In this document: in pieces, positions 1-64,000 of the stretch
Position numbering within the stretch: position 1 is the stretch's first letter
Layout: each line of letters starts with the position of its first letter
IMG/VR virus record: IMGVR_UViG_3300032167_005013
DNA: 64,000 nt
Source of the DNA: a virus
Lineage: Duplodnaviria; Heunggongvirae; Uroviricota; Caudoviricetes
Direction: 5' to 3' (one strand)
Notes under the pieces: model-generated
Seen by the model: the letters and a program-made list of their open reading frames with translations, nothing else
What the model was told of the DNA's origin: nothing
Database searches by the model: none
Program-made: the position numbers and the translations under genes

Positions 1-61
1 AAAGGCTTCAAGTAATGTTGGTGGTAATTACATGTGGTTATTTGCAAGAACTAAATAAAAA

Positions 62-93
62 AGGAGGGATAATTTCCCTCCTTTATTTTTTAG
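62..93. terminator. rho-independent terminator hairpin (aggagggataatttccctcct) followed by a T-run; an A-run on the other side makes it plausibly bidirectional
   Basis: perfect 8-bp stem with taat loop, then ttattttttag; seen in sequence. Confidence 0.5.
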
Positions 94-394
94 AAAATAA
101 ATAATATGAGTTATACCGTTCTCCACGTTCAGGCGAATGAAATGAAACATCCCACCCATATTTTCCATACAAACCTTCAATATCCCAACAAAACAATTGG
201 TCACAGAAAGAACGGTCATCAAGCGGTCCAAGATAAGCGTTAACAATTTCATCAACTGTCACCTCGCTTTCTTGTTTATAAGAATTGTAATTTTTCTTAA
301 TTAGTTGGTTAATTGAATCTATAACCTCATCAGGAATCATTTCAAGCACAGATTCCTGTAGTTGACTAAATGAAATCGGTTCTATCTTTCCCAT
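83..394 (-). CDS. hypothetical protein (3' end overlaps the terminator hairpin, so the end is doubtful)
   Basis: 103-aa ORF; no motif recognised. Confidence 0.3.
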   Translation of the reverse strand: MGKIEPISFSQLQESVLEMIPDEVIDSINQLIKKNYNSYKQESEVTVDEIVNAYLGPLDDRSFCDQLFCWDIEGLYGKYGWDVSFHSPERGERYNSYYLFSKK

Positions 395-395
395 A

Positions 396-788
396 CTATT
401 CCACTCCTAAAAATTCCTTAAACTCAGTAAACGAAATTGGGTTTGTGGAAGTCGATTTACCGCCATTGAAAAATGATATAATGACCTCGTTCTTACCACC
501 TACCTTAGTAATAACCCAATGTTCTGCAGTTCTCATAAGTTCACCCACTTCAGATGGCCTGAGGTCCTCTAATGCAGGAAGATGCTCATATGTGAAAAGC
601 AGCCTATCATTATGCTTCATGAATTCATCAACAAGTTTATTTCTTGCAATGAAAAAATCTTTCGTCTTTTCCTCAACTTTTCTTGCAGTATTAACAAATT
701 CATCGAAAATACCTTTGGGTGTTTCCTTCTGCATTGTCTTGAAGTCATCGAGACTCATTGTTCTTGTAAAATTCTTTGCCATAATCAA
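396..788 (-). CDS. hypothetical protein
   Basis: 130-aa ORF preceded by a TTTG-N16-TATATTTGC promoter box. Confidence 0.5.
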   Translation of the reverse strand: MIMAKNFTRTMSLDDFKTMQKETPKGIFDEFVNTARKVEEKTKDFFIARNKLVDEFMKHNDRLLFTYEHLPALEDLRPSEVGELMRTAEHWVITKVGGKNEVIISFFNGGKSTSTNPISFTEFKEFLGVE

Positions 789-810
789 ATTCTTTTATGT
801 TCTTGACAAT

Positions 811-840
811 GCAAATATACAAATATCATGCCAAACAAAC
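811..840 (-). promoter_or_regulatory. Bacteroidetes-type sigma-A promoter (minus strand reads gtTTGtttggcatgatatttgTATATTTGC)
   Basis: TTTG-N16-TAnnTTTG architecture about 30 nt upstream of the ATG at 788. Confidence 0.5.
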
Positions 841-871
841 AAGTTTAATCAACTATTTATTATAAAATAAT

Positions 872-1285
872 ATGTTTTTTATGAAAACGGGAAGAGAATA
901 TATACAAGAAATGGTTGACAAGCTCGTTAAAGAAGCGATTAACGAGACTTTTCTTGGGGAAAAAGAGAAAGAAGGCAAAAAAATCAAATATCAGGACGAT
1001 GATAAATCAAAAGATGACGATTGGAGAGATAACCGCAAGAAAGAGAATAAAATCGCGGATGCCGCTTCAAAACGTGCACGTGTAATTCAATGGCTTAAAG
1101 ACGATTCAGTTAATTGTGCTGAAATTATGCGTAAACTTTGGAGGCCTTCAAAGAAAAAAGAGGATGCTGCAAGAAGTTATTTCTACAAATGTCGTGATGG
1201 AGAACTTAATGATACCGGAGTGCCATATTCATTTTCAGACAACGACATCAACAGGTTATATTCAATTAAGAATAATATGCTATAA
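872..1285 (+). CDS. hypothetical protein rich in K, D and E
   Basis: 137-aa ORF with an ATG start, followed by a strong terminator. Confidence 0.5.
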   Translation: MFFMKTGREYIQEMVDKLVKEAINETFLGEKEKEGKKIKYQDDDKSKDDDWRDNRKKENKIADAASKRARVIQWLKDDSVNCAEIMRKLWRPSKKKEDAARSYFYKCRDGELNDTGVPYSFSDNDINRLYSIKNNML

Positions 1286-1290
1286 TATAA

Positions 1291-1319
1291 AAGGGAGCAA
1301 CATTGCTCCCTTCTTTTTT
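1291..1319. terminator. bidirectional rho-independent terminator (aagggagcaacattgctccctt + T-run)
   Basis: perfect hairpin with a T-run; it sits between the convergent genes 872..1285 (+) and 1318..2178 (-). Confidence 0.6.
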
Positions 1320-2178
1320 AAATAGCCTTCTTCTTATAATAAGAATCATACCTACTACGCAATTTCTCGCATATCGAAGTTTTAAGTTGGCGTATTCTTT
1401 CCTTAGTCATACCCATTTCATCAGCGACATTTTCCATGTCCTTTTCCTCACATCCAATTCCAAACAGTGGCTTTATCACCTTTTGCTCTTTTTCAGTAAG
1501 CCCACTCAACATAAGACTAACAAGAGCCTCATTATATTCGGCAGTCACTGTTTTCTCATAATCGTTATATGAGGATGTTGCGTTGTTGAACTCAGGTGAG
1601 TCCTCAAAAAAAGATTCGCCGTCATCCAATGTTGAATTGATTGAACTATATGCAATGTCATATAAGTCACCAACATTTTTAATGGTCAACCCATAAACAT
1701 TTTTAAGTTCCTCAAGAAGTTCATCTGTGGTTGGATAACGCCCATTCAAAAGGAAAAACTCATTCTTCAACTTATTAGCCTTGCTATAAGTCTTATAATA
1801 GTTTGTTTTCTTAATCGGCTGATGCTCATTAAGTATATATTTGTTAAGGCGTTCTTTCATCCAAAAATTAGCATATGAACAAAGTCTGAAGCCTCTCGTA
1901 ACATCAAACCTGTTTATTGCCTCAATGAAACCGTCATTAGCCACATTTACAAGGTCAGTGACATTTTTACCATTGGAATACTGTCGGGCAAAAGAGAAAA
2001 TATATCTCTGATGTGACATAACAAGTTTATCCATTGCAGCCTGTTCACCTTCCTGTGCACGTGTTATGAGTTCAATTTCCTCTTCAGCGGAAATCAGTTC
2101 ATAATTCTTAATATCATCAAAGTAACGATGTAGATTGTTCGTTCTCTCAACCTCTTTTACAAATACACTTTTAATCAT
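1318..2178 (-). CDS. RNA polymerase sigma-70 family factor
   Basis: region 4 helix-turn-helix MGMTKERIRQLKTSICEKLR; region 2-like LCSYANFWMKERLNKYIL; 286 aa. Confidence 0.6.
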   Translation of the reverse strand: MIKSVFVKEVERTNNLHRYFDDIKNYELISAEEEIELITRAQEGEQAAMDKLVMSHQRYIFSFARQYSNGKNVTDLVNVANDGFIEAINRFDVTRGFRLCSYANFWMKERLNKYILNEHQPIKKTNYYKTYSKANKLKNEFFLLNGRYPTTDELLEELKNVYGLTIKNVGDLYDIAYSSINSTLDDGESFFEDSPEFNNATSSYNDYEKTVTAEYNEALVSLMLSGLTEKEQKVIKPLFGIGCEEKDMENVADEMGMTKERIRQLKTSICEKLRSRYDSYYKKKAI

Positions 2179-2202
2179 TCAATATCGTTTTAAATTTTTT
2201 AT

Positions 2203-2245
2203 TAAGTTTTCTTATCTTACCGCAAATACCATACCAAAAAGGTAA
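2203..2245 (-). promoter_or_regulatory. promoter and 5'UTR block upstream of the sigma factor gene; the same block recurs at 29371-29406
   Basis: about 36-nt near-identical block agttttcttatcttacYgcaaataccRtRccaaa at both sites; contains TTTGG...TATTTGC on the coding strand. Confidence 0.45.
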
Positions 2246-2270
2246 AATCAGCCACTTTGTGGCTGATTTT

Positions 2271-2603
2271 TTAAAGTTCACCACGAAGATATTCTTCAAG
2301 TCCCACATTTGCGAGGGCTTCCAAGGCAACTCTACCTCCATCAAGGTCATGATTTCCACACTTCTTGCAAGGATTCTTAAGAGCCATAGGCTTCAGCTTA
2401 ATTGTCTCCACTTCAAAACCTTCAGGGAGCGCAGCCAACATCTTCTCGTATGCAGGCTTAAGTACCGCTTCATTAACACAAACATAGCCGTTTTCCTCTC
2501 TGCGAGACCAAAGGCAATTAATGCACATCTTCTTTAAACCATATGCGTTAGGGCACTTACCCTCTACAAGTTCGCTTCCGCAAATAACACAAAATTCACT
2601 CAT
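2271..2603 (-). CDS. Zn-ribbon protein (several CxxC pairs)
   Basis: CVICGSELVEGKCP ... CINC ... CKKCGNH in 110 aa. Confidence 0.5.
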   Translation of the reverse strand: MSEFCVICGSELVEGKCPNAYGLKKMCINCLWSRREENGYVCVNEAVLKPAYEKMLAALPEGFEVETIKLKPMALKNPCKKCGNHDLDGGRVALEALANVGLEEYLRGEL

Positions 2604-2656
2604 ATTAAATCTATTTTTTAAATTATCGAAAATATACTACAAATATCATACCAAAT
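2601..2656 (-). repeat. 56-bp direct repeat (second copy at 3171-3226, one mismatch) covering the start codon, 5'UTR and promoter of two adjacent genes
   Basis: catattaaatctattttttaaattatcgaaaatatactacaaatatcatRccaaa occurs twice. Confidence 0.8.
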
Positions 2657-2750
2657 TATTAATATCATTAATTTCAAAAATTGTTATCAACTAAAGTCAT
2701 GTTTTTACCCATTCTATATATTAGTGATTTTATATTAGTTAAATTTTGTT

Positions 2751-3173
2751 TCATAAGTATAACACTTTTATTTCCAAATTATTCATGTTTTTTAAAAATC
2801 TATCACTTTCTTCAATCGCCAATTTTATTCGTTCAGTTTTTTCATTACATAATAGTAAAATATTATATTGTGTTTGTAAAATATTTTTACATTTCACTGT
2901 CAATTCTTTTACTTTTTGCTCATTAACAAATTCACTAAATACGGATAAAATTATATTTTCAGCAATTTCAATATCAGAGTCGCCATCCTCTTTAGCATAT
3001 TTTTTAACAATATTAATGCCATTCAAAATATATTCTTCACATTCTGATATAATGCTTTCGCATAAAGCAATATTGTCTACAATAAAACGGCCTTCAGAGT
3101 CTGCAATAATTCCATGTTTATTAAACATAAAGGCATGATATCCATGGCATTTCACATAATATTTTTTCTCCAT
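2751..3173 (-). CDS. hypothetical protein
   Basis: 140-aa ORF with the duplicated promoter and 5'UTR block upstream. Confidence 0.5.
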   Translation of the reverse strand: MEKKYYVKCHGYHAFMFNKHGIIADSEGRFIVDNIALCESIISECEEYILNGINIVKKYAKEDGDSDIEIAENIILSVFSEFVNEQKVKELTVKCKNILQTQYNILLLCNEKTERIKLAIEESDRFLKNMNNLEIKVLYL

Positions 3174-3236
3174 ATTAAATCTATTTTTTAAATTATCGAA
3201 AATATACTACAAATATCATGCCAAAAATTCTTAATA

Positions 3237-3776
3237 TTAAGAAACTCGTTCCCAATTAAGTTCATAGTCTAGACACTTATATGTACCTGGTTGTAGTCCA
3301 CCCTTCATACAGAATTCATGAACAAGGCTCTCAATGAATACAAGATTCTCCACAATATACTCATAAAGCCCATACATATATTCCTCAAGTTCCTCAGGGT
3401 AACGTCTTCCTGTTGGCTCTAATTCTGTGCCGGGAATAGCCTCACCCCATTTTCCTATAATAAGAGCAACATCTTCAAGGACATAAGTTCCGCCGAAAAG
3501 GTTATATTGGTCAATTGCCCAACCTATATGTGAGTGGGGGTTGAACTCATTGATTTCTTCCATAAGAACCTCGTTCTCCTTCATATAAAAATCCCATTCA
3601 TCATGTTTTGTGGATAACTTATTTTCAGGTTCCATTTTATCAACAAGATTAAGACGCCTTACAGTCCTCTTAAGTTGTGCAAGTTTTTCTTTATCATCGA
3701 AATCAAACGCTTCCACCTTAATTGCTGAAATTAGTTTCAAGTGGTCTTCGGTTAATGTAATCTTTTTTACTGCCAT
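3237..3776 (-). CDS. hypothetical protein
   Basis: 179-aa ORF. Confidence 0.5.
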   Translation of the reverse strand: MAVKKITLTEDHLKLISAIKVEAFDFDDKEKLAQLKRTVRRLNLVDKMEPENKLSTKHDEWDFYMKENEVLMEEINEFNPHSHIGWAIDQYNLFGGTYVLEDVALIIGKWGEAIPGTELEPTGRRYPEELEEYMYGLYEYIVENLVFIESLVHEFCMKGGLQPGTYKCLDYELNWERVS

Positions 3777-3831
3777 AATTTTCTATGATTTTATACTAAT
3801 AATATAAAAAAATGTTACACAAATGTCAATG

Positions 3832-4623
3832 TTATTGCTTCAAAAGCAATTTTTGACTTATGAAATCTGAAAATTTGACTTTAGTCTCCCCATTGGTTAA
3901 ACAAAGTTCATTCAGTTTGAACTTTACCTTTCCATCTTTATAACACCATCTAACTTCACCTGTATTATGAAGATGATTATAATCGTATATCATGAAAATG
4001 ATATCTCGTTTAGGAAGATGCGGGTGCTGTTTCACAAACTCATCCAGAAGATACTGTTTATTGAAAAAATTTGCTCTATCGTTTTTTAAAGAAATGTTCT
4101 TATTACCTAAAAAAGTCGATATCGGTTTAACCTGTATATATTCTTTAACAACACCATCTTTTTTAACTATGAGGTCAACGCCATATTCAGAATCCATCAC
4201 ACCATATGTTTCTTCAACATCATAACCTTTCTCAGAAAGAATCTTTACCAATTCTTTCTCAGGTTTATGACCATCAAAAGTTTCAATGATGACATGGCAA
4301 ATAATATCATCAAAAAATTCTTCCAAAGTAAATGTGTCGTCATTAACAAGTTCTTTATAACGTCCGGCCAGCATTTGAAGATGCTCTATTGAACGTCCGT
4401 ATTCTTTATCCCCCTTTAAATTCTTTGGAATATAATTGGGGGTCGGTAGATAAGTTGTGTATTTATCGAAGAAATCCTGATATGAAATAGGTTTTAATTT
4501 AGCGTATAATTTGCTATTATCCCCCACATATGGTTTAGGGGCGATATTATCTTTATATATCTGATTATATTTTGCCAACTTTTTTTTCAGATTCTGATAA
4601 TACTCAACACTTTTAAGAATCAT
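3832..4623 (-). CDS. hypothetical protein with a possible PD-(D/E)xK nuclease-like motif
   Basis: GVDLIVKKDGVVKEYIQVK (D...E-x-K pattern); weak. Confidence 0.3.
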   Translation of the reverse strand: MILKSVEYYQNLKKKLAKYNQIYKDNIAPKPYVGDNSKLYAKLKPISYQDFFDKYTTYLPTPNYIPKNLKGDKEYGRSIEHLQMLAGRYKELVNDDTFTLEEFFDDIICHVIIETFDGHKPEKELVKILSEKGYDVEETYGVMDSEYGVDLIVKKDGVVKEYIQVKPISTFLGNKNISLKNDRANFFNKQYLLDEFVKQHPHLPKRDIIFMIYDYNHLHNTGEVRWCYKDGKVKFKLNELCLTNGETKVKFSDFISQKLLLKQ

Positions 4624-4638
4624 ATTATTTCAAATAAT

Positions 4639-5364
4639 TTAGTGTTTATTTGGCACGTATCTTCCATATTTTTCCAATGCCTTCTCTCGTGCCTCTTCAA
4701 AAAGTTCACCTGAGCATTCAGTAAACTTATAGTATTCTTCAACATCACATCCCAAATATAAGTTACCATCATCACCAAGATGAAACATATTCTCAGAAGC
4801 AATATTCATTTCTGTTTGTGTTGTTAAACAACAAAATTTATAATCTTCCTCCGTTTGTTCCTGCAACCATATATAATCCTGAGGCATCCATTCGCCATCA
4901 AAACTTTTATCATATCTCTCATATAAAAACTGATATGACTCAAATTCTTGGACACATGGTAAACCAACAACCTGTATGACCGAACCTAAAGAATCACATT
5001 TAAATGTTTTTCCCAAAAGATAATCAAATTCTTCCCTTCTAACATTGAAGAACGAATCATTGTCATCGGATATCATAACAATATCTGTTTCAGCCTGTGG
5101 TTCAATATTGTCATAAAAATCAGTACTAGGAGAAAGATAAAAACCTGTCAACACATACTTACCCTTATCAAGATAGCCTTTAGGGACAAAATGCATCTTC
5201 CCACAAGATTCCTCGATAAGTCTAACAACATCATCGTTAATAATTTTTATAACGCCGATGGCATCACTTAAACATGTAATGTGTGGGTCATGCACATCAG
5301 AATCAATTAAAAATTCGTTTTTCTTATCCACCATAAACAACCATTGTATTATTATCCCAATCAA
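4639..5364 (-). CDS. hypothetical protein
   Basis: 241-aa ORF. Confidence 0.45.
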   Translation of the reverse strand: MIGIIIQWLFMVDKKNEFLIDSDVHDPHITCLSDAIGVIKIINDDVVRLIEESCGKMHFVPKGYLDKGKYVLTGFYLSPSTDFYDNIEPQAETDIVMISDDNDSFFNVRREEFDYLLGKTFKCDSLGSVIQVVGLPCVQEFESYQFLYERYDKSFDGEWMPQDYIWLQEQTEEDYKFCCLTTQTEMNIASENMFHLGDDGNLYLGCDVEEYYKFTECSGELFEEAREKALEKYGRYVPNKH

Positions 5365-5875
5365 ATGTCTTATAAATAAAAATCATATCAAAAATGGCAA
5401 ACTTATACATCCATGAACTACTTACGAGTTTTCTATCAGATAAATCAATATTGAAATAGTGCCTTTCACCATCATCTCCTAAATAACTACTCTCCCATTC
5501 TCTAATTTCATGCTCCCATTCCTTTACCAATTCAACAGTAAACCAATGCTTTGAAAATTCTTTTTCCTCAGGATGCTGATATAAGTCAAGAGATGCTTTC
5601 ATATAATCAATTATCCTCTGTCTGTATTCAAGAATAATCATCTTGAATCCTTCTTTGGTTATTGAATACACATCAACATCATCATGTTCGAACAAGCATT
5701 TGATTTCTTTTTGAAAATCTTCATTCTCCCCTTTTAGTTTAAGCCAAAATTCAGTACCGTTGTTATGACAAATTACCTCGCCGTTAATTTCAAACCACGG
5801 ATAACCGTTATCTTCTTCAACTTTTATTATCGGTTCATCCTTATCCGCTTTATACCAATTAACCCTCCAACCCAT
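5324..5875 (-). CDS. hypothetical protein
   Basis: 183-aa ORF. Confidence 0.45.
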   Translation of the reverse strand: MGWRVNWYKADKDEPIIKVEEDNGYPWFEINGEVICHNNGTEFWLKLKGENEDFQKEIKCLFEHDDVDVYSITKEGFKMIILEYRQRIIDYMKASLDLYQHPEEKEFSKHWFTVELVKEWEHEIREWESSYLGDDGERHYFNIDLSDRKLVSSSWMYKFAIFDMIFIYKTFDWDNNTMVVYGG

Positions 5876-6122
5876 ATGTTCCTAAAAGTTCTTCTATTAT
5901 TTTTTTATCAATTGCATCCGAAATATTTTTTGTCTGTTCGTTAAGAATATCATTCTCTATTGTTTTTTTCCATTCAGCATCCGGGACATATTGTTTTACA
6001 AGATAACAATGAATTACAGATTGCCCGTTACAATAACGCTGAAATTCGTCTCCTTCATTTCTACAACCTTTACAATGTTCTTTTCTTAACTTTTTGACAA
6101 AATCAGTCTCTGTGTATATCAT
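5859..6122 (-). CDS. small Cys-rich protein
   Basis: CKGCRNEGDEFQRYCNG. Confidence 0.35.
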   Translation of the reverse strand: MIYTETDFVKKLRKEHCKGCRNEGDEFQRYCNGQSVIHCYLVKQYVPDAEWKKTIENDILNEQTKNISDAIDKKIIEELLGTYGLEG

Positions 6123-6130
6123 AATTTTTT

Positions 6131-6697
6131 TTATAATTGAAATTTCGTGTTTATATAAAAAATATCTCCCTGTGGAGGTGAAAAAGGTTTCACAGCAATT
6201 TCATCGTATTTAGGGAATCTAAATTGTACAATTGGATAATATCTTTGTTTTTCATTGTTTGTTGTGTCGGAATACAATTTATCAGTTTCTATTTTATTTA
6301 ACAAATCATATTCCTTTTCAACCTTAAACTCCACAGTACCGTCTTTTTTGACACCTCTAAGATACTTTACCCAATCCACTGTGCATTCTTCCACCGATTC
6401 ATAGCCATAGTCACCAACTAATCTTGCTGTATTGATATGATTGGATTTTTCGAACTTCTCCCTTTCTTCTTTAAAAACTCGCTCAAGTTTTTCTTTTGTT
6501 TCACTGTTCGTTACAAACGAATAATATGGTCTGCACTTTTGAGGAATCTTGGATAACGCATCATCTATTGCCTTCCGACATTCAGCACAATAATACATTG
6601 AACAACCTTCCTCAGTACCATACTCAGGGCCATTACCATATGTACAATATGTGTATTCTTTTTGACAATGTTTACATCTTAATCTGAAATGCTGCAT
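6131..6697 (-). CDS. Zn-ribbon protein
   Basis: CKHCQKEYTYC ... CAECRKAIDD. Confidence 0.45.
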   Translation of the reverse strand: MQHFRLRCKHCQKEYTYCTYGNGPEYGTEEGCSMYYCAECRKAIDDALSKIPQKCRPYYSFVTNSETKEKLERVFKEEREKFEKSNHINTARLVGDYGYESVEECTVDWVKYLRGVKKDGTVEFKVEKEYDLLNKIETDKLYSDTTNNEKQRYYPIVQFRFPKYDEIAVKPFSPPQGDIFYINTKFQL

Positions 6698-6701
6698 ACT
6701 A

Positions 6702-7145
6702 TTAATCTACATTTACACTCAAATTATATAAATCAGCAAAATCATTAATAACAGTTTCTATGTATTCCCTTCTTCTGTGATAATGAAGTTGATTGTTAAT
6801 ATCATATTCACAATACTTATTACCGCTTCTCTCGTATAGCCATCCTCTTAATTCTTGAATTTCATGGGCTTCTCTAATGAATTCCCCATAGTCAAAACTG
6901 TCATCATTCCTTTTAGATTCCAAAAAACGTGTAATACCCTCCACACAAGGCAATACTTTTATTTCAGAACACCATAGTCCCTTGGTGTTTTCATGTTCGG
7001 ATTTTTTTTGATAAAACTCAATATCAAACATCACATCCCTATTCCCATAATATATTTGATATACCATAACTTTACTCTGTTTTTTTATTTTGTTCATTTG
7101 CATATTCATACCCTTGAATGAACATCTCATAGCAAAGCGATTCAA
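6702..7145 (-). CDS. hypothetical protein (start is probably an internal Met because it overlaps the upstream gene)
   Basis: 147-aa ORF. Confidence 0.4.
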   Translation of the reverse strand: MNRFAMRCSFKGMNMQMNKIKKQSKVMVYQIYYGNRDVMFDIEFYQKKSEHENTKGLWCSEIKVLPCVEGITRFLESKRNDDSFDYGEFIREAHEIQELRGWLYERSGNKYCEYDINNQLHYHRRREYIETVINDFADLYNLSVNVD

Positions 7146-7497
7146 TTATATCGGCAATTTCTCCTGCTTTTCTTTGATTTTCCATATACTTTGCCCTATA
7201 CTCTCTCGCACCTCTCATTCTATCGTCAATTGGATATATTTTATTTACTATCGTTTCCTTTACATCATGAAGTTTTGTCTCAAGATTTATATCATAAGGT
7301 AACTGAAGTTCATAAAACTCTTTATTAAGAATATCGATACAATCTTTATAAGCCTTTATTTGTGATTTCCTATCAGTAAAAGGACAGGACAATAAATCAT
7401 TTTCTAAGAAACCAATACGATTCAATATAACAGTTTTCATCTGTTCTGCCCTGAAATCATTTTGCAGCCGTTCACTCAATATTTCTTTTACATTCAT
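7072..7497 (-). CDS. hypothetical protein
   Basis: 141-aa ORF. Confidence 0.45.
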   Translation of the reverse strand: MNVKEILSERLQNDFRAEQMKTVILNRIGFLENDLLSCPFTDRKSQIKAYKDCIDILNKEFYELQLPYDINLETKLHDVKETIVNKIYPIDDRMRGAREYRAKYMENQRKAGEIADIIESLCYEMFIQGYEYANEQNKKTE

Positions 7498-7504
7498 ATT
7501 ACTT

Positions 7505-7720
7505 TTATAGTTTAATCATTTGTTTATCAAAACATCCATAATCAATGTTTGAACCATCATATTCCCCCCATTCATCCTCCCATTCACTTGCCCAAGCTTC
7601 ATATTCCCAAGGCATTTCATTTTTAATAAAATCAATTGCATCATTATAGTTTTTATCTATAACAATTTTATGCTCAATGTCACCTGAACCTGTTTTTAAT
7701 ACATAACTATAAATTTCCAT
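7505..7720 (-). CDS. small acidic hypothetical protein
   Basis: 71-aa ORF. Confidence 0.35.
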   Translation of the reverse strand: MEIYSYVLKTGSGDIEHKIVIDKNYNDAIDFIKNEMPWEYEAWASEWEDEWGEYDGSNIDYGCFDKQMIKL

Positions 7721-7745
7721 AATTAACTACTTTTAATTTTTATTA

Positions 7746-8516
7746 TTACTTTACCTCCCAAACTTTACCTTCAAGTTCCTGATTTTCACAATTCTCTAAA
7801 ATGTTAAAAAGGTTTGTCTTCTTAGCCTTCTTCTCATTCTTTTCAAAAACCCAAAATGTTGAAGTATATTTTCTTGCATGCTGTTGTGCCTTGTACTTAC
7901 CTGCAGAAATTAGTCTTGCTTTTGCTTCAAGAATAAACTCATCCTTAACATAAAAACCAAGTTTCTGAGCAGACATGAATGCAAATGGTACAGCCCAAAT
8001 TTCCAAGCCACCCGAAACTGTTGATTGCATTTTAAAAACACAGATTCCTCCGGGTTTAAGGACTCTATAAGCCTCTTTAATCCACCAATATTCATTTTCC
8101 ATAAGTTCACCCACAGGATAAAAGGATGAAAATCTCTTGGCTATCAATGATGAACCTTCTTTGTTATTAACAACACTTGGACAAGCCTTAGGAGAAATCA
8201 CAAATGGAAGGTCAATGACAATTGATTCGATGCTTTCATCTTCCAACGGAAGTTTTTCAAATGGGGTGATTTTACCAACCCTATCAAACTGAGGGAATAC
8301 ATCAAAAAGGTACTTTGGTTCAGGAATATGATATTCTTCACCTTTTCTATCTTCATAGAATTTCAATGTCGAGGCCGTAATATCACAATCAAATGGTTTA
8401 CCACCGTTATGCAGTGTCATAATATTATACAATATCTCTTTTTGGTCATAAGAAATATTGCGTATAATCGTACTGTTATTAAACTCTTCTTTTGTAAGTC
8501 TTGCGTTATCTTCCAT
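7746..8516 (-). CDS. putative SAM-dependent (N6/N4 DNA) methyltransferase-like protein
   Basis: IVIDLPF (a variant of the DPPY/F motif) followed by YRVLKPGGICVF (the RvLKpgG block of beta-class N6_N4 methyltransferases); no clear FxGxG; start moved to ATG 8514-8516 because the ORF-track start is TTG. Confidence 0.35.
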   Translation of the reverse strand: MEDNARLTKEEFNNSTIIRNISYDQKEILYNIMTLHNGGKPFDCDITASTLKFYEDRKGEEYHIPEPKYLFDVFPQFDRVGKITPFEKLPLEDESIESIVIDLPFVISPKACPSVVNNKEGSSLIAKRFSSFYPVGELMENEYWWIKEAYRVLKPGGICVFKMQSTVSGGLEIWAVPFAFMSAQKLGFYVKDEFILEAKARLISAGKYKAQQHARKYTSTFWVFEKNEKKAKKTNLFNILENCENQELEGKVWEVK

Positions 8517-8590
8517 ATATTTAAATTTTGTGCAAATATAGGTTTTTTTCTCCAAAAGACAAAACTATTTATTAAAAAATAAGTTAAGTC

Positions 8591-9022
8591 ATGTGGGGAA
8601 TTTTAAAACAAATATTCTTTATTATATGGCAGTTACCACAGGTACTTGTCGCATTGGTAATGTGGCCATTTCTTGGAAAGAAAAAACTGATTAGAAAAGA
8701 AAACTACTGTTGGATTTATGAATGTGAGGCGATGAGAGGTGGTATTTCTTTGGGTTGTTTCATTTATCTTTCCCCAAGTTGCGCCAAAAGAGAAACAACA
8801 ATACGCCATGAATTGGGACATGTAAAACAAAGCCATTACCTTGGGGTTTTATACTTGCTTATTATAGGCCTCCCAAGTATATTATGGGCTTGGTTAGGAG
8901 ATGACAATAAATGCTATTTTTCGTTCTACACAGAATCTTGGGCAAATAAACTTATGGAGTTGGAAGTTCGAAGTAACGGACGAAGATGTTATCTCTATCT
9001 ACCAAAAGAAAAGGATGCTTAA
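8591..9022 (+). CDS. membrane protein with an HExxH zinc-metallopeptidase motif
   Basis: N-terminal hydrophobic segment plus HELGHVKQSH; the only plus-strand gene within the first 14 kb of minus-strand genes. Confidence 0.4.
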   Translation: MWGILKQIFFIIWQLPQVLVALVMWPFLGKKKLIRKENYCWIYECEAMRGGISLGCFIYLSPSCAKRETTIRHELGHVKQSHYLGVLYLLIIGLPSILWAWLGDDNKCYFSFYTESWANKLMELEVRSNGRRCYLYLPKEKDA

Positions 9023-9023
9023 T

Positions 9024-9482
9024 TTAAGCATCCTTTTCTGTATACTCAACGTTTAAAATTAAAGGGGAGGTATCAGCATAATCAAAATGAAGTAGATTTG
9101 ATAAATCCACTCGGTGAAAACACATGTCTTCAAATTTTCTTTTTCTTACAACTTTTCCACAAGGGTCTAACAAAAGGAATTCAAAAGTAGTTAAAACATC
9201 TTGATTATTTTCAAATTCAGAAATAATTGCATCAATATCATCTTCCGTACCAAGACTAATACCAAATTTTAAAGATGCATTCCCAAAACTAACACTAGTT
9301 ATCCTTAATTCAGGTATTTCCATTCCCTTGGTTGTTCTTAACAACCATCTATGGTGCGTTAAAAAAAAATTATTTTCATTTTTTCCAATTTTTAATGATT
9401 CCATTTTTTTTAATTTAACATTTATTATGGATTGGCATATCAGGTTTAAGATATTGAAAACCCTTTCGCTTTTCCGTCTCAA
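9024..9482 (-). CDS. hypothetical protein
   Basis: 152-aa ORF. Confidence 0.4.
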   Translation of the reverse strand: MRRKSERVFNILNLICQSIINVKLKKMESLKIGKNENNFFLTHHRWLLRTTKGMEIPELRITSVSFGNASLKFGISLGTEDDIDAIISEFENNQDVLTTFEFLLLDPCGKVVRKRKFEDMCFHRVDLSNLLHFDYADTSPLILNVEYTEKDA

Positions 9483-9690
9483 TCAAACGTAGAAATGTTT
9501 GCTGATATTCCGCTGAAAGGAGCCCTCCATTATAATACACACAACCGTGTACCACTGAAATTTCCATACCCGCAGGGACTGCCATGTTTCCAAAACCCCA
9601 TTCTTTCTTAAAAACATATTTCTCAACATCGTTTATGCTACTCTTAGGGGCAAATGTATATGTCTTTATTCCGTTATTTTCCGTTACCAT
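9415..9690 (-). CDS. hypothetical protein
   Basis: 91-aa ORF. Confidence 0.35.
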   Translation of the reverse strand: MVTENNGIKTYTFAPKSSINDVEKYVFKKEWGFGNMAVPAGMEISVVHGCVYYNGGLLSAEYQQTFLRLIETEKRKGFQYLKPDMPIHNKC

Positions 9691-9710
9691 TGTTCAAAAA
9701 TATTTTAATA

Positions 9711-10175
9711 TTATTTTGTATATTGAATTCGATAAGTAGTACCTTTTGCAGCCATATTATATGAATCCACTAACATTTCAGTGACTTTTTTCCACTTATC
9801 CTCAGCTTCACTGAAATTACGTTGTTTTATCCCCATAAAAATCTCACTCTGAATTGTGGCCAACTGTGCGTAAAGAATATTAAGCGGCGAATAATAGTCA
9901 TCAATCTCAACAGACCCTTCACAATCTACACTAAATGTGGTCTCCCACTCTTTTGGAGTATTTTTAAGTTCTTTATAAGACTCAAACTTGGCATATCTTT
10001 CAGCCATATCACGTTCAAATGGGCTCTCCTTTGCTTTAATATCATCTAAAATTTCTTTAACACGCTTAGAATCGCTGTCAGTCCATTTGATTTTCAAACT
10101 GTTAACCTTTTTCTCTTCATTAGCCTTGATGTATTCATTCATCCTGCGTATAAGTTCAATATCGTAATTGTCCAT
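9711..10175 (-). CDS. hypothetical protein
   Basis: 154-aa ORF. Confidence 0.45.
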   Translation of the reverse strand: MDNYDIELIRRMNEYIKANEEKKVNSLKIKWTDSDSKRVKEILDDIKAKESPFERDMAERYAKFESYKELKNTPKEWETTFSVDCEGSVEIDDYYSPLNILYAQLATIQSEIFMGIKQRNFSEAEDKWKKVTEMLVDSYNMAAKGTTYRIQYTK

Positions 10176-10229
10176 AATTAAAAACTTTTTCTATAAAAAG
10201 ATAATTCTATTAAATAGTTTTGTAAATAA

Positions 10230-11123
10230 TTAATCGTGTATTAATGGTTTTAATTCTCTGTTTTTCAACGCTTCTTTAAGTGTGGCAACAAATTCCTCAA
10301 GATTAATCTTATCGTATGTACCATCAGGCTTAAGCCATAATATTCTTCGAGCAATGACTTTCAGCCCAACCTTTTCGAGACAATTCTGATATAAAGAAAG
10401 TTGTAACTTATATAAGTTCAAAGGCATGTCCAACAATTCTTCAAACGGTACAAGTAACTTCTTTTCTTTGAAATTCTTATAAAGATTCGCATTTGTCTTC
10501 CAATCCATTACTATAAGCCCACTTTTGTCAGGTTTCTTGCCTTCCAACTCCGCATCATAATAAAAAAGAATATCAAATGTCCCCGAATAACCCAAATCAG
10601 CGTCATATACCTTTGTTTCTGCCATAATAGGAATAATGCACTCCGGAATATCCTCATAGAATTTCACAACAGCCTCCTCCTTAGGGTCATAAGCAACAAA
10701 CCCCCCATCTTCAGTTAACCTATTCTTATAATCAGGGAGAATCTTATCATGTTGCCCTATCATATAATAAAAACAAGATTCCCCAAATTCATGCCTAAAT
10801 GTACCCGTTGTACATGCTTCATTGCTTATTTTTTTCCATGATGCCAAAATTTCATCGGCTGTCATTCCATAATACTTGGACTTAGGATTATTGAAGTTGC
10901 GTTCATAAGTCTCCTGTGCCTTTATCTTAGAATCAAAATGTTCTTGAAAAAGGTGGGTTACATCTGAAACACAAGTCATTGGCTTTCCGTTAAGGAAATA
11001 TTTATGTCCATCTTCAATAAAGACAAGCCCATTAAATGAACTGCGTATTTTCTCTCTTATTTCTTCATATTTCGGGTTATCCCAAATCCCCTCCCATTTA
11101 TTGTTTCTATATAACGTTCTCAT
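10230..11123 (-). CDS. PD-(D/E)xK family nuclease (YqaJ / lambda-exonuclease-like)
   Basis: GTFDILFYYD ... LIVMDWKTN (D...D/E-x-K core); ATG start. Confidence 0.5.
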   Translation of the reverse strand: MRTLYRNNKWEGIWDNPKYEEIREKIRSSFNGLVFIEDGHKYFLNGKPMTCVSDVTHLFQEHFDSKIKAQETYERNFNNPKSKYYGMTADEILASWKKISNEACTTGTFRHEFGESCFYYMIGQHDKILPDYKNRLTEDGGFVAYDPKEEAVVKFYEDIPECIIPIMAETKVYDADLGYSGTFDILFYYDAELEGKKPDKSGLIVMDWKTNANLYKNFKEKKLLVPFEELLDMPLNLYKLQLSLYQNCLEKVGLKVIARRILWLKPDGTYDKINLEEFVATLKEALKNRELKPLIHD

Positions 11124-11484
11124 TCTTAATCTTTTGAATTTTTTCTTTTATCAACCGTTTTTCAAGTTTTGACTTTATGATGTCAGCATGGCAACTGAGA
11201 GGTTTACAGAAGCAACCGAGATAGACATCCTCACCACTTTTGTAAATCTCATATATCTCATCAATCGCTTTGGTATAAGCAATGTTGGAACCATACATGA
11301 TGTCAAAATAATCCGAATAACGGTCAATAGCCTCTTCCCTGTCTTTTACCACATATATCGCTTTTGTCTTACGGTCCTTTATATGTGTGTAGGGATTACC
11401 TAAAACAGAGCCCCGTCCAACATAAAAACTATTTGGGCCATTATGCGTTTCCACTCTTAAATTATAAACGTATATCATATGCAA
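11107..11484 (-). CDS. DUF4326 domain protein
   Basis: YVGRGSVLGNPY and LGCFCKPLSCHADII, the two hallmark motifs of DUF4326. Confidence 0.55.
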   Translation of the reverse strand: MHMIYVYNLRVETHNGPNSFYVGRGSVLGNPYTHIKDRKTKAIYVVKDREEAIDRYSDYFDIMYGSNIAYTKAIDEIYEIYKSGEDVYLGCFCKPLSCHADIIKSKLEKRLIKEKIQKIKNENVI

Positions 11485-11962
11485 TATTTAACTCACCAAT
11501 AACTACATCATTCTTATATGCTGTAATAGAGGCATTATCCCCCGGTTTATAATGATAGATACAACAAGCATCTTGAATAATATCTCCTTTCACATCAATC
11601 CTATCCGGTTTATCTCCCCATTTTACAGTAAACGGAGTTTCTACGGCATATTTAACTTCTTTTATTTCAAGTACACCCACAACATGTTCTTCGCCTAATG
11701 TTAAATCTATTTTAAAATTCCCCTTTTTCCCTTTAAGTGGTATGGTATATTTTAAAAAAGTTTCATTCACAGATAACCACTTTTCTTTTGCGTCTACAAT
11801 AATCTTATATTTTCCCCAAGTTAAATATTTGACATGTATTTTTAGTTTTTCGGAACTTTGAGTGAAATCTAAAATATTTTTACAATACCAATAGTCTTCA
11901 AGGACATATTCTTTTCTACCCCCTTCTTTTGGTAAAGTTATTGTTACAATACTTGTATTCAT
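11462..11962 (-). CDS. hypothetical protein
   Basis: 166-aa ORF. Confidence 0.45.
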   Translation of the reverse strand: MNTSIVTITLPKEGGRKEYVLEDYWYCKNILDFTQSSEKLKIHVKYLTWGKYKIIVDAKEKWLSVNETFLKYTIPLKGKKGNFKIDLTLGEEHVVGVLEIKEVKYAVETPFTVKWGDKPDRIDVKGDIIQDACCIYHYKPGDNASITAYKNDVVIGELNIAYDIRL

Positions 11963-11983
11963 ATAATTTTTTTATTATTCTTA

Positions 11984-12571
11984 TTAAATCCAATTATCAA
12001 AATCCTCATCAGAATCATCTATGATATAATCAAGCGCATCGAACCTATTAATGAAAAATTTAACATCTTCTCTATTGAAATATTCCGGATATTTCTTAAG
12101 CAAGACTTCCAAATCAAGTTCATGATAAGCCCTTTTCATATTTTCTTCAGTAGGAGTTAAACATGTGTCAAAAAAATCATTAAGATATTTTTCAAACTCT
12201 TCTTTCGTTATTATTTCATATTCATCATCAATACTAAACTGTATGGTATTATATACATGATACCACCCGTCACCCGTTTTATCCAAACAGATTCCTTCAA
12301 ATAAAAAACGTGTTGTTACAGGTGATAATAGACGAGGGTTCTCCCGAACAGGGGTACCAATCACACCACCACCCGCATGCGTAATCATCATATATTCGTT
12401 TTTCCCTTTATTGCTCCGATTTATCTTAACATATAAAGGGTAACCTTGCGATGCAAAATCATCTTTCACCTCGTTATGCCACTCTCGATATAAATCATAT
12501 CTTTTATGTTCAATAAGAGCAGATTCATATTTTAACTCTCTTAATTTCTCCAATCTCTCTTCTTTTGTCAT
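11984..12571 (-). CDS. hypothetical protein
   Basis: 195-aa ORF. Confidence 0.45.
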   Translation of the reverse strand: MTKEERLEKLRELKYESALIEHKRYDLYREWHNEVKDDFASQGYPLYVKINRSNKGKNEYMMITHAGGGVIGTPVRENPRLLSPVTTRFLFEGICLDKTGDGWYHVYNTIQFSIDDEYEIITKEEFEKYLNDFFDTCLTPTEENMKRAYHELDLEVLLKKYPEYFNREDVKFFINRFDALDYIIDDSDEDFDNWI

Positions 12572-13299
12572 TATGCAATCCTCCCTGACAAATATAGTTT
12601 TAACATATTATCCTGAGGTTCATAAGCCTCATCAACATAAGAAACATTGGCAATTGCAGTACCATCAACAACTTGTAGTTTATGATTTCCTGAATGTATA
12701 TGTCCACAAAAAACATACTGTGGCTGTTTTTCCTTAATTGCAGCAGCAAGAATTGGACAGCCTGCATTACGTTTGTATGGTGTGCCCCAATCAACATATC
12801 CGTAGCCTTCAATATCAGGTGCCGAATGGGTTATAAGAACATCAAGGTCTTCAGGAATTTCAGCAAATTTCTTCCTTAATTTTGCATCAGAACGCATAAA
12901 AGCCCAATTACCAAAAATCTGACAATATGGGGTACCGAAGATTTTTAAATATGATGGCATACCTGAACCGTCATCAATATATTCAAAGCGGTATTCTTTA
13001 TTCCTGAGAACCACAAGACGGCCATTAGTCAACATTGAAAGCCGTTGATAATCATCCTCATTCCAACGTTCAAAAACCATATCATGATTTCCCGGGGTCA
13101 TAACCACCTTACTCCACACATTTTTAAAAGGGAGAGACAGAATCCATTCAACAAACTCATTTTCCACCCATTCTTTTTGAAATGAGAAATAATGGTCATG
13201 CGCAGGAACCACATCACCACATATCAACATGAGGTCAAATTCCTCAACAACTGTAGGTAAATTACCATGTAAATCTGATGTAACAATTGTCTTAAACAT
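12571..13299 (-). CDS. calcineurin-like metallophosphoesterase
   Basis: SDLHGN, GDVV, GNHD and GHIH motifs; start moved to ATG 13297-13299, which overlaps the stop of the upstream gene (TAATG). Confidence 0.6.
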   Translation of the reverse strand: MFKTIVTSDLHGNLPTVVEEFDLMLICGDVVPAHDHYFSFQKEWVENEFVEWILSLPFKNVWSKVVMTPGNHDMVFERWNEDDYQRLSMLTNGRLVVLRNKEYRFEYIDDGSGMPSYLKIFGTPYCQIFGNWAFMRSDAKLRKKFAEIPEDLDVLITHSAPDIEGYGYVDWGTPYKRNAGCPILAAAIKEKQPQYVFCGHIHSGNHKLQVVDGTAIANVSYVDEAYEPQDNMLKLYLSGRIA

Positions 13300-14111
13300 T
13301 ATATCCTCCAACCAAATTTAGATTTATCATTATTAACTTTCACGAGAACTCTACCTATTTTATGTATAAGTTCGTTTATACACTTTTCCACTTTTTTAAG
13401 ACTCCATTTGTATTCTTTAAGAATCTTCTTCAATTCAATATCATTTTTTACATCATCGAATATCTCAATTAACTCAATATATAACTTACCGACTTCACTG
13501 TTGCTTATGTTGCTATAATCATATGGGGGCGTTGCAAAATTATCAACCATACAATACGAATACAGCCCATTAATGAAGCCATCCTGTTCAGACTTAAGAC
13601 AACCATAAATCAATCTACCTACCTTATGGCGTTTTTCGTCAGACGATTCCATATCATTCCTCATCTTGGCATATAACGTATTGCTTGGAATTGTTTTCTG
13701 AGAACGAAACTGCTGCAAGATATGTTCCAATTCATGTTGAATCACTTCAACCGCCTTTTCCTTAACAATAGTACCATTAATACCATATAAATTGATATTA
13801 CATATTATATGATATCGTCCAAGATATGCAGAGCCACCTGTTACCAAACAACTTTCCCCATATTTATCAACTTCTTCCTTATTAAGGAAATTCCTATATT
13901 GATAGGAAATTTTAAACTGATGGTCGTCAATTTCAGCACCAACAGAACCTCTTTGGATGGTATATGAACCACCATCTTCTTTCTCCCTGTTTGGTAAATC
14001 ATTGACAATCGTTTTAAACACCCTTACAGCCTCATCATAAACACCTTGAAGAACGCCAAGTTCCTCTTTCACAAGAACTCGTAACTGATTTTCGTTTATA
14101 ATCAGCCTCAT
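13299..14111 (-). CDS. hypothetical protein with an HExxH motif (QHELEHI)
   Basis: 270-aa ORF. Confidence 0.4.
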   Translation of the reverse strand: MRLIINENQLRVLVKEELGVLQGVYDEAVRVFKTIVNDLPNREKEDGGSYTIQRGSVGAEIDDHQFKISYQYRNFLNKEEVDKYGESCLVTGGSAYLGRYHIICNINLYGINGTIVKEKAVEVIQHELEHILQQFRSQKTIPSNTLYAKMRNDMESSDEKRHKVGRLIYGCLKSEQDGFINGLYSYCMVDNFATPPYDYSNISNSEVGKLYIELIEIFDDVKNDIELKKILKEYKWSLKKVEKCINELIHKIGRVLVKVNNDKSKFGWRI

Positions 14112-14115
14112 GTTC

Positions 14116-14805
14116 TTAATATATAAACCAAGTTATACGTATGTCAGTCGCCTTAAGACATCCATATTGCTGTTCAACCAAAGTACGAATTCGACAGATT
14201 TCTCCATAAATCCTAAGAAGAAAATTGAATTTTTCCTTGAAAACATATTCATTGAAATTATCATCACCAGTTTCCTCATCATATATATGAAAACCAATAT
14301 TTTGAAGAAGCCTGTCAAGTTTCCAATTTATATCCTTAAGTTCGTCAGCCTTCATTAATCTCGGCACTGTATCCAAGAAATGTTCTTTCATTTCCCCATA
14401 TGCCCCAAGAAGGTCAATAAGATAAAAATAAGAAGGTATTGATGCATTGGACGCATAATCATTATATTTTTTTACCAATTCAGGTGAAGCATCCTTAGGC
14501 ATGCCAAGGTCTGATTCAATATATCCAAAATTATATTCTTTATTCAATAGGAAATCCTGAATTTCATAATCCTCCATAAAATGAGTCGTATCCTCAATAT
14601 ACCCAAATTCAATTGGCTCCTCACCCTCATCAAGATACTCTTTCGACATTTTCCAAGTAAGGTCTTTAGGAAATGCCCCATCTGCCTCGCAAGCAAGGTA
14701 ATCATCACGACGAAACTTTCTAAGGAGTTCCCATTTTCCACCATTACGGACCTCAATCATTGATACAACATATGTACTCATAAAACCAAATAATTTTTGT
14801 TGCAA
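14116..14805 (-). CDS. hypothetical protein
   Basis: 229-aa ORF. Confidence 0.45.
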   Translation of the reverse strand: MQQKLFGFMSTYVVSMIEVRNGGKWELLRKFRRDDYLACEADGAFPKDLTWKMSKEYLDEGEEPIEFGYIEDTTHFMEDYEIQDFLLNKEYNFGYIESDLGMPKDASPELVKKYNDYASNASIPSYFYLIDLLGAYGEMKEHFLDTVPRLMKADELKDINWKLDRLLQNIGFHIYDEETGDDNFNEYVFKEKFNFLLRIYGEICRIRTLVEQQYGCLKATDIRITWFIY

Positions 14806-14871
14806 AGATAGTGTTTTCTTTTGGATTAAACAAAAAATGTGAGAAATTATTTTTAACTAAGTGAGTTGTTT

Positions 14872-14907
14872 ACTTGATTTATAACTATTTATAGTTATAA
14901 ATCAAGT
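14872..14907. promoter_or_regulatory. perfect 15-bp inverted repeat (acttgatttataact N6 agttataaatcaagt), operator-like, in a divergent intergenic region
   Basis: seen in sequence; lies between the minus gene ending at 14805 and the plus gene starting at 14947. Confidence 0.5.
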
Positions 14908-14946
14908 GTATATTTTAATAACGAAAAGTAAAAATGTAAAATACAT

Positions 14947-15570
14947 ATGGCGACGGATAATAGTAATGCTATATACACAGCAGGAGAAATGCAAAATACA
15001 GGGAAGTTCAGTTTCAACACAACGAACATCAATAACGCATCATACATACCAAGTTTAGATATGTGTCCAACAAAAGCCCAAATTACTGCAGCAGCAAAAA
15101 CCGGTTATACTTTAACAATTTCAACAGCCTATAATGCTAAACAACTTGTACCAAGCAAAGATTGGTCTATGACAAAAAACATTGGTAAACTAACAATTCA
15201 TTTTTATACTAGTGCGTTAACATCAAACACAGTATTAAATGGATGGAGATATACAACTTCAACCCTCCCCTCGTTAAAATATAGCTCATTGGAAACAGGT
15301 ACATCTATTTTTTATTGTTCACCAGGTACTTTAAACTCAACTTATACCACAGGTGCGACATTAACCCTTAACACAAGCAAACACAGTACATGGCCAATAG
15401 GTTCTTACCTCTGTTATCTCGTATACATTTGTACAACTCAGACTGGTTATGCTGTATTATCTGGATATTATGAACCATCGGAAGCAAGTCAGTTAAATTC
15501 AGGAACTAACGTTGAAGCACTTAGGAACTGGTCAATACAAACCTTTACTTTTCAAGAATTTTATAGTTAA
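14947..15570 (+). CDS. Ser/Thr-rich hypothetical protein
   Basis: 207-aa ORF with an ATG start, between the operator-like palindrome and a strong terminator. Confidence 0.5.
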   Translation: MATDNSNAIYTAGEMQNTGKFSFNTTNINNASYIPSLDMCPTKAQITAAAKTGYTLTISTAYNAKQLVPSKDWSMTKNIGKLTIHFYTSALTSNTVLNGWRYTTSTLPSLKYSSLETGTSIFYCSPGTLNSTYTTGATLTLNTSKHSTWPIGSYLCYLVYICTTQTGYAVLSGYYEPSEASQLNSGTNVEALRNWSIQTFTFQEFYS

Positions 15571-15610
15571 TATTGAACATTTACTTACTTATTATATACT
15601 TACACACGAA

Positions 15611-15649
15611 AAAACGGGACCTGTCGTGAGACACATCCCGTTTTATTTT
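15611..15649 (+). terminator. rho-independent terminator (aaaacgggacctgtcgtgagacacatcccgtttt + T-run); the same hairpin recurs at 31163-31194
   Basis: 9-bp stem, then ttttatttta. Confidence 0.6.
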
Positions 15650-16460
15650 AAAATCGTCTAATCTTATCCAAATATCCCTCAGATAATTCAATGATATTTG
15701 CTTTGTTAGCAAGAGATTTAATAAGAAGTTGATTATGAAGAACAACAATAATTTGCACTGTTTGTGATGCATCAACCAAAAAATCCCTCAATGCTGCAAG
15801 ATTATCCACATCAAGCCCCTCATCAGGTTCATCCATAATGAAAACCGCTTTCTTTGGGAGTGTATCATCATTAAAACCGTCAATAGCCTCTTTCGTTTTC
15901 TCAACAGCCTTTGTCCACATATCATTCATCGGTTTTTTAGGAAACAAAGAATCTTTGGTATATACCCCCATTTTTTCATTGGCCTCAATGATTGCCATTT
16001 TAAGCGTATTTATCATTCTCTGTCCTTTGCTCATTTTTCCTTCAGAAAAAAACTGTGCAAAATCACGGAAATTTTGAAAATTGTAACCGCCTCTCTTATT
16101 TTTCACACCCGTATCATCCATTCTATGAACAGGAGCATCATAATCATTGACAATTCTGAACATATCCTGCGGCTTATAAGCGGGGTCAAACCCTGATGAA
16201 TCAGGATAAAAAATCTTTACATCATCCCAAAACGTATATTCATTATTGAGGCCACCACGAGCAAGCGTCAACCTTGTTATTATATCAACCAATGTCGTCT
16301 TACCACAACCGTTTTCACCAATAACAAGATTCAACCCCGGTGTAAACTCAATCTTCTTAGGAAGAAGTTTTCTTTTTTTCTCATTTTCATCCTCACTAAG
16401 ATAATAATAGTCATTAACACTATTCTTTGCCTTATAGTTAATTTCAAGTGTTTTAATCAT
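15648..16460 (-). CDS. ABC/SMC-type P-loop ATPase
   Basis: Walker A GENGCGKTT, Walker B FIMDEPDEGLD, VVLHN; start moved to ATG 16458-16460. Confidence 0.55.
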   Translation of the reverse strand: MIKTLEINYKAKNSVNDYYYLSEDENEKKRKLLPKKIEFTPGLNLVIGENGCGKTTLVDIITRLTLARGGLNNEYTFWDDVKIFYPDSSGFDPAYKPQDMFRIVNDYDAPVHRMDDTGVKNKRGGYNFQNFRDFAQFFSEGKMSKGQRMINTLKMAIIEANEKMGVYTKDSLFPKKPMNDMWTKAVEKTKEAIDGFNDDTLPKKAVFIMDEPDEGLDVDNLAALRDFLVDASQTVQIIVVLHNQLLIKSLANKANIIELSEGYLDKIRRF

Positions 16461-16462
16461 AA

Positions 16463-17983
16463 TCAAACTGCATTATACTCACTAATACTCTCAATAAGGT
16501 CTGATAATGTCATAAGAACATATTCAGGGTACTTCTTTGAAACAAAATTTCCTGTCTTAGGGTCAATATCAGCAATTGCCGATATGCTCTTAGGTATATC
16601 CCCATCTTCAGCAAATGCTACTTTTTCATCATATGGCAGGGCTTCAAACGCCTCATTGAATGCATTACGAATTTCATTAATACCCTTTTCCTCTTCCTCA
16701 GCCATTCTCCTATCATAGTCAGCCACAATTTCCTCCCAATTCATAGAACATTCATCAATGAAAGGAATATCGAACTCAGGATGGGCTTTCCAAAAACGAA
16801 TCTCCTTATCTTCCATTGTCATCAACTGTTCATATGTATCTTGGTCGCCTTCCTTATTAGGTTGTCCCGAAGTAAGTACTGATTCTTCCTCGGTAAAATA
16901 TGGACGGTCCTCAGGATTGGTAATAAGAATACGTGTTCTAATATCTTTCGAGAAGCATACAAGAAGAGGTGTGATTCTCTTATTGAACATGTCAATATAC
17001 TTTGCTGAATTATATTCCTCACCTTCCTGACAATATACATCTGTTTCAGAATCAACAATATTCTGTGGAAGAAGTCGTGCGTTAAGAATAATCTCATCCT
17101 CTTTCTGAGCATATGGATAGGCCTTTGTTAAGAATTCATTCATTGTAAGGGACTTGTCCTCTTTCTTATGCGCCTTGAACTCCTTTTCAATTTTAGTGGT
17201 TACATCCACCTTCTCGTGTTCACCGTTTGATAAAGTCTGATATTCATAATATTTAGCCACTTTCTTGACATCAGCCTGTGACTTGCTTTTACCTGTATTT
17301 ACATAATACAAAGTCTCACCCTGCTTGACATCAAGCCCTTCCTTAATTGCCAATTCCATCCATGCCTGACGTGACTTAGGCCTACCTGCCTTAGTAAGCG
17401 TCTTGCAATCCTTAATATAATCTTTAATGTTCTTTTTTACCTTACCCTTGGATGCAATATCCTTAAGCGGAATCTGATAATTGTATATCTTTTCTATATA
17501 AGAATAATATTCATCCAAAAATCCTGAGCCATTGTTCTGCAGAAGCAACCTGATACCTTTTTCAAGAAACTTTGAAATATATATAGGCATTTTCTTGGAT
17601 TTAATGGTATTACCGACAAGTTTCACATCATTAGGAAATGGATTTTCCGGGAAATAATCTGCGTAATTTTTACGTGAGAAGTTGATGGTCGAATCAACAA
17701 TCTCATCTATGCCGAGTCCCATCTTTCCTCGCATATAAAGGTCATTGAACTCAGCGACATCGGCCTTGAAACCTGTATATTTTTGCCCTTCTACGACATT
17801 TCTATTTAGTCCTTTTCCAATGTAAGGGTTTTCGTCAGTATAACGATACTCTGACGGGAGTTTGAAGTTAAATCCGTCAGTATTTGAGATTACATTTAGT
17901 CCCAACGCATTTACAATTGTACCATCACATGAAATATCATAAACGTAATCATCTGTTTTTCCCTTTTTCTCTACTTTAATCAT
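16463..17983 (-). CDS. family-B DNA polymerase, C-terminal half, preceded by a 34-aa split-intein C-part
   Basis: opens MIKVEKKGKTDDYVYDISCDGTIVNALGLNVISN then TDGFNF; the DTDG motif-C remnant comes straight after the intein end; the TTG at 18013 is likely not the true start. Confidence 0.65.
   Translation of the reverse strand: MIKVEKKGKTDDYVYDISCDGTIVNALGLNVISNTDGFNFKLPSEYRYTDENPYIGKGLNRNVVEGQKYTGFKADVAEFNDLYMRGKMGLGIDEIVDSTINFSRKNYADYFPENPFPNDVKLVGNTIKSKKMPIYISKFLEKGIRLLLQNNGSGFLDEYYSYIEKIYNYQIPLKDIASKGKVKKNIKDYIKDCKTLTKAGRPKSRQAWMELAIKEGLDVKQGETLYYVNTGKSKSQADVKKVAKYYEYQTLSNGEHEKVDVTTKIEKEFKAHKKEDKSLTMNEFLTKAYPYAQKEDEIILNARLLPQNIVDSETDVYCQEGEEYNSAKYIDMFNKRITPLLVCFSKDIRTRILITNPEDRPYFTEEESVLTSGQPNKEGDQDTYEQLMTMEDKEIRFWKAHPEFDIPFIDECSMNWEEIVADYDRRMAEEEEKGINEIRNAFNEAFEALPYDEKVAFAEDGDIPKSISAIADIDPKTGNFVSKKYPEYVLMTLSDLIESISEYNAV
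17882..17983 (-). other. split-intein C-terminal part (Int-C, about 34 aa, ends ...VISN; the +1 residue is Thr)
   Basis: intein block F/G-like pattern DDYVYDISCDG..IVNALGLNVISN; inference from motifs. Confidence 0.55.
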
Positions 17984-18217
17984 ATTAAAATATTTTTCAT
18001 TAAGTTTTTGCAAAAATAAAAACTATTTTTCTTTTTTCCAAATATATTTTTTGGGAATGATATACAAGTTACACTAAAAATGCCATAAATAACTGAAGTC
18101 TATACGAAAATGTCTGGACTTTTTATGATATTTATTAAGAAAAAGTAGTATGAATTTACAATACGTTACTGCTAAAAATGTTAGAAATAATTTTTATAGT
18201 GAAAAATAAATATATAT

Positions 18218-18568
18218 ATGGAAAACCGAAATATAATACAACATCTACGTGGAAATTCACCATTATCAATTGGTAAAGCTAAAGAAATAGGAATGCTCCA
18301 AGGAGAAATTGCCATTAAACATGGTGTTAGCGGAGACTCAGAACTTTATGTATTATCACAAGATGGTGAAGCATTAGATATATTTGTTCCCAAATCGTAT
18401 ATTGATTCAAAACTGTTTTATGGTACACAGGCAGAATACGATGCGGCATATGCTGCTGGTAAAATTGCAATAGGCGCAATTGTTGTCATTATAGATGATG
18501 AAGAAAACACAAATGGCGCTTCATCTAAATTAGGTGAGGGTGTAATTGGAGAAATGATTTTAGAATAA
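18218..18568 (+). CDS. tail-fibre N-terminal-domain protein
   Basis: GEIAIKHGVSGDSELYVLSQDGEALDIFVPK resembles the N-terminus of the 56789..58483 fibre. Confidence 0.45.
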   Translation: MENRNIIQHLRGNSPLSIGKAKEIGMLQGEIAIKHGVSGDSELYVLSQDGEALDIFVPKSYIDSKLFYGTQAEYDAAYAAGKIAIGAIVVIIDDEENTNGASSKLGEGVIGEMILE

Positions 18569-18583
18569 AAAATAAATAAAGAG

Positions 18584-19447
18584 ATGATTTTATATATTAA
18601 AGGTGCTAATTTTTCAGCATCAAATATAGGAACACTTAGCACTTATATTGTGCAAAAAACTATGGGTGCAGGTATATCGCACAATATTCCTAATTTTATT
18701 AATAGAAACGAGGAAAACGTAGTATGGACTGTTACATTATCACAAGATTATATATTTGGTGAATATAGTATTGTTATGGGTGGTGAGGTAATAGAACCAA
18801 ATATTCAAGATAATATTATGACTATAACAATTCCAGTAGTAACCAATAACATCAGTATTTCAATTGCAAGCATTTATGAAAATAATGGAGATGGAAGTGA
18901 TGGACAAGAAACAGTTATATTGTTAAACAATAATGTTAATTTCTCAGATTTAAGTGTTTCATCATATGGTCCTACTCAAGGTACAGGTGGTTCTTCATTC
19001 GTAGAAAGATGTGCTCTTTCAGGAGGTACATATGTAGATTATGTTGATTTTTATGTTATCACACCTAACAAAACTTTCCCTAGCGAACCTATAACTATTC
19101 CATATATTAAACTATATTTTGTGGATGCTGAAACAGAAACTGTCGAAGAATTAGTATATGACCAAGCAAATCAATCATCTATTTTATCTGATACTACCGA
19201 AACAAATGGTTATCAAATTATTAGATGTCCTATTAAACGTACATTGCAAAAAAATATTCATCTTGGTATTACAGTAAATGAAGGTTATAGTGATTATTCA
19301 TCATTGTATACTATCCCTTATGTAAATTATACGACTTCTAATAGTATACTTGGTAAACCTTATTTTGGTACAACAATTGTTTTGGGACAAACAGTTGCAG
19401 GAAAAACTGCTAATTATTATTGTCCTATGGTAATTTATGGTTATTAA
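18584..19447 (+). CDS. tail-associated hypothetical protein
   Basis: 287-aa ORF inside the fibre cassette. Confidence 0.4.
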   Translation: MILYIKGANFSASNIGTLSTYIVQKTMGAGISHNIPNFINRNEENVVWTVTLSQDYIFGEYSIVMGGEVIEPNIQDNIMTITIPVVTNNISISIASIYENNGDGSDGQETVILLNNNVNFSDLSVSSYGPTQGTGGSSFVERCALSGGTYVDYVDFYVITPNKTFPSEPITIPYIKLYFVDAETETVEELVYDQANQSSILSDTTETNGYQIIRCPIKRTLQKNIHLGITVNEGYSDYSSLYTIPYVNYTTSNSILGKPYFGTTIVLGQTVAGKTANYYCPMVIYGY

Positions 19448-19479
19448 AATATAATTTTTTTCAAAAAAAAATAATTGAC

Positions 19480-20598
19480 ATGGGTTATACAAAACAAGGG
19501 TTTGTGAAGGGAATGACATTAGAGCATACTCACCTTATTAATATGGAAGATGGAATAATAAGTGCTTCACAAGGAGGTGTAGAGGATATTTATGCATCGT
19601 CATATGGTGTAGTACCTGGTGTTGTTGATATGAGTAAAATGAATGAGTTATTATCAGCAGCCAATGGCAAAACTATTAGGTTTAATGATGGTGAATATAT
19701 TTTTCCTTCGCATATAACAGTCCCTTCTAACATATCATTTATCGGAAACACTAAAACCATATTTAAATTATCAAGTGATAGTGCATCTAATATTCTTTTT
19801 TACATCGTTGGTTCGACTAATGTGACAATTTCAAGAATGTTTATTGATGGCGGGGCATCTAAAGTGCAACCTACGGGTAATGTCGATGATATTCTTGATA
19901 AAACAAATTCAGGCAATCGTTATGGTATTTGGTGTGAAAAAACCAGACGTGTTAAAATTACTGATGTTGATGTTTTAGGATGGGACATGTGTGGACTATA
20001 TTGTGCAGACAACGATTCAGGAGGGGGTGAATATGGCCGTTTCTTCCATACTATAGAAGTGACACGTTCTAGTTTTTATTTTAATTATTATGGTTTGTGG
20101 TTTGCTCAATATGGCGAATATAATCAGGTGGAATGTTGTAATTTTGGTGACAACTTTATTGGTGTTCTAAATGAAGGTGGAAACAATATGTATGTTGGCA
20201 ACATGTTTTGTAACAATTATTGCGGTTTTGCTTTGAATGGGGACGGAATTACTAACGAGTCACACGGAGGCTGTTATAGTTGTACTTACAACCATAATTC
20301 AATTACTGGATTAGGTGGCGGTGTTGCAATTTACATGAATAAAAGCACCGTTGGATGGAATTTTACGGGACAAAATATTTGGTATGGTGCTGTTACATTA
20401 AAAGATTGTAAAGGAGTTATATTTAATGGAAATATTTGGGGTAATGTTCAATTTACAAGTACACATTCAGAAGGATTAAAAAATCAAAATATGGTAACAA
20501 ACACATACTTCCATACCAACCCAAGTGCGGTGTTAAATGGAAATGATGGTTCGACATTTTTTGGACCTTATTTACCTGGGGGTGTGGTTAATGAATAA
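19480..20598 (+). CDS. putative tailspike or depolymerase with a right-handed beta-helix (pectate-lyase-like)
   Basis: repeated N..G / G..N turns and Gly- and Asn-rich beta-helix-like composition; start moved to ATG 19480. Confidence 0.45.
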   Translation: MGYTKQGFVKGMTLEHTHLINMEDGIISASQGGVEDIYASSYGVVPGVVDMSKMNELLSAANGKTIRFNDGEYIFPSHITVPSNISFIGNTKTIFKLSSDSASNILFYIVGSTNVTISRMFIDGGASKVQPTGNVDDILDKTNSGNRYGIWCEKTRRVKITDVDVLGWDMCGLYCADNDSGGGEYGRFFHTIEVTRSSFYFNYYGLWFAQYGEYNQVECCNFGDNFIGVLNEGGNNMYVGNMFCNNYCGFALNGDGITNESHGGCYSCTYNHNSITGLGGGVAIYMNKSTVGWNFTGQNIWYGAVTLKDCKGVIFNGNIWGNVQFTSTHSEGLKNQNMVTNTYFHTNPSAVLNGNDGSTFFGPYLPGGVVNE

Positions 20599-20636
20599 CC
20601 ACACCCCATTTTATAAAACAATAAAAATAACAAGAT

Positions 20637-22520
20637 ATGGCAACATTTTATATACAATTATCCGATAAATTGCTTAAAATAGGTGATGATGTAACTAAAG
20701 AAACAATTCATAAGGCTTTGGGGTATACTCCAAGTAGTTTTTCGGGTAATTTTAATGATTTGACTGATAACCCATTCGCAATTACTGATGATGGGGAATT
20801 TAATATTGTTGACGAAAATGGTAATATAGTAGCAAAATTCGATGATAAAGGTCTGCACGTTATTGATGTTGAAGTTATTTCTGAAGATGGTATTCATAAA
20901 CTTTCTAATAAAGTAGATAAAAATTATGTAGATAATCTAATTTTTAATGCTAATGAAAATTTACCTTTTAAAGAAGATGAATCAGGCTCTTTTGATATTG
21001 CGGATTTAAATGGTAATATAATTACCAGCATAGATAGCAATGGTGTTTCTTCTGTAGAATTTAATGCACGTGGTCATAAATTAACTGAAAAAATTGATAA
21101 TAATATACTTGAAAACCGTTTAGATGATTTAACAACAACTAATTTTTCTTCAGGAGAATATGTTGATATTACTCTTAAACAAGAGAAAGGACGCATTACT
21201 AATGTTAAAATTAGTGACACTAAGTTATCAAACGCAATTAAAATTGATGAAGACCCCGCATTTCAAATATCCGATAACAAAAATAACATTGCATTTAAGG
21301 TTGACGAAAAAGGGGCCGAGGCAGTGGAATTTCGTGCAGGTAAACATTATCTTACTAATAAAACGGAAAGAACTTACGTTGACAATGAACTTTTAAAACT
21401 TCGAGTTGATACTCAAAAATCGATAGGGAATATTAAGTTTTCTGACTTAACTGAAAATCCATTTAACGATTCAGAGGAAGGTACTTTAAAAATTGTCGAT
21501 AATAAGACTAATATAATAGTAACTATAGATAACAATGGCGTAACTTCAACTGAGTTTATTGCAGGAAAGCATAAATTAACTGAAAAATCAGATTTAAATT
21601 ATGTAAATAATAATTTTTTAAACATCAACACTTCAGTTGGCACATTAAAAGACAATATCCAAAATAATGAAAAAAATATATCATCTTTAAGTGATGATGT
21701 AGAAACTTTAACAAATGAAGTTTCTTTAAATACATCTGCTATTACTGAATTGCAAAATATAAAATATGCTTCTTCATCAAGTAAAGGTGGTGCGGCTGAT
21801 AGTGTGGCTAATGCACTAACAATTAAAGCAGGGTCAAGTAAAAACTTTAGTATCGACATTTTCAATGGTAGTTCTGTGACAACAATACCGCTACCAACAA
21901 AAATTAGTCACCTTGAAAACGATTCTAATTTAACTGATGACTTTAACGATGAATTTCATATTATTGATAATGAGGGCAATAAAATTGCGACATTTAATAA
22001 TTATGGCTTATTTGTTTCGAAAGTTACAACTGTAGAACCTATAATTTCTCAAGATTTTATTGCAGGAGAACATAAGTTGTCCAATAAAGTTGATAAAAAT
22101 CATATCGGTGATTCAGTTAAAAATGTTTTATTAACAACAAATGATTTAACCAATGAAGAAAAACAAACAATTAGAAATAACATAGGTTCTGTAAATAGTT
22201 TTGAACAGTATAGTAGTGATGGAGGAATTCTTAACGAGGAACAGTATAGAATAATGTCAAAATATTTATATACCCCATTTATGATTTCTTCTAACAGTGT
22301 GACTACAATACCAGATGAATTATTGAATGAAAGTAAAACAAATTTTTTCTGTGATTGGTGTTGGAATATAATGAGAATAACAGGTGGTGAACCAATAGTT
22401 GTAGTTGAATGGGACGACTATGATAACCCAACTAAGTTTAAAGGTCTTTTGAATGGAGTTACATATGTAGTCAATCGCACTAATTGGACCATTGCTCCTG
22501 AAGACTATTCGGGGGAATAG
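20637..22520 (+). CDS. tail fibre with five copies of an F-x-AGKHKL(T/S)xK-x-D-x-NYVDN module
   Basis: VEFNARGHKLTEKIDNN, EFRAGKHYLTNK, EFIAGKHKLTEKSDLNYVNN, DFIAGEHKLSNKVDKNHIGD, IHKLSNKVDKNYVDN. Confidence 0.55.
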   Translation: MATFYIQLSDKLLKIGDDVTKETIHKALGYTPSSFSGNFNDLTDNPFAITDDGEFNIVDENGNIVAKFDDKGLHVIDVEVISEDGIHKLSNKVDKNYVDNLIFNANENLPFKEDESGSFDIADLNGNIITSIDSNGVSSVEFNARGHKLTEKIDNNILENRLDDLTTTNFSSGEYVDITLKQEKGRITNVKISDTKLSNAIKIDEDPAFQISDNKNNIAFKVDEKGAEAVEFRAGKHYLTNKTERTYVDNELLKLRVDTQKSIGNIKFSDLTENPFNDSEEGTLKIVDNKTNIIVTIDNNGVTSTEFIAGKHKLTEKSDLNYVNNNFLNINTSVGTLKDNIQNNEKNISSLSDDVETLTNEVSLNTSAITELQNIKYASSSSKGGAADSVANALTIKAGSSKNFSIDIFNGSSVTTIPLPTKISHLENDSNLTDDFNDEFHIIDNEGNKIATFNNYGLFVSKVTTVEPIISQDFIAGEHKLSNKVDKNHIGDSVKNVLLTTNDLTNEEKQTIRNNIGSVNSFEQYSSDGGILNEEQYRIMSKYLYTPFMISSNSVTTIPDELLNESKTNFFCDWCWNIMRITGGEPIVVVEWDDYDNPTKFKGLLNGVTYVVNRTNWTIAPEDYSGE

Positions 22521-22580
22521 CATAGACCCCGAAGATACATCAACTAATGATGAAAATGAAATCATAGAAGGAGAATAAAC

Positions 22581-22613
22581 AAACCCAGGATTTTATCCTG
22601 GGTTTACTTTTTT
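22581..22613. terminator. bidirectional terminator (aaacccaggattttatcctgggttt + T-run)
   Basis: 9-bp stem flanked by an A-run and a T-run, between convergent genes. Confidence 0.6.
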
Positions 22614-25146
22614 AACTATTTTTTATCATTTTCTTTACATATTGGAGACCTGCAACAATGGTTTTCGAGTACGTAACCCCCTCCTTATAATTCTCCATGA
22701 ACGAATCGTAGAAAATCTTCATATTCTCCTTTGTTGTATTGAAAATAACGCAGTTTATCTTGCCATTAGGATTGTTTGCCGCATCAATACCAATTTGTTT
22801 CCAATCATCATACGGGAAACGCTTCTGATTAAGCCCCTTTATCTCGCCCTCATAATACTCCAATTTCGTACTTTCATTTATCTCACTTGGTTTAATCTTA
22901 ACCTTATCAGAATTGAAGAGGCTGTGGTCCTCAGTTACTTCCACCCTCATATCACCCTCAGAAACCTCGTATATTGGCTTATCGCACCCATGACGATAAA
23001 TGTATTCAGGTGAAACCCAACCACTTCTACAAAGCACTTCAAACGGCTTTTCTGAATAATCGTATTCCCTACCAAGTTCATCTACTTTAATAGCAAATGG
23101 ATTGATAAGCGTTTCAACAGGAAGAATGTCAATCAGCCCACTATTTTTCCAACGGATAAATAATGGCGTGTCAGGAGTGAAAGAGTCACCAACGATAGGT
23201 TTATAGCCAAGACTATTAAAGTGAGAAATCATAAGGCGAAGGCACATACGACCTGTACATGTTGTCCTCTCAGCACATATCTTGCTTCCCCATGGAAAAA
23301 GATTCTCGGCCCCGTATGACCCGAAAAAGCTATTACCTAACACCTTCATTTGAAGCTGTTTTTTATCATTTGCTGATTCCTCTTTTTCCACCAATTTCAA
23401 TTTATCTTTTAACTCATTAAGTTCATCATCACTACCACTAAAGTTTTTTATACGTTCTTTTAGTTTATCTATTTCTTTTCCTGCTTTTTTCTTAAGTTTC
23501 TTATATTTCTCACGTTCAGTAAGCACATATTCAAGGAACTTAAGCATTGAATCCATAAGGTCTCTACCATGAGTAATTCCCCATGTAAGAATAATTGACG
23601 GATAAAGTGAGTTAAAGTCAAATTTCGCAACATTATCAACAAATCCTACTGTGAGAAGTCTTGAGAGACCACCTGTAAATGTTCCACCTTCACCGAACTG
23701 TGGGATTGCGAGACCGTTTTCATATGACCAAGCAAGCATCAAACTTTTCCACTGTCCCGCAGTTCCCATTGTACAACATTTCTGGTATGGGACCGGTAGC
23801 ATTTTACATATAAGAAAATTGGTTGTATTGTAACGATGTTCTACCTTATCACATTCCCAAAGGTCATCAAGAAGATAACGTTCAACAATGTACTTTCCTG
23901 TGGTAGGTAAATAACCGGCCTTAATTGGTTTATCTTCAGTTACTTTATACCAATCACCATTTTCATTATTCAATGCATATGTGTTAACAGTATCATTCCA
24001 TGTATCTGAAATCTTGTCACCCGGTACATAGACACGGTTAACCTTTTCCATCTTTGAATACTTGGTAACGTACTTAAGGTCAGCCTTAAGCATATTACTG
24101 TCAATTGCCTGAGCGCGTCTTACCGCATGGAGAGAATCTGTCACAATTATTCCCGGAACGATTGTCTGCTTGAACTGTTCCACCTCACCACCAAGTTTAA
24201 GGACTGTATCCTTGGTATTCTTTCTAATAACATCATCACCAAACATTTTCATCTCCTCACAAATGTACTCAATTGGATAGTCAAGTTGTTCACATCTTGT
24301 GATAATGAAGTTCCAGTCGAAGTTTTCTCCATTATGTGCCGTAATGACGTCAGGATTAAAATATTGAATCATTGAAAGGAATACCTTAATGTTGTGCAAC
24401 TCACTTGCATCACGTTCTTCCTTTGTGTTTCCTGTTACTGTGAGGATGCGTTCAAAATCAACTTTTTTACCCTTATACATCACAGGACGATTAAAACGCA
24501 CACCAATCTGATTGATTCTATTATATCGAGGGTCGAGGCCTTCAGTCTCCAAGTCGAATATCATCCTCAAGAGTTTATCATAATCTTCATACCCCTTAAA
24601 GAATCGTTTTCCTGTGGATATCATGAACTGTTCCTGTGGAGTTACCACAAGATACTGTCTTTCATCTGCTTTTGAAACGAAATTCTCATTTTCCTCTTCT
24701 TCTGAGTTATCATCAGCCTTTGATTTCGAATATAAAGGGTTTTCGGCTTCTTTAAAGAATTTTGAAAATCTCTGATATGACATCGGCCTTTTTGCATAGA
24801 ACATGAAGATATAGCCATTGTCAGCGATTTCGGGAACCACTTCACCTTGATTATTCTTTGTATCAAGGACTTTTATGCCAATTCCAAATTCACGCATTAG
24901 GCGTTGCACTTCAGAACGGTCTCCATTGCAAAGTTTCTCACAGGCTCTTCGTGTTGCCCACACGAATGGACGGAATGGTTCCATCTTGTAGTGTTTAACG
25001 TCATTTGCGTCCCTGTAGAACACTTTTATTTTATCTTCATTGTACTTATATTCAAGATTTACGATACGTTCCTGAGGGTCGGTACCATTAATAAATGAAT
25101 TGATTACATCGGTCGTAATCTCTGTTTTTCTCTGAGGTTCAAGCAT
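22612..25146 (-). CDS. family-B DNA polymerase, N-terminal part (3'-5' exonuclease plus polymerase motifs A and B), fused to a split-intein N-part
   Basis: Exo I FDLETEG; motif A DFNSLYPSII; motif B KVLGNSFFGSYG; Tx2GR TTCTGR; then ...YKPIVGD / SFTPDTPLFI (intein block A) ... VEVTEDHSLF (block B); ATG start. Confidence 0.75.
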   Translation of the reverse strand: MLEPQRKTEITTDVINSFINGTDPQERIVNLEYKYNEDKIKVFYRDANDVKHYKMEPFRPFVWATRRACEKLCNGDRSEVQRLMREFGIGIKVLDTKNNQGEVVPEIADNGYIFMFYAKRPMSYQRFSKFFKEAENPLYSKSKADDNSEEEENENFVSKADERQYLVVTPQEQFMISTGKRFFKGYEDYDKLLRMIFDLETEGLDPRYNRINQIGVRFNRPVMYKGKKVDFERILTVTGNTKEERDASELHNIKVFLSMIQYFNPDVITAHNGENFDWNFIITRCEQLDYPIEYICEEMKMFGDDVIRKNTKDTVLKLGGEVEQFKQTIVPGIIVTDSLHAVRRAQAIDSNMLKADLKYVTKYSKMEKVNRVYVPGDKISDTWNDTVNTYALNNENGDWYKVTEDKPIKAGYLPTTGKYIVERYLLDDLWECDKVEHRYNTTNFLICKMLPVPYQKCCTMGTAGQWKSLMLAWSYENGLAIPQFGEGGTFTGGLSRLLTVGFVDNVAKFDFNSLYPSIILTWGITHGRDLMDSMLKFLEYVLTEREKYKKLKKKAGKEIDKLKERIKNFSGSDDELNELKDKLKLVEKEESANDKKQLQMKVLGNSFFGSYGAENLFPWGSKICAERTTCTGRMCLRLMISHFNSLGYKPIVGDSFTPDTPLFIRWKNSGLIDILPVETLINPFAIKVDELGREYDYSEKPFEVLCRSGWVSPEYIYRHGCDKPIYEVSEGDMRVEVTEDHSLFNSDKVKIKPSEINESTKLEYYEGEIKGLNQKRFPYDDWKQIGIDAANNPNGKINCVIFNTTKENMKIFYDSFMENYKEGVTYSKTIVAGLQYVKKMIKNS
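22885..23184 (-). other. split-intein N-terminal part (Int-N core about 100 aa beginning with Ser at 23182-23184; roughly 90 more residues continue to the stop at 22612)
   Basis: block A SFTPDTPLFI (compare CLSYDTEILT) and block B TEDH; inference. Confidence 0.5.
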
Positions 25147-25224
25147 AAATTTTAAATTATATTTAATTGTTATTTTTGGTAAGGTTAAACCATAATCACT
25201 ATGGTATCATTTACCACCATATAA

Positions 25225-25255
25225 TAATATATGTGCAAATATAGAAATAAGGTTT
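25225..25255 (-). promoter_or_regulatory. CTATATTTGCAC -7 box upstream of the polymerase N-half gene (the 13-mer tgtgcaaatatag also occurs at 8531-8545)
   Basis: TAnnTTTG consensus; seen in sequence. Confidence 0.4.
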
Positions 25256-25268
25256 GAATAAAACAAAA

Positions 25269-25295
25269 ATAAAGAGTCTTATTCAAACTCTTTAT
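25269..25295 (-). terminator. terminator hairpin (ataaagagtcttattcaaactctttat) with a T-run on the minus strand
   Basis: 7-bp stem; on the minus strand it is followed by atttttgtttt. Confidence 0.45.
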
Positions 25296-25845
25296 TCAGG
25301 TGTTTTTTTAATATAAACAAATATTCAGTTGTATGAATATCTCGTTCTCTAAGGTTTCTGCTGCCTCTAAACGCAACGTAATCAATATTTTTAACTTTTA
25401 ATTCCCCATATTTAGAAAGCATTTCTACCATTTCCTCATAAGAAATAAACCCTTCATTGTTATATGATATAATCAAATATTTTGAATCAATATCACTAAC
25501 AAGTTCTTCAAATGTTTTTAGGGCGTCATTTTTCTTATTATAAGACGATTTGTTCCAATCATCAGGTATTCCCGCGACTTTACTAATGTTAGAACCTATT
25601 TCATTCTTTATAATAGTATTAAGCATGAAATAATTAGAACCATATGGATGTTGATTATATGGTGGGTCTATATAAGTTATATCAAGCCCTTTAAGATGTT
25701 TTACCAAGACATTAGCATCCTCTTGAAAGAGACGCACATTTGAATTATAATTGGAAAACACGGGTTTTTTTAACTCTATTTTTCCCATTATACGTTCAAG
25801 GGCATTTAAACCGTTTGTCAATCTTCTTTGTAATCTTATCACCAA
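25279..25845 (-). CDS. orphan C-terminal half of a Dam-type (D12 class) N6-adenine DNA methyltransferase
   Basis: SNVRLFQEDANVLVKHLKGLDITYIDPPYNQ aligns with the E. coli Dam segment ending VVYCDPPY; no FxGxG motif I; ORF-track start is TTG and the first ATG is at 25788. Confidence 0.55.
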   Translation of the reverse strand: MVIRLQRRLTNGLNALERIMGKIELKKPVFSNYNSNVRLFQEDANVLVKHLKGLDITYIDPPYNQHPYGSNYFMLNTIIKNEIGSNISKVAGIPDDWNKSSYNKKNDALKTFEELVSDIDSKYLIISYNNEGFISYEEMVEMLSKYGELKVKNIDYVAFRGSRNLRERDIHTTEYLFILKKHLNKEFE

Positions 25846-25908
25846 TATTGTACATATAAAATAGTGTTTTAAAATTATAATTTAAGTTACGACAAAAAAC
25901 GTGCCAAA

Positions 25909-26637
25909 CTATATTATCATTTCATAAATTTCTAAAATTGCAGATGGTGGGATATTATCTTTGGTATAAACTCCATAACTATAATTGGGGTCAAGATAGA
26001 AATCAATGTTTTCAGGAATCTTACTTACATCAATTATTAACAAACAATGCTTATCCTCGTCCTGTTTTACGGTTTTAAGTTGTTTTGTAAGGCTGTATAT
26101 ATCATCAGGAGGTGTATCTTCAACAAATAGGTACACTCGTTCAGGATAAGAGAATAGTGGGTTTTTAAATCTCGGTGATAAACCTATTTTACTAATCTTT
26201 TCAACGTTCTTTTCGGAGGTAACATGATATATTCTATCCATACTCCTTACATACTTGTTTACATCATCCTGATTTTTAGGTTCAAAGTTAAGATATACCC
26301 AATTATCAATATACGGATAATCATTTTCAACAGAACAAAAATAGCCACATAAATCCATTGCTTTCTTCACTTTGTCAATGATGTTCTCATTGTTAGGTAT
26401 GATTACACGAAGTTTTTCAACTTTGTTATTACTGAAAACCTCTATCTGACTATCATCAAAATCATATAAATCAATGATATATTTTCTCGTTTTCTCTATT
26501 GGATAGGTTCTAATTAGGCCTTCCTCCAAGAAATTTCGTTTTTCATGAATCGCAATGGAAAGAGGGTTTCCATAAGAAAAATTCTCAATCACCCCTCTTT
26601 TCTCATTCCATTTCTTGATTATCCGCTTGCTAATCAT
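25909..26637 (-). CDS. hypothetical protein
   Basis: 242-aa ORF; no methyltransferase motifs. Confidence 0.45.
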   Translation of the reverse strand: MISKRIIKKWNEKRGVIENFSYGNPLSIAIHEKRNFLEEGLIRTYPIEKTRKYIIDLYDFDDSQIEVFSNNKVEKLRVIIPNNENIIDKVKKAMDLCGYFCSVENDYPYIDNWVYLNFEPKNQDDVNKYVRSMDRIYHVTSEKNVEKISKIGLSPRFKNPLFSYPERVYLFVEDTPPDDIYSLTKQLKTVKQDEDKHCLLIIDVSKIPENIDFYLDPNYSYGVYTKDNIPPSAILEIYEMII

Positions 26638-26644
26638 ATGTTAT

Positions 26645-26995
26645 TTATCTGTTAACCTTTACAAGAATATTTCTCTTAACCTTGCTTGGAATCTCATTCT
26701 CAGTCTTAAGGATGTTAAGAATTGTGTCATATACCTTCTGATAAACATCCACCCCAACAGAATCATAAGGCATTCCCACCTTACCATTAGAATTGAACTC
26801 ATGCATGTGGATATAGCCATTCATGATATCATATCTCACAGAGTGAACCCCTTCTACAGTGGTATTTCCCAACCATTTATTATAGTTTGCAAGCGAAATG
26901 GTTCTGAGCCCATAATTTCTCATAATTTCCTTAATTGCTCCACGCAACTGATACTTCTCATAGGAAGTATTGGTCTTAGCATTCTTCTTTCTCAT
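26645..26995 (-). CDS. hypothetical protein
   Basis: 116-aa ORF. Confidence 0.4.
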   Translation of the reverse strand: MRKKNAKTNTSYEKYQLRGAIKEIMRNYGLRTISLANYNKWLGNTTVEGVHSVRYDIMNGYIHMHEFNSNGKVGMPYDSVGVDVYQKVYDTILNILKTENEIPSKVKRNILVKVNR

Positions 26996-27058
26996 AAAAT
27001 TTTTCTTTTAAATTAGTAAATACAAATATATTGATTGTTTTTGAAAATACCAAAAATA

Positions 27059-27385
27059 TTAGTGTTCGATTTCAACTACGGAAACCAATTCAGTAAAATA
27101 ATCATAATCAGTGCGGGATGATTGTGTATTGTCTTTCTTTGCTTTATATACCTCAACCATTATTAGTGAGCCCGCTTGAATACTAACACCTTTCCAAAAG
27201 CCAACCAAACTCCTTTCCACCGTGTAGTTACGATATGTCACTTTTACCCATTTACCAATAAGATGGTCATATTGTCCGCCAATACTATCTGCATATTCCT
27301 TTTTAATGATTTCCTTCTTGGACTTTAACTCATGTATTTTCAAGTCAATATCAGCCATCCTATTTTCAAATTCCTTCTTTGTCAT
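27059..27385 (-). CDS. hypothetical protein
   Basis: 108-aa ORF. Confidence 0.4.
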   Translation of the reverse strand: MTKKEFENRMADIDLKIHELKSKKEIIKKEYADSIGGQYDHLIGKWVKVTYRNYTVERSLVGFWKGVSIQAGSLIMVEVYKAKKDNTQSSRTDYDYFTELVSVVEIEH

Positions 27386-27836
27386 CTTCTTCCTGTTTTT
27401 CTATTTTATATTTCTTTTCCAAAAGTTCTTTGGTCGCCCATAGAATCCCCTCATTCAATGCGGTTTCATAAGTGTGATAAAGCATATCCCATGCATCAGA
27501 GTCAATAAGTATGGAAATTTCATCCGCTACAATAAAACAATACCTCTTCAATGAAGGCATATTTGAAACCTCCACATCAATATTAAACGCCTCCCTCAAC
27601 CACCTCTGAGCATCATAATGAGTCGGAGCATCAATATTGTCGTATCCAAGACAATCATCAGGCAATGAATTATGAGAAAAAGAACAATCTTCAGCATATG
27701 AACCCCTAAACTGAGAAGAAATTCTTATGAGTTCTTCACCTTGACGGGTATAGTATCCAAATGTTCTTTCATTGAAACCCAATTTCTTAAGGTTTAAACT
27801 ACAATCTTTTGAACAAAAATCTTTATTAGACAACAT
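27366..27836 (-). CDS. hypothetical protein
   Basis: 156-aa ORF. Confidence 0.4.
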   Translation of the reverse strand: MLSNKDFCSKDCSLNLKKLGFNERTFGYYTRQGEELIRISSQFRGSYAEDCSFSHNSLPDDCLGYDNIDAPTHYDAQRWLREAFNIDVEVSNMPSLKRYCFIVADEISILIDSDAWDMLYHTYETALNEGILWATKELLEKKYKIEKQEEDDKEGI

Positions 27837-27837
27837 A

Positions 27838-28152
27838 TTATTTTTCTTTAATCGAATCTAAAATATCTTTAGCGAGTTCAGTCATTTCATTCAGACTCTT
27901 TTGAATTTCATTGGGCTCATAACAATCCATAACAACGTTATCCATGACCCAAGTACTCAATTTTGAACCATTTTCTTCCGAAAACTTTTTATATCTTTCA
28001 GGGTAAAGGTCACAATAATGTTCATAGCCAAGAAACTCGTTCCACACCATAAAAACTTTTCCGTTCGAATCAGTTTCTTCGCATCTTTTCATAAGAGACC
28101 TAATCTGTTGATGAACACATCCACCAGAACAATTACATCCTTTACATGCCAT
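27838..28152 (-). CDS. Cys-rich small protein (CKGCNCSGGC)
   Basis: 104-aa ORF with a Cys cluster near the N-terminus. Confidence 0.4.
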   Translation of the reverse strand: MACKGCNCSGGCVHQQIRSLMKRCEETDSNGKVFMVWNEFLGYEHYCDLYPERYKKFSEENGSKLSTWVMDNVVMDCYEPNEIQKSLNEMTELAKDILDSIKEK

Positions 28153-28164
28153 ATCTTTTACTAT

Positions 28165-28365
28165 TTATACAGGTTTAACTTCGTAATTCAAATCAAGCAT
28201 ATCTTGATAAGATTCGACCATTAATTTGTGTTTTACCGCCTTAGCAACCTTATGTGACTCGAAAACTCCTATACATATTCCATTCTCATATACTGCATGA
28301 GGCTTAGGCTTAAACATTTTTCTTTTTTCTTCTTTATTCATACCCCATTGCTTTTTTATAATCAT
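28165..28365 (-). CDS. hypothetical small protein
   Basis: 66-aa ORF. Confidence 0.3.
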   Translation of the reverse strand: MIIKKQWGMNKEEKRKMFKPKPHAVYENGICIGVFESHKVAKAVKHKLMVESYQDMLDLNYEVKPV

Positions 28366-28600
28366 CGTACATTAATCCAAACCTAACATCAGTAACATCC
28401 CCGGATATATAATCAAGAGCAAAATCCTTAAACCATTCAAAAGCCCTTTCCTCACCATATACAGCACCCTTGCAAAACTCATCCATCATTTCATTTTTGC
28501 TGAATTTTCTCATATCCAAACCAAGGCCCGTATTATAACTTTTAATTGATTTCAATGCAGCTTTAAACCTCTCAGGAGTTCTGTATTCTCGTTTATCCAT
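28334..28600 (-). CDS. hypothetical protein
   Basis: 88-aa ORF. Confidence 0.35.
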   Translation of the reverse strand: MDKREYRTPERFKAALKSIKSYNTGLGLDMRKFSKNEMMDEFCKGAVYGEERAFEWFKDFALDYISGDVTDVRFGLMYDDYKKAMGYE

Positions 28601-29355
28601 TACTCATCAAAATTTTCAAAATTCGTACCATATTGGAACGTGTCCCATTCTCTCCCAAAAACACTGAAAAGTCCATTGTCTTTAATCAGGAGTTCAATGA
28701 TTTGACCCTCATCAGCCCAAACATCATAAGCCGAACACCAACCCATTTGGTCTTCAGTTGCACGATATGTCTGACTGAAAATTTCATAAAGACGCATTTC
28801 TTTATTCACTGATTTAGCGTAAGACAGGGCATCAGCAATACATTCACTATTCTGTGGCAACCCAACGTGAGGCCTCCATCCGAAATCATATTTATTTAGT
28901 TCCCTCATCAACGCCCAAAATGAAAAATCGTCACGCACATTCACTGTCATCTCATGACCATAAGCATTATTATAAGGGAAAACCCATTTTTCTATGAACC
29001 CCTCACAATATAAAGGACTGATATCATTATTAGTACTATATAAATCGCCATATACAAGGTCCTTAGGAAGACTTACTATGAATGCGTCTCCCGGGGTCTT
29101 AACAGTTACAACCCACCCATGAAAATTGTCTCGACAAATTACAGTAATACCATTATTAAGTCTAAACATATATACGGGAAGTAAGCAACTCTTGCTCATA
29201 TGTGATGATACGACAAAACAAGGAGTTTTCAAGAGATTAGTACATATACTATCCCTAACAAAACATTCCTGTTTCTCTGCAGATTTCTTCCAAAGAAGGG
29301 TATCATCAAGGTCAAAACTTCTCTGTCTGTTTAAAATCAATTCATTAATTCTCAT
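28600..29355 (-). CDS. hypothetical protein
   Basis: 251-aa ORF preceded by the repeated promoter block at 29371-29406. Confidence 0.45.
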   Translation of the reverse strand: MRINELILNRQRSFDLDDTLLWKKSAEKQECFVRDSICTNLLKTPCFVVSSHMSKSCLLPVYMFRLNNGITVICRDNFHGWVVTVKTPGDAFIVSLPKDLVYGDLYSTNNDISPLYCEGFIEKWVFPYNNAYGHEMTVNVRDDFSFWALMRELNKYDFGWRPHVGLPQNSECIADALSYAKSVNKEMRLYEIFSQTYRATEDQMGWCSAYDVWADEGQIIELLIKDNGLFSVFGREWDTFQYGTNFENFDE

Positions 29356-29409
29356 AAAGTTTTTATTTAAAAGTTTTCTTATCTTACTGCAAATACCGTG
29401 CCAAAGTAA

Positions 29410-29613
29410 TTAGTCCCCAAAAATATTTTCACCTTTGTCAAACTTTCTTTGCTTATCAGCAACATCTTCCCTAAAATCATCCCATTCGAATAATGTAGGA
29501 ATATCCAAATTATCAGGAAACCAATCCATCCAAGAAAAAGGATTTCCATTAATTATCCACAATGGTCCTCCAAGAACAATTGTTGTAAAAAAGATAAAAA
29601 TACCCAAAATCAT
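29410..29613 (-). CDS. small membrane protein (MILGIFIFFTTIVLGG...), immediately downstream of the IS element's right end
   Basis: hydrophobic N-terminus; the ORF-track start at 29643 would lie inside the IS end, so the ATG at 29611-29613 is preferred. Confidence 0.35.
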   Translation of the reverse strand: MILGIFIFFTTIVLGGPLWIINGNPFSWMDWFPDNLDIPTLFEWDDFREDVADKQRKFDKGENIFGD

Positions 29614-29830
29614 GGTTATTCCATTGCAGTCAACTACACCCACCTAAAGGAGGGTGCTTGACACTGCCTCGTTAGAGGCATGTCGATTGGGAGGTTGACT
29701 GCTCCCTGCCTGTAAGGATAACCAATTGACCTTCAATTGGTAAAAAACTCGATACAGGGTGGTTGGACCTTTGTCCGATATTAATCGCAGCATTCCAATC
29801 TGAGTCAAAGACAACTCCGTCAACGCAGAT
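29600..29830 (-). ncRNA. candidate omega RNA (right-end RNA) overlapping the tnpB 3' end and extending past the IS right end
   Basis: GC-rich structured segment 29641-29720 (hairpin gacatgcctc-taac-gaggcagtgtc) in an otherwise AT-rich genome; position matches known TnpB omega RNAs; not verified. Confidence 0.3.
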
Positions 29831-30995
29831 ATATCTGCGACCACGGCGCTCTCCATCACGATTATTGGTGCGACAATCCATCTGACTTGTATACATCGGA
29901 GAAACTGTTTCCACCTGCTTGCCCGCAAGTGGTGCCTTGTAAGTCAATATACGTTTAAATTCATAAAATGGAATCTGAGATAAAGCATTGTTATGCTTCG
30001 CTCTCTTGTACCCCTCACTGGTACGTGAAGTTTTCTTTTTAATCTTTGTGAGGTCTTCCATCACAATGATGGAAGCATTTGTACTATTAATGAGTACTTT
30101 ACTTGCACGATAACACATGTCCTTAGAGAGGTTGCGTTCCTTGTTGCGAACTTTCTTAAGGTGGCGCTTTGCTGATTTGGTACCTTTCTCTTGTAGTTTA
30201 CGCTTAAGATAACGGATGTCCCTACGCTTCTTAAGATATGTTGTATCTTTAAATGCCTTACCCTCTGAGGTAACAAATATCATTCTTGCACCGAGGTCAA
30301 CACCTATGCACTCCTCAGAATGTAATGGTTTTTCAGGTACTTCGAAGGGTACTGAAAGGAAGAAATTCCCGTTTCTATAGAATATTGTAGGGTCATATGC
30401 CTTATAAGTACTAAGCATTTCTTTTGCCTTAGGATAGACATTAAAAGGTACGAAAGTACGTTTGTTTTTCTGTGCCCCAGTAATGGTTATTCCTTCAGAT
30501 GTAAGCACTCCGTAGAGGCGTTTATCGAGGGTCATTGTTAATGATTTTCTCTGTGGTACTTCAGCGTTCTTATGTTTGTTTGCTTTAATTGATTTCAAAG
30601 CAGACGCTGCTGCTTGTTCGCACTTGATTACCATCTGTGAAGATAAAGCAGGAAACTCTGTCCTAATTACGTTATAACACGCCTCGTGTACTTTTTTAAG
30701 TGACAGTGTTATTTTGTTATCATGTAGAATACGTGTACACCTATTGTACGCATCTCTTGCACATACAAGAAGATTGTACCAATGCGTTGCATTGGTATCA
30801 TCCATTATTAGAGGTATGTTATAGGTTTGTACAATCATAGCATTCACGTATGTGATTTCTATATATAAATATTATAATAAATTAAAAAGTTTTATTTTTT
30901 TTTAAAAGTTATATATTTACATTAAGAAAATAATGTTTAACCAAAAAGGGTTTAATCGTAGTTCCTCTCCACCCTAAAGGATGGAGTTTCCCTAC
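29620..30995 (-). mobile_element. IS200/IS605-family element carrying only tnpB (IS1341-like), about 1.35 kb
   Basis: TnpB ORF; related subterminal hairpins at the left end (ctccaccctaaaggatggag, 30968-30987) and right end (cacctaaaggagggtg, 29641-29656); 10-bp inverted repeats 29625-29635 / 29693-29702 bracket the right end; boundaries approximate. Confidence 0.5.
29672..30838 (-). CDS. tnpB: TnpB (OrfB), an RNA-guided nuclease of the IS200/IS605 family
   Basis: RuvC-I GVDLGARMIF; C-terminal zinc-ribbon / RuvC-III region RYICVDGVVFDSDWNAAINIGQR (compare the canonical HADxNAAxNI); N-terminal YNIPL...YN; GTG at 30847 or ATG at 30838. Confidence 0.7.
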   Translation of the reverse strand: MIVQTYNIPLIMDDTNATHWYNLLVCARDAYNRCTRILHDNKITLSLKKVHEACYNVIRTEFPALSSQMVIKCEQAAASALKSIKANKHKNAEVPQRKSLTMTLDKRLYGVLTSEGITITGAQKNKRTFVPFNVYPKAKEMLSTYKAYDPTIFYRNGNFFLSVPFEVPEKPLHSEECIGVDLGARMIFVTSEGKAFKDTTYLKKRRDIRYLKRKLQEKGTKSAKRHLKKVRNKERNLSKDMCYRASKVLINSTNASIIVMEDLTKIKKKTSRTSEGYKRAKHNNALSQIPFYEFKRILTYKAPLAGKQVETVSPMYTSQMDCRTNNRDGERRGRRYICVDGVVFDSDWNAAINIGQRSNHPVSSFLPIEGQLVILTGREQSTSQSTCL

Positions 30996-31100
30996 GATAA
31001 ATTTATATGAAAAAATAAGGAATTAACCAAAGTCTCAAACCGATTAATTTCAAATGTGTTTTAGTACGTTCTGTCATAAAATCATAATTTAACATTCTCA

Positions 31101-31135
31101 GGGCAAATATACAAAAACCATGCCAAACCTAAAAA
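31101..31135 (-). promoter_or_regulatory. orphan sigma-A-type promoter (TTTGGCATGG...GTATATTTGC) now about 250 nt upstream of tnpB, separated from any phage gene by the IS
   Basis: same motif family as the promoters at 811, 3206 and 29376. Confidence 0.4.
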
Positions 31136-31159
31136 AATTCTTTTTTTTGCTACTTATAT

Positions 31160-31197
31160 AAAAAACGGGACCTGTCGTGAGACACATCCCGTTTACT
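31160..31197. repeat. second copy of the 36-nt hairpin element aaaaaacgggacctgtcgtgagacacatcccgttt (first copy at 15608-15646)
   Basis: exact repeat; this copy has no downstream T-run on either strand. Confidence 0.7.
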
Positions 31198-31213
31198 TCT
31201 ATTATATCAACAT

Positions 31214-32773
31214 TTAGTCGTGAAGAATCTGTTTACCCGTTGCTTCAACCTCAACATGTCCACCCTTAAGCGAAACATTTCTATCGGTCTTAGCATTAAT
31301 TGTGTGGGACTCAAGAATCTTAGAAAGGTCCACGCCTGTCGCATTGGAAACCGTATCAAATGTCTGTTTGATGACCATTGGGACATTTGCTGATACGCCT
31401 GAGACACCATTATTATCACCGCCACCATAAATGGTAACATTATCAATTGACTTGATTGGTTCAGCAACGTTCTTGGCCATGTCAGGAAGAATACCAACAA
31501 GCATTTCAACAATTGCAGCATCATTATACTTCTGATAAGCGTCGGCTTTCTTGTTCATTGCTTCAGCCTCAGCCTCACCCTTCTTAAGAATTGCATAAGC
31601 CTCAGCTTCACCCTTAGCCTTGATACCGAGAGCCTCCTGTTCCATCTTAAACTTAAGTGCCTCAGCCTCCGCTCTCATAGCCTTTGCCCTCTGCTCAGCC
31701 TCATATGTCTCTGCTTCAGCCTTTCTCTTGCGCTGTTCAAGTTCTGCTGCAGCCGCAACTTCCTTATGATACTTATCAGCATCAGCCTTCTTATTTACTT
31801 CCGCCTCAAGAGTCTTCTGCATGATGGCAATTTCCTGAGCCTTCAATTCCTGTGTCTTGGCAGCCTTTTCAACCTCCGCCTCAACCTGCTTTGCATTGAT
31901 TTCCTTGCGTCTTTCAGCCTCAATAAGAGCCTCGGCAGCATGTGCCTCAACGGTCTTCACCTTAATGGTCTTTGCCTGTTCCTGCTTCTGAATTTCATAT
32001 GCAGCATCAGCCTCAGCACGTTTGATGTCTTCCGAAATCTTAAGTTCTGACTTCTTGATTGCAAGCTCATTGTTTTTCTCAGCAATCTTCGTCTCCGACG
32101 CAACACGTGCATCATTTGATTCCTGAAGAGCCTGAGCCTCTGCTACCTTCACATCCTTTGTGGCCTGTGCCTTATTAATGGCAGCCTCCTTAGTAATCTT
32201 GCATGTATTATCAGCACCGAGAGCCTCAATAAGCCCCTCACGGTCAGTTACTGACTGAATATTACATGAAAGAATTTCAATACCCAGGCGTTCCATATCA
32301 ACAGCAGCCTTCTTCTGAATCTGATTAGAGAAACCATCACGGTCTGTGTTAAGGGCGCGTAAGTCGAGTGTTCCAACAATCTCACGCATATTACCCTGAA
32401 GAACATCCTTCACCTGATGAGATATCATCTCAGGAGACATATTAAGAAAGTTCGCACTTGCAAGCCTAATCCCATCTTCAGTTGGCATAATTCTAACCTT
32501 TGCCACAGCATCCACATCTACATTGATGAAGTCTGAGGTTGGGACAGGGGTTGTTGTCTTTACATCAACTGTAATCTGTCCGGTATAAACCTTATCAAGT
32601 TTCTGAAAGAACGGAATCCTAAATCCACCTGAACCAATAAGAATTTTAGGCTTTTTAGTAAGTCCTGATATAATATAAGCAATCTGTGGCGATGTCTTAA
32701 CATAAGACGCAAAAATAAAAAGGACAAGGAATGCCACAATTCCAATGACCACATAAGTAAGTGTACTTGACAT
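31214..32773 (-). CDS. flotillin-like SPFH/band-7 membrane protein
   Basis: N-terminal transmembrane helix, SPFH-like region, then a long Ala/Glu/Lys-rich coiled coil typical of FloT/YuaG flotillins; 519 aa. Confidence 0.6.
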   Translation of the reverse strand: MSSTLTYVVIGIVAFLVLFIFASYVKTSPQIAYIISGLTKKPKILIGSGGFRIPFFQKLDKVYTGQITVDVKTTTPVPTSDFINVDVDAVAKVRIMPTEDGIRLASANFLNMSPEMISHQVKDVLQGNMREIVGTLDLRALNTDRDGFSNQIQKKAAVDMERLGIEILSCNIQSVTDREGLIEALGADNTCKITKEAAINKAQATKDVKVAEAQALQESNDARVASETKIAEKNNELAIKKSELKISEDIKRAEADAAYEIQKQEQAKTIKVKTVEAHAAEALIEAERRKEINAKQVEAEVEKAAKTQELKAQEIAIMQKTLEAEVNKKADADKYHKEVAAAAELEQRKRKAEAETYEAEQRAKAMRAEAEALKFKMEQEALGIKAKGEAEAYAILKKGEAEAEAMNKKADAYQKYNDAAIVEMLVGILPDMAKNVAEPIKSIDNVTIYGGGDNNGVSGVSANVPMVIKQTFDTVSNATGVDLSKILESHTINAKTDRNVSLKGGHVEVEATGKQILHD

Positions 32774-32792
32774 ATATTTAAAAAATTAAAAA

Positions 32793-33173
32793 TTATTTCC
32801 TATTTTTCTTTTCATTCCTAAGTTCAACAACAGTCATAACTGCGTAATTAGCAAGGTCAAGAAGAGTATCTTCAACGGATTCGTCCTTTACCTGAATCTG
32901 TCCTTTCTCATAAATGTTTTCAAGACGTTCCATCTTATCCGACAGCCTTAACAAGGCTGTAAGAAAACCCCATTTCTTAAATCTCTTATGGAAATTATTT
33001 CCATAATCGGCATTCTTTTTAGCATGAACAACGTCCATTTCATGCAGAACATCATTAAAGTAATCAACATATTCATCAGAAGCAGTTTCTTCTACAGGCA
33101 ATTCAACGTAATCACTTCCATAATCTTTTGCAAGATTATCACCACTAAGTGTAAAACAATCGTAATTCTCCAT
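32793..33173 (-). CDS. hypothetical protein, possibly an all-alpha NTP pyrophosphohydrolase (MazG/DUF1599-like)
   Basis: HAKKNADYG and EDTLLDLANYAVMTVVEL; start moved to ATG 33171-33173, which has a TATCTTTGC -7 box upstream. Confidence 0.3.
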   Translation of the reverse strand: MENYDCFTLSGDNLAKDYGSDYVELPVEETASDEYVDYFNDVLHEMDVVHAKKNADYGNNFHKRFKKWGFLTALLRLSDKMERLENIYEKGQIQVKDESVEDTLLDLANYAVMTVVELRNEKKNRK

Positions 33174-33362
33174 TTCTTTTTTTTTTCGCAAAGATAGAAA
33201 CTTTTTAGTAGAAAACAAAAAAACTCCAACGTTTCTTGCGCAGGGAACCGTTGGAGAGAAAAATGATATAGTGTGGTTAGAAACCGATGTGGCGGTTATT
33301 TGACGATAAATATCGTTCAAAATAAAAAAATCGCACTATTTATTATAAAAATTGAATTTATC

Positions 33363-33506
33363 ATGGCATGTGCTTGTAAAAATAGTAAAAAAAATGTACA
33401 ACCGGTAAAACAGGTTCAGAAAACCGTTAATAAACCAATTTCCCCAAGAACATCTCAAAAAGTAACAAAAACTGGAAAAAGAGTCATCATACGTCGCCCC
33501 ATTTAA
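33363..33506 (+). CDS. small basic protein (MACACKNSKKNVQPVKQ...RRPI)
   Basis: 47-aa ORF on the plus strand inside a minus-strand block, preceded by the acgataaatatcgt palindrome. Confidence 0.25.
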   Translation: MACACKNSKKNVQPVKQVQKTVNKPISPRTSQKVTKTGKRVIIRRPI

Positions 33507-33931
33507 ACGTATTTTTCAAGCCACCTGAATTTAACTGAAGGTCTCCACTGTCGCCATGTTGTGTTAGCAAGATTATATCCAATAAGGACCTTTCCAACGC
33601 ATTTCATCTTCACAGGAGCCTTTACCCAAACTTCTCTTGTGAACTCAGCATCCCATACCTGTTTTTCAGTTGGGATAACTATTTTATCATCAGGGACCGA
33701 TTCAATATTCTCAGGAACATGAACATACATCTCTTCGTATGCCCCATCAAAATTAATACCGAGGAATGCACCTGAAATGGTTTTAGAAAAGCATATTCGT
33801 TTTGTCTTTTTATCCTCAAGTTGTTCACATTCATAATCGCCTATAATGATATTATCAGGCACTCTTGGTTTAAATACTTCACCGTCATGATTTGCATGGC
33901 TAAGGTGATATAGTTTATTAATTTTTCTCAT
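33503..33931 (-). CDS. hypothetical protein
   Basis: 142-aa ORF. Confidence 0.4.
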   Translation of the reverse strand: MRKINKLYHLSHANHDGEVFKPRVPDNIIIGDYECEQLEDKKTKRICFSKTISGAFLGINFDGAYEEMYVHVPENIESVPDDKIVIPTEKQVWDAEFTREVWVKAPVKMKCVGKVLIGYNLANTTWRQWRPSVKFRWLEKYV

Positions 33932-34289
33932 GACAATTTTCTATAAAATTTTTCAATTCTGCTTTCTTCAATAAAAAACACTTTATTGGTATTCTTTCCA
34001 ACTAAAGTCAACTCTTTATCATTAATTTCAACCAATTCAAAAACATCGTCAGAGTAGCCTTTGGCTAAATAACAATCCCCTACTTTATGTTCAATCCCCA
34101 TATTTTATATGTTTGGTTTTAAATGGCAAAAATCCAAAATAGCAATCTTTGCATAACAATGTATGCAACCACATAATAGGATTCCAATAGAATATATAGA
34201 GAAGTCCCGTTTTCGAACTTCTCCAATATATCCCTCGTTTATCAACATGGTCATAAACCATTGGTTCAAAGTGAAATCTACCCATATTT

Positions 34290-34979
34290 CTACTTCTTTC
34301 TGATTACTGAATCAATAAGGCCAAATTCAACAGCCTCATCCGCAGTATACCACCTATCCAACTTACAAAGTTCTGCAATTTCGTCAATAGGCCTGTTTGT
34401 ATTTTCCGCAAGAATCTGATAAAGAGTATTCTTACACTTCTCCATCTGTTCATACTCAACACGAAGGTCCTCAGCTTTAATCCTTCCAATCCCGGTTGAT
34501 GGCTGATGAATCATAACCTCTGAATGTGGGAGTGAATATCTTTTTCCTGACGCCCCCGAAGACAAAAGAACTGCAGCCATTGATGCACATGTTCCCATGC
34601 AATAAGTTGAAACATCAGGTGTTACAAAATTCATGATATCATATAACATCAAGCCACTTGCGACACTTCCCCCAGGGGAATTAATATATAGTTTAATATC
34701 TTCGGTTTCATCCACAGAGTTAAGGAACATCAACTGTGAAGCAAGGATATTAGCACTATCAGAAGTAACCTCAGTTCCAAGGAAAAGAATACGGTCCTTA
34801 AACAGACGGCTAAATACAGACATCTGCGTTACATTCATCTCACGTTCCTCAAGAATGTATGGCTCCACGTATCCACCATTGGTTCTCTGAAGATACTTAT
34901 CATATTCATTCAACTTATTACTACCAATACCATACTCTGAACGAGCAAAAAGTTCATAATCTTTTCTAAATTTATCCAT
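34290..34979 (-). CDS. clpP: ClpP-family serine peptidase (S14)
   Basis: TCASMAAVLL (Ser), VMIHQPS (His), EAVEFGLIDSV (Asp region); ATG start. Confidence 0.7.
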   Translation of the reverse strand: MDKFRKDYELFARSEYGIGSNKLNEYDKYLQRTNGGYVEPYILEEREMNVTQMSVFSRLFKDRILFLGTEVTSDSANILASQLMFLNSVDETEDIKLYINSPGGSVASGLMLYDIMNFVTPDVSTYCMGTCASMAAVLLSSGASGKRYSLPHSEVMIHQPSTGIGRIKAEDLRVEYEQMEKCKNTLYQILAENTNRPIDEIAELCKLDRWYTADEAVEFGLIDSVIRKK

Positions 34980-34990
34980 ATTTTTTTTTA

Positions 34991-35827
34991 TTAAATGTTA
35001 ATCAATATCTCTTTATCTTCCTCAATATCAGTTTCTGATTCGATTATGAACTTATAAAAACCATAATCTTCATTTTTCACTTCAACAAGTTTATATGTGC
35101 ATTTTTCAACATCCCACACGACATATCCGTGCCCATAAATGCTTTCACCGTTATTCTGTTGAATCAATGAGCCACAGTACACAGCCTTAACACCATTCTT
35201 CTTTATCTCCTGATGTTTATGTATATGTCCTGCAATAACAAAATCAAGGCCCTCAAAAATGCTTGCATCAAGTCCATTTTCAGTCACTCTATTGGTATGA
35301 GATACCGCGCCATTAATATCAGCATGAATTACACCAACATAAGTCTTGTTTTCCCCATATTCTGACTTAGCCCATTCAATGTCAGGGCGATTGAAATCAT
35401 CAAATGATGAATAAAGACACCAAACAATGTTATCATCCACATACATTCCCGAAGTGTATTCAGTGTAAGAATCAAGATAAACCACATCTTCATTGCCTGC
35501 AATTTCTATAACAGGGGTCAATGAATCAACACGAGACTTATTGTTCATTAGAAAATCATGATTTCCACAAATCACAATTACCTTTGCCACTTTAGATAAT
35601 GAATTTAAAAACCATGATACCGCAAGATTAGCCTCATTTGATACTGTTATCTTATTTTCAAAGATATCACCGGCCACAACAATTCTTACTTCATCCCTTT
35701 CAAATCCACCATCTTCCATATCAATATGACATTTATTAATGAATTTGTTAAGCATGTCATAAGTCTCATCCATTCTTTTAAGATTGCGGATGTGAATATC
35801 CGCACAAGCAATAATTTTCTTTACCAT
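34991..35827 (-). CDS. sbcD: SbcD/Mre11-type metallophosphoesterase nuclease
   Basis: IACADIH, VVAGDIF, GNHD, GHIH; start moved to ATG 35825-35827; the TATATTTGC box directly abuts the start codon. Confidence 0.6.
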   Translation of the reverse strand: MVKKIIACADIHIRNLKRMDETYDMLNKFINKCHIDMEDGGFERDEVRIVVAGDIFENKITVSNEANLAVSWFLNSLSKVAKVIVICGNHDFLMNNKSRVDSLTPVIEIAGNEDVVYLDSYTEYTSGMYVDDNIVWCLYSSFDDFNRPDIEWAKSEYGENKTYVGVIHADINGAVSHTNRVTENGLDASIFEGLDFVIAGHIHKHQEIKKNGVKAVYCGSLIQQNNGESIYGHGYVVWDVEKCTYKLVEVKNEDYGFYKFIIESETDIEEDKEILINI

Positions 35828-35849
35828 GTTGCAAATATACAAATATTAT

Positions 35850-36851
35850 TCAAATCAGCAAATCAATTTCATCAAATTTTTTCGCAGATTTAATTGTTTC
35901 AATAATTCCTTTTTTCCCCAAAGCCTCATATACCTCACCGAAATCTTTATATTCATTGAGTTCAATATACTTTATTCTACCTCGTAATCTCCCCACATTA
36001 AGAAGATTATATATTCTCTTCGTTTCTTCTATAGTGGTATCCGAATCAAGACATATTATAATATCAGCATTGGCTTTGGAATACAGTTTTTTATATAATT
36101 CACTATCTTTCAACAAAAATTTACCGAGCATTGAAATAGCATTATTATAATAGATACAATCAAGAGCACCTTCAACCAGAACTATATCGGCATCGAAATT
36201 AATTAAACTTTCTTGGAAGACTATTTCTTTTTTATCAGCATCGCAATTCTTGTATTTCGTTTTCTTTTCGTATCCGGAAAAATCTCGCGACACCCAATAA
36301 TTAAGGAACCCATATTCATCATAAGACGGAATTACAATCCTGTTTCTCATTGTCCATGTCTCACCATCCCATTGTGTATAGCCTATATTGAAACGGTCAA
36401 CGATATCCTGCGTTATTTGGCGTTTTTCGAGGTAATTTTTAAGTTTTTTACTCTTAAGTGATGAAATATCTATCTTGGTATAAGTTTCTGGCAATTTAAG
36501 TGTTTTTCCATTCTTATCTGTATTGCCATATATCTCATCCATATACGACGACAAGTCGTACATTTTACTCTCTCTAATGGATTTTATTTCTTCCTCATAT
36601 ATCTTGAATTTTTCTTTACCACCATATCGTCGTATTAAATACGAAAGGTTCCCCTTCCCGTCACAAGCCCAACAATGATACTTGCCAATGGCAAATGAAA
36701 CCTCAAGATTATATTTCCCATCGGGCCCACCTTTTTCCTCAGCACAATCCATTATGCAATTGAACTGATACTGTGAACACCCTTTCATGTATCCACCCTG
36801 CTTTGATTCACCTAAAATTGAAACTAAAATATTATAAATCTTCTGAAACAT
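35850..36851 (-). CDS. DnaG-like DNA primase (zinc finger plus TOPRIM)
   Basis: CWACDGKGNLSYL zinc-binding motif; TOPRIM-like VLVEGALD ... IIICLDSD; start moved to the Met after the intergenic hairpin and -7 box. Confidence 0.55.
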   Translation of the reverse strand: MFQKIYNILVSILGESKQGGYMKGCSQYQFNCIMDCAEEKGGPDGKYNLEVSFAIGKYHCWACDGKGNLSYLIRRYGGKEKFKIYEEEIKSIRESKMYDLSSYMDEIYGNTDKNGKTLKLPETYTKIDISSLKSKKLKNYLEKRQITQDIVDRFNIGYTQWDGETWTMRNRIVIPSYDEYGFLNYWVSRDFSGYEKKTKYKNCDADKKEIVFQESLINFDADIVLVEGALDCIYYNNAISMLGKFLLKDSELYKKLYSKANADIIICLDSDTTIEETKRIYNLLNVGRLRGRIKYIELNEYKDFGEVYEALGKKGIIETIKSAKKFDEIDLLI

Positions 36852-36951
36852 TTGATAAAAAATTTTTCGCAAATATAGTGATAAAATATTAAAAAAACAA
36901 AAGGAAGACCGAAGTCCTCCTTTATATTCACTTATTTTATATACTCTGCCA

Positions 36952-37461
36952 TCAATATGTGCCGCAATCAACTTCATCATAGGTCCTGATTTGGCCATTC
37001 ACAATCAGATATGATTTATAATCTCTGTTTTTAACTCTGACTGACATGCCATCTTCAAAACGTTTTGTTTTTGTTGTCTGAGAATATCCTGTATCGTCCC
37101 TCTCTACCCCAATCTCAACAATATAATATGTTGCGGAGGTTATTCCGTTGGCATCTTCACCAACGAGGTAACGGTCACCCGGATTCAACATGCTGGGTAA
37201 TGCGGACACAATATCAATAACAGGTAAAAGTTGCCCAGTTGGTTCTGTTATAAGATTATCACCGAAATACTCTCTCCAAGTGATAACTCCCGTTTCCGAA
37301 TCAACCGACTTTACTGAATATCGGGTCCAATAATCCAACATATTAGCCTTAGCCAATAAATTATACCCTTCCTCAGTACCTCTCCAAAATTTTACCATGT
37401 TTTTGTTTTCTGCCATTTTGCCCAAAAACTTACTCGTTTTTATTAATGGCCATCCCCCCAT
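36952..37461 (-). CDS. hypothetical protein, possibly structural or fibre-associated (start may instead be ATG 37413)
   Basis: 169-aa ORF whose ATG lies inside the C10/G6 hairpin. Confidence 0.35.
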   Translation of the reverse strand: MGGWPLIKTSKFLGKMAENKNMVKFWRGTEEGYNLLAKANMLDYWTRYSVKSVDSETGVITWREYFGDNLITEPTGQLLPVIDIVSALPSMLNPGDRYLVGEDANGITSATYYIVEIGVERDDTGYSQTTKTKRFEDGMSVRVKNRDYKSYLIVNGQIRTYDEVDCGTY

Positions 37462-37475
37462 AGAACTATCCTAAT

Positions 37476-37485
37476 GGGGGGGGGG
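37476..37485. repeat. G10 homopolymer tract (pairs with the C6 run at 37454-37459 to form a hairpin over the start codon of 36952..37461)
   Basis: gggggggggg in an otherwise AT-rich genome. Confidence 0.8.
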
Positions 37486-37502
37486 TAGCCATTTATTAAT
37501 TA

Positions 37503-39551
37503 TTAATTCAGAACCTCTGCATCGTCGCCGTCATAGTACATGAAACCATAAAGGCCTTCACTACCTTTGACAAGTTCGATGTGTCCTGCAGCGACTGTCT
37601 CATCAGTTGCTGTTTCAACCTTAACCGAAACCTTAGGGTTGTTAGGGTCAGCGTTGTTTACTTCAATAGCATTGTCTGCGGAAGTAACTGAATTCACACC
37701 ACCCGCAACAGCAGCGCGAATGCTATCCTGAATACCCTGAAGGACTGTTGAAATCTTGGTATCTCCTGAATAAATCGCATCACCTGTTGCGCCAGTAATA
37801 TCACTACCGAGAGCAATATCCTTAGCAGCAATTTCGAGTTCAGCAACCTTACCCTCAGAAACTACAGCATCAATACCATTAACCTTAACAGCCTCAATTA
37901 CGTTAACCTGAGCGCCCTCAGCAATGTTATTAAGTTTCTCCTCATAAGAAGCCTCAAATTCATTGAAACCGTCTTTGGTTACGAAAGTATCGTCGCCATA
38001 CTTCTTAGCATCAGCAAGAACCTGAGCGTCAGCAGCAGCCCACTTCTTATCAATCTCAACCTCACGCTCATCGGTATAAGCCTTAGCGTCAGCAAGAGCC
38101 TGAGCAGCTGCGCCTGCAACCTCGTAGTTTCCTGCAAGGCCATCAGCATATTCTTTAGCAGCCCTAAGAACCTCATTATCAAGTTCAGTTATCTTATCAA
38201 GGAATGCTTGTGAAACTGCAATACCATTAGTTGTTACCTGAAGATAAGTGTTTGCAGTCTCATCAACCTTTACCTTGAACGTTTTACCATCAAGAACAAG
38301 GCCATCACCCGCAGCATAGTAATCAAGAAGGTCTGTTACATCCATGCGGATATCTTCTTTACCTGCAGCAGTATTGAAGGTCAATACGAGATATTTCTCA
38401 CCGGCCTCACCTTCTTTAGGTCCATCAAGAACAGCACCTTCAAGCATACCATCCTTAATGAAAGCAGTTGCATCAATTGATGAAACAACCTCACCATTAA
38501 TTCCCTGGAGACGAAGCACTGCATTCTGTTCATCTGAAGCCGGAACATAAGCAAGAGTAAGAGTTGTTTTCAATTTATCTCCATCAAGGGAAATAACTTT
38601 TTCACCATCAGCAACTCCCTGAACCGGAGCAGTTGGAACAATAACATCAACTGATTTATCAGCCTCTGCTATCACAAGAGCCTGTCCGTTAACTTTAACG
38701 ACCTCAAGTTTGTTAACCTGAGCACCTGCCTCGATATTACCAAGTTTAGTACCCTCATCATTAGTCATAAGACGAGAACCCTCAACCTTATCGACTTTCT
38801 TACCAAGTTCACCCTCTATTTCAGATTTAAGAGCAGCATCAGCACCTATATAAGCATCATGGTCAATTGCTTCAAGAACCTTAACGCGCCCATCCATAGC
38901 CTCGTCCTTACCATCGGCATAGTCTTTAGCGTCAGTAAGAGCCTGAGCAGCCTGTTCATCAGCATAAGTCTTTGCTGCATCCTCAGCATCGGCAATTTCT
39001 TTGTAAAGTCCTGTAGCAGCATCCTCGCCTGCAGCCGCTTTTCCTATTTCAGATTCAATACCTGAAACCTTAGTCTTAAGTTCAGCAACGTCAGCGTCAA
39101 GATTACCACTTGCAGTAGAAGCTGCGAGTTTCTGAAGTTGTCCCTGACCGATTACAATATAAGGAGCAGCGTCATATTCAACAGCAGCACCTTCACCTTC
39201 TCCGTCAGCATCATACTCAGATTTAGTCTTAACATAGATAACCTGACCAATATTATCATCAGTTGCAAGAGCAACTGCATCCTTATATTCTTCAACAGCA
39301 AGTGAACCATTTCCTGAACCTACGGCAACCCAAGCGTCTTCTGAAGTCGAATTAGCCGCATCTTTAAGCATGTATACCTGTCCATCTTCAACAACAGCAA
39401 CAAGCATACCGTTATATTTCGCCAAACCAAATGTATCATCAGCAAGCAAGTCAGCAAATGACTGTACTACTGTTCTATCATCAAGTGGCTGTGCACCGGT
39501 AGGTTTAATTGCCGATGCGAAGTTTATCATACCATTAAATAATTTTGCCAT
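37503..39551 (-). CDS. tail fibre protein, Ala/Asp-rich coiled coil, with an N-terminal domain shared with 41646..42578 and a GSGNGSLAVEEYKDAV domain shared with 54739..56685
   Basis: repeats of ADAKAYTDE / LADAKKYGDD type; shared domains noted in the findings. Confidence 0.6.
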   Translation of the reverse strand: MAKLFNGMINFASAIKPTGAQPLDDRTVVQSFADLLADDTFGLAKYNGMLVAVVEDGQVYMLKDAANSTSEDAWVAVGSGNGSLAVEEYKDAVALATDDNIGQVIYVKTKSEYDADGEGEGAAVEYDAAPYIVIGQGQLQKLAASTASGNLDADVAELKTKVSGIESEIGKAAAGEDAATGLYKEIADAEDAAKTYADEQAAQALTDAKDYADGKDEAMDGRVKVLEAIDHDAYIGADAALKSEIEGELGKKVDKVEGSRLMTNDEGTKLGNIEAGAQVNKLEVVKVNGQALVIAEADKSVDVIVPTAPVQGVADGEKVISLDGDKLKTTLTLAYVPASDEQNAVLRLQGINGEVVSSIDATAFIKDGMLEGAVLDGPKEGEAGEKYLVLTFNTAAGKEDIRMDVTDLLDYYAAGDGLVLDGKTFKVKVDETANTYLQVTTNGIAVSQAFLDKITELDNEVLRAAKEYADGLAGNYEVAGAAAQALADAKAYTDEREVEIDKKWAAADAQVLADAKKYGDDTFVTKDGFNEFEASYEEKLNNIAEGAQVNVIEAVKVNGIDAVVSEGKVAELEIAAKDIALGSDITGATGDAIYSGDTKISTVLQGIQDSIRAAVAGGVNSVTSADNAIEVNNADPNNPKVSVKVETATDETVAAGHIELVKGSEGLYGFMYYDGDDAEVLN

Positions 39552-39580
39552 ATCCTAAAATCAATATTCTTCAATTATTA

Positions 39581-41527
39581 TTAAGCCACTGTGAATTTAA
39601 CACGGTTAGGTCCTTCAGTTGAAGCCCACTCATAAACTGTATAAGTCACCTCTTTACCCTGAATAGTTCTTGTAACAGTACCGTTTGCGACGAACTTATC
39701 TTTACAATCAATAGCATATTTCGCTGTAGTTGGATTGATTGCCATTGCAGTTGTTACCTTCCAAGCACCAGGGAGGAAAAGACGGTATGGTTCAAGGCCC
39801 TGATTAGCAAATGAAACCGCAAATGAAGTATTTGATTTCATAAGAGCCAATTTAGTACCATCACCTGTTACTGGAGCAGCGAGGTCTGCCATAGCCGCAC
39901 CAGTTGCATCTGTAGTAGAAGCACTAACGCCATTGGTATATACAGGATAAACACCTGTTACAGTGAATGTTGCAGACTGATTAGAAGGGTCTTTTTCAAC
40001 ACCTGCCTGAGCAGCAATTGCAACTGATTTCTTCTCCTCACTTCTTCCACCAAGGTTTGAAACGATATAATAAGAAGCAACTCCATCATGTGAACCTGTA
40101 TGCTTAGGCGCATCCTCAGTTACTACATACTTATTAGTTCCTTCAACAGCAACAAGAGTACATGAAGCAAGCTTACATAAAGAAGCGGTAGCGTCTTGAA
40201 CTGTTGTTGGGAGTGTTCCTGTGAAACCGGTAGAAGCCGCTGAAAGTTCATAAACGTTGTTATTCATCTGTGAAACTGTCCAAGCACCTGAAACTGAAGT
40301 TGCGTCTACAACATCATCACCATCAACAGTAGCAGAATAACCATGCTCAAATCCACTTACTTTAGGCTCAGTCTTAGAAATTGAAACTGCATTTGCTGTA
40401 ACCTCACTGAATGTAATTGCCTGTCCAACTTCTACAAGCCCATTATTGTTTCCACCTGTTGCACTAACAGTTGGTGCTGAAATTGAAACACTATAACTTG
40501 GAGTATTCTTTGAAGGTACCGGATAGATTTCAACACAAAGAAGAGCCTTAAGAACTGCCTGAAGGTCAGTACCTGCAGGGATGACACCATCAGCAAAAGC
40601 AGATTTAACTGCATCAGAAGCAAGAGGGCCACCCTCAATTGTAATAGATTCCTTAAGAACTGTCTTATCAACTGTCATATCGTCAACAACAAGTTCATTG
40701 GATTCGTTAACTGAAAGGAAGTTGTTAGCCTCAGCAACCTTAACATTGAAAGTCACACCATCCTCAGCGAGTTCGAGTGCGGTACCTGCATTGTAAAGTT
40801 TCGCAAAATCAGAAACCTTAATCTCATCAGTCTTAGTTGACTCACCCTCAGTCTTCCAAGTGAAAATGATATATTTCTCACCATCTTCTTTAGTTTCAAC
40901 TTTAACATCCTCAAGAACGCTGTCTTTCAGGAAATCAGTTGCATCAAATCCTGCAATTTCCTCGCCACCAATTCCCGTAAGAGAGATTTTATTGTTCTCA
41001 TATTTAAGACCAATTGTTGATGAAAGAATACCGTCAGCAACATTAAGAACTTTGTCGCCTTCAGCAACATTCTTCACCATAATTTCAGTAAGTGAATCTT
41101 GAAGGTCCTTAATATCACCTTCAACTTCGTCGAAACGAGCAGTAACCTTAGCGAAAGCAGCAGCAAGATTTGCAAAATCCTCATCCATTACAGTGATTTT
41201 GCCTTCACCATCAAGACTAACATTTACAATACCTACCACCTTAAGAAGGGCTGCAGCTACATCAGCGCTCTCGTCATCAAGAGTGGCAATTTTATCAGCA
41301 AGAGATTCAATCTGTCCTTCCTGATAACGAGCATAGTGCTTTGTACCGAAATAAATGTCATAAATGTCGTTTCTTAAATCATTGTCATCCTGTACGCCCT
41401 CAGTGTTGGCATCAGAATCAACAACTGTTCTAACGAACCAAATATAACCTTTTCTATCAGCTGCAGCAACCTCTGCGAAAGTCGTACCAAGTACGGACTT
41501 AATACCTTTAAAAAGTTGTTTTGACAT
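39581..41527 (-). CDS. tail fibre protein
   Basis: 648 aa, low-complexity beta-rich, adjacent to other fibre genes. Confidence 0.5.
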   Translation of the reverse strand: MSKQLFKGIKSVLGTTFAEVAAADRKGYIWFVRTVVDSDANTEGVQDDNDLRNDIYDIYFGTKHYARYQEGQIESLADKIATLDDESADVAAALLKVVGIVNVSLDGEGKITVMDEDFANLAAAFAKVTARFDEVEGDIKDLQDSLTEIMVKNVAEGDKVLNVADGILSSTIGLKYENNKISLTGIGGEEIAGFDATDFLKDSVLEDVKVETKEDGEKYIIFTWKTEGESTKTDEIKVSDFAKLYNAGTALELAEDGVTFNVKVAEANNFLSVNESNELVVDDMTVDKTVLKESITIEGGPLASDAVKSAFADGVIPAGTDLQAVLKALLCVEIYPVPSKNTPSYSVSISAPTVSATGGNNNGLVEVGQAITFSEVTANAVSISKTEPKVSGFEHGYSATVDGDDVVDATSVSGAWTVSQMNNNVYELSAASTGFTGTLPTTVQDATASLCKLASCTLVAVEGTNKYVVTEDAPKHTGSHDGVASYYIVSNLGGRSEEKKSVAIAAQAGVEKDPSNQSATFTVTGVYPVYTNGVSASTTDATGAAMADLAAPVTGDGTKLALMKSNTSFAVSFANQGLEPYRLFLPGAWKVTTAMAINPTTAKYAIDCKDKFVANGTVTRTIQGKEVTYTVYEWASTEGPNRVKFTVA

Positions 41528-41645
41528 ATCTGATTATTATTTATTCTTATAATTCCAGTTTATTTTAACATTAAATTAATATCTCTTATAAATAATAATA
41601 TTATTTTAAATATTATATTTTTATTAAGATATTTTCTTACTTATA

Positions 41646-42578
41646 TTAGAGAATTTCGTTTTCCAAATCATCACCCGAAAGAGATATGCCCGTTGAATAA
41701 AGACCATCCTCATTAACAACCAAAACATTATCTTCAGCGTTTGAAATCTTCACGGAAAGTTTCTTATTCTCGTCTTTCTGAATTGTAATTCCATCAACAG
41801 CAACATCACCCTCACCACTTGTGATTGAATCAAGCCTGTCTTGAATTGTGATTACATCACCCGAAATTGTCTGAATCTTAGCGTCAGTGCTTGCGGTATA
41901 CTCATTAAATGATTCTTCCAAAGTCCCAACCTTTTTAGAAACATCTTGAATTTGCTGAGTATTGCCTGAAACCCTTGCTGAAATTGCTTCAATATTCTGA
42001 GTATTTACTGAAACATTTCCTGCTATTGAATTGATTCGTTCTGAAAGGCCTTCATCAGCCTTTTTATAGGCTTCATCAATTTCGCTGATACGGGTTTCAA
42101 CCTCAGTAAGGTCAACATCCGGAACTGAAGCGGAAATTACAAGACTGCCATCAATTTCTTCTACAAAAGCAATATTATCACCTGCTTTAAGTTTGTCAAT
42201 ACCCGCAATCTTTTCAATTTTTGAATTAAGGTTTGAAATACCGTTTGCATTTTCATCTGCCTTTGATGCTATATCCTTAATGCGTGAATCAAGATTTTTC
42301 AATTCACCCTCAACTGCATCAACACGCTCCTCGACTTTCCCCAAGTCAATAGAGCCATACTTCTCCCAAGAATAATCTTCAGTAAGAATATACTGTGCGG
42401 GGCCCTCACCAAGGCCATCATCAAGTACCATCACAACCATACCAGGCGTGTAATACTTGGCCAATACAAATGAACTGATTTTAGTCAGGTCTTCAATATT
42501 GGCGACAGGTGCAACCTTAGCATCAATATAACCCTTACCAGAGTATTTGAATTGGTCTGAATAATTTATAACTGCCAT
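41646..42578 (-). CDS. tail fibre protein (N-terminus FVLAKYYTPGMVVMVLDDG resembles that of 37503..39551)
   Basis: 310 aa with a coiled-coil segment. Confidence 0.5.
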   Translation of the reverse strand: MAVINYSDQFKYSGKGYIDAKVAPVANIEDLTKISSFVLAKYYTPGMVVMVLDDGLGEGPAQYILTEDYSWEKYGSIDLGKVEERVDAVEGELKNLDSRIKDIASKADENANGISNLNSKIEKIAGIDKLKAGDNIAFVEEIDGSLVISASVPDVDLTEVETRISEIDEAYKKADEGLSERINSIAGNVSVNTQNIEAISARVSGNTQQIQDVSKKVGTLEESFNEYTASTDAKIQTISGDVITIQDRLDSITSGEGDVAVDGITIQKDENKKLSVKISNAEDNVLVVNEDGLYSTGISLSGDDLENEIL

Positions 42579-42580
42579 CT

Positions 42581-43546
42581 TTATGCGTATTTGATTATAT
42601 AAGTTATTGAATCTTCTGGAATATCAATCACAGCCTCAGGAACTGCAGGGTCATAGACAGCAGAAAGTTCTGTGTCGTTAGCCGTCTTATACCATACATG
42701 GTAAGCAACGCCATCAATTATTGCATCATGCTCCCTTTTATTCCATCCTTCAATAACAGAATCGTTTGTGGAAGCAGCCAGAATATCAACAACCTCACGG
42801 TCAGTGATGATTATAATATCCTGAGCATTATTAAGAAGAACCTCAGTTATTTCAGCAGGGGACATTTCTGCAAGACCCTCTATTGCAATAGGTTCAATAT
42901 CAGCAACAAATGTCTCAGTTGCACTTTCACTCTCCATTGTTATGCTATCTATAACAGATATTGCATCAAAAATTTCTTCATCTGTCATAGTATCAATATG
43001 CCCTTTCATGGCTGCAATTTGATATGCAACTGGGAAAACTACCGGTGCATTAAGTGTTATCTGATACTTAAATTCCTCATCCTGATAAGTTTTCTTACCT
43101 GCAAGGGCATCGGTTTCAGAACCACCAATACCATAGTTTTCAATAGAGGCAATATCCCCAAGCCCGAATTGAATTCCTGAAGCGCCTGAAGTTCCTTTCT
43201 CTATTTTAACAGTGTATTGTTCATCACCATTGTAAGAAATTGCCACATACATATCAGAAGCAGTCGTTCCCGCAAACATAACAACAGCGTCACCATTCAC
43301 TATCTCAAGTGACATTGCCTTGGTTTGTATTGTAGGCGTTGTATCTCCGGTATTAGAATCAGAACCGGAACCTGAACCACTACCGTTGGTAATAAAAATA
43401 GTTTTTGAATATTCTTCTCCCGGAAGGTTGCAAAGGTCAATATATGCACCATTCCAATAATGACGTTCCTCTATCCTGTTATCACCCTCCCAAAGTTCAC
43501 CGTTTGGGCCGATTGAATTTTCACGTATATCTCCTAAGTAACTCAT
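42581..43546 (-). CDS. tail or baseplate-associated protein with a GSGSGSGS linker
   Basis: 321 aa; translationally coupled to the downstream fibre gene. Confidence 0.4.
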   Translation of the reverse strand: MSYLGDIRENSIGPNGELWEGDNRIEERHYWNGAYIDLCNLPGEEYSKTIFITNGSGSGSGSDSNTGDTTPTIQTKAMSLEIVNGDAVVMFAGTTASDMYVAISYNGDEQYTVKIEKGTSGASGIQFGLGDIASIENYGIGGSETDALAGKKTYQDEEFKYQITLNAPVVFPVAYQIAAMKGHIDTMTDEEIFDAISVIDSITMESESATETFVADIEPIAIEGLAEMSPAEITEVLLNNAQDIIIITDREVVDILAASTNDSVIEGWNKREHDAIIDGVAYHVWYKTANDTELSAVYDPAVPEAVIDIPEDSITYIIKYA

Positions 43547-43664
43547 GGTATACTAATTTAATTTCTTATAAATAGGTAAAAGACTAAGAAAAAGAAGCCT
43601 CTCTTATGAAAAATCCAAAAGAAAGACTTCGTGCAAAAATATATCAAGATTGACTGTAGGTTTC

Positions 43665-44480
43665 CTATTCAGTAGTCTTACCAAGTTCAAGACGTTTATC
43701 ATAGATATTACCCCAAATCTTTGTTGAATATCTAATAACGTAGCCGCCATCAGTTTTTTCAATATCAGGGTTGAATATCTCAGGTTTTTCAATTCCATAG
43801 CGATTAACATTAATGTATGCTAATGCACAAATCAAAGAATCACAAGCATCATAATTTTCTTTTTTAATCTCCCCTTTACCATTTCTTGACCATTCAATAT
43901 CAGGATAAAGGTTATTTACAAGGTCCATCATGATGACTTTCTTGTCAATATCATAAGGATAGGCACCAAAAAGAACGAGATTATTTGAATTAATATCTTT
44001 CTTTATATGTGCAAGAGGATATTCCTTTCCCTTTTTATTATATTTTCTTATTGAACACAACTCAGGGAAAGAAAAAGCACGAGAATCATATGATGAAATA
44101 AATTTAGGGACAATACCAAGATGATGATATATTGCCTCTGAAACCATACCATTGAATCGTATAAGTTTACCGACAGTCGAAATGTTATTGGATGATAAGA
44201 GAGGTTCCTCAATTATAACATCAGTTATACCAAATTCTTTTAATGGTACAATAAATTCATTCTCGAAAATTTGTTTCTTAATAAACAAAATCTCAATACC
44301 ACTAATATCTTTAGGCACTTTAGGTGAAATCTGAGTGATTTTTACTATTTCAGGTTTACTTACACCGTCATCAATAACAATTGATGCCCCAATGCATGAG
44401 GTACTAATATCAAGTCCCAAGATGACACGATGAATTTTGTCATCTTTCTCGGTAATTCGTATATTATCTGCTTCAGTCAT
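43665..44480 (-). CDS. RuvC-like Holliday junction resolvase
   Basis: ILGLDISTSCIGASIV at the N-terminus; DACDSLICALAY near the C-terminus. Confidence 0.55.
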   Translation of the reverse strand: MTEADNIRITEKDDKIHRVILGLDISTSCIGASIVIDDGVSKPEIVKITQISPKVPKDISGIEILFIKKQIFENEFIVPLKEFGITDVIIEEPLLSSNNISTVGKLIRFNGMVSEAIYHHLGIVPKFISSYDSRAFSFPELCSIRKYNKKGKEYPLAHIKKDINSNNLVLFGAYPYDIDKKVIMMDLVNNLYPDIEWSRNGKGEIKKENYDACDSLICALAYINVNRYGIEKPEIFNPDIEKTDGGYVIRYSTKIWGNIYDKRLELGKTTE

Positions 44481-44540
44481 TCAACATCTTTTAAAGAAAA
44501 ATAAGTTAAAAAAGTTTAAAAGTAAAGTTGTTAGTATCAA

Positions 44541-44572
44541 AATTTATCACTATATTTGCAACAAATATTTTT
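44541..44572 (+). promoter_or_regulatory. promoter box ttatcaCTATATTTGCaacaaatat (a near-identical copy is upstream of the primase gene at 36860-36890 on the minus strand)
   Basis: TAnnTTTG consensus 16 nt upstream of ATG 44576. Confidence 0.45.
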
Positions 44573-44575
44573 GTT

Positions 44576-44989
44576 ATGACAATTGACATTGAAAATAAAT
44601 TACATAATGACATAAAAGAATATTGTAGAATGAATGGTTTGGTGATGAAAGATTTTGTCAACAAACTTCTTAAAAAATCATTTACTGTAGAAAAATATGG
44701 GGAAACCCCATTTGGGGAGGTTTCATTAAAACCTAAAATTCATAATACTGAAGTAGACGGGCGTTTTTCTGATGTCCAATCAACCACAATACTCCACGAG
44801 CGAAACAATTCAATAAGTCAAACTGAAGTGGTGGAAAAAAAAATTCAAATTGTAGACGAACCTAAAACCATTTTTAATGATGATTGTGATATTGAACGTT
44901 ACAAAGGAGAGGTCCCGAAAAATTATTATGAAGAAATAAAAGTAACCCAAAAACAAACGGAAAAAAAAAGTAAAAAACGTAAATTATAA
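44576..44989 (+). CDS. hypothetical protein with a Lys-rich C-terminus
   Basis: ORF-track start is TTG at 44528; ATG at 44576. Confidence 0.4.
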   Translation: MTIDIENKLHNDIKEYCRMNGLVMKDFVNKLLKKSFTVEKYGETPFGEVSLKPKIHNTEVDGRFSDVQSTTILHERNNSISQTEVVEKKIQIVDEPKTIFNDDCDIERYKGEVPKNYYEEIKVTQKQTEKKSKKRKL

Positions 44990-44994
44990 AATTA

Positions 44995-47385
44995 ATGGCT
45001 AAAGATTTGAAAATTGGCGAAAACGCCAAAATAACAATTGAATGGAAAGTGCTTCCTGTTGATTTTTCAAAGGAAAAAGAAGAAAGTATCAGAGAAAACG
45101 TCGCAAAGAAATACGGTGTTCCATCAAAGAATGTAGAAATTGTTCCTATTTTTATCTCCTTAAATAATAAAGGAGAAAAGGTTGCATTGACCAATGACAC
45201 AATACAAAACATTCAGGACCCTAAATTTCAACAGCAACTTTTCCAAGCATATCTTGATGAAAACAATATCGAGGATTATGATTTTAATGAAATCATTAAA
45301 ATCGACAGTCATATTAACTCCCTCATAGATTATGAGGTATATGATAAGTTCAAGAGATATGAAATCAAGTGGTTAAAGTGGTCAAATTTCCTTTCTTATG
45401 GAGATGATAACTTTTTTGATTTTACAACTTTGAATGGTTTGGTTCTTCTTAATGGTGAACCTGCTAATCAGAGCGGTAAATCTACTTTTGCATATGACCT
45501 TCTTCATTTCGTACTCTTTGGTAAGACAACCTCGGGTAAGGCTGACGACCTTGCAGGTATCTTTAATAGATATCGTCCGGAAACAACAGAAGTTAAGGTT
45601 GAAGGTTGTATTGAAATAGACGGTGAAGATTATATCATTAGGCGCACACTTACTCGCCCCGCACATAAAAGACGTACAGCAAAAAGCAAGGTTACGCAGA
45701 AGGTGGAATATTTCAAAGTCGTCAACGGTGAAGAACAGGTTCTTGACGATATTGAAAACATGGAAGGTGAGAATAATGTTCAAACAACTAAAATCATTAA
45801 AGAGGCTATTGGTAACGAAAAAGATTTTGACCTCGTAATTTGTGCTAATTCCGACAATCTTAAGTCTTTAATTTCCCTTAAGGATACTGAAAGGGGGCGT
45901 CTTCTTTCTAAATGGATTGGTCTTCTACCTCTTGAGGAAAAAGATGCCATCGCACGTGAGAAGTGGAATAAAGAAATATCAAAGTCACTTCTTTCCAACA
46001 TATATAGTCGTGAAGTGTTGAAAACTGAAATTGATGCATTTAATCTCTCTATCGAAGATAATAGTAAAAGAATTGATGAGACTAAAGTAAAACACACTGA
46101 CTCTACCAAGAGATGCGATGAATTGGCTAAACAAAAAGAAGCACTTCTTTCAGCCAAGAGAGAAGTTGACTCCTCCCTTACCAAAGTAGATGTGCATACA
46201 ATTGAGCGTCAAATTGAAGATGTCACTGAGAAAGGAAAACAGACAAAGGCATTAATGGATAAAACGAAAAACGACCTTGATGCAATTGCTAATGTTGAAT
46301 TCTCCGAAAACGAATATCAGGACCTGCAAAATAAAAGGGAAAATCTTGCTGTTGAAATAAACGGTATTAAAAATACAATACGTCAACTCCGCGAGACAAA
46401 TAAAAATCTCGCTGCTTCAGAGTATTGCCCCACATGTAAAAGAAAACTTGAAGGGGTTAATTATAGCGCAACAATTGCAGAAAACGAAGAAAAAATTAAA
46501 ACTCTTATCAGTGATGGGGAGAAAAAGAACGGGAAATTAAACGAAATTAAGGAAAATATCGTTAAAATGGACGAAAATCGTCGTCTTTTTAATGAAAAAA
46601 GTCGTTTATCAATACTTATTGATAAGTATGATGCTGATTTAAAGGTTCTTAGACTTAAACTTAAAGACCTCAGGCAGACAATGAAAGCCCTTGAAGACAA
46701 TAAGGCTGTAATTGAAGCGAATAATAAGATAGAAAATTCACTTAATGTCCTTAATGTTTCATTAAAAACTGAAGAGGGTATTAGAGATAATCTTCTCCTT
46801 CAAATAAATGGCCTTGAAAATGAAAATAAAACTCTTCAAGACAACATTAAAAATAGAGAAAACATAATTTCTCAGATTGACAATGAGGAAAAAATTGTCA
46901 AGACGTGGAAAATATATCTCACTCTTGTTGGTAAGAATGGTATTGGAAAAATGGTTTTACGTCAGGCTCTACCTCTGATAAACGGAGAACTTAAACGTCT
47001 TCTCTCAGGAGTTTGTGATTTTGATGTTGAAGTTGTCATTGACGACCACAATGATGTTGCGTTTAATCTTGTAAGAAATAACACCGTTACAAAATTGTCA
47101 GGTGGTTCAGGATTTGAACAGACTGCAGCGGCATTGGCTTTGAGAGTTGTTCTTGGGAACATTTCGACATTAAGCCGTCCGTCAATTCTTCTTCTTGATG
47201 AGGTACTTGGTGGTGTAGCACAGGAAAACTATGAAAATATCAAACTTTTGTTTGACCGTATAGTAAAAGATTATAGTGTTGTCCTCCACATAACCCACCT
47301 TAATCAGATTATAGATTGGCACACGTCAATCATAACGGTAAGAAAAGAGAATCAGATATCGTCAATTAGCCAAAAGGCTGTTTAA
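44995..47385 (+). CDS. sbcC: SbcC/Rad50-family ATPase
   Basis: Walker A NGEPANQSGKST; long coiled coil; signature LSGGSGFEQ; Walker B ILLLDEVLGG; H-loop HITH. Confidence 0.7.
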   Translation: MAKDLKIGENAKITIEWKVLPVDFSKEKEESIRENVAKKYGVPSKNVEIVPIFISLNNKGEKVALTNDTIQNIQDPKFQQQLFQAYLDENNIEDYDFNEIIKIDSHINSLIDYEVYDKFKRYEIKWLKWSNFLSYGDDNFFDFTTLNGLVLLNGEPANQSGKSTFAYDLLHFVLFGKTTSGKADDLAGIFNRYRPETTEVKVEGCIEIDGEDYIIRRTLTRPAHKRRTAKSKVTQKVEYFKVVNGEEQVLDDIENMEGENNVQTTKIIKEAIGNEKDFDLVICANSDNLKSLISLKDTERGRLLSKWIGLLPLEEKDAIAREKWNKEISKSLLSNIYSREVLKTEIDAFNLSIEDNSKRIDETKVKHTDSTKRCDELAKQKEALLSAKREVDSSLTKVDVHTIERQIEDVTEKGKQTKALMDKTKNDLDAIANVEFSENEYQDLQNKRENLAVEINGIKNTIRQLRETNKNLAASEYCPTCKRKLEGVNYSATIAENEEKIKTLISDGEKKNGKLNEIKENIVKMDENRRLFNEKSRLSILIDKYDADLKVLRLKLKDLRQTMKALEDNKAVIEANNKIENSLNVLNVSLKTEEGIRDNLLLQINGLENENKTLQDNIKNRENIISQIDNEEKIVKTWKIYLTLVGKNGIGKMVLRQALPLINGELKRLLSGVCDFDVEVVIDDHNDVAFNLVRNNTVTKLSGGSGFEQTAAALALRVVLGNISTLSRPSILLLDEVLGGVAQENYENIKLLFDRIVKDYSVVLHITHLNQIIDWHTSIITVRKENQISSISQKAV

Positions 47386-47411
47386 AATAAAAAAAGAAAC
47401 ATGAGAATGTA

Positions 47412-48125
47412 ATGTTAAAAGATTTTAATAATATCTATGACGTAAACGCAGGATATTATTTTAAAGACATAACAAACACTAAGCCCTTAACAAGGGCTGA
47501 AGAAAGAAGACTCTCAAAAAGATGGAGAGAAAAAAAAGATGTAAATGCACGAAATAAGTTGGTTCAATCAAATCTGAAATTCGCTGCAAATATTGCGAAA
47601 AATTATAAAGGGCTTGGATTATCATATTCTGATTTAATTCAAGAAGCGAATGCAGGGCTTTTTAAGGCTGCAGATAAATTTGAACCTGAACTTGGTAATA
47701 AATTTATATCTTATGCAGTAAATTGGATTAGGGAGTCGATATTATCAGCCCTTAAGAAAAGAAATTCTCTCCCCTCAGAAGAATTGCCTGTTGAATACAA
47801 TGAATTGGAAACCTATGAGGAGGCTGATTACATTGATGAAAAAATGAGTGATGATATCTACATTGAAGATAACTCTGAATCTGAAAGAGAAAAGGATATT
47901 AATACAGTTGTAAACCTTCTCTTAAAAGATTTAACCCCAAGAGAACAATTCATTGTTACTAAATATAGCGGCATTGGTGAACGCAAGCCTAAAACATTAG
48001 AAGAAATTGGAAATGAATTGGGATTAACTAAAGAACGAGTTAGACAGATATATGAAAAAGCAATGAAAAAACTACGTGTTTCGGCACTTGAGAATTGCTT
48101 TTCTAAAGATATTTATAAAAGATAA
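47412..48125 (+). CDS. RNA polymerase sigma-70 family factor (second copy)
   Basis: region 2 FISYAVNWIRESI; region 4 LEEIGNELGLTKERVRQIYEKAMKKLR. Confidence 0.65.
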   Translation: MLKDFNNIYDVNAGYYFKDITNTKPLTRAEERRLSKRWREKKDVNARNKLVQSNLKFAANIAKNYKGLGLSYSDLIQEANAGLFKAADKFEPELGNKFISYAVNWIRESILSALKKRNSLPSEELPVEYNELETYEEADYIDEKMSDDIYIEDNSESEREKDINTVVNLLLKDLTPREQFIVTKYSGIGERKPKTLEEIGNELGLTKERVRQIYEKAMKKLRVSALENCFSKDIYKR

Positions 48126-48139
48126 ATTTTGTTTTGAAA

Positions 48140-48502
48140 ATGGTTAAAAAGAGTACAAAGACAACTGAAACCCCTGAGGTTCAGTCTGAGGTGACATTAA
48201 TGGAACAGCAGATACAAACTGAAATTGAAACGCAAGTTGAAAATGAAATTTCAGACATAAAAGAACAGATGGAAAACCTGCAACCTGCAGAAAATGTTAT
48301 TGAAACAATTATGGCTTCAGAACCGGAGGAAGTTGAAGAAATTATTGACAATGAGTTAAAAAAAGTAGATGAACTCGTTGCAACAGTAGCGGAAAAAATT
48401 AACGAGATGGAAGAAAAATATCCTGAAATCACAAAAGTTGTTGAGAAGGTTAAGAAAGCGAATCCTCGTTTTACTAACGTTTGGAATGGCATAGCATATT
48501 AA
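48140..48502 (+). CDS. highly acidic Glu-rich protein
   Basis: 120 aa, immediately downstream of the sigma factor gene. Confidence 0.45.
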   Translation: MVKKSTKTTETPEVQSEVTLMEQQIQTEIETQVENEISDIKEQMENLQPAENVIETIMASEPEEVEEIIDNELKKVDELVATVAEKINEMEEKYPEITKVVEKVKKANPRFTNVWNGIAY

Positions 48503-48516
48503 AAAATATTAATAAA

Positions 48517-49029
48517 ATGGCAAAAAGTAGTTATTCAACCGCATGTGATATGCTTGATGCTATACGTCGCGGAATTGTAGAAAATACGGAGGCAAAAAAA
48601 GGACTCATCAAGGAAGAGGCTGAGGCACAAACAATTGAAAGTGCGATTGCAATAACCGATGACCCTAAATTCGGTGATAATGTTCTGACAAACCAAATGA
48701 ATCAGTTCTTATCTTCAGTTGATAGTGGTGCACAGTTTACTAAGCCAAATGAAGAAAATCCTGCAGATAGTCCACTTATCTATATGCCTGAAACCGGTAA
48801 TATGGTTTTTTCTGGAACAATACCAAGCCTTAATAATTTAAAATGGCAGTTTGTGTTGAAAAATAACACAGGCGATGGTTGTTTCATGTGGGCCGATGGT
48901 TTAATTCTTAATAAAGAAAACTTAAAGACTCTCAATAAGTTAATGGGATTTTATAATAATTGGAAAACCCAATGGCAAACATCCGCTAAAGAATTGGAAC
49001 AACTTGAAAATCTTGTTAGGAAAAATTAA
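48517..49029 (+). CDS. hypothetical protein
   Basis: start moved to an ATG. Confidence 0.4.
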   Translation: MAKSSYSTACDMLDAIRRGIVENTEAKKGLIKEEAEAQTIESAIAITDDPKFGDNVLTNQMNQFLSSVDSGAQFTKPNEENPADSPLIYMPETGNMVFSGTIPSLNNLKWQFVLKNNTGDGCFMWADGLILNKENLKTLNKLMGFYNNWKTQWQTSAKELEQLENLVRKN

Positions 49030-49034
49030 ATAAC

Positions 49035-49066
49035 AAAAACCACTCAGAAATGAGTGGTTTTTTAGT
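49035..49066 (+). terminator. terminator (aaaaaccactcagaaatgagtggttttt)
   Basis: perfect hairpin with a T-run. Confidence 0.6.
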
Positions 49067-49102
49067 TTTATATTGCTATTTATCAGTAATAGAAAAAGAT
49101 AA

Positions 49103-49282
49103 ATGAAAAACTGTAAAAAACATATAAGAGAGGAGTTCGACAGAGATGATGTCATGCAGTTAATCAAGCGTGATAAAGAATTTGAAAAACGAATCAAAGA
49201 AATCACAACTGATGTGGTTACTGACCTCTTTCGTGTGCTTTGGCAAAGGAAATCTTCTTACGAATCAGAACTTAAGAGATAA
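49103..49282 (+). CDS. possible small basic protein (59 aa, below the ORF-track cutoff)
   Basis: ATG-initiated ORF in an otherwise empty 220-nt gap. Confidence 0.2.
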   Translation: MKNCKKHIREEFDRDDVMQLIKRDKEFEKRIKEITTDVVTDLFRVLWQRKSSYESELKR

Positions 49283-49288
49283 TAAAAC

Positions 49289-49915
49289 ATGAGAACCATA
49301 CTTATAAATGAGTCTCAGGTTAATGCCTTGAGAAAAAATATTGAGATGATTAATGAGGAAGTCACCTTCTTCAGTTTCATGTCTCATATCAAGGCGTATC
49401 TAAAACAACTTTTAACCGACCCCATATATGCAAAACCCGATGCTTTTCTTATTGCTAATGGGTTAGATGGTGAAAAAGCATTATCATTGCTTATTGATAA
49501 CGGGGTTATTATTAAAGATGAAAAAATCGACAGTTCAGGGGATAAAGACCAATTTACAATTTCATACAAAATCCCTCGTCAGAACTTTGAAAGAAAAATC
49601 AAAAGGCTTTATACTAAACTATTTGAAATCAACATCGCTGATGGTTGTGTAATTAATGAGGAGGATGGCGGTGCAACATCTGCAGATGCTTCAGGTGCTT
49701 TTGAACAGCCTCTTTTTGGTAAACCACTCAGGCGAAAAACAATTTACGTCACACAAGAACAATATGACAGGCTCCAAGCATTGAAAGAGGAGGCTGTAAT
49801 GGATACTGCAATAGGTGATTTCGGTTATGATGCTCCACCTTTTGAAAAGGATGATGACCCTACATACAATCATAAGGACTTGATTAAAACTTCTGTGGAG
49901 GACGGTAAAAAATGA
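49289..49915 (+). CDS. hypothetical protein
   Basis: 208-aa ORF. Confidence 0.45.
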   Translation: MRTILINESQVNALRKNIEMINEEVTFFSFMSHIKAYLKQLLTDPIYAKPDAFLIANGLDGEKALSLLIDNGVIIKDEKIDSSGDKDQFTISYKIPRQNFERKIKRLYTKLFEINIADGCVINEEDGGATSADASGAFEQPLFGKPLRRKTIYVTQEQYDRLQALKEEAVMDTAIGDFGYDAPPFEKDDDPTYNHKDLIKTSVEDGKK

Positions 49916-50106
49916 CACGATTTGACTATTATTCCAATATAAATCCTGATGCAGCAAAAAAAATAATGAAAATTGCTGAGGAACTTGAGGATGAAAAGCA
50001 ACAAATCATTCCCGATGAAGAAAAAATGAAAAAATTGGTTTACAGACAATTTATGGCGGGAATGGAAATAAACACAGGACAAGGTAGAAACTATAAATTA
50101 TATTAA
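49912..50106 (+). CDS. hypothetical small protein
   Basis: 64-aa ORF, start overlaps the upstream stop (ATGA). Confidence 0.35.
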   Translation: MTRFDYYSNINPDAAKKIMKIAEELEDEKQQIIPDEEKMKKLVYRQFMAGMEINTGQGRNYKLY

Positions 50107-50116
50107 ACTATAAACA

Positions 50117-50932
50117 ATGGACAAAAGTATTACAGTAGGAAGGATGAGAGAACTCATCAAGGAAAGTCAAGGCCAATTCAATCCTGTAATTGGAGATGGC
50201 GTTGAGAGCGAAAACAAGAAAAACAATGAAAAGTCCTACAAAGATGCCAAAACCAAAACTGACGCAAAAGAGGTGAAAGTTAAACATGATGTTCCTAAAA
50301 AGGAAGATAAAAACAAAACAACCCTCGATTACACATTCAATTCTGACCCGGGTAAAGAATATAAAGAAAGGGTTCACGCGCAAGCCAAAGGTTATACAAG
50401 CAAGGCTGAAGAAGAGAATGACATTGAAAAAAATGCTGAATTTGGTGATGATTTTTATAAAGTGGCAAAAGAGGCAGGACAGGAACTTCATCAGAAGGAA
50501 GAAGACTTGAAAAAATCAGGGTTACAGGCTCGTGAACTTCCTGACGGAACATTCAAAAAGGAAGACATGTATGAAGAAAAAAGTGTCAAAACCGTGAGAT
50601 TCAAAAGGACTGAATTCCTTACTGAAGAACACATGATGTCAAAGATTCCTGATGAAATGAAAATTGAAGGACGACGTTTCAGGATGAAGGATATGAATGA
50701 CCAAACATATCTTCTCGAATGGACTAAAAATCAGTACAGTGGTAAAGAAAGTGCTGTCATTCTTGAACACACTAATGAAAAGAAAGTTAACGAAAGTATT
50801 GAACGCATGAAAGCACTGTATGGTTTCAAATTGGGTGAAAAAACAACAAGAACAACTTCACAAGGAAGGATGTATGAAAATAATGATGGGGTGCGTGAAA
50901 CCCTGAATAATATAAGAAATTATAAGAAATAA
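50117..50932 (+). CDS. Lys/Glu-rich hypothetical protein
   Basis: 271-aa ORF. Confidence 0.45.
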   Translation: MDKSITVGRMRELIKESQGQFNPVIGDGVESENKKNNEKSYKDAKTKTDAKEVKVKHDVPKKEDKNKTTLDYTFNSDPGKEYKERVHAQAKGYTSKAEEENDIEKNAEFGDDFYKVAKEAGQELHQKEEDLKKSGLQARELPDGTFKKEDMYEEKSVKTVRFKRTEFLTEEHMMSKIPDEMKIEGRRFRMKDMNDQTYLLEWTKNQYSGKESAVILEHTNEKKVNESIERMKALYGFKLGEKTTRTTSQGRMYENNDGVRETLNNIRNYKK

Positions 50933-50940
50933 GGGTTATC

Positions 50941-51645
50941 ATGGAAGAAAAGATTGACAAAGGGTTAAATTGGTTTGAGAAAGCACTGCAGATTGTTGAG
51001 AAATACAAATTCAAGACAATTTTTAAGGCAGTTATCTATATATTGATTATTGCAGCAACAATAGGCTTCATTAAAAACCCAACATGGATTTTCGAACAAT
51101 ATCAAACTTGGTTGGACAAACAACATGAGGTGGCAATGATTGACCGTGAACATATTGATATGAAAATTCACACAATTATAGAAAAACTGAACTTTAAAAC
51201 AAATAGTGCACGTGTCTTTATTCTCGAATATCATAATGGTACTGAAAGTGTAACGGGTCTCCCTTTTCGTAAATGTTCTGCAACTTATGAAGCAATAAAT
51301 GTTGGCGTCATGCCCATTGCCCATGATTATGCTGAAATCAATTTAAGTTTAATGCCATTTGCAAGCCACATGGCGACAACAGGATATTGGTGTGGGGATA
51401 TTCATGATATGGAAGACATTGACCGCTCATTCTGTTATAGACTTAAGGCAAGCGGCGTAGAGCATTTTACGGCTGTCACCATTGAAGGTGTAGATAAACC
51501 TCTTGCGCTTCTGATTGTTTCCTATGATGAAAGATACATTGACCATAACTGTGATGAAGTAAGAGAAAATATTAGACACTGCGCTCTTGAACTCTCCCTT
51601 TTGTTTGAAATCAACCAACAATACGGTGAACGAATTAAAATATAA
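50941..51645 (+). CDS. membrane-anchored hypothetical protein
   Basis: N-terminal transmembrane segment IYILIIAATIGF. Confidence 0.45.
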   Translation: MEEKIDKGLNWFEKALQIVEKYKFKTIFKAVIYILIIAATIGFIKNPTWIFEQYQTWLDKQHEVAMIDREHIDMKIHTIIEKLNFKTNSARVFILEYHNGTESVTGLPFRKCSATYEAINVGVMPIAHDYAEINLSLMPFASHMATTGYWCGDIHDMEDIDRSFCYRLKASGVEHFTAVTIEGVDKPLALLIVSYDERYIDHNCDEVRENIRHCALELSLLFEINQQYGERIKI

Positions 51646-51662
51646 CATAAACATTTTGTATA

Positions 51663-51694
51663 AAAAAGGCGGTTTAAAACCGCCTTTTTCTTTT
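51663..51694 (+). terminator. terminator (aaaaaggcggtttaaaaccgccttttt)
   Basis: perfect hairpin with a T-run. Confidence 0.6.
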
Positions 51695-51731
51695 AATTAT
51701 TCTCCTATTTATTGTTATAAAACTAAAAAAT

Positions 51732-52268
51732 ATGGCTAACGCTGAAAAATTAATGCCACTTATATTGAAATGGGAAGGTGGATATTCTCACCATCCTTCA
51801 GATAAGGGTAGGTGTACCATGAAAGGGATAACAATCGGAACCTATCAAAAATTCTACGGTTATTCAAAAACATGCACCGACCTTAAATGTATTACTGATG
51901 ATGAATGGCTTGCAATTTTCAAAAATGGATATTGGGACCCCATGTGTGGAGATTCCATTAAAAACCAAAGCATTGCTAATATTATTGTAGATTGGGCGTG
52001 GATGAGCGGTGTTAAAACAGTGTCAAAAAAAATACAGAAAATATTAGGCGTCAAAGATGATGGGATTGTAGGACCAATTACAATGTCATCATTAAATTCA
52101 ATGGAACAGAAACCTTTGTTCGATAAGATTTACAAAGAGCGCGAAAACTTCTATTATAATATATGCAAAAATAACCCAAGTCAAGAGGTTTTCCTAAAAG
52201 GATGGTTAAATAGACTTGCTGATTATACATTCGAGGAAGAAATCCCCGAAGAAAAAAAAAATAACTGA
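51732..52268 (+). CDS. endolysin: GH108 lysozyme-like domain plus a PG_binding_3-like C-terminus
   Basis: ILKWEGGYSHHPSDKGRCTMKGITIGTY matches the GH108 N-terminal signature (EGGY...D.GG.T..GIT). Confidence 0.65.
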   Translation: MANAEKLMPLILKWEGGYSHHPSDKGRCTMKGITIGTYQKFYGYSKTCTDLKCITDDEWLAIFKNGYWDPMCGDSIKNQSIANIIVDWAWMSGVKTVSKKIQKILGVKDDGIVGPITMSSLNSMEQKPLFDKIYKERENFYYNICKNNPSQEVFLKGWLNRLADYTFEEEIPEEKKNN

Positions 52269-52273
52269 AGAAA

Positions 52274-52801
52274 ATGAAGAAAAACATGAAAAAAAACATT
52301 TTATTGACTATATTCGTGAGTTTTGTAATGCTTGCATCTTTAGGAGGATGCGGAACAATAAAACATGTGCCGGTAACCGATAAAACCGATGTGGCAACAC
52401 GTGATAGCATTATTTTTCGAGACAGCACAAGAGTTATTGATTCTATTATTTATGTGCAAATCCCTCGTGAAAAAGTGATGGATATAATTTCACAAATCGA
52501 CACAAGCAATCTCGAAACAAGCGTGGCTAAATCAACTGCTTATGTTGACACAACCTCGTTAATGATAATCCATTCTTTGGAAAATAAAGATACTGTTATA
52601 TCTGAGAAAATCGTATATAAAGATAGGTATATTACAGAAGAAAAAATTGTATATCGTGATTCAATACAAATAAAAGAGGTGCCTGTTGAAGTGGAGGTGG
52701 AGAAAGTTAAATATCCTAAAACTTATTGGTGGCTGCTTGGGTTCTTTGTTATTGTCGTCGGAATTGGAATTGTAAAAATCTATTTAAAATTTAAAAAATA
52801 A
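52274..52801 (+). CDS. lipoprotein with a C-terminal transmembrane helix (unimolecular-spanin-like)
   Basis: signal peptide with lipobox SLGGC; C-terminal WWLLGFFVIVVGIGIV; position next to the endolysin. Confidence 0.45.
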   Translation: MKKNMKKNILLTIFVSFVMLASLGGCGTIKHVPVTDKTDVATRDSIIFRDSTRVIDSIIYVQIPREKVMDIISQIDTSNLETSVAKSTAYVDTTSLMIIHSLENKDTVISEKIVYKDRYITEEKIVYRDSIQIKEVPVEVEVEKVKYPKTYWWLLGFFVIVVGIGIVKIYLKFKK

Positions 52802-52803
52802 CG

Positions 52804-52835
52804 ACAGGTGCTTTTAAAAGCACCTGTTTTTGTTT
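52804..52835 (+). terminator. terminator (acaggtgcttttaaaagcacctgt + T-run)
   Basis: perfect hairpin. Confidence 0.6.
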
Positions 52836-52882
52836 ACTATAAACCATAAAATAACTATTTTCATTATAAAATATGTTAAGAT

Positions 52883-53065
52883 ATGGTGACTAAGATTTTT
52901 GTTTTTATACTTATATTCGCAATCCTTAATCTTATCAAAGAAGGATTTATATTCTATCGTTCATTACGTATGGGAGAGTCTGACATGACAACAACACGAC
53001 TTTGGGGTATAGGTTTGTCATTGGCTTACATTTTTACAATAATCTTTACAGGAATTGGATTCTAA
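52883..53065 (+). CDS. small two-transmembrane protein, holin candidate
   Basis: 60 aa with two hydrophobic helices. Confidence 0.35.
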   Translation: MVTKIFVFILIFAILNLIKEGFIFYRSLRMGESDMTTTRLWGIGLSLAYIFTIIFTGIGF

Positions 53066-53511
53066 TGGAACTTAATGATAAAATTGCAAAGTTGGGGTCA
53101 AGGTTCAGAAAAATGAACATTGCTGAGGGAATCATATTCCTTACTGTGGATTTTCCTAAAGAGTGGAAAATAAGTGAGAAAATCATTGCAAAACATGATG
53201 TGAAAGTAATGCCCACAGAAGATGGCGTTGGATATTATTTTGCAGCGACACTTGCAACAGGAATTGATAAAATTTTTAATGCAATTGATGAAACAATTAC
53301 ATTTAATGAGGTTGCGGGTATTAAAAAATCACTTTTCTTGGAAAAGGTAAACGAACTTCAAACAATATTCGAGGAAGAACCTCTTGATGTACTTCAAACA
53401 ATAGAATTCAAATATAGAAAGAAAAAACCAAAAAACACCCGTAAAACTGAAGAAAATATCGAAGATAATAATGAAAAAATAGAAGAAGGTGAATCATGTC
53501 TAGCTGGTTAA
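53066..53511 (+). CDS. hypothetical protein
   Basis: ATG overlaps the upstream stop (TAATG). Confidence 0.4.
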
Positions 53512-53885
53512 TTGTTCTTTGTTATTCTATAATGGCTTATGGGATTTGTAATATTATTGTTTTTGGGTCCGGGCCATTTCGTATTTTTGAAAAATTAAGA
53601 TATTGGAGTGATTACATTGATGAACATTTTGGTCAACTTTTTTCCTGCATGATGTGTCTTCCAACCAATTTAGGAATTGTATTATCCATTATAAATTGGT
53701 TCCTAATTCCAATTGCATTTACACCGTTTAATATCATGTTTGGTAGTGTTACAGGCCTTTGGTGGTTAGCGGCTATTTGTGACGGAGCATTCACCTCAGG
53801 TATTGTATGGCTTATTCATCACATTGAAGAATATTTTGAAAATAAGGTTATAACATCAGGAGAAAAAGTTTACGAAGATGACTGA
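53496..53885 (+). CDS. multi-pass membrane protein (holin or antiholin candidate)
   Basis: three to four hydrophobic segments in 129 aa. Confidence 0.35.
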   Translation: MSSWLIVLCYSIMAYGICNIIVFGSGPFRIFEKLRYWSDYIDEHFGQLFSCMMCLPTNLGIVLSIINWFLIPIAFTPFNIMFGSVTGLWWLAAICDGAFTSGIVWLIHHIEEYFENKVITSGEKVYEDD

Positions 53886-54150
53886 GGAAATGAAAAATGA
53901 AATCATATTGAACGAGGTTTTAAGAAAGAACGATGAAACAAAAAGAAATAAAGAAATGAATTCGTTCGCAAAAGCCTTGAAAAATGGCTTAGGAGAGGAG
54001 ATAAAGAAAGAATTGGTCAACCCTTCAAAACCCAATAAAAAGGCGGGGAGAAGGCTTAAAAGACAACGTTTTTGGGGCAAATTAAAAGAAGATTTCAAGA
54101 TACTTTTCTTTAAGACGAATAAGGATGATAATGAGATTAGTTATGAATAA
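53878..54150 (+). CDS. small basic protein
   Basis: 90-aa ORF. Confidence 0.35.
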   Translation: MTEEMKNEIILNEVLRKNDETKRNKEMNSFAKALKNGLGEEIKKELVNPSKPNKKAGRRLKRQRFWGKLKEDFKILFFKTNKDDNEISYE

Positions 54151-54382
54151 AATTCCTAAGGGTGATATTCTAATTAGAATTGCTGATTTGCTAAAATCAG
54201 AATTTGAAAAAGAAATAGATTTCTCTATGATGGAAATACGTTTTAACGTTGGGAAAAACATGATACAGAAAGTCAATGAAGATTTCTATTATAGATATAA
54301 TAATGAAGGAGAACCTGAGCCTGCTGATGAAGTCGCAGTTACAACTAACGGAATTACATTCAAATACGTGGGGGAAGAATAA
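54125..54382 (+). CDS. hypothetical small protein
   Basis: 85-aa ORF. Confidence 0.35.
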   Translation: MIMRLVMNKIPKGDILIRIADLLKSEFEKEIDFSMMEIRFNVGKNMIQKVNEDFYYRYNNEGEPEPADEVAVTTNGITFKYVGEE

Positions 54383-54705
54383 TGGCTATAGTTTACATAC
54401 TTGGTGATTCAGGGCAAGATAATACTTTCAAAATTGGTGTGACACGTGGCCCTGTTGAAAAGAGAATCAAACAACTTCAAACAGGAAATGGTGGAGAAAT
54501 ATATCTTGTGAAAACATATGAAACGCAATATCCATTCTTCGTCGAAAGGCTTCTTCACCAAAAACTGTATCCAAAACAAAAACGCAATGAGTGGTTCAAT
54601 CTTGACGTTCAAGATATAGTTCTTTTTGAAAACTATTGCAAGGAAATTGAAAAACAGGCTGAGGCATTAAAAGAAAATCCATTCGCGAATAAGTTATTGA
54701 AATAA
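54382..54705 (+). CDS. T5orf172 (MUG113-like) domain protein
   Basis: VYILGDSGQDNTFKIGVT ... LQTGN ... LHQKL ... NEWF. Confidence 0.5.
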   Translation: MAIVYILGDSGQDNTFKIGVTRGPVEKRIKQLQTGNGGEIYLVKTYETQYPFFVERLLHQKLYPKQKRNEWFNLDVQDIVLFENYCKEIEKQAEALKENPFANKLLK

Positions 54706-54706
54706 T

Positions 54707-54733
54707 AAAGGGAGGTTTTAAAACCTCCCTTTT
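54707..54733. terminator. bidirectional terminator (aaagggaggttttaaaacctcccttt)
   Basis: perfect 12-bp stem between convergent genes. Confidence 0.6.
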
Positions 54734-54738
54734 CTATA

Positions 54739-56685
54739 TTAAAGTGCTATCATTTTAGTCCACTTAGCGAAATTGTGTTGAATTTCAAGCAAATAATTTG
54801 TATTAGTTTCCAAATCAGCAATCGGAATATTTGATAAAATTATATCTGCAGGAAGGGATATTGTTCCAAATGTATCACTTGTCTTGAACAGAACTGAATA
54901 ACGATAAGCAACCTCGCCCTCAGTTTCCTCATAAGTTAATGTTAAATTGGATACCGGTTCCTCAATAACATGCAATGTATTTGGTTTAATTGTAAGAGTA
55001 CCCTCCACCGGAACTGTTGTGTCTATAGCCCAATTCACCTGTGAATTAATATCATTAAGGGATGCTGTCATTGCAATAACAGTTGCCCCAAGAGTATTCT
55101 CAATTTTCCTCACAGCAGTATTGACGTTATCCCCCATTACAATTGAATCCATTGTATAAGATGCTTCTTCAAGAGTTTCATCAAGAACAATATCCTTGCC
55201 TTCAAGAACAACGCCATTTTCTTGGGAAATTGTATAACCATTTACGGTATATGCATCAATAGCCTCAGTCTTTTCATTGAAAGCTTTTCCCTGTTCCTCA
55301 ATTTTATCAGCAAGAACCTTAAGTTCATCCTGAGTACCGTCAGCAGATACTATATATGAAAGTTTTCCTTCACCTTCAACAAGATAAAATCCCTCAAGGT
55401 AAACAACCTCATTATACTCCGAATCCTTCTTGGTCTTAAAAATTTGTCCTACATTGTTTGCGGTGGCACGTTGAACTGCAGTGGCATAATTCTCAACTTC
55501 CTGAGGTTTTAAATTATTCATATTCAATTTCAACGAGGAAGTTTCGCCACTTATTGCCGAAATACTATCCGTATTACCTGATACTGTTTCTGAAAGACTT
55601 GCCAATTCCTCACTATATCCTGATACAACCATTGAAAGGTTCGCCAATTCTTCTGTATTACCTGATACTGTTTCTGAAAGACTTGCCAATTCTTCTGTGT
55701 GGCCACTAATTGTATCAGTAATTACCGATAAAATATTTTCAATCTCAGATATGCGTGTTTTAAACGTTTCAGCAATAACAAGACTACCATTTTCATCAAA
55801 TGCAAGAATAGTTTCATTTTCACCTAACCTAATTCCAATAATTTGGTTTTCTAAAGAAATGCCATCCCCCGAAGAGTATTGTTCAGTAAACATCTCTGAA
55901 ACGTCAACCATAATATCCTCTTTTTGGGCGGCTTCAGTAAATGTCAACACAAGGTATTTTACCCCATCAACCTCATCAATATAAACATTTTCAACTCTTC
56001 CATCAGCAACGCCTTCAATGTTATCAACAGAAACAGTAAATGCAACAGTCTTATCAGTAACCGGAAGTTCCTCACCATTTACAATGATTTTTTCAATAAC
56101 GTTAGCCTGAGCATTGGTTTCAATGCCCTGAAGTTTTGTGATATCTGAATCTGAAACAAGTGAGTAACCACTTTTAATATCAACTTTTTTATCAAGTTCA
56201 GAATTTAATTCCCCAACGCTTATTTTCAACCCTGCAATCTCAGTATCCACATCAGCATCACCGGAAGCAAGTGACATTGAAAGTTTCATGAGTTCACCTT
56301 CACCTATAACAATATAAGGCCCTGTGTAATATGTTTGATTGTCATATACACTATCGTTCTTAACGAATATAATTTGTCCAAGATTTTCGGCAGATGCTTC
56401 AATAACTGCGTCTTTATATTCCTCTACTGCAAGTGAACCGTTTCCGGATATTTTTACAACATCCCCCAATGTATTTTTAATGTATATGCTTGGGTCATTC
56501 GCATTATTGTTAATAACAAGAATACCTTTATTGAGTTCCAATTGTTCTGTTTTAAGAACATCATATAGAGGATGGTCAGGCTGAACGTCTATGAAAAATT
56601 TTGCAAGTTCATTATTAATTTCAGTCTGAGTTGTTCCCGTAACACGGTTTACATGGCCGTGCACAATGTTTCTATTATTTGCCAT
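54739..56685 (-). CDS. tail fibre protein with two copies of the GSLAVEEYKDAV-type domain and in-frame 28-aa tandem repeats
   Basis: shares a domain with 37503..39551; internal repeats VSGNTEELANLS... appear three times. Confidence 0.6.
   Translation of the reverse strand: MANNRNIVHGHVNRVTGTTQTEINNELAKFFIDVQPDHPLYDVLKTEQLELNKGILVINNNANDPSIYIKNTLGDVVKISGNGSLAVEEYKDAVIEASAENLGQIIFVKNDSVYDNQTYYTGPYIVIGEGELMKLSMSLASGDADVDTEIAGLKISVGELNSELDKKVDIKSGYSLVSDSDITKLQGIETNAQANVIEKIIVNGEELPVTDKTVAFTVSVDNIEGVADGRVENVYIDEVDGVKYLVLTFTEAAQKEDIMVDVSEMFTEQYSSGDGISLENQIIGIRLGENETILAFDENGSLVIAETFKTRISEIENILSVITDTISGHTEELASLSETVSGNTEELANLSMVVSGYSEELASLSETVSGNTDSISAISGETSSLKLNMNNLKPQEVENYATAVQRATANNVGQIFKTKKDSEYNEVVYLEGFYLVEGEGKLSYIVSADGTQDELKVLADKIEEQGKAFNEKTEAIDAYTVNGYTISQENGVVLEGKDIVLDETLEEASYTMDSIVMGDNVNTAVRKIENTLGATVIAMTASLNDINSQVNWAIDTTVPVEGTLTIKPNTLHVIEEPVSNLTLTYEETEGEVAYRYSVLFKTSDTFGTISLPADIILSNIPIADLETNTNYLLEIQHNFAKWTKMIAL
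55528..55720 (-). repeat. about three 84-nt in-frame tandem repeats inside the fibre gene (an exact 38-nt core at 55571-55608 and 55655-55692)
   Basis: seen in sequence. Confidence 0.7.
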
Positions 56686-56737
56686 TGATTATAACCTTTT
56701 TAATTATCTATAAATAGTTAAAATACATGTAAAAAAC

Positions 56738-56761
56738 AATGGGGGACCATTGGTCCCCCAT
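56738..56761 (-). terminator. terminator (atgggggaccattggtcccccat), with a T-run on the minus strand
   Basis: perfect 10-bp stem. Confidence 0.55.
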
Positions 56762-56788
56762 ATATTTTAACATAAACTATTAGGCCTA

Positions 56789-58483
56789 TTAATATTCGCC
56801 ACAGTCAATTGTCATGTTAGAAAAATCAATCGCTACTGCAGTACCTGTCTTAACGGCACTTACACCTGTAAGATTAGATACTGTAACACTCTGAACGGCT
56901 GTATCTGCGGTTGATTTAACACCTACAAGAGCATCAGCCGATGCAATATCATTTTCAGCAACATTTACAGCTGTAACCTTACCATCTTGCTCAATAACCT
57001 CAACAGCAACGTGCTTACCACTTGCAACAGTAGCAGTACCTGCTGTAGCATCAAGTGCTCCTATTGCGTCGCTAATCTGAGTTGCAACTGGAGTCTCGCC
57101 TACGAGCCCCTGAAGACCTGTAATTGCTGTTGCATTATTATCAGCCTTTGTCTGAGCAGCGGTTATTGCAGCCTGAATTGAACCCTGTGTAGTATATCCT
57201 GATGTTACTTTCTTAAGATTGTCGATATCACTAACCATCTGCGCTGATGAAGTTTCATCACTGGAAATCCAAGCAGCGATTTCTTGCAATGTATCAAAAT
57301 CTTCTGGTGCCTCAGCAATAACCTTCGCAACCTCTGCAGCGGCAATTTCACGAGCAGACATATCTTCATCGTCACCTACGAGTGTATTAACTTTTGTCTG
57401 AAGGGCTGAAAGGTCATCTGAAGTAGCGAACTCACTCATATCCTCAGTTACTGTAACACCTGTGATAACGCCATCAAGCTGGTCAACTTTAACTGTTACA
57501 TGAGCACTTGAACCTGTTTCAGATGCATCAAGTCCCCCTATTGCGTTGCTAATCTGAGTTGCAACTGCAGTGTCGCCTACAAGTTCCTCAAGAGCATCAA
57601 TTGCATCCGCATTGTCATCGGCTTTCTTATCAACAGCGCTAATTTGGCCATTAAGGGCTGTTGTAGTTGCAGTTATTGCAGAATCAACATAAGTTTTAGC
57701 ACTCGCAATTGCGTTACTCTCAGCATTATCCCATGCGTTAACCTTTGCTGATGTAATACCATCAATAACACCCTTATTATCATGGGTATGTGCAGATGAT
57801 TCAAGTGCTTCAATCTTTGTGCCGTGTCCTGCAATATTAGCAGTATTTGCACTAATTGCTGCAGTATTTGCACTAATTGCGGCAGTATTATCAGCAACGT
57901 CCTTTACGAGACCATCAGTACTGTCACCCACAAGTGCTTCGAGGTCAGATACACGACTTGTAAGGGTTTCGCCAGAACCTGCACCAACACCTACAGCAGC
58001 CTGAAGTTCTGCGATATCAGCCTCATTGTCCCCAACGCGAGTTCCGAGAGCGGTTAAATCAGCACCCTTAGCGAACTCACTCATATCCTCAGTTACTGTA
58101 ACACCTGTGATTTTACCACCAGCCTGGTCAACCTTAACTGTCACATGAGTACTGTTTCCTGAAGTACTTCCACTAAGAGCGGCAATATCAGCCTTTGTTG
58201 CTGCGCTGCTATCTCTGAAAGTTTCGAGAGCAGTAACTTTACCCTCTGCAGCACTTAAACGAGTATCAATTCCATTTACGTTATTTGAAATTGCACTTGT
58301 TAAACCCGTTACCTTATCAAGTGAAGGTATGTATACAAGAGCATCACCTGCGCTTGTCAATACAGCCAACTCAGTATCAGCCTTTGTTGCAGCATTACGT
58401 ACCGCAATCTCACCAAGATTAAGTTTTGTAGCATCGGCGAGTCGAGTCGTACCGTGTAAATGTATTAATGTTTGTCTTGCCAT
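56789..58483 (-). CDS. tail fibre protein with a 215-aa internal duplication and a 7-aa tandem repeat (AISANTA)
   Basis: exact 41-nt repeat at 57425-57466 and 58071-58111; N-terminus similar to the 18218..18568 product. Confidence 0.55.
   Translation of the reverse strand: MARQTLIHLHGTTRLADATKLNLGEIAVRNAATKADTELAVLTSAGDALVYIPSLDKVTGLTSAISNNVNGIDTRLSAAEGKVTALETFRDSSAATKADIAALSGSTSGNSTHVTVKVDQAGGKITGVTVTEDMSEFAKGADLTALGTRVGDNEADIAELQAAVGVGAGSGETLTSRVSDLEALVGDSTDGLVKDVADNTAAISANTAAISANTANIAGHGTKIEALESSAHTHDNKGVIDGITSAKVNAWDNAESNAIASAKTYVDSAITATTTALNGQISAVDKKADDNADAIDALEELVGDTAVATQISNAIGGLDASETGSSAHVTVKVDQLDGVITGVTVTEDMSEFATSDDLSALQTKVNTLVGDDEDMSAREIAAAEVAKVIAEAPEDFDTLQEIAAWISSDETSSAQMVSDIDNLKKVTSGYTTQGSIQAAITAAQTKADNNATAITGLQGLVGETPVATQISDAIGALDATAGTATVASGKHVAVEVIEQDGKVTAVNVAENDIASADALVGVKSTADTAVQSVTVSNLTGVSAVKTGTAVAIDFSNMTIDCGEY
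57840..57895 (-). repeat. 21-nt tandem repeat (gcagtatttgcactaattgcY, about 2.6 copies)
   Basis: seen in sequence; encodes AISANTAAISANTA. Confidence 0.7.
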
Positions 58484-58502
58484 ATATATATGTTATTTAA
58501 TT

Positions 58503-58994
58503 TTATATTTCATATAATTTCCAATCAATAGAATCCTTAACTACCCAACCTTCATTCAATACCGTTTGGATATGAGCGATTGCCCCCATATAAAATTCCT
58601 GAAGTTCATTCAGGTCTTCAAAAACATGATATTCAGGAGAAGTTGTTTCACCGAACTTAAACTTTAAAGGGAGTGTTGCACCATTAGTCTGCACTGCAAG
58701 GTCATATGCTGCCTTATAATTAAACTGATTTTCAGAAGAAAGCCATATATTATATCCTTTCCATTGATAACCATCTAATATATTTTCTTCAACCTTGGTA
58801 TTGTAATAAGAGATGATAATATCCTTGATTTCAGATTCGCTTGGTTTATGATTAAAACAGAATTCTTCCCAAATCCCAAGATTAGTTTCCTTACCGTTCT
58901 TGAAAATTGGCTGATAATCCCATGCTACGATATACTTGTTTTTACCAACAACTTTAATTGGCTTGTATTCGTTCTTTCTGTTCTTAATTTTCAT
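58503..58994 (-). CDS. hypothetical protein
   Basis: 163-aa ORF. Confidence 0.45.
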   Translation of the reverse strand: MKIKNRKNEYKPIKVVGKNKYIVAWDYQPIFKNGKETNLGIWEEFCFNHKPSESEIKDIIISYYNTKVEENILDGYQWKGYNIWLSSENQFNYKAAYDLAVQTNGATLPLKFKFGETTSPEYHVFEDLNELQEFYMGAIAHIQTVLNEGWVVKDSIDWKLYEI

Positions 58995-59007
58995 ATCAAC
59001 AATAAAT

Positions 59008-59044
59008 AGTTATTAGAAACCGGATATTTTACAATCCGGTTTCA
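59008..59044. terminator. hairpin gaaaccggatattttacaatccggtttc followed by a T-run on the plus strand
   Basis: seen in sequence; the neighbouring genes are on the minus strand, so its role is unclear. Confidence 0.35.
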
Positions 59045-59052
59045 TTTTTTTA

Positions 59053-62000
59053 TTAAAAAACAATCTTTTTACCAAAAATATAATATTTCATGGTAGCCCC
59101 TCTATCATAAGCATTTCCATCAAAACACCATGCTGTTTCAGTTCCCTGAGTTTCAGAAGTCCAACATCCGGTAAAATCAATATCCGTATTTTCGGCAACA
59201 ACAAGCATTTCCTCATATGAAGGGATATAACCTTTTATTGTCTTATCGCCGAAATTATTGTTTACTGCAATTGCAAACATTTCATTCTCAGGGTCAGCAG
59301 CGAGAACTGCATTAGTATTTTTAAAGCCATTTGCTGACGACATCATGACATCATCAACATCAGTTCCTTCAATTGCAATCCCCTTAGAACCCCATGGCAT
59401 TGCCCCGCTTACAGTATCGATGTAATAATCAGTATCGGAAAGTTTCACACAAATGACACTACCCACTGTTTCAACACCTATTTCAGTTTCATAGACAATT
59501 TCAAAATCGCCTTCAAATGATGCAGGAATTGTATCAATAACAGTATTAAACTTTTTACCGCCCTCAGTTACGAAACCATTAGCCTTTACATTGAAATTAT
59601 TCATTGGGAGCGTAAAATACATGGTTTCGCCCGAATATATTCGACGGTATTCATGCCCCTTGTTATCAACAAGTTCAATAACAGTTCCATATGGAATATC
59701 TTGGTCACATACCAATGTTATTGCAATAGGTCGCACATAATTTGTGGTATCATTAGAAAGTAACATTGCCGACATCATAGGGTCACTATATATCTTATTA
59801 CCAATTGTGTTAACAACCAAACCATCAATACCTGTACCAATAGAGTTTTCGCCCCTATATTTAAATATAATTGAATCATCGTTTAATGCAATGTTCAATT
59901 TTTTATTGAAACCATTGTCTCTCTTGAAATTCATAATTTCATCACCATTACCATTGGTTATGACCGCCCAACGATAATCAGACTGTGACCACTGTCCCAT
60001 TTCCACGTTAACCGATGATGTATCTGAAAGCATTGAAAGGTCGAACTCCATAGAAGTATGTACTGGAGAACTAGAAGTTCCACCTTCAAGTTTACCATTT
60101 CTAATACCCTCAAAACGTTTATCATAGAACCATCCGTTAGTTGCCATCAGAGCCTTAACCGAGTCATCATAAACACCTTTAGTGAAGTTATATCCCTCAC
60201 CCGAGAAAAGCATTGAATTATCGCCAAGATAAATCGTAGTGTATTGACCCTCAACAATACCAACCACTTCTCCGTTCAAAGTAATATTCAAATCAGTAAT
60301 GATATCGTCAGTTGTATACTTATGGTAATCACTTTCCTGAGTAGTTTCAAGACCGCCAACCATAATTATATTGTTTTCATCTGCCGAAAGAATTGCGCCA
60401 TCCTTAATAATGCGTACGTATCCTTCACTGAAAAGATGGGATATTCTAACGAGTGGTGAGAGAAGATTAATCTCTTTACCATTATCATTCGAAACAAAAC
60501 CTGTCGAGAATGCTTCATAAGCCTCCGGTTTAACTATAATTTCATCCAACGTCACATTGAAGAAATCTCCATTTACTGTAGTAGGTGGGGTTAAACCATT
60601 GAACTTTAATGTTTTTAACTGATTTGACAACCAGAAAGAATTTCCTCCAATTGACTCCAATGTTGAAGGGAATGTAATGGTTTTCAAATTACTTACGGAA
60701 TAGAAAGTCGAACTTCCAATTGTTTTTATTCCTTCAGGTATAATACAATTAATAGGATAACCATTTTGATAGAAACACTTATCAGGTATTAACGTTTCAT
60801 TGCTTGCAAAGGCATAGTTATTCCCATAATTTGTGTTGGTGAATAAATTTGTTGATTTATTATTTGTTAAACAATTCAACTTTATGCTTTGTCCTTCTGA
60901 CCCTTCAAATATGTACTGTCCATTAAGGATAACATTTTCAGGTATAACAACATTGGCTTCTCTTCTATATTGCATTGAATAGCCACACGCATATACAGGA
61001 ACTGTGTTAATGATATTGGCTGACGCTGTATCTTTACCCAAACGGATAAGAGTTATTGAATCATCATTCACCTCATAGAGGGCACCATCATAAACCTGAC
61101 ATTTACTTGCCTTTGAAACTCCGTCATACTCTGAACCAAGGAAATTGATGTTACGACATCCCTGGAATGGGTTATTATCAACACCATAAACAATTTCGAG
61201 AGTATCAATTGATGGAACCGCAAAGTCAGTCAATAATTCGCAACCCCTGAAAGCATGCTTTCCAATATATTCACAGTTATTACCAAGTTCAAATTTCTTC
61301 AACTGAGTACAACCTTCACAAAGTTGGGCTCCTATATATTTAAATGACAGCGGTTTATAAGTAGGGTTCTTTTCCTCATCATACCCACTCTGTGCTCCAT
61401 AAATACTTTCGAGGGCTGTACAACCTGAGAACATCTTTGCATTTGCATAGAAGAAACTTGGTGGGAATGCCACTTCTCTCATTCCACTACACCCTGCAAA
61501 GAAACCTTCAGGAATAAGTACCTGATTTACATTACCCTCCTGTGGCATTTGTCCGATAAGAGAACTTGTAAAATATTGGAATTCAAGGAATGATGTAATT
61601 TCAGGGTGATTAGCAAAGATAGAAGTCTTCTTACCGCTATAATCCGTTTTAAGGAGTTGTTCAATGGTAACATTAGCAGCCTCCATCTTATTAAGTTTAC
61701 CATAACCAGTCTCATCTTCCACAATAATTCCCGCATCAACAAGAATGTTATAAACAGGGGCGTTCATTGCTTCAGTGATAATTGTATTAGGGTCCTTAAA
61801 CCCAATTTCTTTAGTGTTGACACAAAGTTCTAAACCATCATAATCCCTTGTTACTGTACACTGAACCATAACGACGCCATCAAAACCCGCAGGGGCCTGA
61901 ATGTATGCCATCTCCTTATCAGTGTCAGTAAGAGAAACCTTATTTGCATATCCACTTGAACCGCCTATAATCTCCCATTTTACAGAGAATATACCACGGC

Positions 62001-63987
62001 CTTCGAGTTCTTCATCATTAACTGATGAAGGGATGAAATCAATCCAAAGTTTATTCTTATCGTCATCATCATACAAATCCTTTAATGACATAATTGACAG
62101 TTCTGAAGGGTAGATACGTTTCTTAATTGGGATAGAAAGTTGGAGTGGTATTTCATTTTTCTCATCCTCATATTCTATTGAAAGATTCAAATATGTATAA
62201 TTGTTGTTGCTCTCCAATACTTTAATGGTGAAATAATCCCTCTTAAGATTATCAGTATTCATTGTAATAATACCTTCAGTAGCCTCAATAATTTTGTTTA
62301 CTGAAGTACCATCCTCCTCAATTTCGTTGACTGTTGCATAAACAGATATCTCACCACCAAGTTGTGTACCTACTGTTGTTACGTCAATACGGATATCGCC
62401 ATCACCTTCATAAATGTACGGAACCTCTGTCGCATAAACACCTGTATATGCCTTAATATACACTGCAGAACCTTCCTTGAAACAATCTACTCCAAAAATC
62501 GACTTAAGTTGCGCAATGTCATTGAAGGTAAGGTCTGACTTAATCTCAATATTACCACGAACGTTCAATGATGATAACTGCGACTTACCAATTCCCGCCA
62601 AAGAGAACAGTTTGTTATAGTTGGTTCTATCGAATACCCAATTGATACCCTGCAGATTAAGATTAACTTTGTTAAGTTCATTCCTATTGCTCTTAACAGC
62701 AACCCAATTCAATACAAAGTTGAAATCATTCATAAGGTTCCTACAATTGTCAATTGTAAGGTTATTCAATCTCGCAAATGTCGGGTCTTCTGATACAATA
62801 CCATCATAATAAATCATTGATGACCTAGTCAATGAAAGTGTTTCAGTTGTTGACGGTAGTTCTACATATTGCACAAGGCAACCATCCGCAAATGTAAAAT
62901 TGGCAATCGAAGTACCTTTTGCAAATACGTTGCGGATATTAAGAAGTTTGTTAAGTCCATCAAGTTTATCAATATTCCTGATGTTAGTTACGTCAAGAAC
63001 CTCAAGTTTCTCAGCAACATCAAGTCCACTGAATTTCATTGCAGTACCGTTGTTCACTAAATCAGTTCGTGTATGGTCACCAACAAGAATTTCTTTCATT
63101 TTGGTACCGACTGAAGGAGAATAGCAACCGGTAACGTCAATTTCAGTCAACGCACCAACGCAGCCACGAAGGTCAAATGTAGAAATATTCGCAGCACCCA
63201 TTAGTTCAAGATATGAACCGATATTGAATGCTGACGCAGTTCTGAAAGTATGATTTGTACCTGCAATAAGTGCAGTAGGAGTCATCTCCGTAATAACATT
63301 ATCATGGCCCCATGCATAATAAACAGGTTCACCTGATTTAATGGTAAACTCAGAGCCTGCAGGGAGGTTTGTTGAACGGAACTTAATAAGTGATGCCCTA
63401 AAGTTAGCATTAGCAAAACGACTGTCAAACACGTTGAAACGGCGTCCAAGCCACCATTTTCTATGAGCCGAACGAGAACCCTGCACGTCATAGAGATAAT
63501 CCTCATAAACGTGAGTTGCGGTGCCCTCTTTATCGACCTTCTGTGTCCATCCCTCTACATAAGTCTTAATATATTTAGTTTCAGCATCTTTATTATAAAT
63601 GCGCTCACACCACATATCAGATTGATTTGTGTCATATTCTCTCAATGCATTTGCGTATGAAAGGCTATAAAGAGGGTTTGAAGTTGAATCAGTAAGTTTG
63701 TTGTCAACCTCAGTCACATGTTCCATGAACTCAACATCAGCCTCAAGGTTGTTCCAAAGTGTAGACTCACGGCCCGCATATACATAACCAGTACCATCCT
63801 TAGTCTCACGAGTAATGTAAGGGTCGAAAACAAGACGACCATCATTCTTCACACCGAGAATTGTATCGTTGTCATAGTTGATGAAAAACCAAAGAGAAGG
63901 CAATGTTGAATTAGGGTCACTTGTATTAGGTCCTTCAGTTGTCAACATACTATTCTTCACGGTTTGGTCAACACCACCAAAACGCAT
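59053..63987 (-). CDS. giant virion or tail protein (more than 1644 aa, N-terminus beyond the window) with BspA-type leucine-rich repeats
   Basis: repeats such as FAGCSGMREVAFPPSFFYANAKMFSGCTALESI, EGCTQLKKFELGNNCEYIGKHAFRGCELL and LKTITFPSTLESIGGNSFWLSNQLKTLKF follow the LRR_5 (BspA) pattern. Confidence 0.55.
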   Translation of the reverse strand: MRFGGVDQTVKNSMLTTEGPNTSDPNSTLPSLWFFINYDNDTILGVKNDGRLVFDPYITRETKDGTGYVYAGRESTLWNNLEADVEFMEHVTEVDNKLTDSTSNPLYSLSYANALREYDTNQSDMWCERIYNKDAETKYIKTYVEGWTQKVDKEGTATHVYEDYLYDVQGSRSAHRKWWLGRRFNVFDSRFANANFRASLIKFRSTNLPAGSEFTIKSGEPVYYAWGHDNVITEMTPTALIAGTNHTFRTASAFNIGSYLELMGAANISTFDLRGCVGALTEIDVTGCYSPSVGTKMKEILVGDHTRTDLVNNGTAMKFSGLDVAEKLEVLDVTNIRNIDKLDGLNKLLNIRNVFAKGTSIANFTFADGCLVQYVELPSTTETLSLTRSSMIYYDGIVSEDPTFARLNNLTIDNCRNLMNDFNFVLNWVAVKSNRNELNKVNLNLQGINWVFDRTNYNKLFSLAGIGKSQLSSLNVRGNIEIKSDLTFNDIAQLKSIFGVDCFKEGSAVYIKAYTGVYATEVPYIYEGDGDIRIDVTTVGTQLGGEISVYATVNEIEEDGTSVNKIIEATEGIITMNTDNLKRDYFTIKVLESNNNYTYLNLSIEYEDEKNEIPLQLSIPIKKRIYPSELSIMSLKDLYDDDDKNKLWIDFIPSSVNDEELEGRGIFSVKWEIIGGSSGYANKVSLTDTDKEMAYIQAPAGFDGVVMVQCTVTRDYDGLELCVNTKEIGFKDPNTIITEAMNAPVYNILVDAGIIVEDETGYGKLNKMEAANVTIEQLLKTDYSGKKTSIFANHPEITSFLEFQYFTSSLIGQMPQEGNVNQVLIPEGFFAGCSGMREVAFPPSFFYANAKMFSGCTALESIYGAQSGYDEEKNPTYKPLSFKYIGAQLCEGCTQLKKFELGNNCEYIGKHAFRGCELLTDFAVPSIDTLEIVYGVDNNPFQGCRNINFLGSEYDGVSKASKCQVYDGALYEVNDDSITLIRLGKDTASANIINTVPVYACGYSMQYRREANVVIPENVILNGQYIFEGSEGQSIKLNCLTNNKSTNLFTNTNYGNNYAFASNETLIPDKCFYQNGYPINCIIPEGIKTIGSSTFYSVSNLKTITFPSTLESIGGNSFWLSNQLKTLKFNGLTPPTTVNGDFFNVTLDEIIVKPEAYEAFSTGFVSNDNGKEINLLSPLVRISHLFSEGYVRIIKDGAILSADENNIIMVGGLETTQESDYHKYTTDDIITDLNITLNGEVVGIVEGQYTTIYLGDNSMLFSGEGYNFTKGVYDDSVKALMATNGWFYDKRFEGIRNGKLEGGTSSSPVHTSMEFDLSMLSDTSSVNVEMGQWSQSDYRWAVITNGNGDEIMNFKRDNGFNKKLNIALNDDSIIFKYRGENSIGTGIDGLVVNTIGNKIYSDPMMSAMLLSNDTTNYVRPIAITLVCDQDIPYGTVIELVDNKGHEYRRIYSGETMYFTLPMNNFNVKANGFVTEGGKKFNTVIDTIPASFEGDFEIVYETEIGVETVGSVICVKLSDTDYYIDTVSGAMPWGSKGIAIEGTDVDDVMMSSANGFKNTNAVLAADPENEMFAIAVNNNFGDKTIKGYIPSYEEMLVVAENTDIDFTGCWTSETQGTETAWCFDGNAYDRGATMKYYIFGKKIVF

Positions 63988-64000
63988 AAGATAGATATAA

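Follow-up and report, generated by a model that had tools for sequence, protein, structure and literature searches.

The phage DNA analysed here encodes two sigma-70 family proteins of differing architecture, which we designate Sig1 and Sig2. The Sig2 gene is followed, in a conserved order, by the genes for an acidic protein and for a protein of 170 amino acids (p170), and the operons beyond, that of the endolysin gene among them, are headed by a conserved box, aCTATTTAT. We propose, with as much reserve as confidence, that these elements belong to a sigma cascade in which the host sigma factor would transcribe the Sig2 operon, a phage sigma factor, with Sig2 being favoured, would transcribe late genes from CTATTTAT promoters, and the acidic protein would serve as a partner.

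The window, by which we mean the whole stretch of 64,000 nucleotides that was analysed, is most likely part of a jumbo-phage genome with a gut or rumen Bacteroidales host. Related contigs measure 315-376 kb at the large end, and the data covered 64 kb out of some 0.3-0.4 Mb of genome as well as 10 kb past the left end of the window. A Bacteroidales host is suggested by the rarity of Shine-Dalgarno 5-mers (found for only 5 of 81 genes), by the best genomic relatives of a TnpB-like gene, which are Bacteroidales and Paludibacteraceae genomes, and by the enrichment of TAnnTTTG between genes (15 copies versus 4.4 expected). Over all DNA the latter motif is not enriched (87 copies versus 91.6 expected), and it becomes informative once intergenic and coding DNA are separated. 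DNA and protein searches of 50,697 GenBank phage records revealed no close relative, yielding only distant sigma factors (best identity, approximately 34%). Neither the pattern scan of IMG/VR, run with Sig2, nor the JGI metagenome scan, run with Sig1, returned a relative, and Rfam gave zero matches.

Two sigma-70 family proteins of differing architecture

Sig1 (1318..2178, minus strand; 286 aa) and Sig2 (47412..48125, plus strand; 237 aa) were both proposed as sigma factors in the initial annotation, and this identification was borne out by Pfam, NCBIfam, PHROG and PDB alignments. Both open reading frames exist, profile searches back regions 2 and 4 in each protein, and the Pfam models Sigma70_r1_2, Sigma70_r2 and Sigma70_r4 pass their gathering thresholds. 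The region-4 core TKER(I/V)RQ is indeed shared, reading TKERVRQ in Sig2 and TKERIRQ in Sig1, and six-frame searches of the window revealed no further sigma-like ORF. Sig2 is 27% identical to Sig1 (E 1e-15) and lacks approximately 50 Sig1 residues.

Sig2 comprises region 1.2 (residues 16-40; Sigma70_r1_2, 25.5 bits, above the gathering score), region 2 (residues 50-118; Sigma70_r2, PF04542, 57.7 bits with a cut-off of 24) and region 4 (residues 170-222; Sigma70_r4, PF04545, 50.5 bits with a cut-off of 24.1). Its region 2 can be aligned with that of RpoS and SigA in the PDB, and the recognition helix of region 4 is TKERVRQI. Region 3 is missing: the sole match to the Pfam r3 model (15.4 bits, cut-off 25.3) is located inside region 4, the PDB alignments with RpoS skip RpoS residues ~188-252, and residues ~120-165 of Sig2, where region 3 would be, form an acidic linker whose median Asp+Glu content in the Sig2 family is 35%. 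Homologous proteins (E <= 1e-10) number at least 570, with sizes of 171-244 aa among the 120 matches listed, the metagenomic contigs that encode them reach 376 kb, and the C-terminal ..DIYKR tail is conserved in the family. Sig2 exceeds the cut-off of the NCBIfam sigma70-ECF superfamily model (112.5 versus 42.9 bits), and its best NCBIfam equivalog score, that for RpoH, misses the cut-off (147.5 versus 323.1 bits). Like group 4 (ECF) sigma factors, Sig2 combines regions 2 and 4 and lacks region 3; it differs from them in also having region 1.2, in its best matches, which are RpoH, RpoS, RpoD and SigA, and in that no membrane anti-sigma gene adjoins it. A phmmer search of all window ORFs gave no match to T4 gp55 with E < 1.

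Sig1, as judged from its sequence, appears to be a complete RpoD/RpoS-like sigma factor. Its Pfam scores for Sigma70_r1_2 (27.3 bits), Sigma70_r2 (31.2 bits) and Sigma70_r4 (37.9 bits) all exceed the cut-offs, and its alignments with RpoD, SigA and RpoS run continuously through regions 1.2 to 4.2. The Pfam r3 model scored 13.6 bits, under its cut-off, with the RpoD/SigA alignment nevertheless spanning the region 3 stretch. The best equivalog score in NCBIfam, for RpoS, fell short of the cut-off (124.1 versus 378.7 bits).

A conserved operon for Sig2, an acidic protein and p170

The first gene of the Sig2 operon encodes a small Arc/ribbon-helix-helix-like protein (44576..44989, plus strand; weak match to phrog_582 in PHROG, E 5.5e-4). 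It is followed by the gene for a 796-aa SbcC/Rad50-like ATPase (44995..47385, plus strand; phrog_77, E 2.4e-46), which lies directly upstream of Sig2 and keeps this position in all relatives. After Sig2 come the acidic protein gene (48140..48502, plus strand) and, as the last gene, that for p170 (48517..49029, plus strand), with a strong intrinsic terminator (49035..49062, plus strand; 12-bp stem and T-run) ending the operon. A terminator hairpin follows the operon in all six lineages in which downstream DNA was read (L001, L006, L007, L008, L009 and L011). The order of SbcC-like gene, Sig2, acidic protein and p170 was found in eight of the eight lineages examined. Given that the adjacency of Sig2 and the acidic protein is part of a longer conserved gene-order block, it constitutes weak evidence of a link between the two.

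The initial annotation placed a protein of 120 amino acids, more than 30% of them Glu or Asp, immediately downstream of Sig2. The ORF and its position were confirmed, with a gap of 14 nt, and the composition was not: Asp and Glu account for 28 of the 120 residues (23.3%; pI 4.35). The protein is the most acidic one among window ORFs of at least 100 aa. We take the ATG at 48140 rather than the TTG at 48134 as the start codon because homologues begin with MAKK. The family is restricted to one clade, and its members have Asp+Glu contents of 19-31% and a pI of 4.2-4.8. The NH2-terminal acidic part is variable and a helix, NPE.AE.I.N.EL, is conserved, as is a COOH-terminal motif, F-T-N-x-W-N-G-I-x-Y, in which WNG is invariant.

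No significant match to the acidic protein was found in Pfam, NCBIfam, PHROG, PDB or GenBank phages, and the family profile gave only chance-level matches in the PDB. An AlphaFold2 model based on a 24-sequence alignment was all-helical with a pLDDT of 58, too poor for fold searches. Homology to T4 gp33 was considered and, at the level of sequence, rejected, given that hhalign returned a probability of 0.2% for the family alignment versus gp33 and that phmmer and PHROG searches were empty. A shared clamp-binding tail was likewise rejected: the WNG-type COOH-terminus occurs in no other window protein, and that of the DNA polymerase is dissimilar. With regard to p170, the protein is strongly conserved (52-86% identity in relatives), and an exhaustive search gathered 156 cluster representatives of its family. 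It has no match in Pfam, PHROG, PDB or GenBank phages, PHROG scans of 44 family members returned nothing, and the family profile gave only chance-level matches in the PDB. Its AlphaFold2 model, obtained from a single sequence (pLDDT 44.6), was also too poor for fold searches. A few long multi-domain matches were discounted, as they look like weak hits on repeated beta-sandwich proteins.

Three classes of promoter-like motif

The consensus for promoters of the Bacteroidetes primary sigma factor consists of TTTG at -33 and TAnnTTTG at -7 (PMC7366714). A candidate host-type promoter of the Sig2 operon (44528..44558, plus strand), with the arrangement TTG-N20-TATATTTG, appears to contain both elements, TTG at 44528-44530 and TATATTTG at 44551-44558, with 17 nt between the latter and the ATG at 44576. 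This arrangement is conserved in four of five lineages, with L001, L006 and L008 keeping it. A scan for promoters of the E. coli type remained at the chance level.

A second promoter class, distinct from TAnnTTTG, had been anticipated upstream of late genes, and the aCTATTTAT box upstream of the lysis cassette and of other late-looking genes matches this expectation. Nine of the ten copies of CTATTTAT are intergenic, versus 0.5 expected, and the boxes are located 8-55 nt ahead of start codons, with a T-tract approximately 14 nt upstream and without TAnnTTTG. A position matrix describes an element of 8-9 bp and of the -10 type, without a clear -35 partner. On the plus strand, a box at 49076..49083 is the candidate late promoter of the operon 49103..51645 and has orthologues in L001, L006, L008, L009 and L011, and a box at 51705..51712 lies directly after a terminator (51663-51689) and is separated by 19 nt from the downstream endolysin gene (51732..52268), with orthologues in L001, L006 and L008. 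On the minus strand, boxes are present upstream of a 321-aa gene (box 43568..43575, gene 42581..43546; orthologues in L001, L006, L008 and L011), a 648-aa gene (box 56710..56717, gene 54739..56685) and a 163-aa gene (box 59002..59009, gene 58503..58994). Conservation of the box at orthologous sites was observed upstream of the endolysin, 59-aa and 321-aa genes.

A related box, ATATTTAT (48109..48116, plus strand), lies within the final codons of the Sig2 gene, 23 nt upstream of the acidic protein's ATG, and is a candidate internal promoter. Its codons GAT ATT TAT (D-I-Y) are identical in eight of eight lineages, in contrast to the variation seen in codons for other invariant Ile and Asp residues; this argument is post hoc, having been framed after the pattern had been noticed.

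The third class is a sigma-54-like -24/-12 motif (motif A, TGGTATGGTATTTGC; 2222..2236, minus strand), located 43 nt upstream of Sig1 and directly after a terminator (2270-2244, minus strand). Together with a hairpin (1291..1312, plus strand) between the convergent genes 872..1285 (plus strand) and Sig1, this terminator sets Sig1 off as a single-gene unit. The spacing of motif A agrees exactly with the sigma-54 core TGGCAC-N5-TTGC, and a site at 29389-29403 matches the full core. Five of the seven intergenic sites in the window read TTGT instead of TTGC, and GAFTGA, the signature of enhancer-binding proteins, is absent from the window. A functional motif of this kind upstream of Sig1 would be out of the ordinary in a phage. 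IMG/VR contigs sharing the 20-mer of motif A were considered as kin and rejected, being unrelated to this phage.

The initial annotation also placed the two sigma genes in different blocks, early on the minus strand and late on the plus strand. Only the operons past the terminator at 49035-49062 look late; the Sig2 operon itself carries a recombination nuclease gene and a candidate host-type promoter.

A possible sigma cascade and its alternatives

In the proposed cascade, Sig1 and Sig2, as predicted from their sequences, would bind the host core RNA polymerase. The host primary sigma factor would transcribe the replication genes and the Sig2 operon, after which a phage sigma factor, probably Sig2, would steer the host core polymerase to CTATTTAT promoters and so turn on the late genes. 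The presumptive late operons would comprise the lysis genes as well as several large genes without annotation, and the CTATTTAT-like box in the 3' end of Sig2 may boost production of the acidic protein and p170 at the late stage. We infer both the pairing of sigma factors with promoters and the timing. Temporal reprogramming of the host polymerase, as suggested in the initial annotation, is a reasonable model in view of the identity of the sigma factors and the second motif. Reprogramming of the host enzyme is reasonable also because the scan of window proteins (a subset of the ORFs, large ones among them) revealed no RNA polymerase gene and because, according to comparative genomics, sigma factors are encoded by jumbo phages that lack a polymerase of their own (PMC7824862). 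Against the cascade, nothing ties CTATTTAT to Sig2 over Sig1, and the box looks -10-only and T4-late-like, yet region 4 of Sig2 (TKERVRQI) looks -35-competent.

With regard to the acidic protein, our best guess is a partner of Sig2, the polymerase or p170 that would dock via its invariant COOH-terminal aromatic motif, and any role in transcription is to be read in this conditional sense. The protein, perhaps with p170, may instead be unrelated to transcription and serve late in infection in assembly or structure, for example as a scaffold or chaperone made in abundance, a serious possibility toward which we do not lean. Many phage scaffolding proteins are small, acidic and all-helical, and such features, the last of them predicted, also characterize this protein, which speaks against a partner role. 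Its own CTATTTAT-like box would suggest strong late expression, weak PHROG matches (E about 1e-3) link it with proteins of tails and virions, and the surrounding gene order is also largely conserved in relatives, not only that of the sigma operon. On the other hand, the PHROG matches are of the kind that coiled-coil sequences give, no gene for a capsid, portal or protease protein was detected near the acidic protein gene, and in L007 Sig2, the acidic protein gene and p170 remain contiguous despite different flanking genes.

Reading of CTATTTAT by Sig1 rather than Sig2, with Sig2 serving another class such as TAnnTTTG middle promoters after inactivation of the host sigma factor, is in our judgment unlikely. 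Consistent with this reading, Sig1 is its own separately regulated unit, and the exact Sig1 protein is encoded by 24 or more contigs, of which nine fall into the 0.2-1 Mb class. Alignments further showed that Sig1 and Sig2 both differ from housekeeping sigma factors where the upstream edge of the -10 element is read, at positions that we take to have the residue roles of E. coli sigma-70. The run of CTATTTAT operons directly downstream of the Sig2 operon, the CTATTTAT-like box embedded in the Sig2 gene, and the co-occurrence of the box and the Sig2 family in every relative examined all argue instead for Sig2.

The box might also be read by a factor encoded beyond the window, with both RpoD-like sigma factors acting earlier. 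A gp55-like minimal sigma factor, additional sigma factors or a phage polymerase could be encoded elsewhere in the genome, of which less than one-quarter was covered. A -10-type box of 8-9 bp without a clear -35 element is formally T4-late-like (PMC2988020), and group 2 jumbo phages have been reported to possess both minimal and RpoD-like sigma factors (PMC7824862). However, no gp55-like or gp33-like ORF is present in the window, no polymerase-like match was obtained among the large ORFs scanned, and the core TATTTAT is unlike the T4 late box, and we regard this explanation, too, as improbable.

A bolder version of the partner reading, which we consider quite improbable, is that Sig2, the WNG protein and p170 form an undescribed late-transcription module of Bacteroidales jumbo phages in which the acidic protein, docking via its COOH-terminal aromatic motif, would be a novel type of sigma co-factor that acts like gp33 while being unrelated to it, with Sig1 and small early-block genes under the control of sigma-54-type promoters, for a total of three sigma systems. 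An anti-sigma factor, co-factor or DNA mimic had been suggested for the acidic protein initially, and found no direct support, the protein showing no similarity to gp33, AsiA or other families. An inhibitor, whether an anti-sigma factor directed at the host primary sigma factor or a DNA mimic directed at host polymerase or restriction enzymes, is very unlikely: acidity is kept across the family and the gene is apparently co-transcribed with a sigma gene from an early-type promoter, but searches of PHROG, Pfam, NCBIfam and PDB gave no match to AsiA-type anti-sigma factors or any other described phage polymerase-binding family, an Asp+Glu content of 23% is only moderate, and the conserved part is the hydrophobic COOH-terminal motif, with the acidic part being the most variable.

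Group 2 jumbo phages, which lack an RNA polymerase of their own and include the Prevotella Lak megaphages (Iyer et al. 2021; PMC7824862), resemble this phage in being very large and having RpoD-like sigma factors that presumably recruit the host core polymerase, with no polymerase gene having been seen here; the window contains no gp33 or gp55 orthologue, and the comparison is one of likeness, not of class assignment. Late transcription in T4 relies on the minimal sigma factor gp55 and on gp33, a co-activator that binds the beta-flap, tethered to the sliding clamp gp45 (PMC2988020). The proposed cascade would share with T4 a phage sigma factor probably made early or at the middle stage, short late boxes of the -10 type and a small acidic protein. 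T4 gp33 consists of 112 aa with 20.5% Asp+Glu, compared with 120 aa and 23% for the acidic protein, and both have a variable NH2-terminal third and a conserved hydrophobic COOH-terminal tail, an analogy that concerns architecture only. The two proteins have no sequence similarity, and T4 genes 55 and 33 are far apart, whereas Sig2 and the acidic protein gene adjoin. Given that Sig2 keeps region 4, a region-4 stand-in of the T4 gp33 type is not obviously needed. In the cascade of SPO1 (gp28, then gp33 and gp34), successive phage sigma factors redirect the host polymerase, and the late sigma factor works with a small accessory protein encoded beside it. SPO1 is a Bacillus phage, with a host of another phylum and other promoter types than those described here, and the likeness is by description only.

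Bacteroidales are dominant gut bacteria whose primary sigma factor and promoters are both unusual, and to our knowledge transcription control in their phages is almost unstudied. Redirection of the host polymerase by phage sigma factors is a known phage strategy, which the present locus fits. The parts amenable to testing are two phage sigma factors of differing architecture, a candidate phage-specific promoter, aCTATTTAT, conserved across related phages, and the conserved pair of acidic protein and p170, apparently co-transcribed with Sig2. If the cascade is true, it would offer orthogonal sigma/promoter pairs for Bacteroides engineering and would represent a second case, independent of T4, of a sigma factor with a small acidic partner.

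Identity and architecture of the two sigma factors

Two ORFs had been assigned to the sigma-70 family in the initial annotation, and both were found at their expected positions: Sig1 at 1318..2178 (minus strand, 286 aa) and Sig2 at 47412..48125 (plus strand, 237 aa). The assignment held in an HMM check against Pfam, with regions 1.2, 2, and 4 of each protein above gathering scores (25.5, 57.7, and 50.5 bits, respectively, for Sig2, with region 2 at residues 50–118 and region 4 at residues 170–222; 27.3, 31.2, and 37.9 bits for Sig1). The TKER(V/I)RQ helix described as common to the two proteins is real, and their overall identity is 27%. PHROG family 351, "RNA polymerase sigma factor," takes in both Sig2 (E value of 2e-45) and Sig1 (5e-40). 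The only NCBIfam model passed by either protein was the general sigma-70 superfamily model, with both falling far short of the RpoD, RpoS, and RpoH cut-offs. When the ORFs in all six frames of the window were searched with a profile of 120 Sig2 homologues, only Sig1 and Sig2 matched.

Sig1 gave one unbroken alignment to RpoD, SigA, and RpoS chains that spans regions 1.2 to 4.2 and takes in the region 3 segment. The alignment of Sig2 was in two pieces, regions 1.2–2.4 and then region 4, with a short acidic stretch at the position where RpoS region 3 has about 65 residues. At least 570 Sig2 homologues were detected at an E value of ≤1e-10. Among the 120 homologues listed, all contained regions 2 and 4, and lengths were 227–244 aa with the exception of two truncated proteins. 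Regions 1.2, 2, and 4 are conserved in this family together with a COOH-terminal tail, I-T-x-D-I-Y-K, and the linker is variable in sequence with a median Asp+Glu content of 35%.

The Sig2 operon and its products

The window shares the gene order SbcC-like, Sig2, acidic protein, p170 with seven further lineages of related phages (L001/L002/L003, L006, L007, L008, L009, L010, and L011), in which Sig2 identity extends down to about 50%. Intergenic gaps range from a few to about 20 nt. L007 has other flanking genes and a methyltransferase gene inserted before Sig2, with the Sig2, acidic protein, and p170 genes still contiguous. In the window, the operon ends at a terminator with a 12-bp stem (49035-49062, plus strand), and equivalent hairpins were found in relatives. 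Upstream of its first gene (ATG at 44576) lies TTG-N20-TATATTTG, and L001, L006, and L008 share this layout as GTAAAGTTGTT-N18-20-TAnnTTTGCA. The candidate promoter agrees with that published for the Bacteroidetes primary sigma factor, which has a –33 TTTG and a –7 TAnnTTTG (PMC7366714). Further matches to this host-type promoter lie before four other genes, one of them the DNA polymerase gene.

The 120-aa acidic protein (48140..48502, plus strand; length counted from the ATG at 48140) was originally described as more than 30 percent Glu or Asp; the measured Asp+Glu content is 23.3%, with a pI of 4.35. It is nevertheless the most acidic product among window ORFs of at least 100 aa, and acidity is kept throughout its family, for which a profile search recovered 38 protein clusters of 110–190 aa, all metagenomic. 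In the family alignment, a MAKK start is followed by an acidic region of variable sequence, a helix that is conserved (NPE.AE.I.N.EL), and a COOH-terminal motif, (F/M)(T/S)(N/Y)xWNG(M/I/V)x(Y/F/L), in which WNG is invariant. The WNG tail motif was absent from the other window proteins. No significant match was obtained in Pfam, NCBIfam, PHROGs, PDB, or GenBank phages, and an AlphaFold2 model was all-helical with low confidence (pLDDT of 58). T4 gp33 resembles the acidic protein in size, acidity, and layout but shows no relationship to it in sequence. Our preferred guess, a tentative one, is that the acidic protein may be a docking partner of Sig2, of the polymerase, or of p170; an unrelated role in late assembly is about equally probable.

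The 170-aa protein p170 (48517..49029, plus strand) is much better conserved than the acidic protein, with 52–86% identity in relatives and 156 cluster representatives at an E value of ≤1e-3. It contains a near-invariant block, AIAITDDPKFG ... PLIYMPETGN.VFSGTIPSLNNLKWQFVLKNNTG.GCF.WADGLILN. Pfam, PHROGs, and PDB yielded no known family or structure for p170, and a single-sequence structure model was unusable. A 208-aa protein is encoded farther downstream (49289-49915, plus strand). Its orthologues in L008 (11705-14452) and L011 (7135-8304) are 389–915 aa long and carry an ART-PolyVal ADP-ribosyltransferase domain between two homologous ends, a domain that the window version lacks. T4 uses ADP-ribosyltransferases to modify the host polymerase.

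Candidate promoter motifs

Intergenic DNA accounts for 5.0% of the window, and expected intergenic counts assume a uniform spread. On this basis, TAnnTTTG occurs 87 times with 15 intergenic copies (4.4 expected), and motif B, CTATTTAT, occurs 10 times with 9 intergenic copies (0.5 expected). A second promoter-like motif distinct from TAnnTTTG had been anticipated upstream of late genes, and motif B does precede the endolysin gene. It also precedes the operon that follows p170 and genes 42581..43546, 54739..56685, 58503..58994, 872..1285, 8591..9022, and 14947..15570, lying 8–55 nt upstream of start codons and frequently right after terminators. Motif B was present at orthologous positions in L001, L006, L008, L009, and L011. 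A matrix of 26 sites showed a T-tract at –18 to –14 followed by aA-CTATTTAT-a, and a –35 box was not clearly discernible; its core positions were set by the search pattern, so that core conservation is no independent evidence.

The last Sig2 codons contain a variant box, ATATTTAT, 23 nt upstream of the acidic-gene ATG. The D-I-Y codons at this site are identical in all eight lineages. Among the 74 invariant, codon-degenerate columns of Sig2, six retain the same codon across the eight lineages, namely these three and three tyrosine codons. The pattern suggests a candidate internal promoter, which we treat as a lead because the codon pattern was noticed before it was tested.

A ten-G run is located at 37476-37485, just upstream of gene 36952..37461, and in relatives (L002 at about 9955 and 11435) runs of 9–11 G directly precede CTATTTAT boxes; such runs beside promoters could be slippage-prone tracts. 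The divergent genes 14116..14805 and 14947..15570 are separated by DNA with a palindrome (within 14860-14920), TTGATTTATAACTATTTATAGTTATAAATCAA, which presents a CTAT(T/A)3ATAG box on either strand.

The most unexpected item is motif A, TGGYAY-N5-TTGY, a candidate sigma-54–like element present in 10 copies versus 1.35 in shuffled sequence. Seven copies are intergenic (0.5 expected), represented by TTTGGYAYGRTWTTTGY on the minus strand at 819-833, 2222-2236, 2639-2653, 3209-3223, 25892-25906, 29389-29403, and 31111-31125. They precede Sig1 and six other minus-strand units, at 30–46 nt upstream of Sig1 and several small genes, and two further sites (at about 16262 and 19880 in L112) lie outside the window, within 10 kb of its left end. 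Motif A has the exact spacing of a sigma-54 –24/–12 promoter, with the full core at 29389-29403, although TTGT replaces the consensus TTGC at five of the seven window sites, and no enhancer-binding protein signature was detected within the window. Sig1 forms a single-gene unit composed of a terminator (2270-2244), motif A (2236-2222), the coding sequence, and a hairpin (1291-1312). An identical 49-nt cassette of motif A, leader, and start codon (2601-2649 and 3171-3219) precedes two different genes, 2271..2603 and 2751..3173.

Given that unrelated IMG/VR phage contigs (loci L094-L111) also carry the motif A 20-mer, a general consensus fits better than a lineage-specific signal. In one such contig family, the 20-mer precedes a TTGACA...TATATA promoter by about 30 nt, and L103 (8325-8423; 56% G+C) contains 12 relaxed copies, several in a tight array.

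The phage, its probable host, and a proposed sigma cascade

No close relative of the phage was found among GenBank phages. Sig2 homologues reside on metagenomic contigs of up to 366–376 kb, which indicates a jumbo phage lineage. At least 24 contigs encode the exact Sig1 protein (loci L112, from JGI 3300024270, L113, and L114), with nine in the 0.2–1 Mb size class, and the public collection lists it in 38 blocks. L112 matches window 1318-12178 with 100% identity. It should therefore be possible to retrieve near-complete genomes of this phage. The window encodes a DNA polymerase, primase, exonuclease, methyltransferase, SbcC-like ATPase, and endolysin, and no RNA polymerase gene was seen among the window proteins scanned. 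It also encodes an SPFH/flotillin-like protein (31214-32773, minus strand; Band_7, E value of 3e-22), as well as a 1644-aa protein that contains BspA-type leucine-rich repeats (59053-63987, minus strand; 3e-31). A TnpB-like transposase gene (29672-30847, minus strand; PHROG 506, 2e-42) has a hairpin in the 366-nt gap upstream (30848-31213), and its best genomic relatives, 44–50% identical, belong to Bacteroidales and Paludibacteraceae genomes of deer and horse origin. These relatives, the rarity of Shine-Dalgarno 5-mers (5 of 81 genes), and the intergenic excess of TAnnTTTG point to a Bacteroidales host.

A sigma cascade is the best-supported reading of these features. The replication genes and the Sig2 operon would be transcribed by way of the host primary sigma factor, and a phage sigma factor would then steer the host core polymerase to the CTATTTAT promoters in front of lysis genes and further late-looking operons. 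Three features favour Sig2 for this latter role: its position, the embedded box, and the co-occurrence of protein and motif across all relatives examined. It is possible that Sig1 acts at these promoters instead, or that a factor encoded outside the window does so.

The sigma cascade of phage SPO1 is well known. So is that of T4 (PMC2988020), and so are the sigma factors of jumbo phages without their own polymerase (PMC7824862). The window phage adds to these systems, in an understudied host phylum. What distinguishes it is a group-1–like sigma factor without region 3, a clear candidate promoter, and two conserved proteins without an assigned family in the predicted Sig2 transcription unit.
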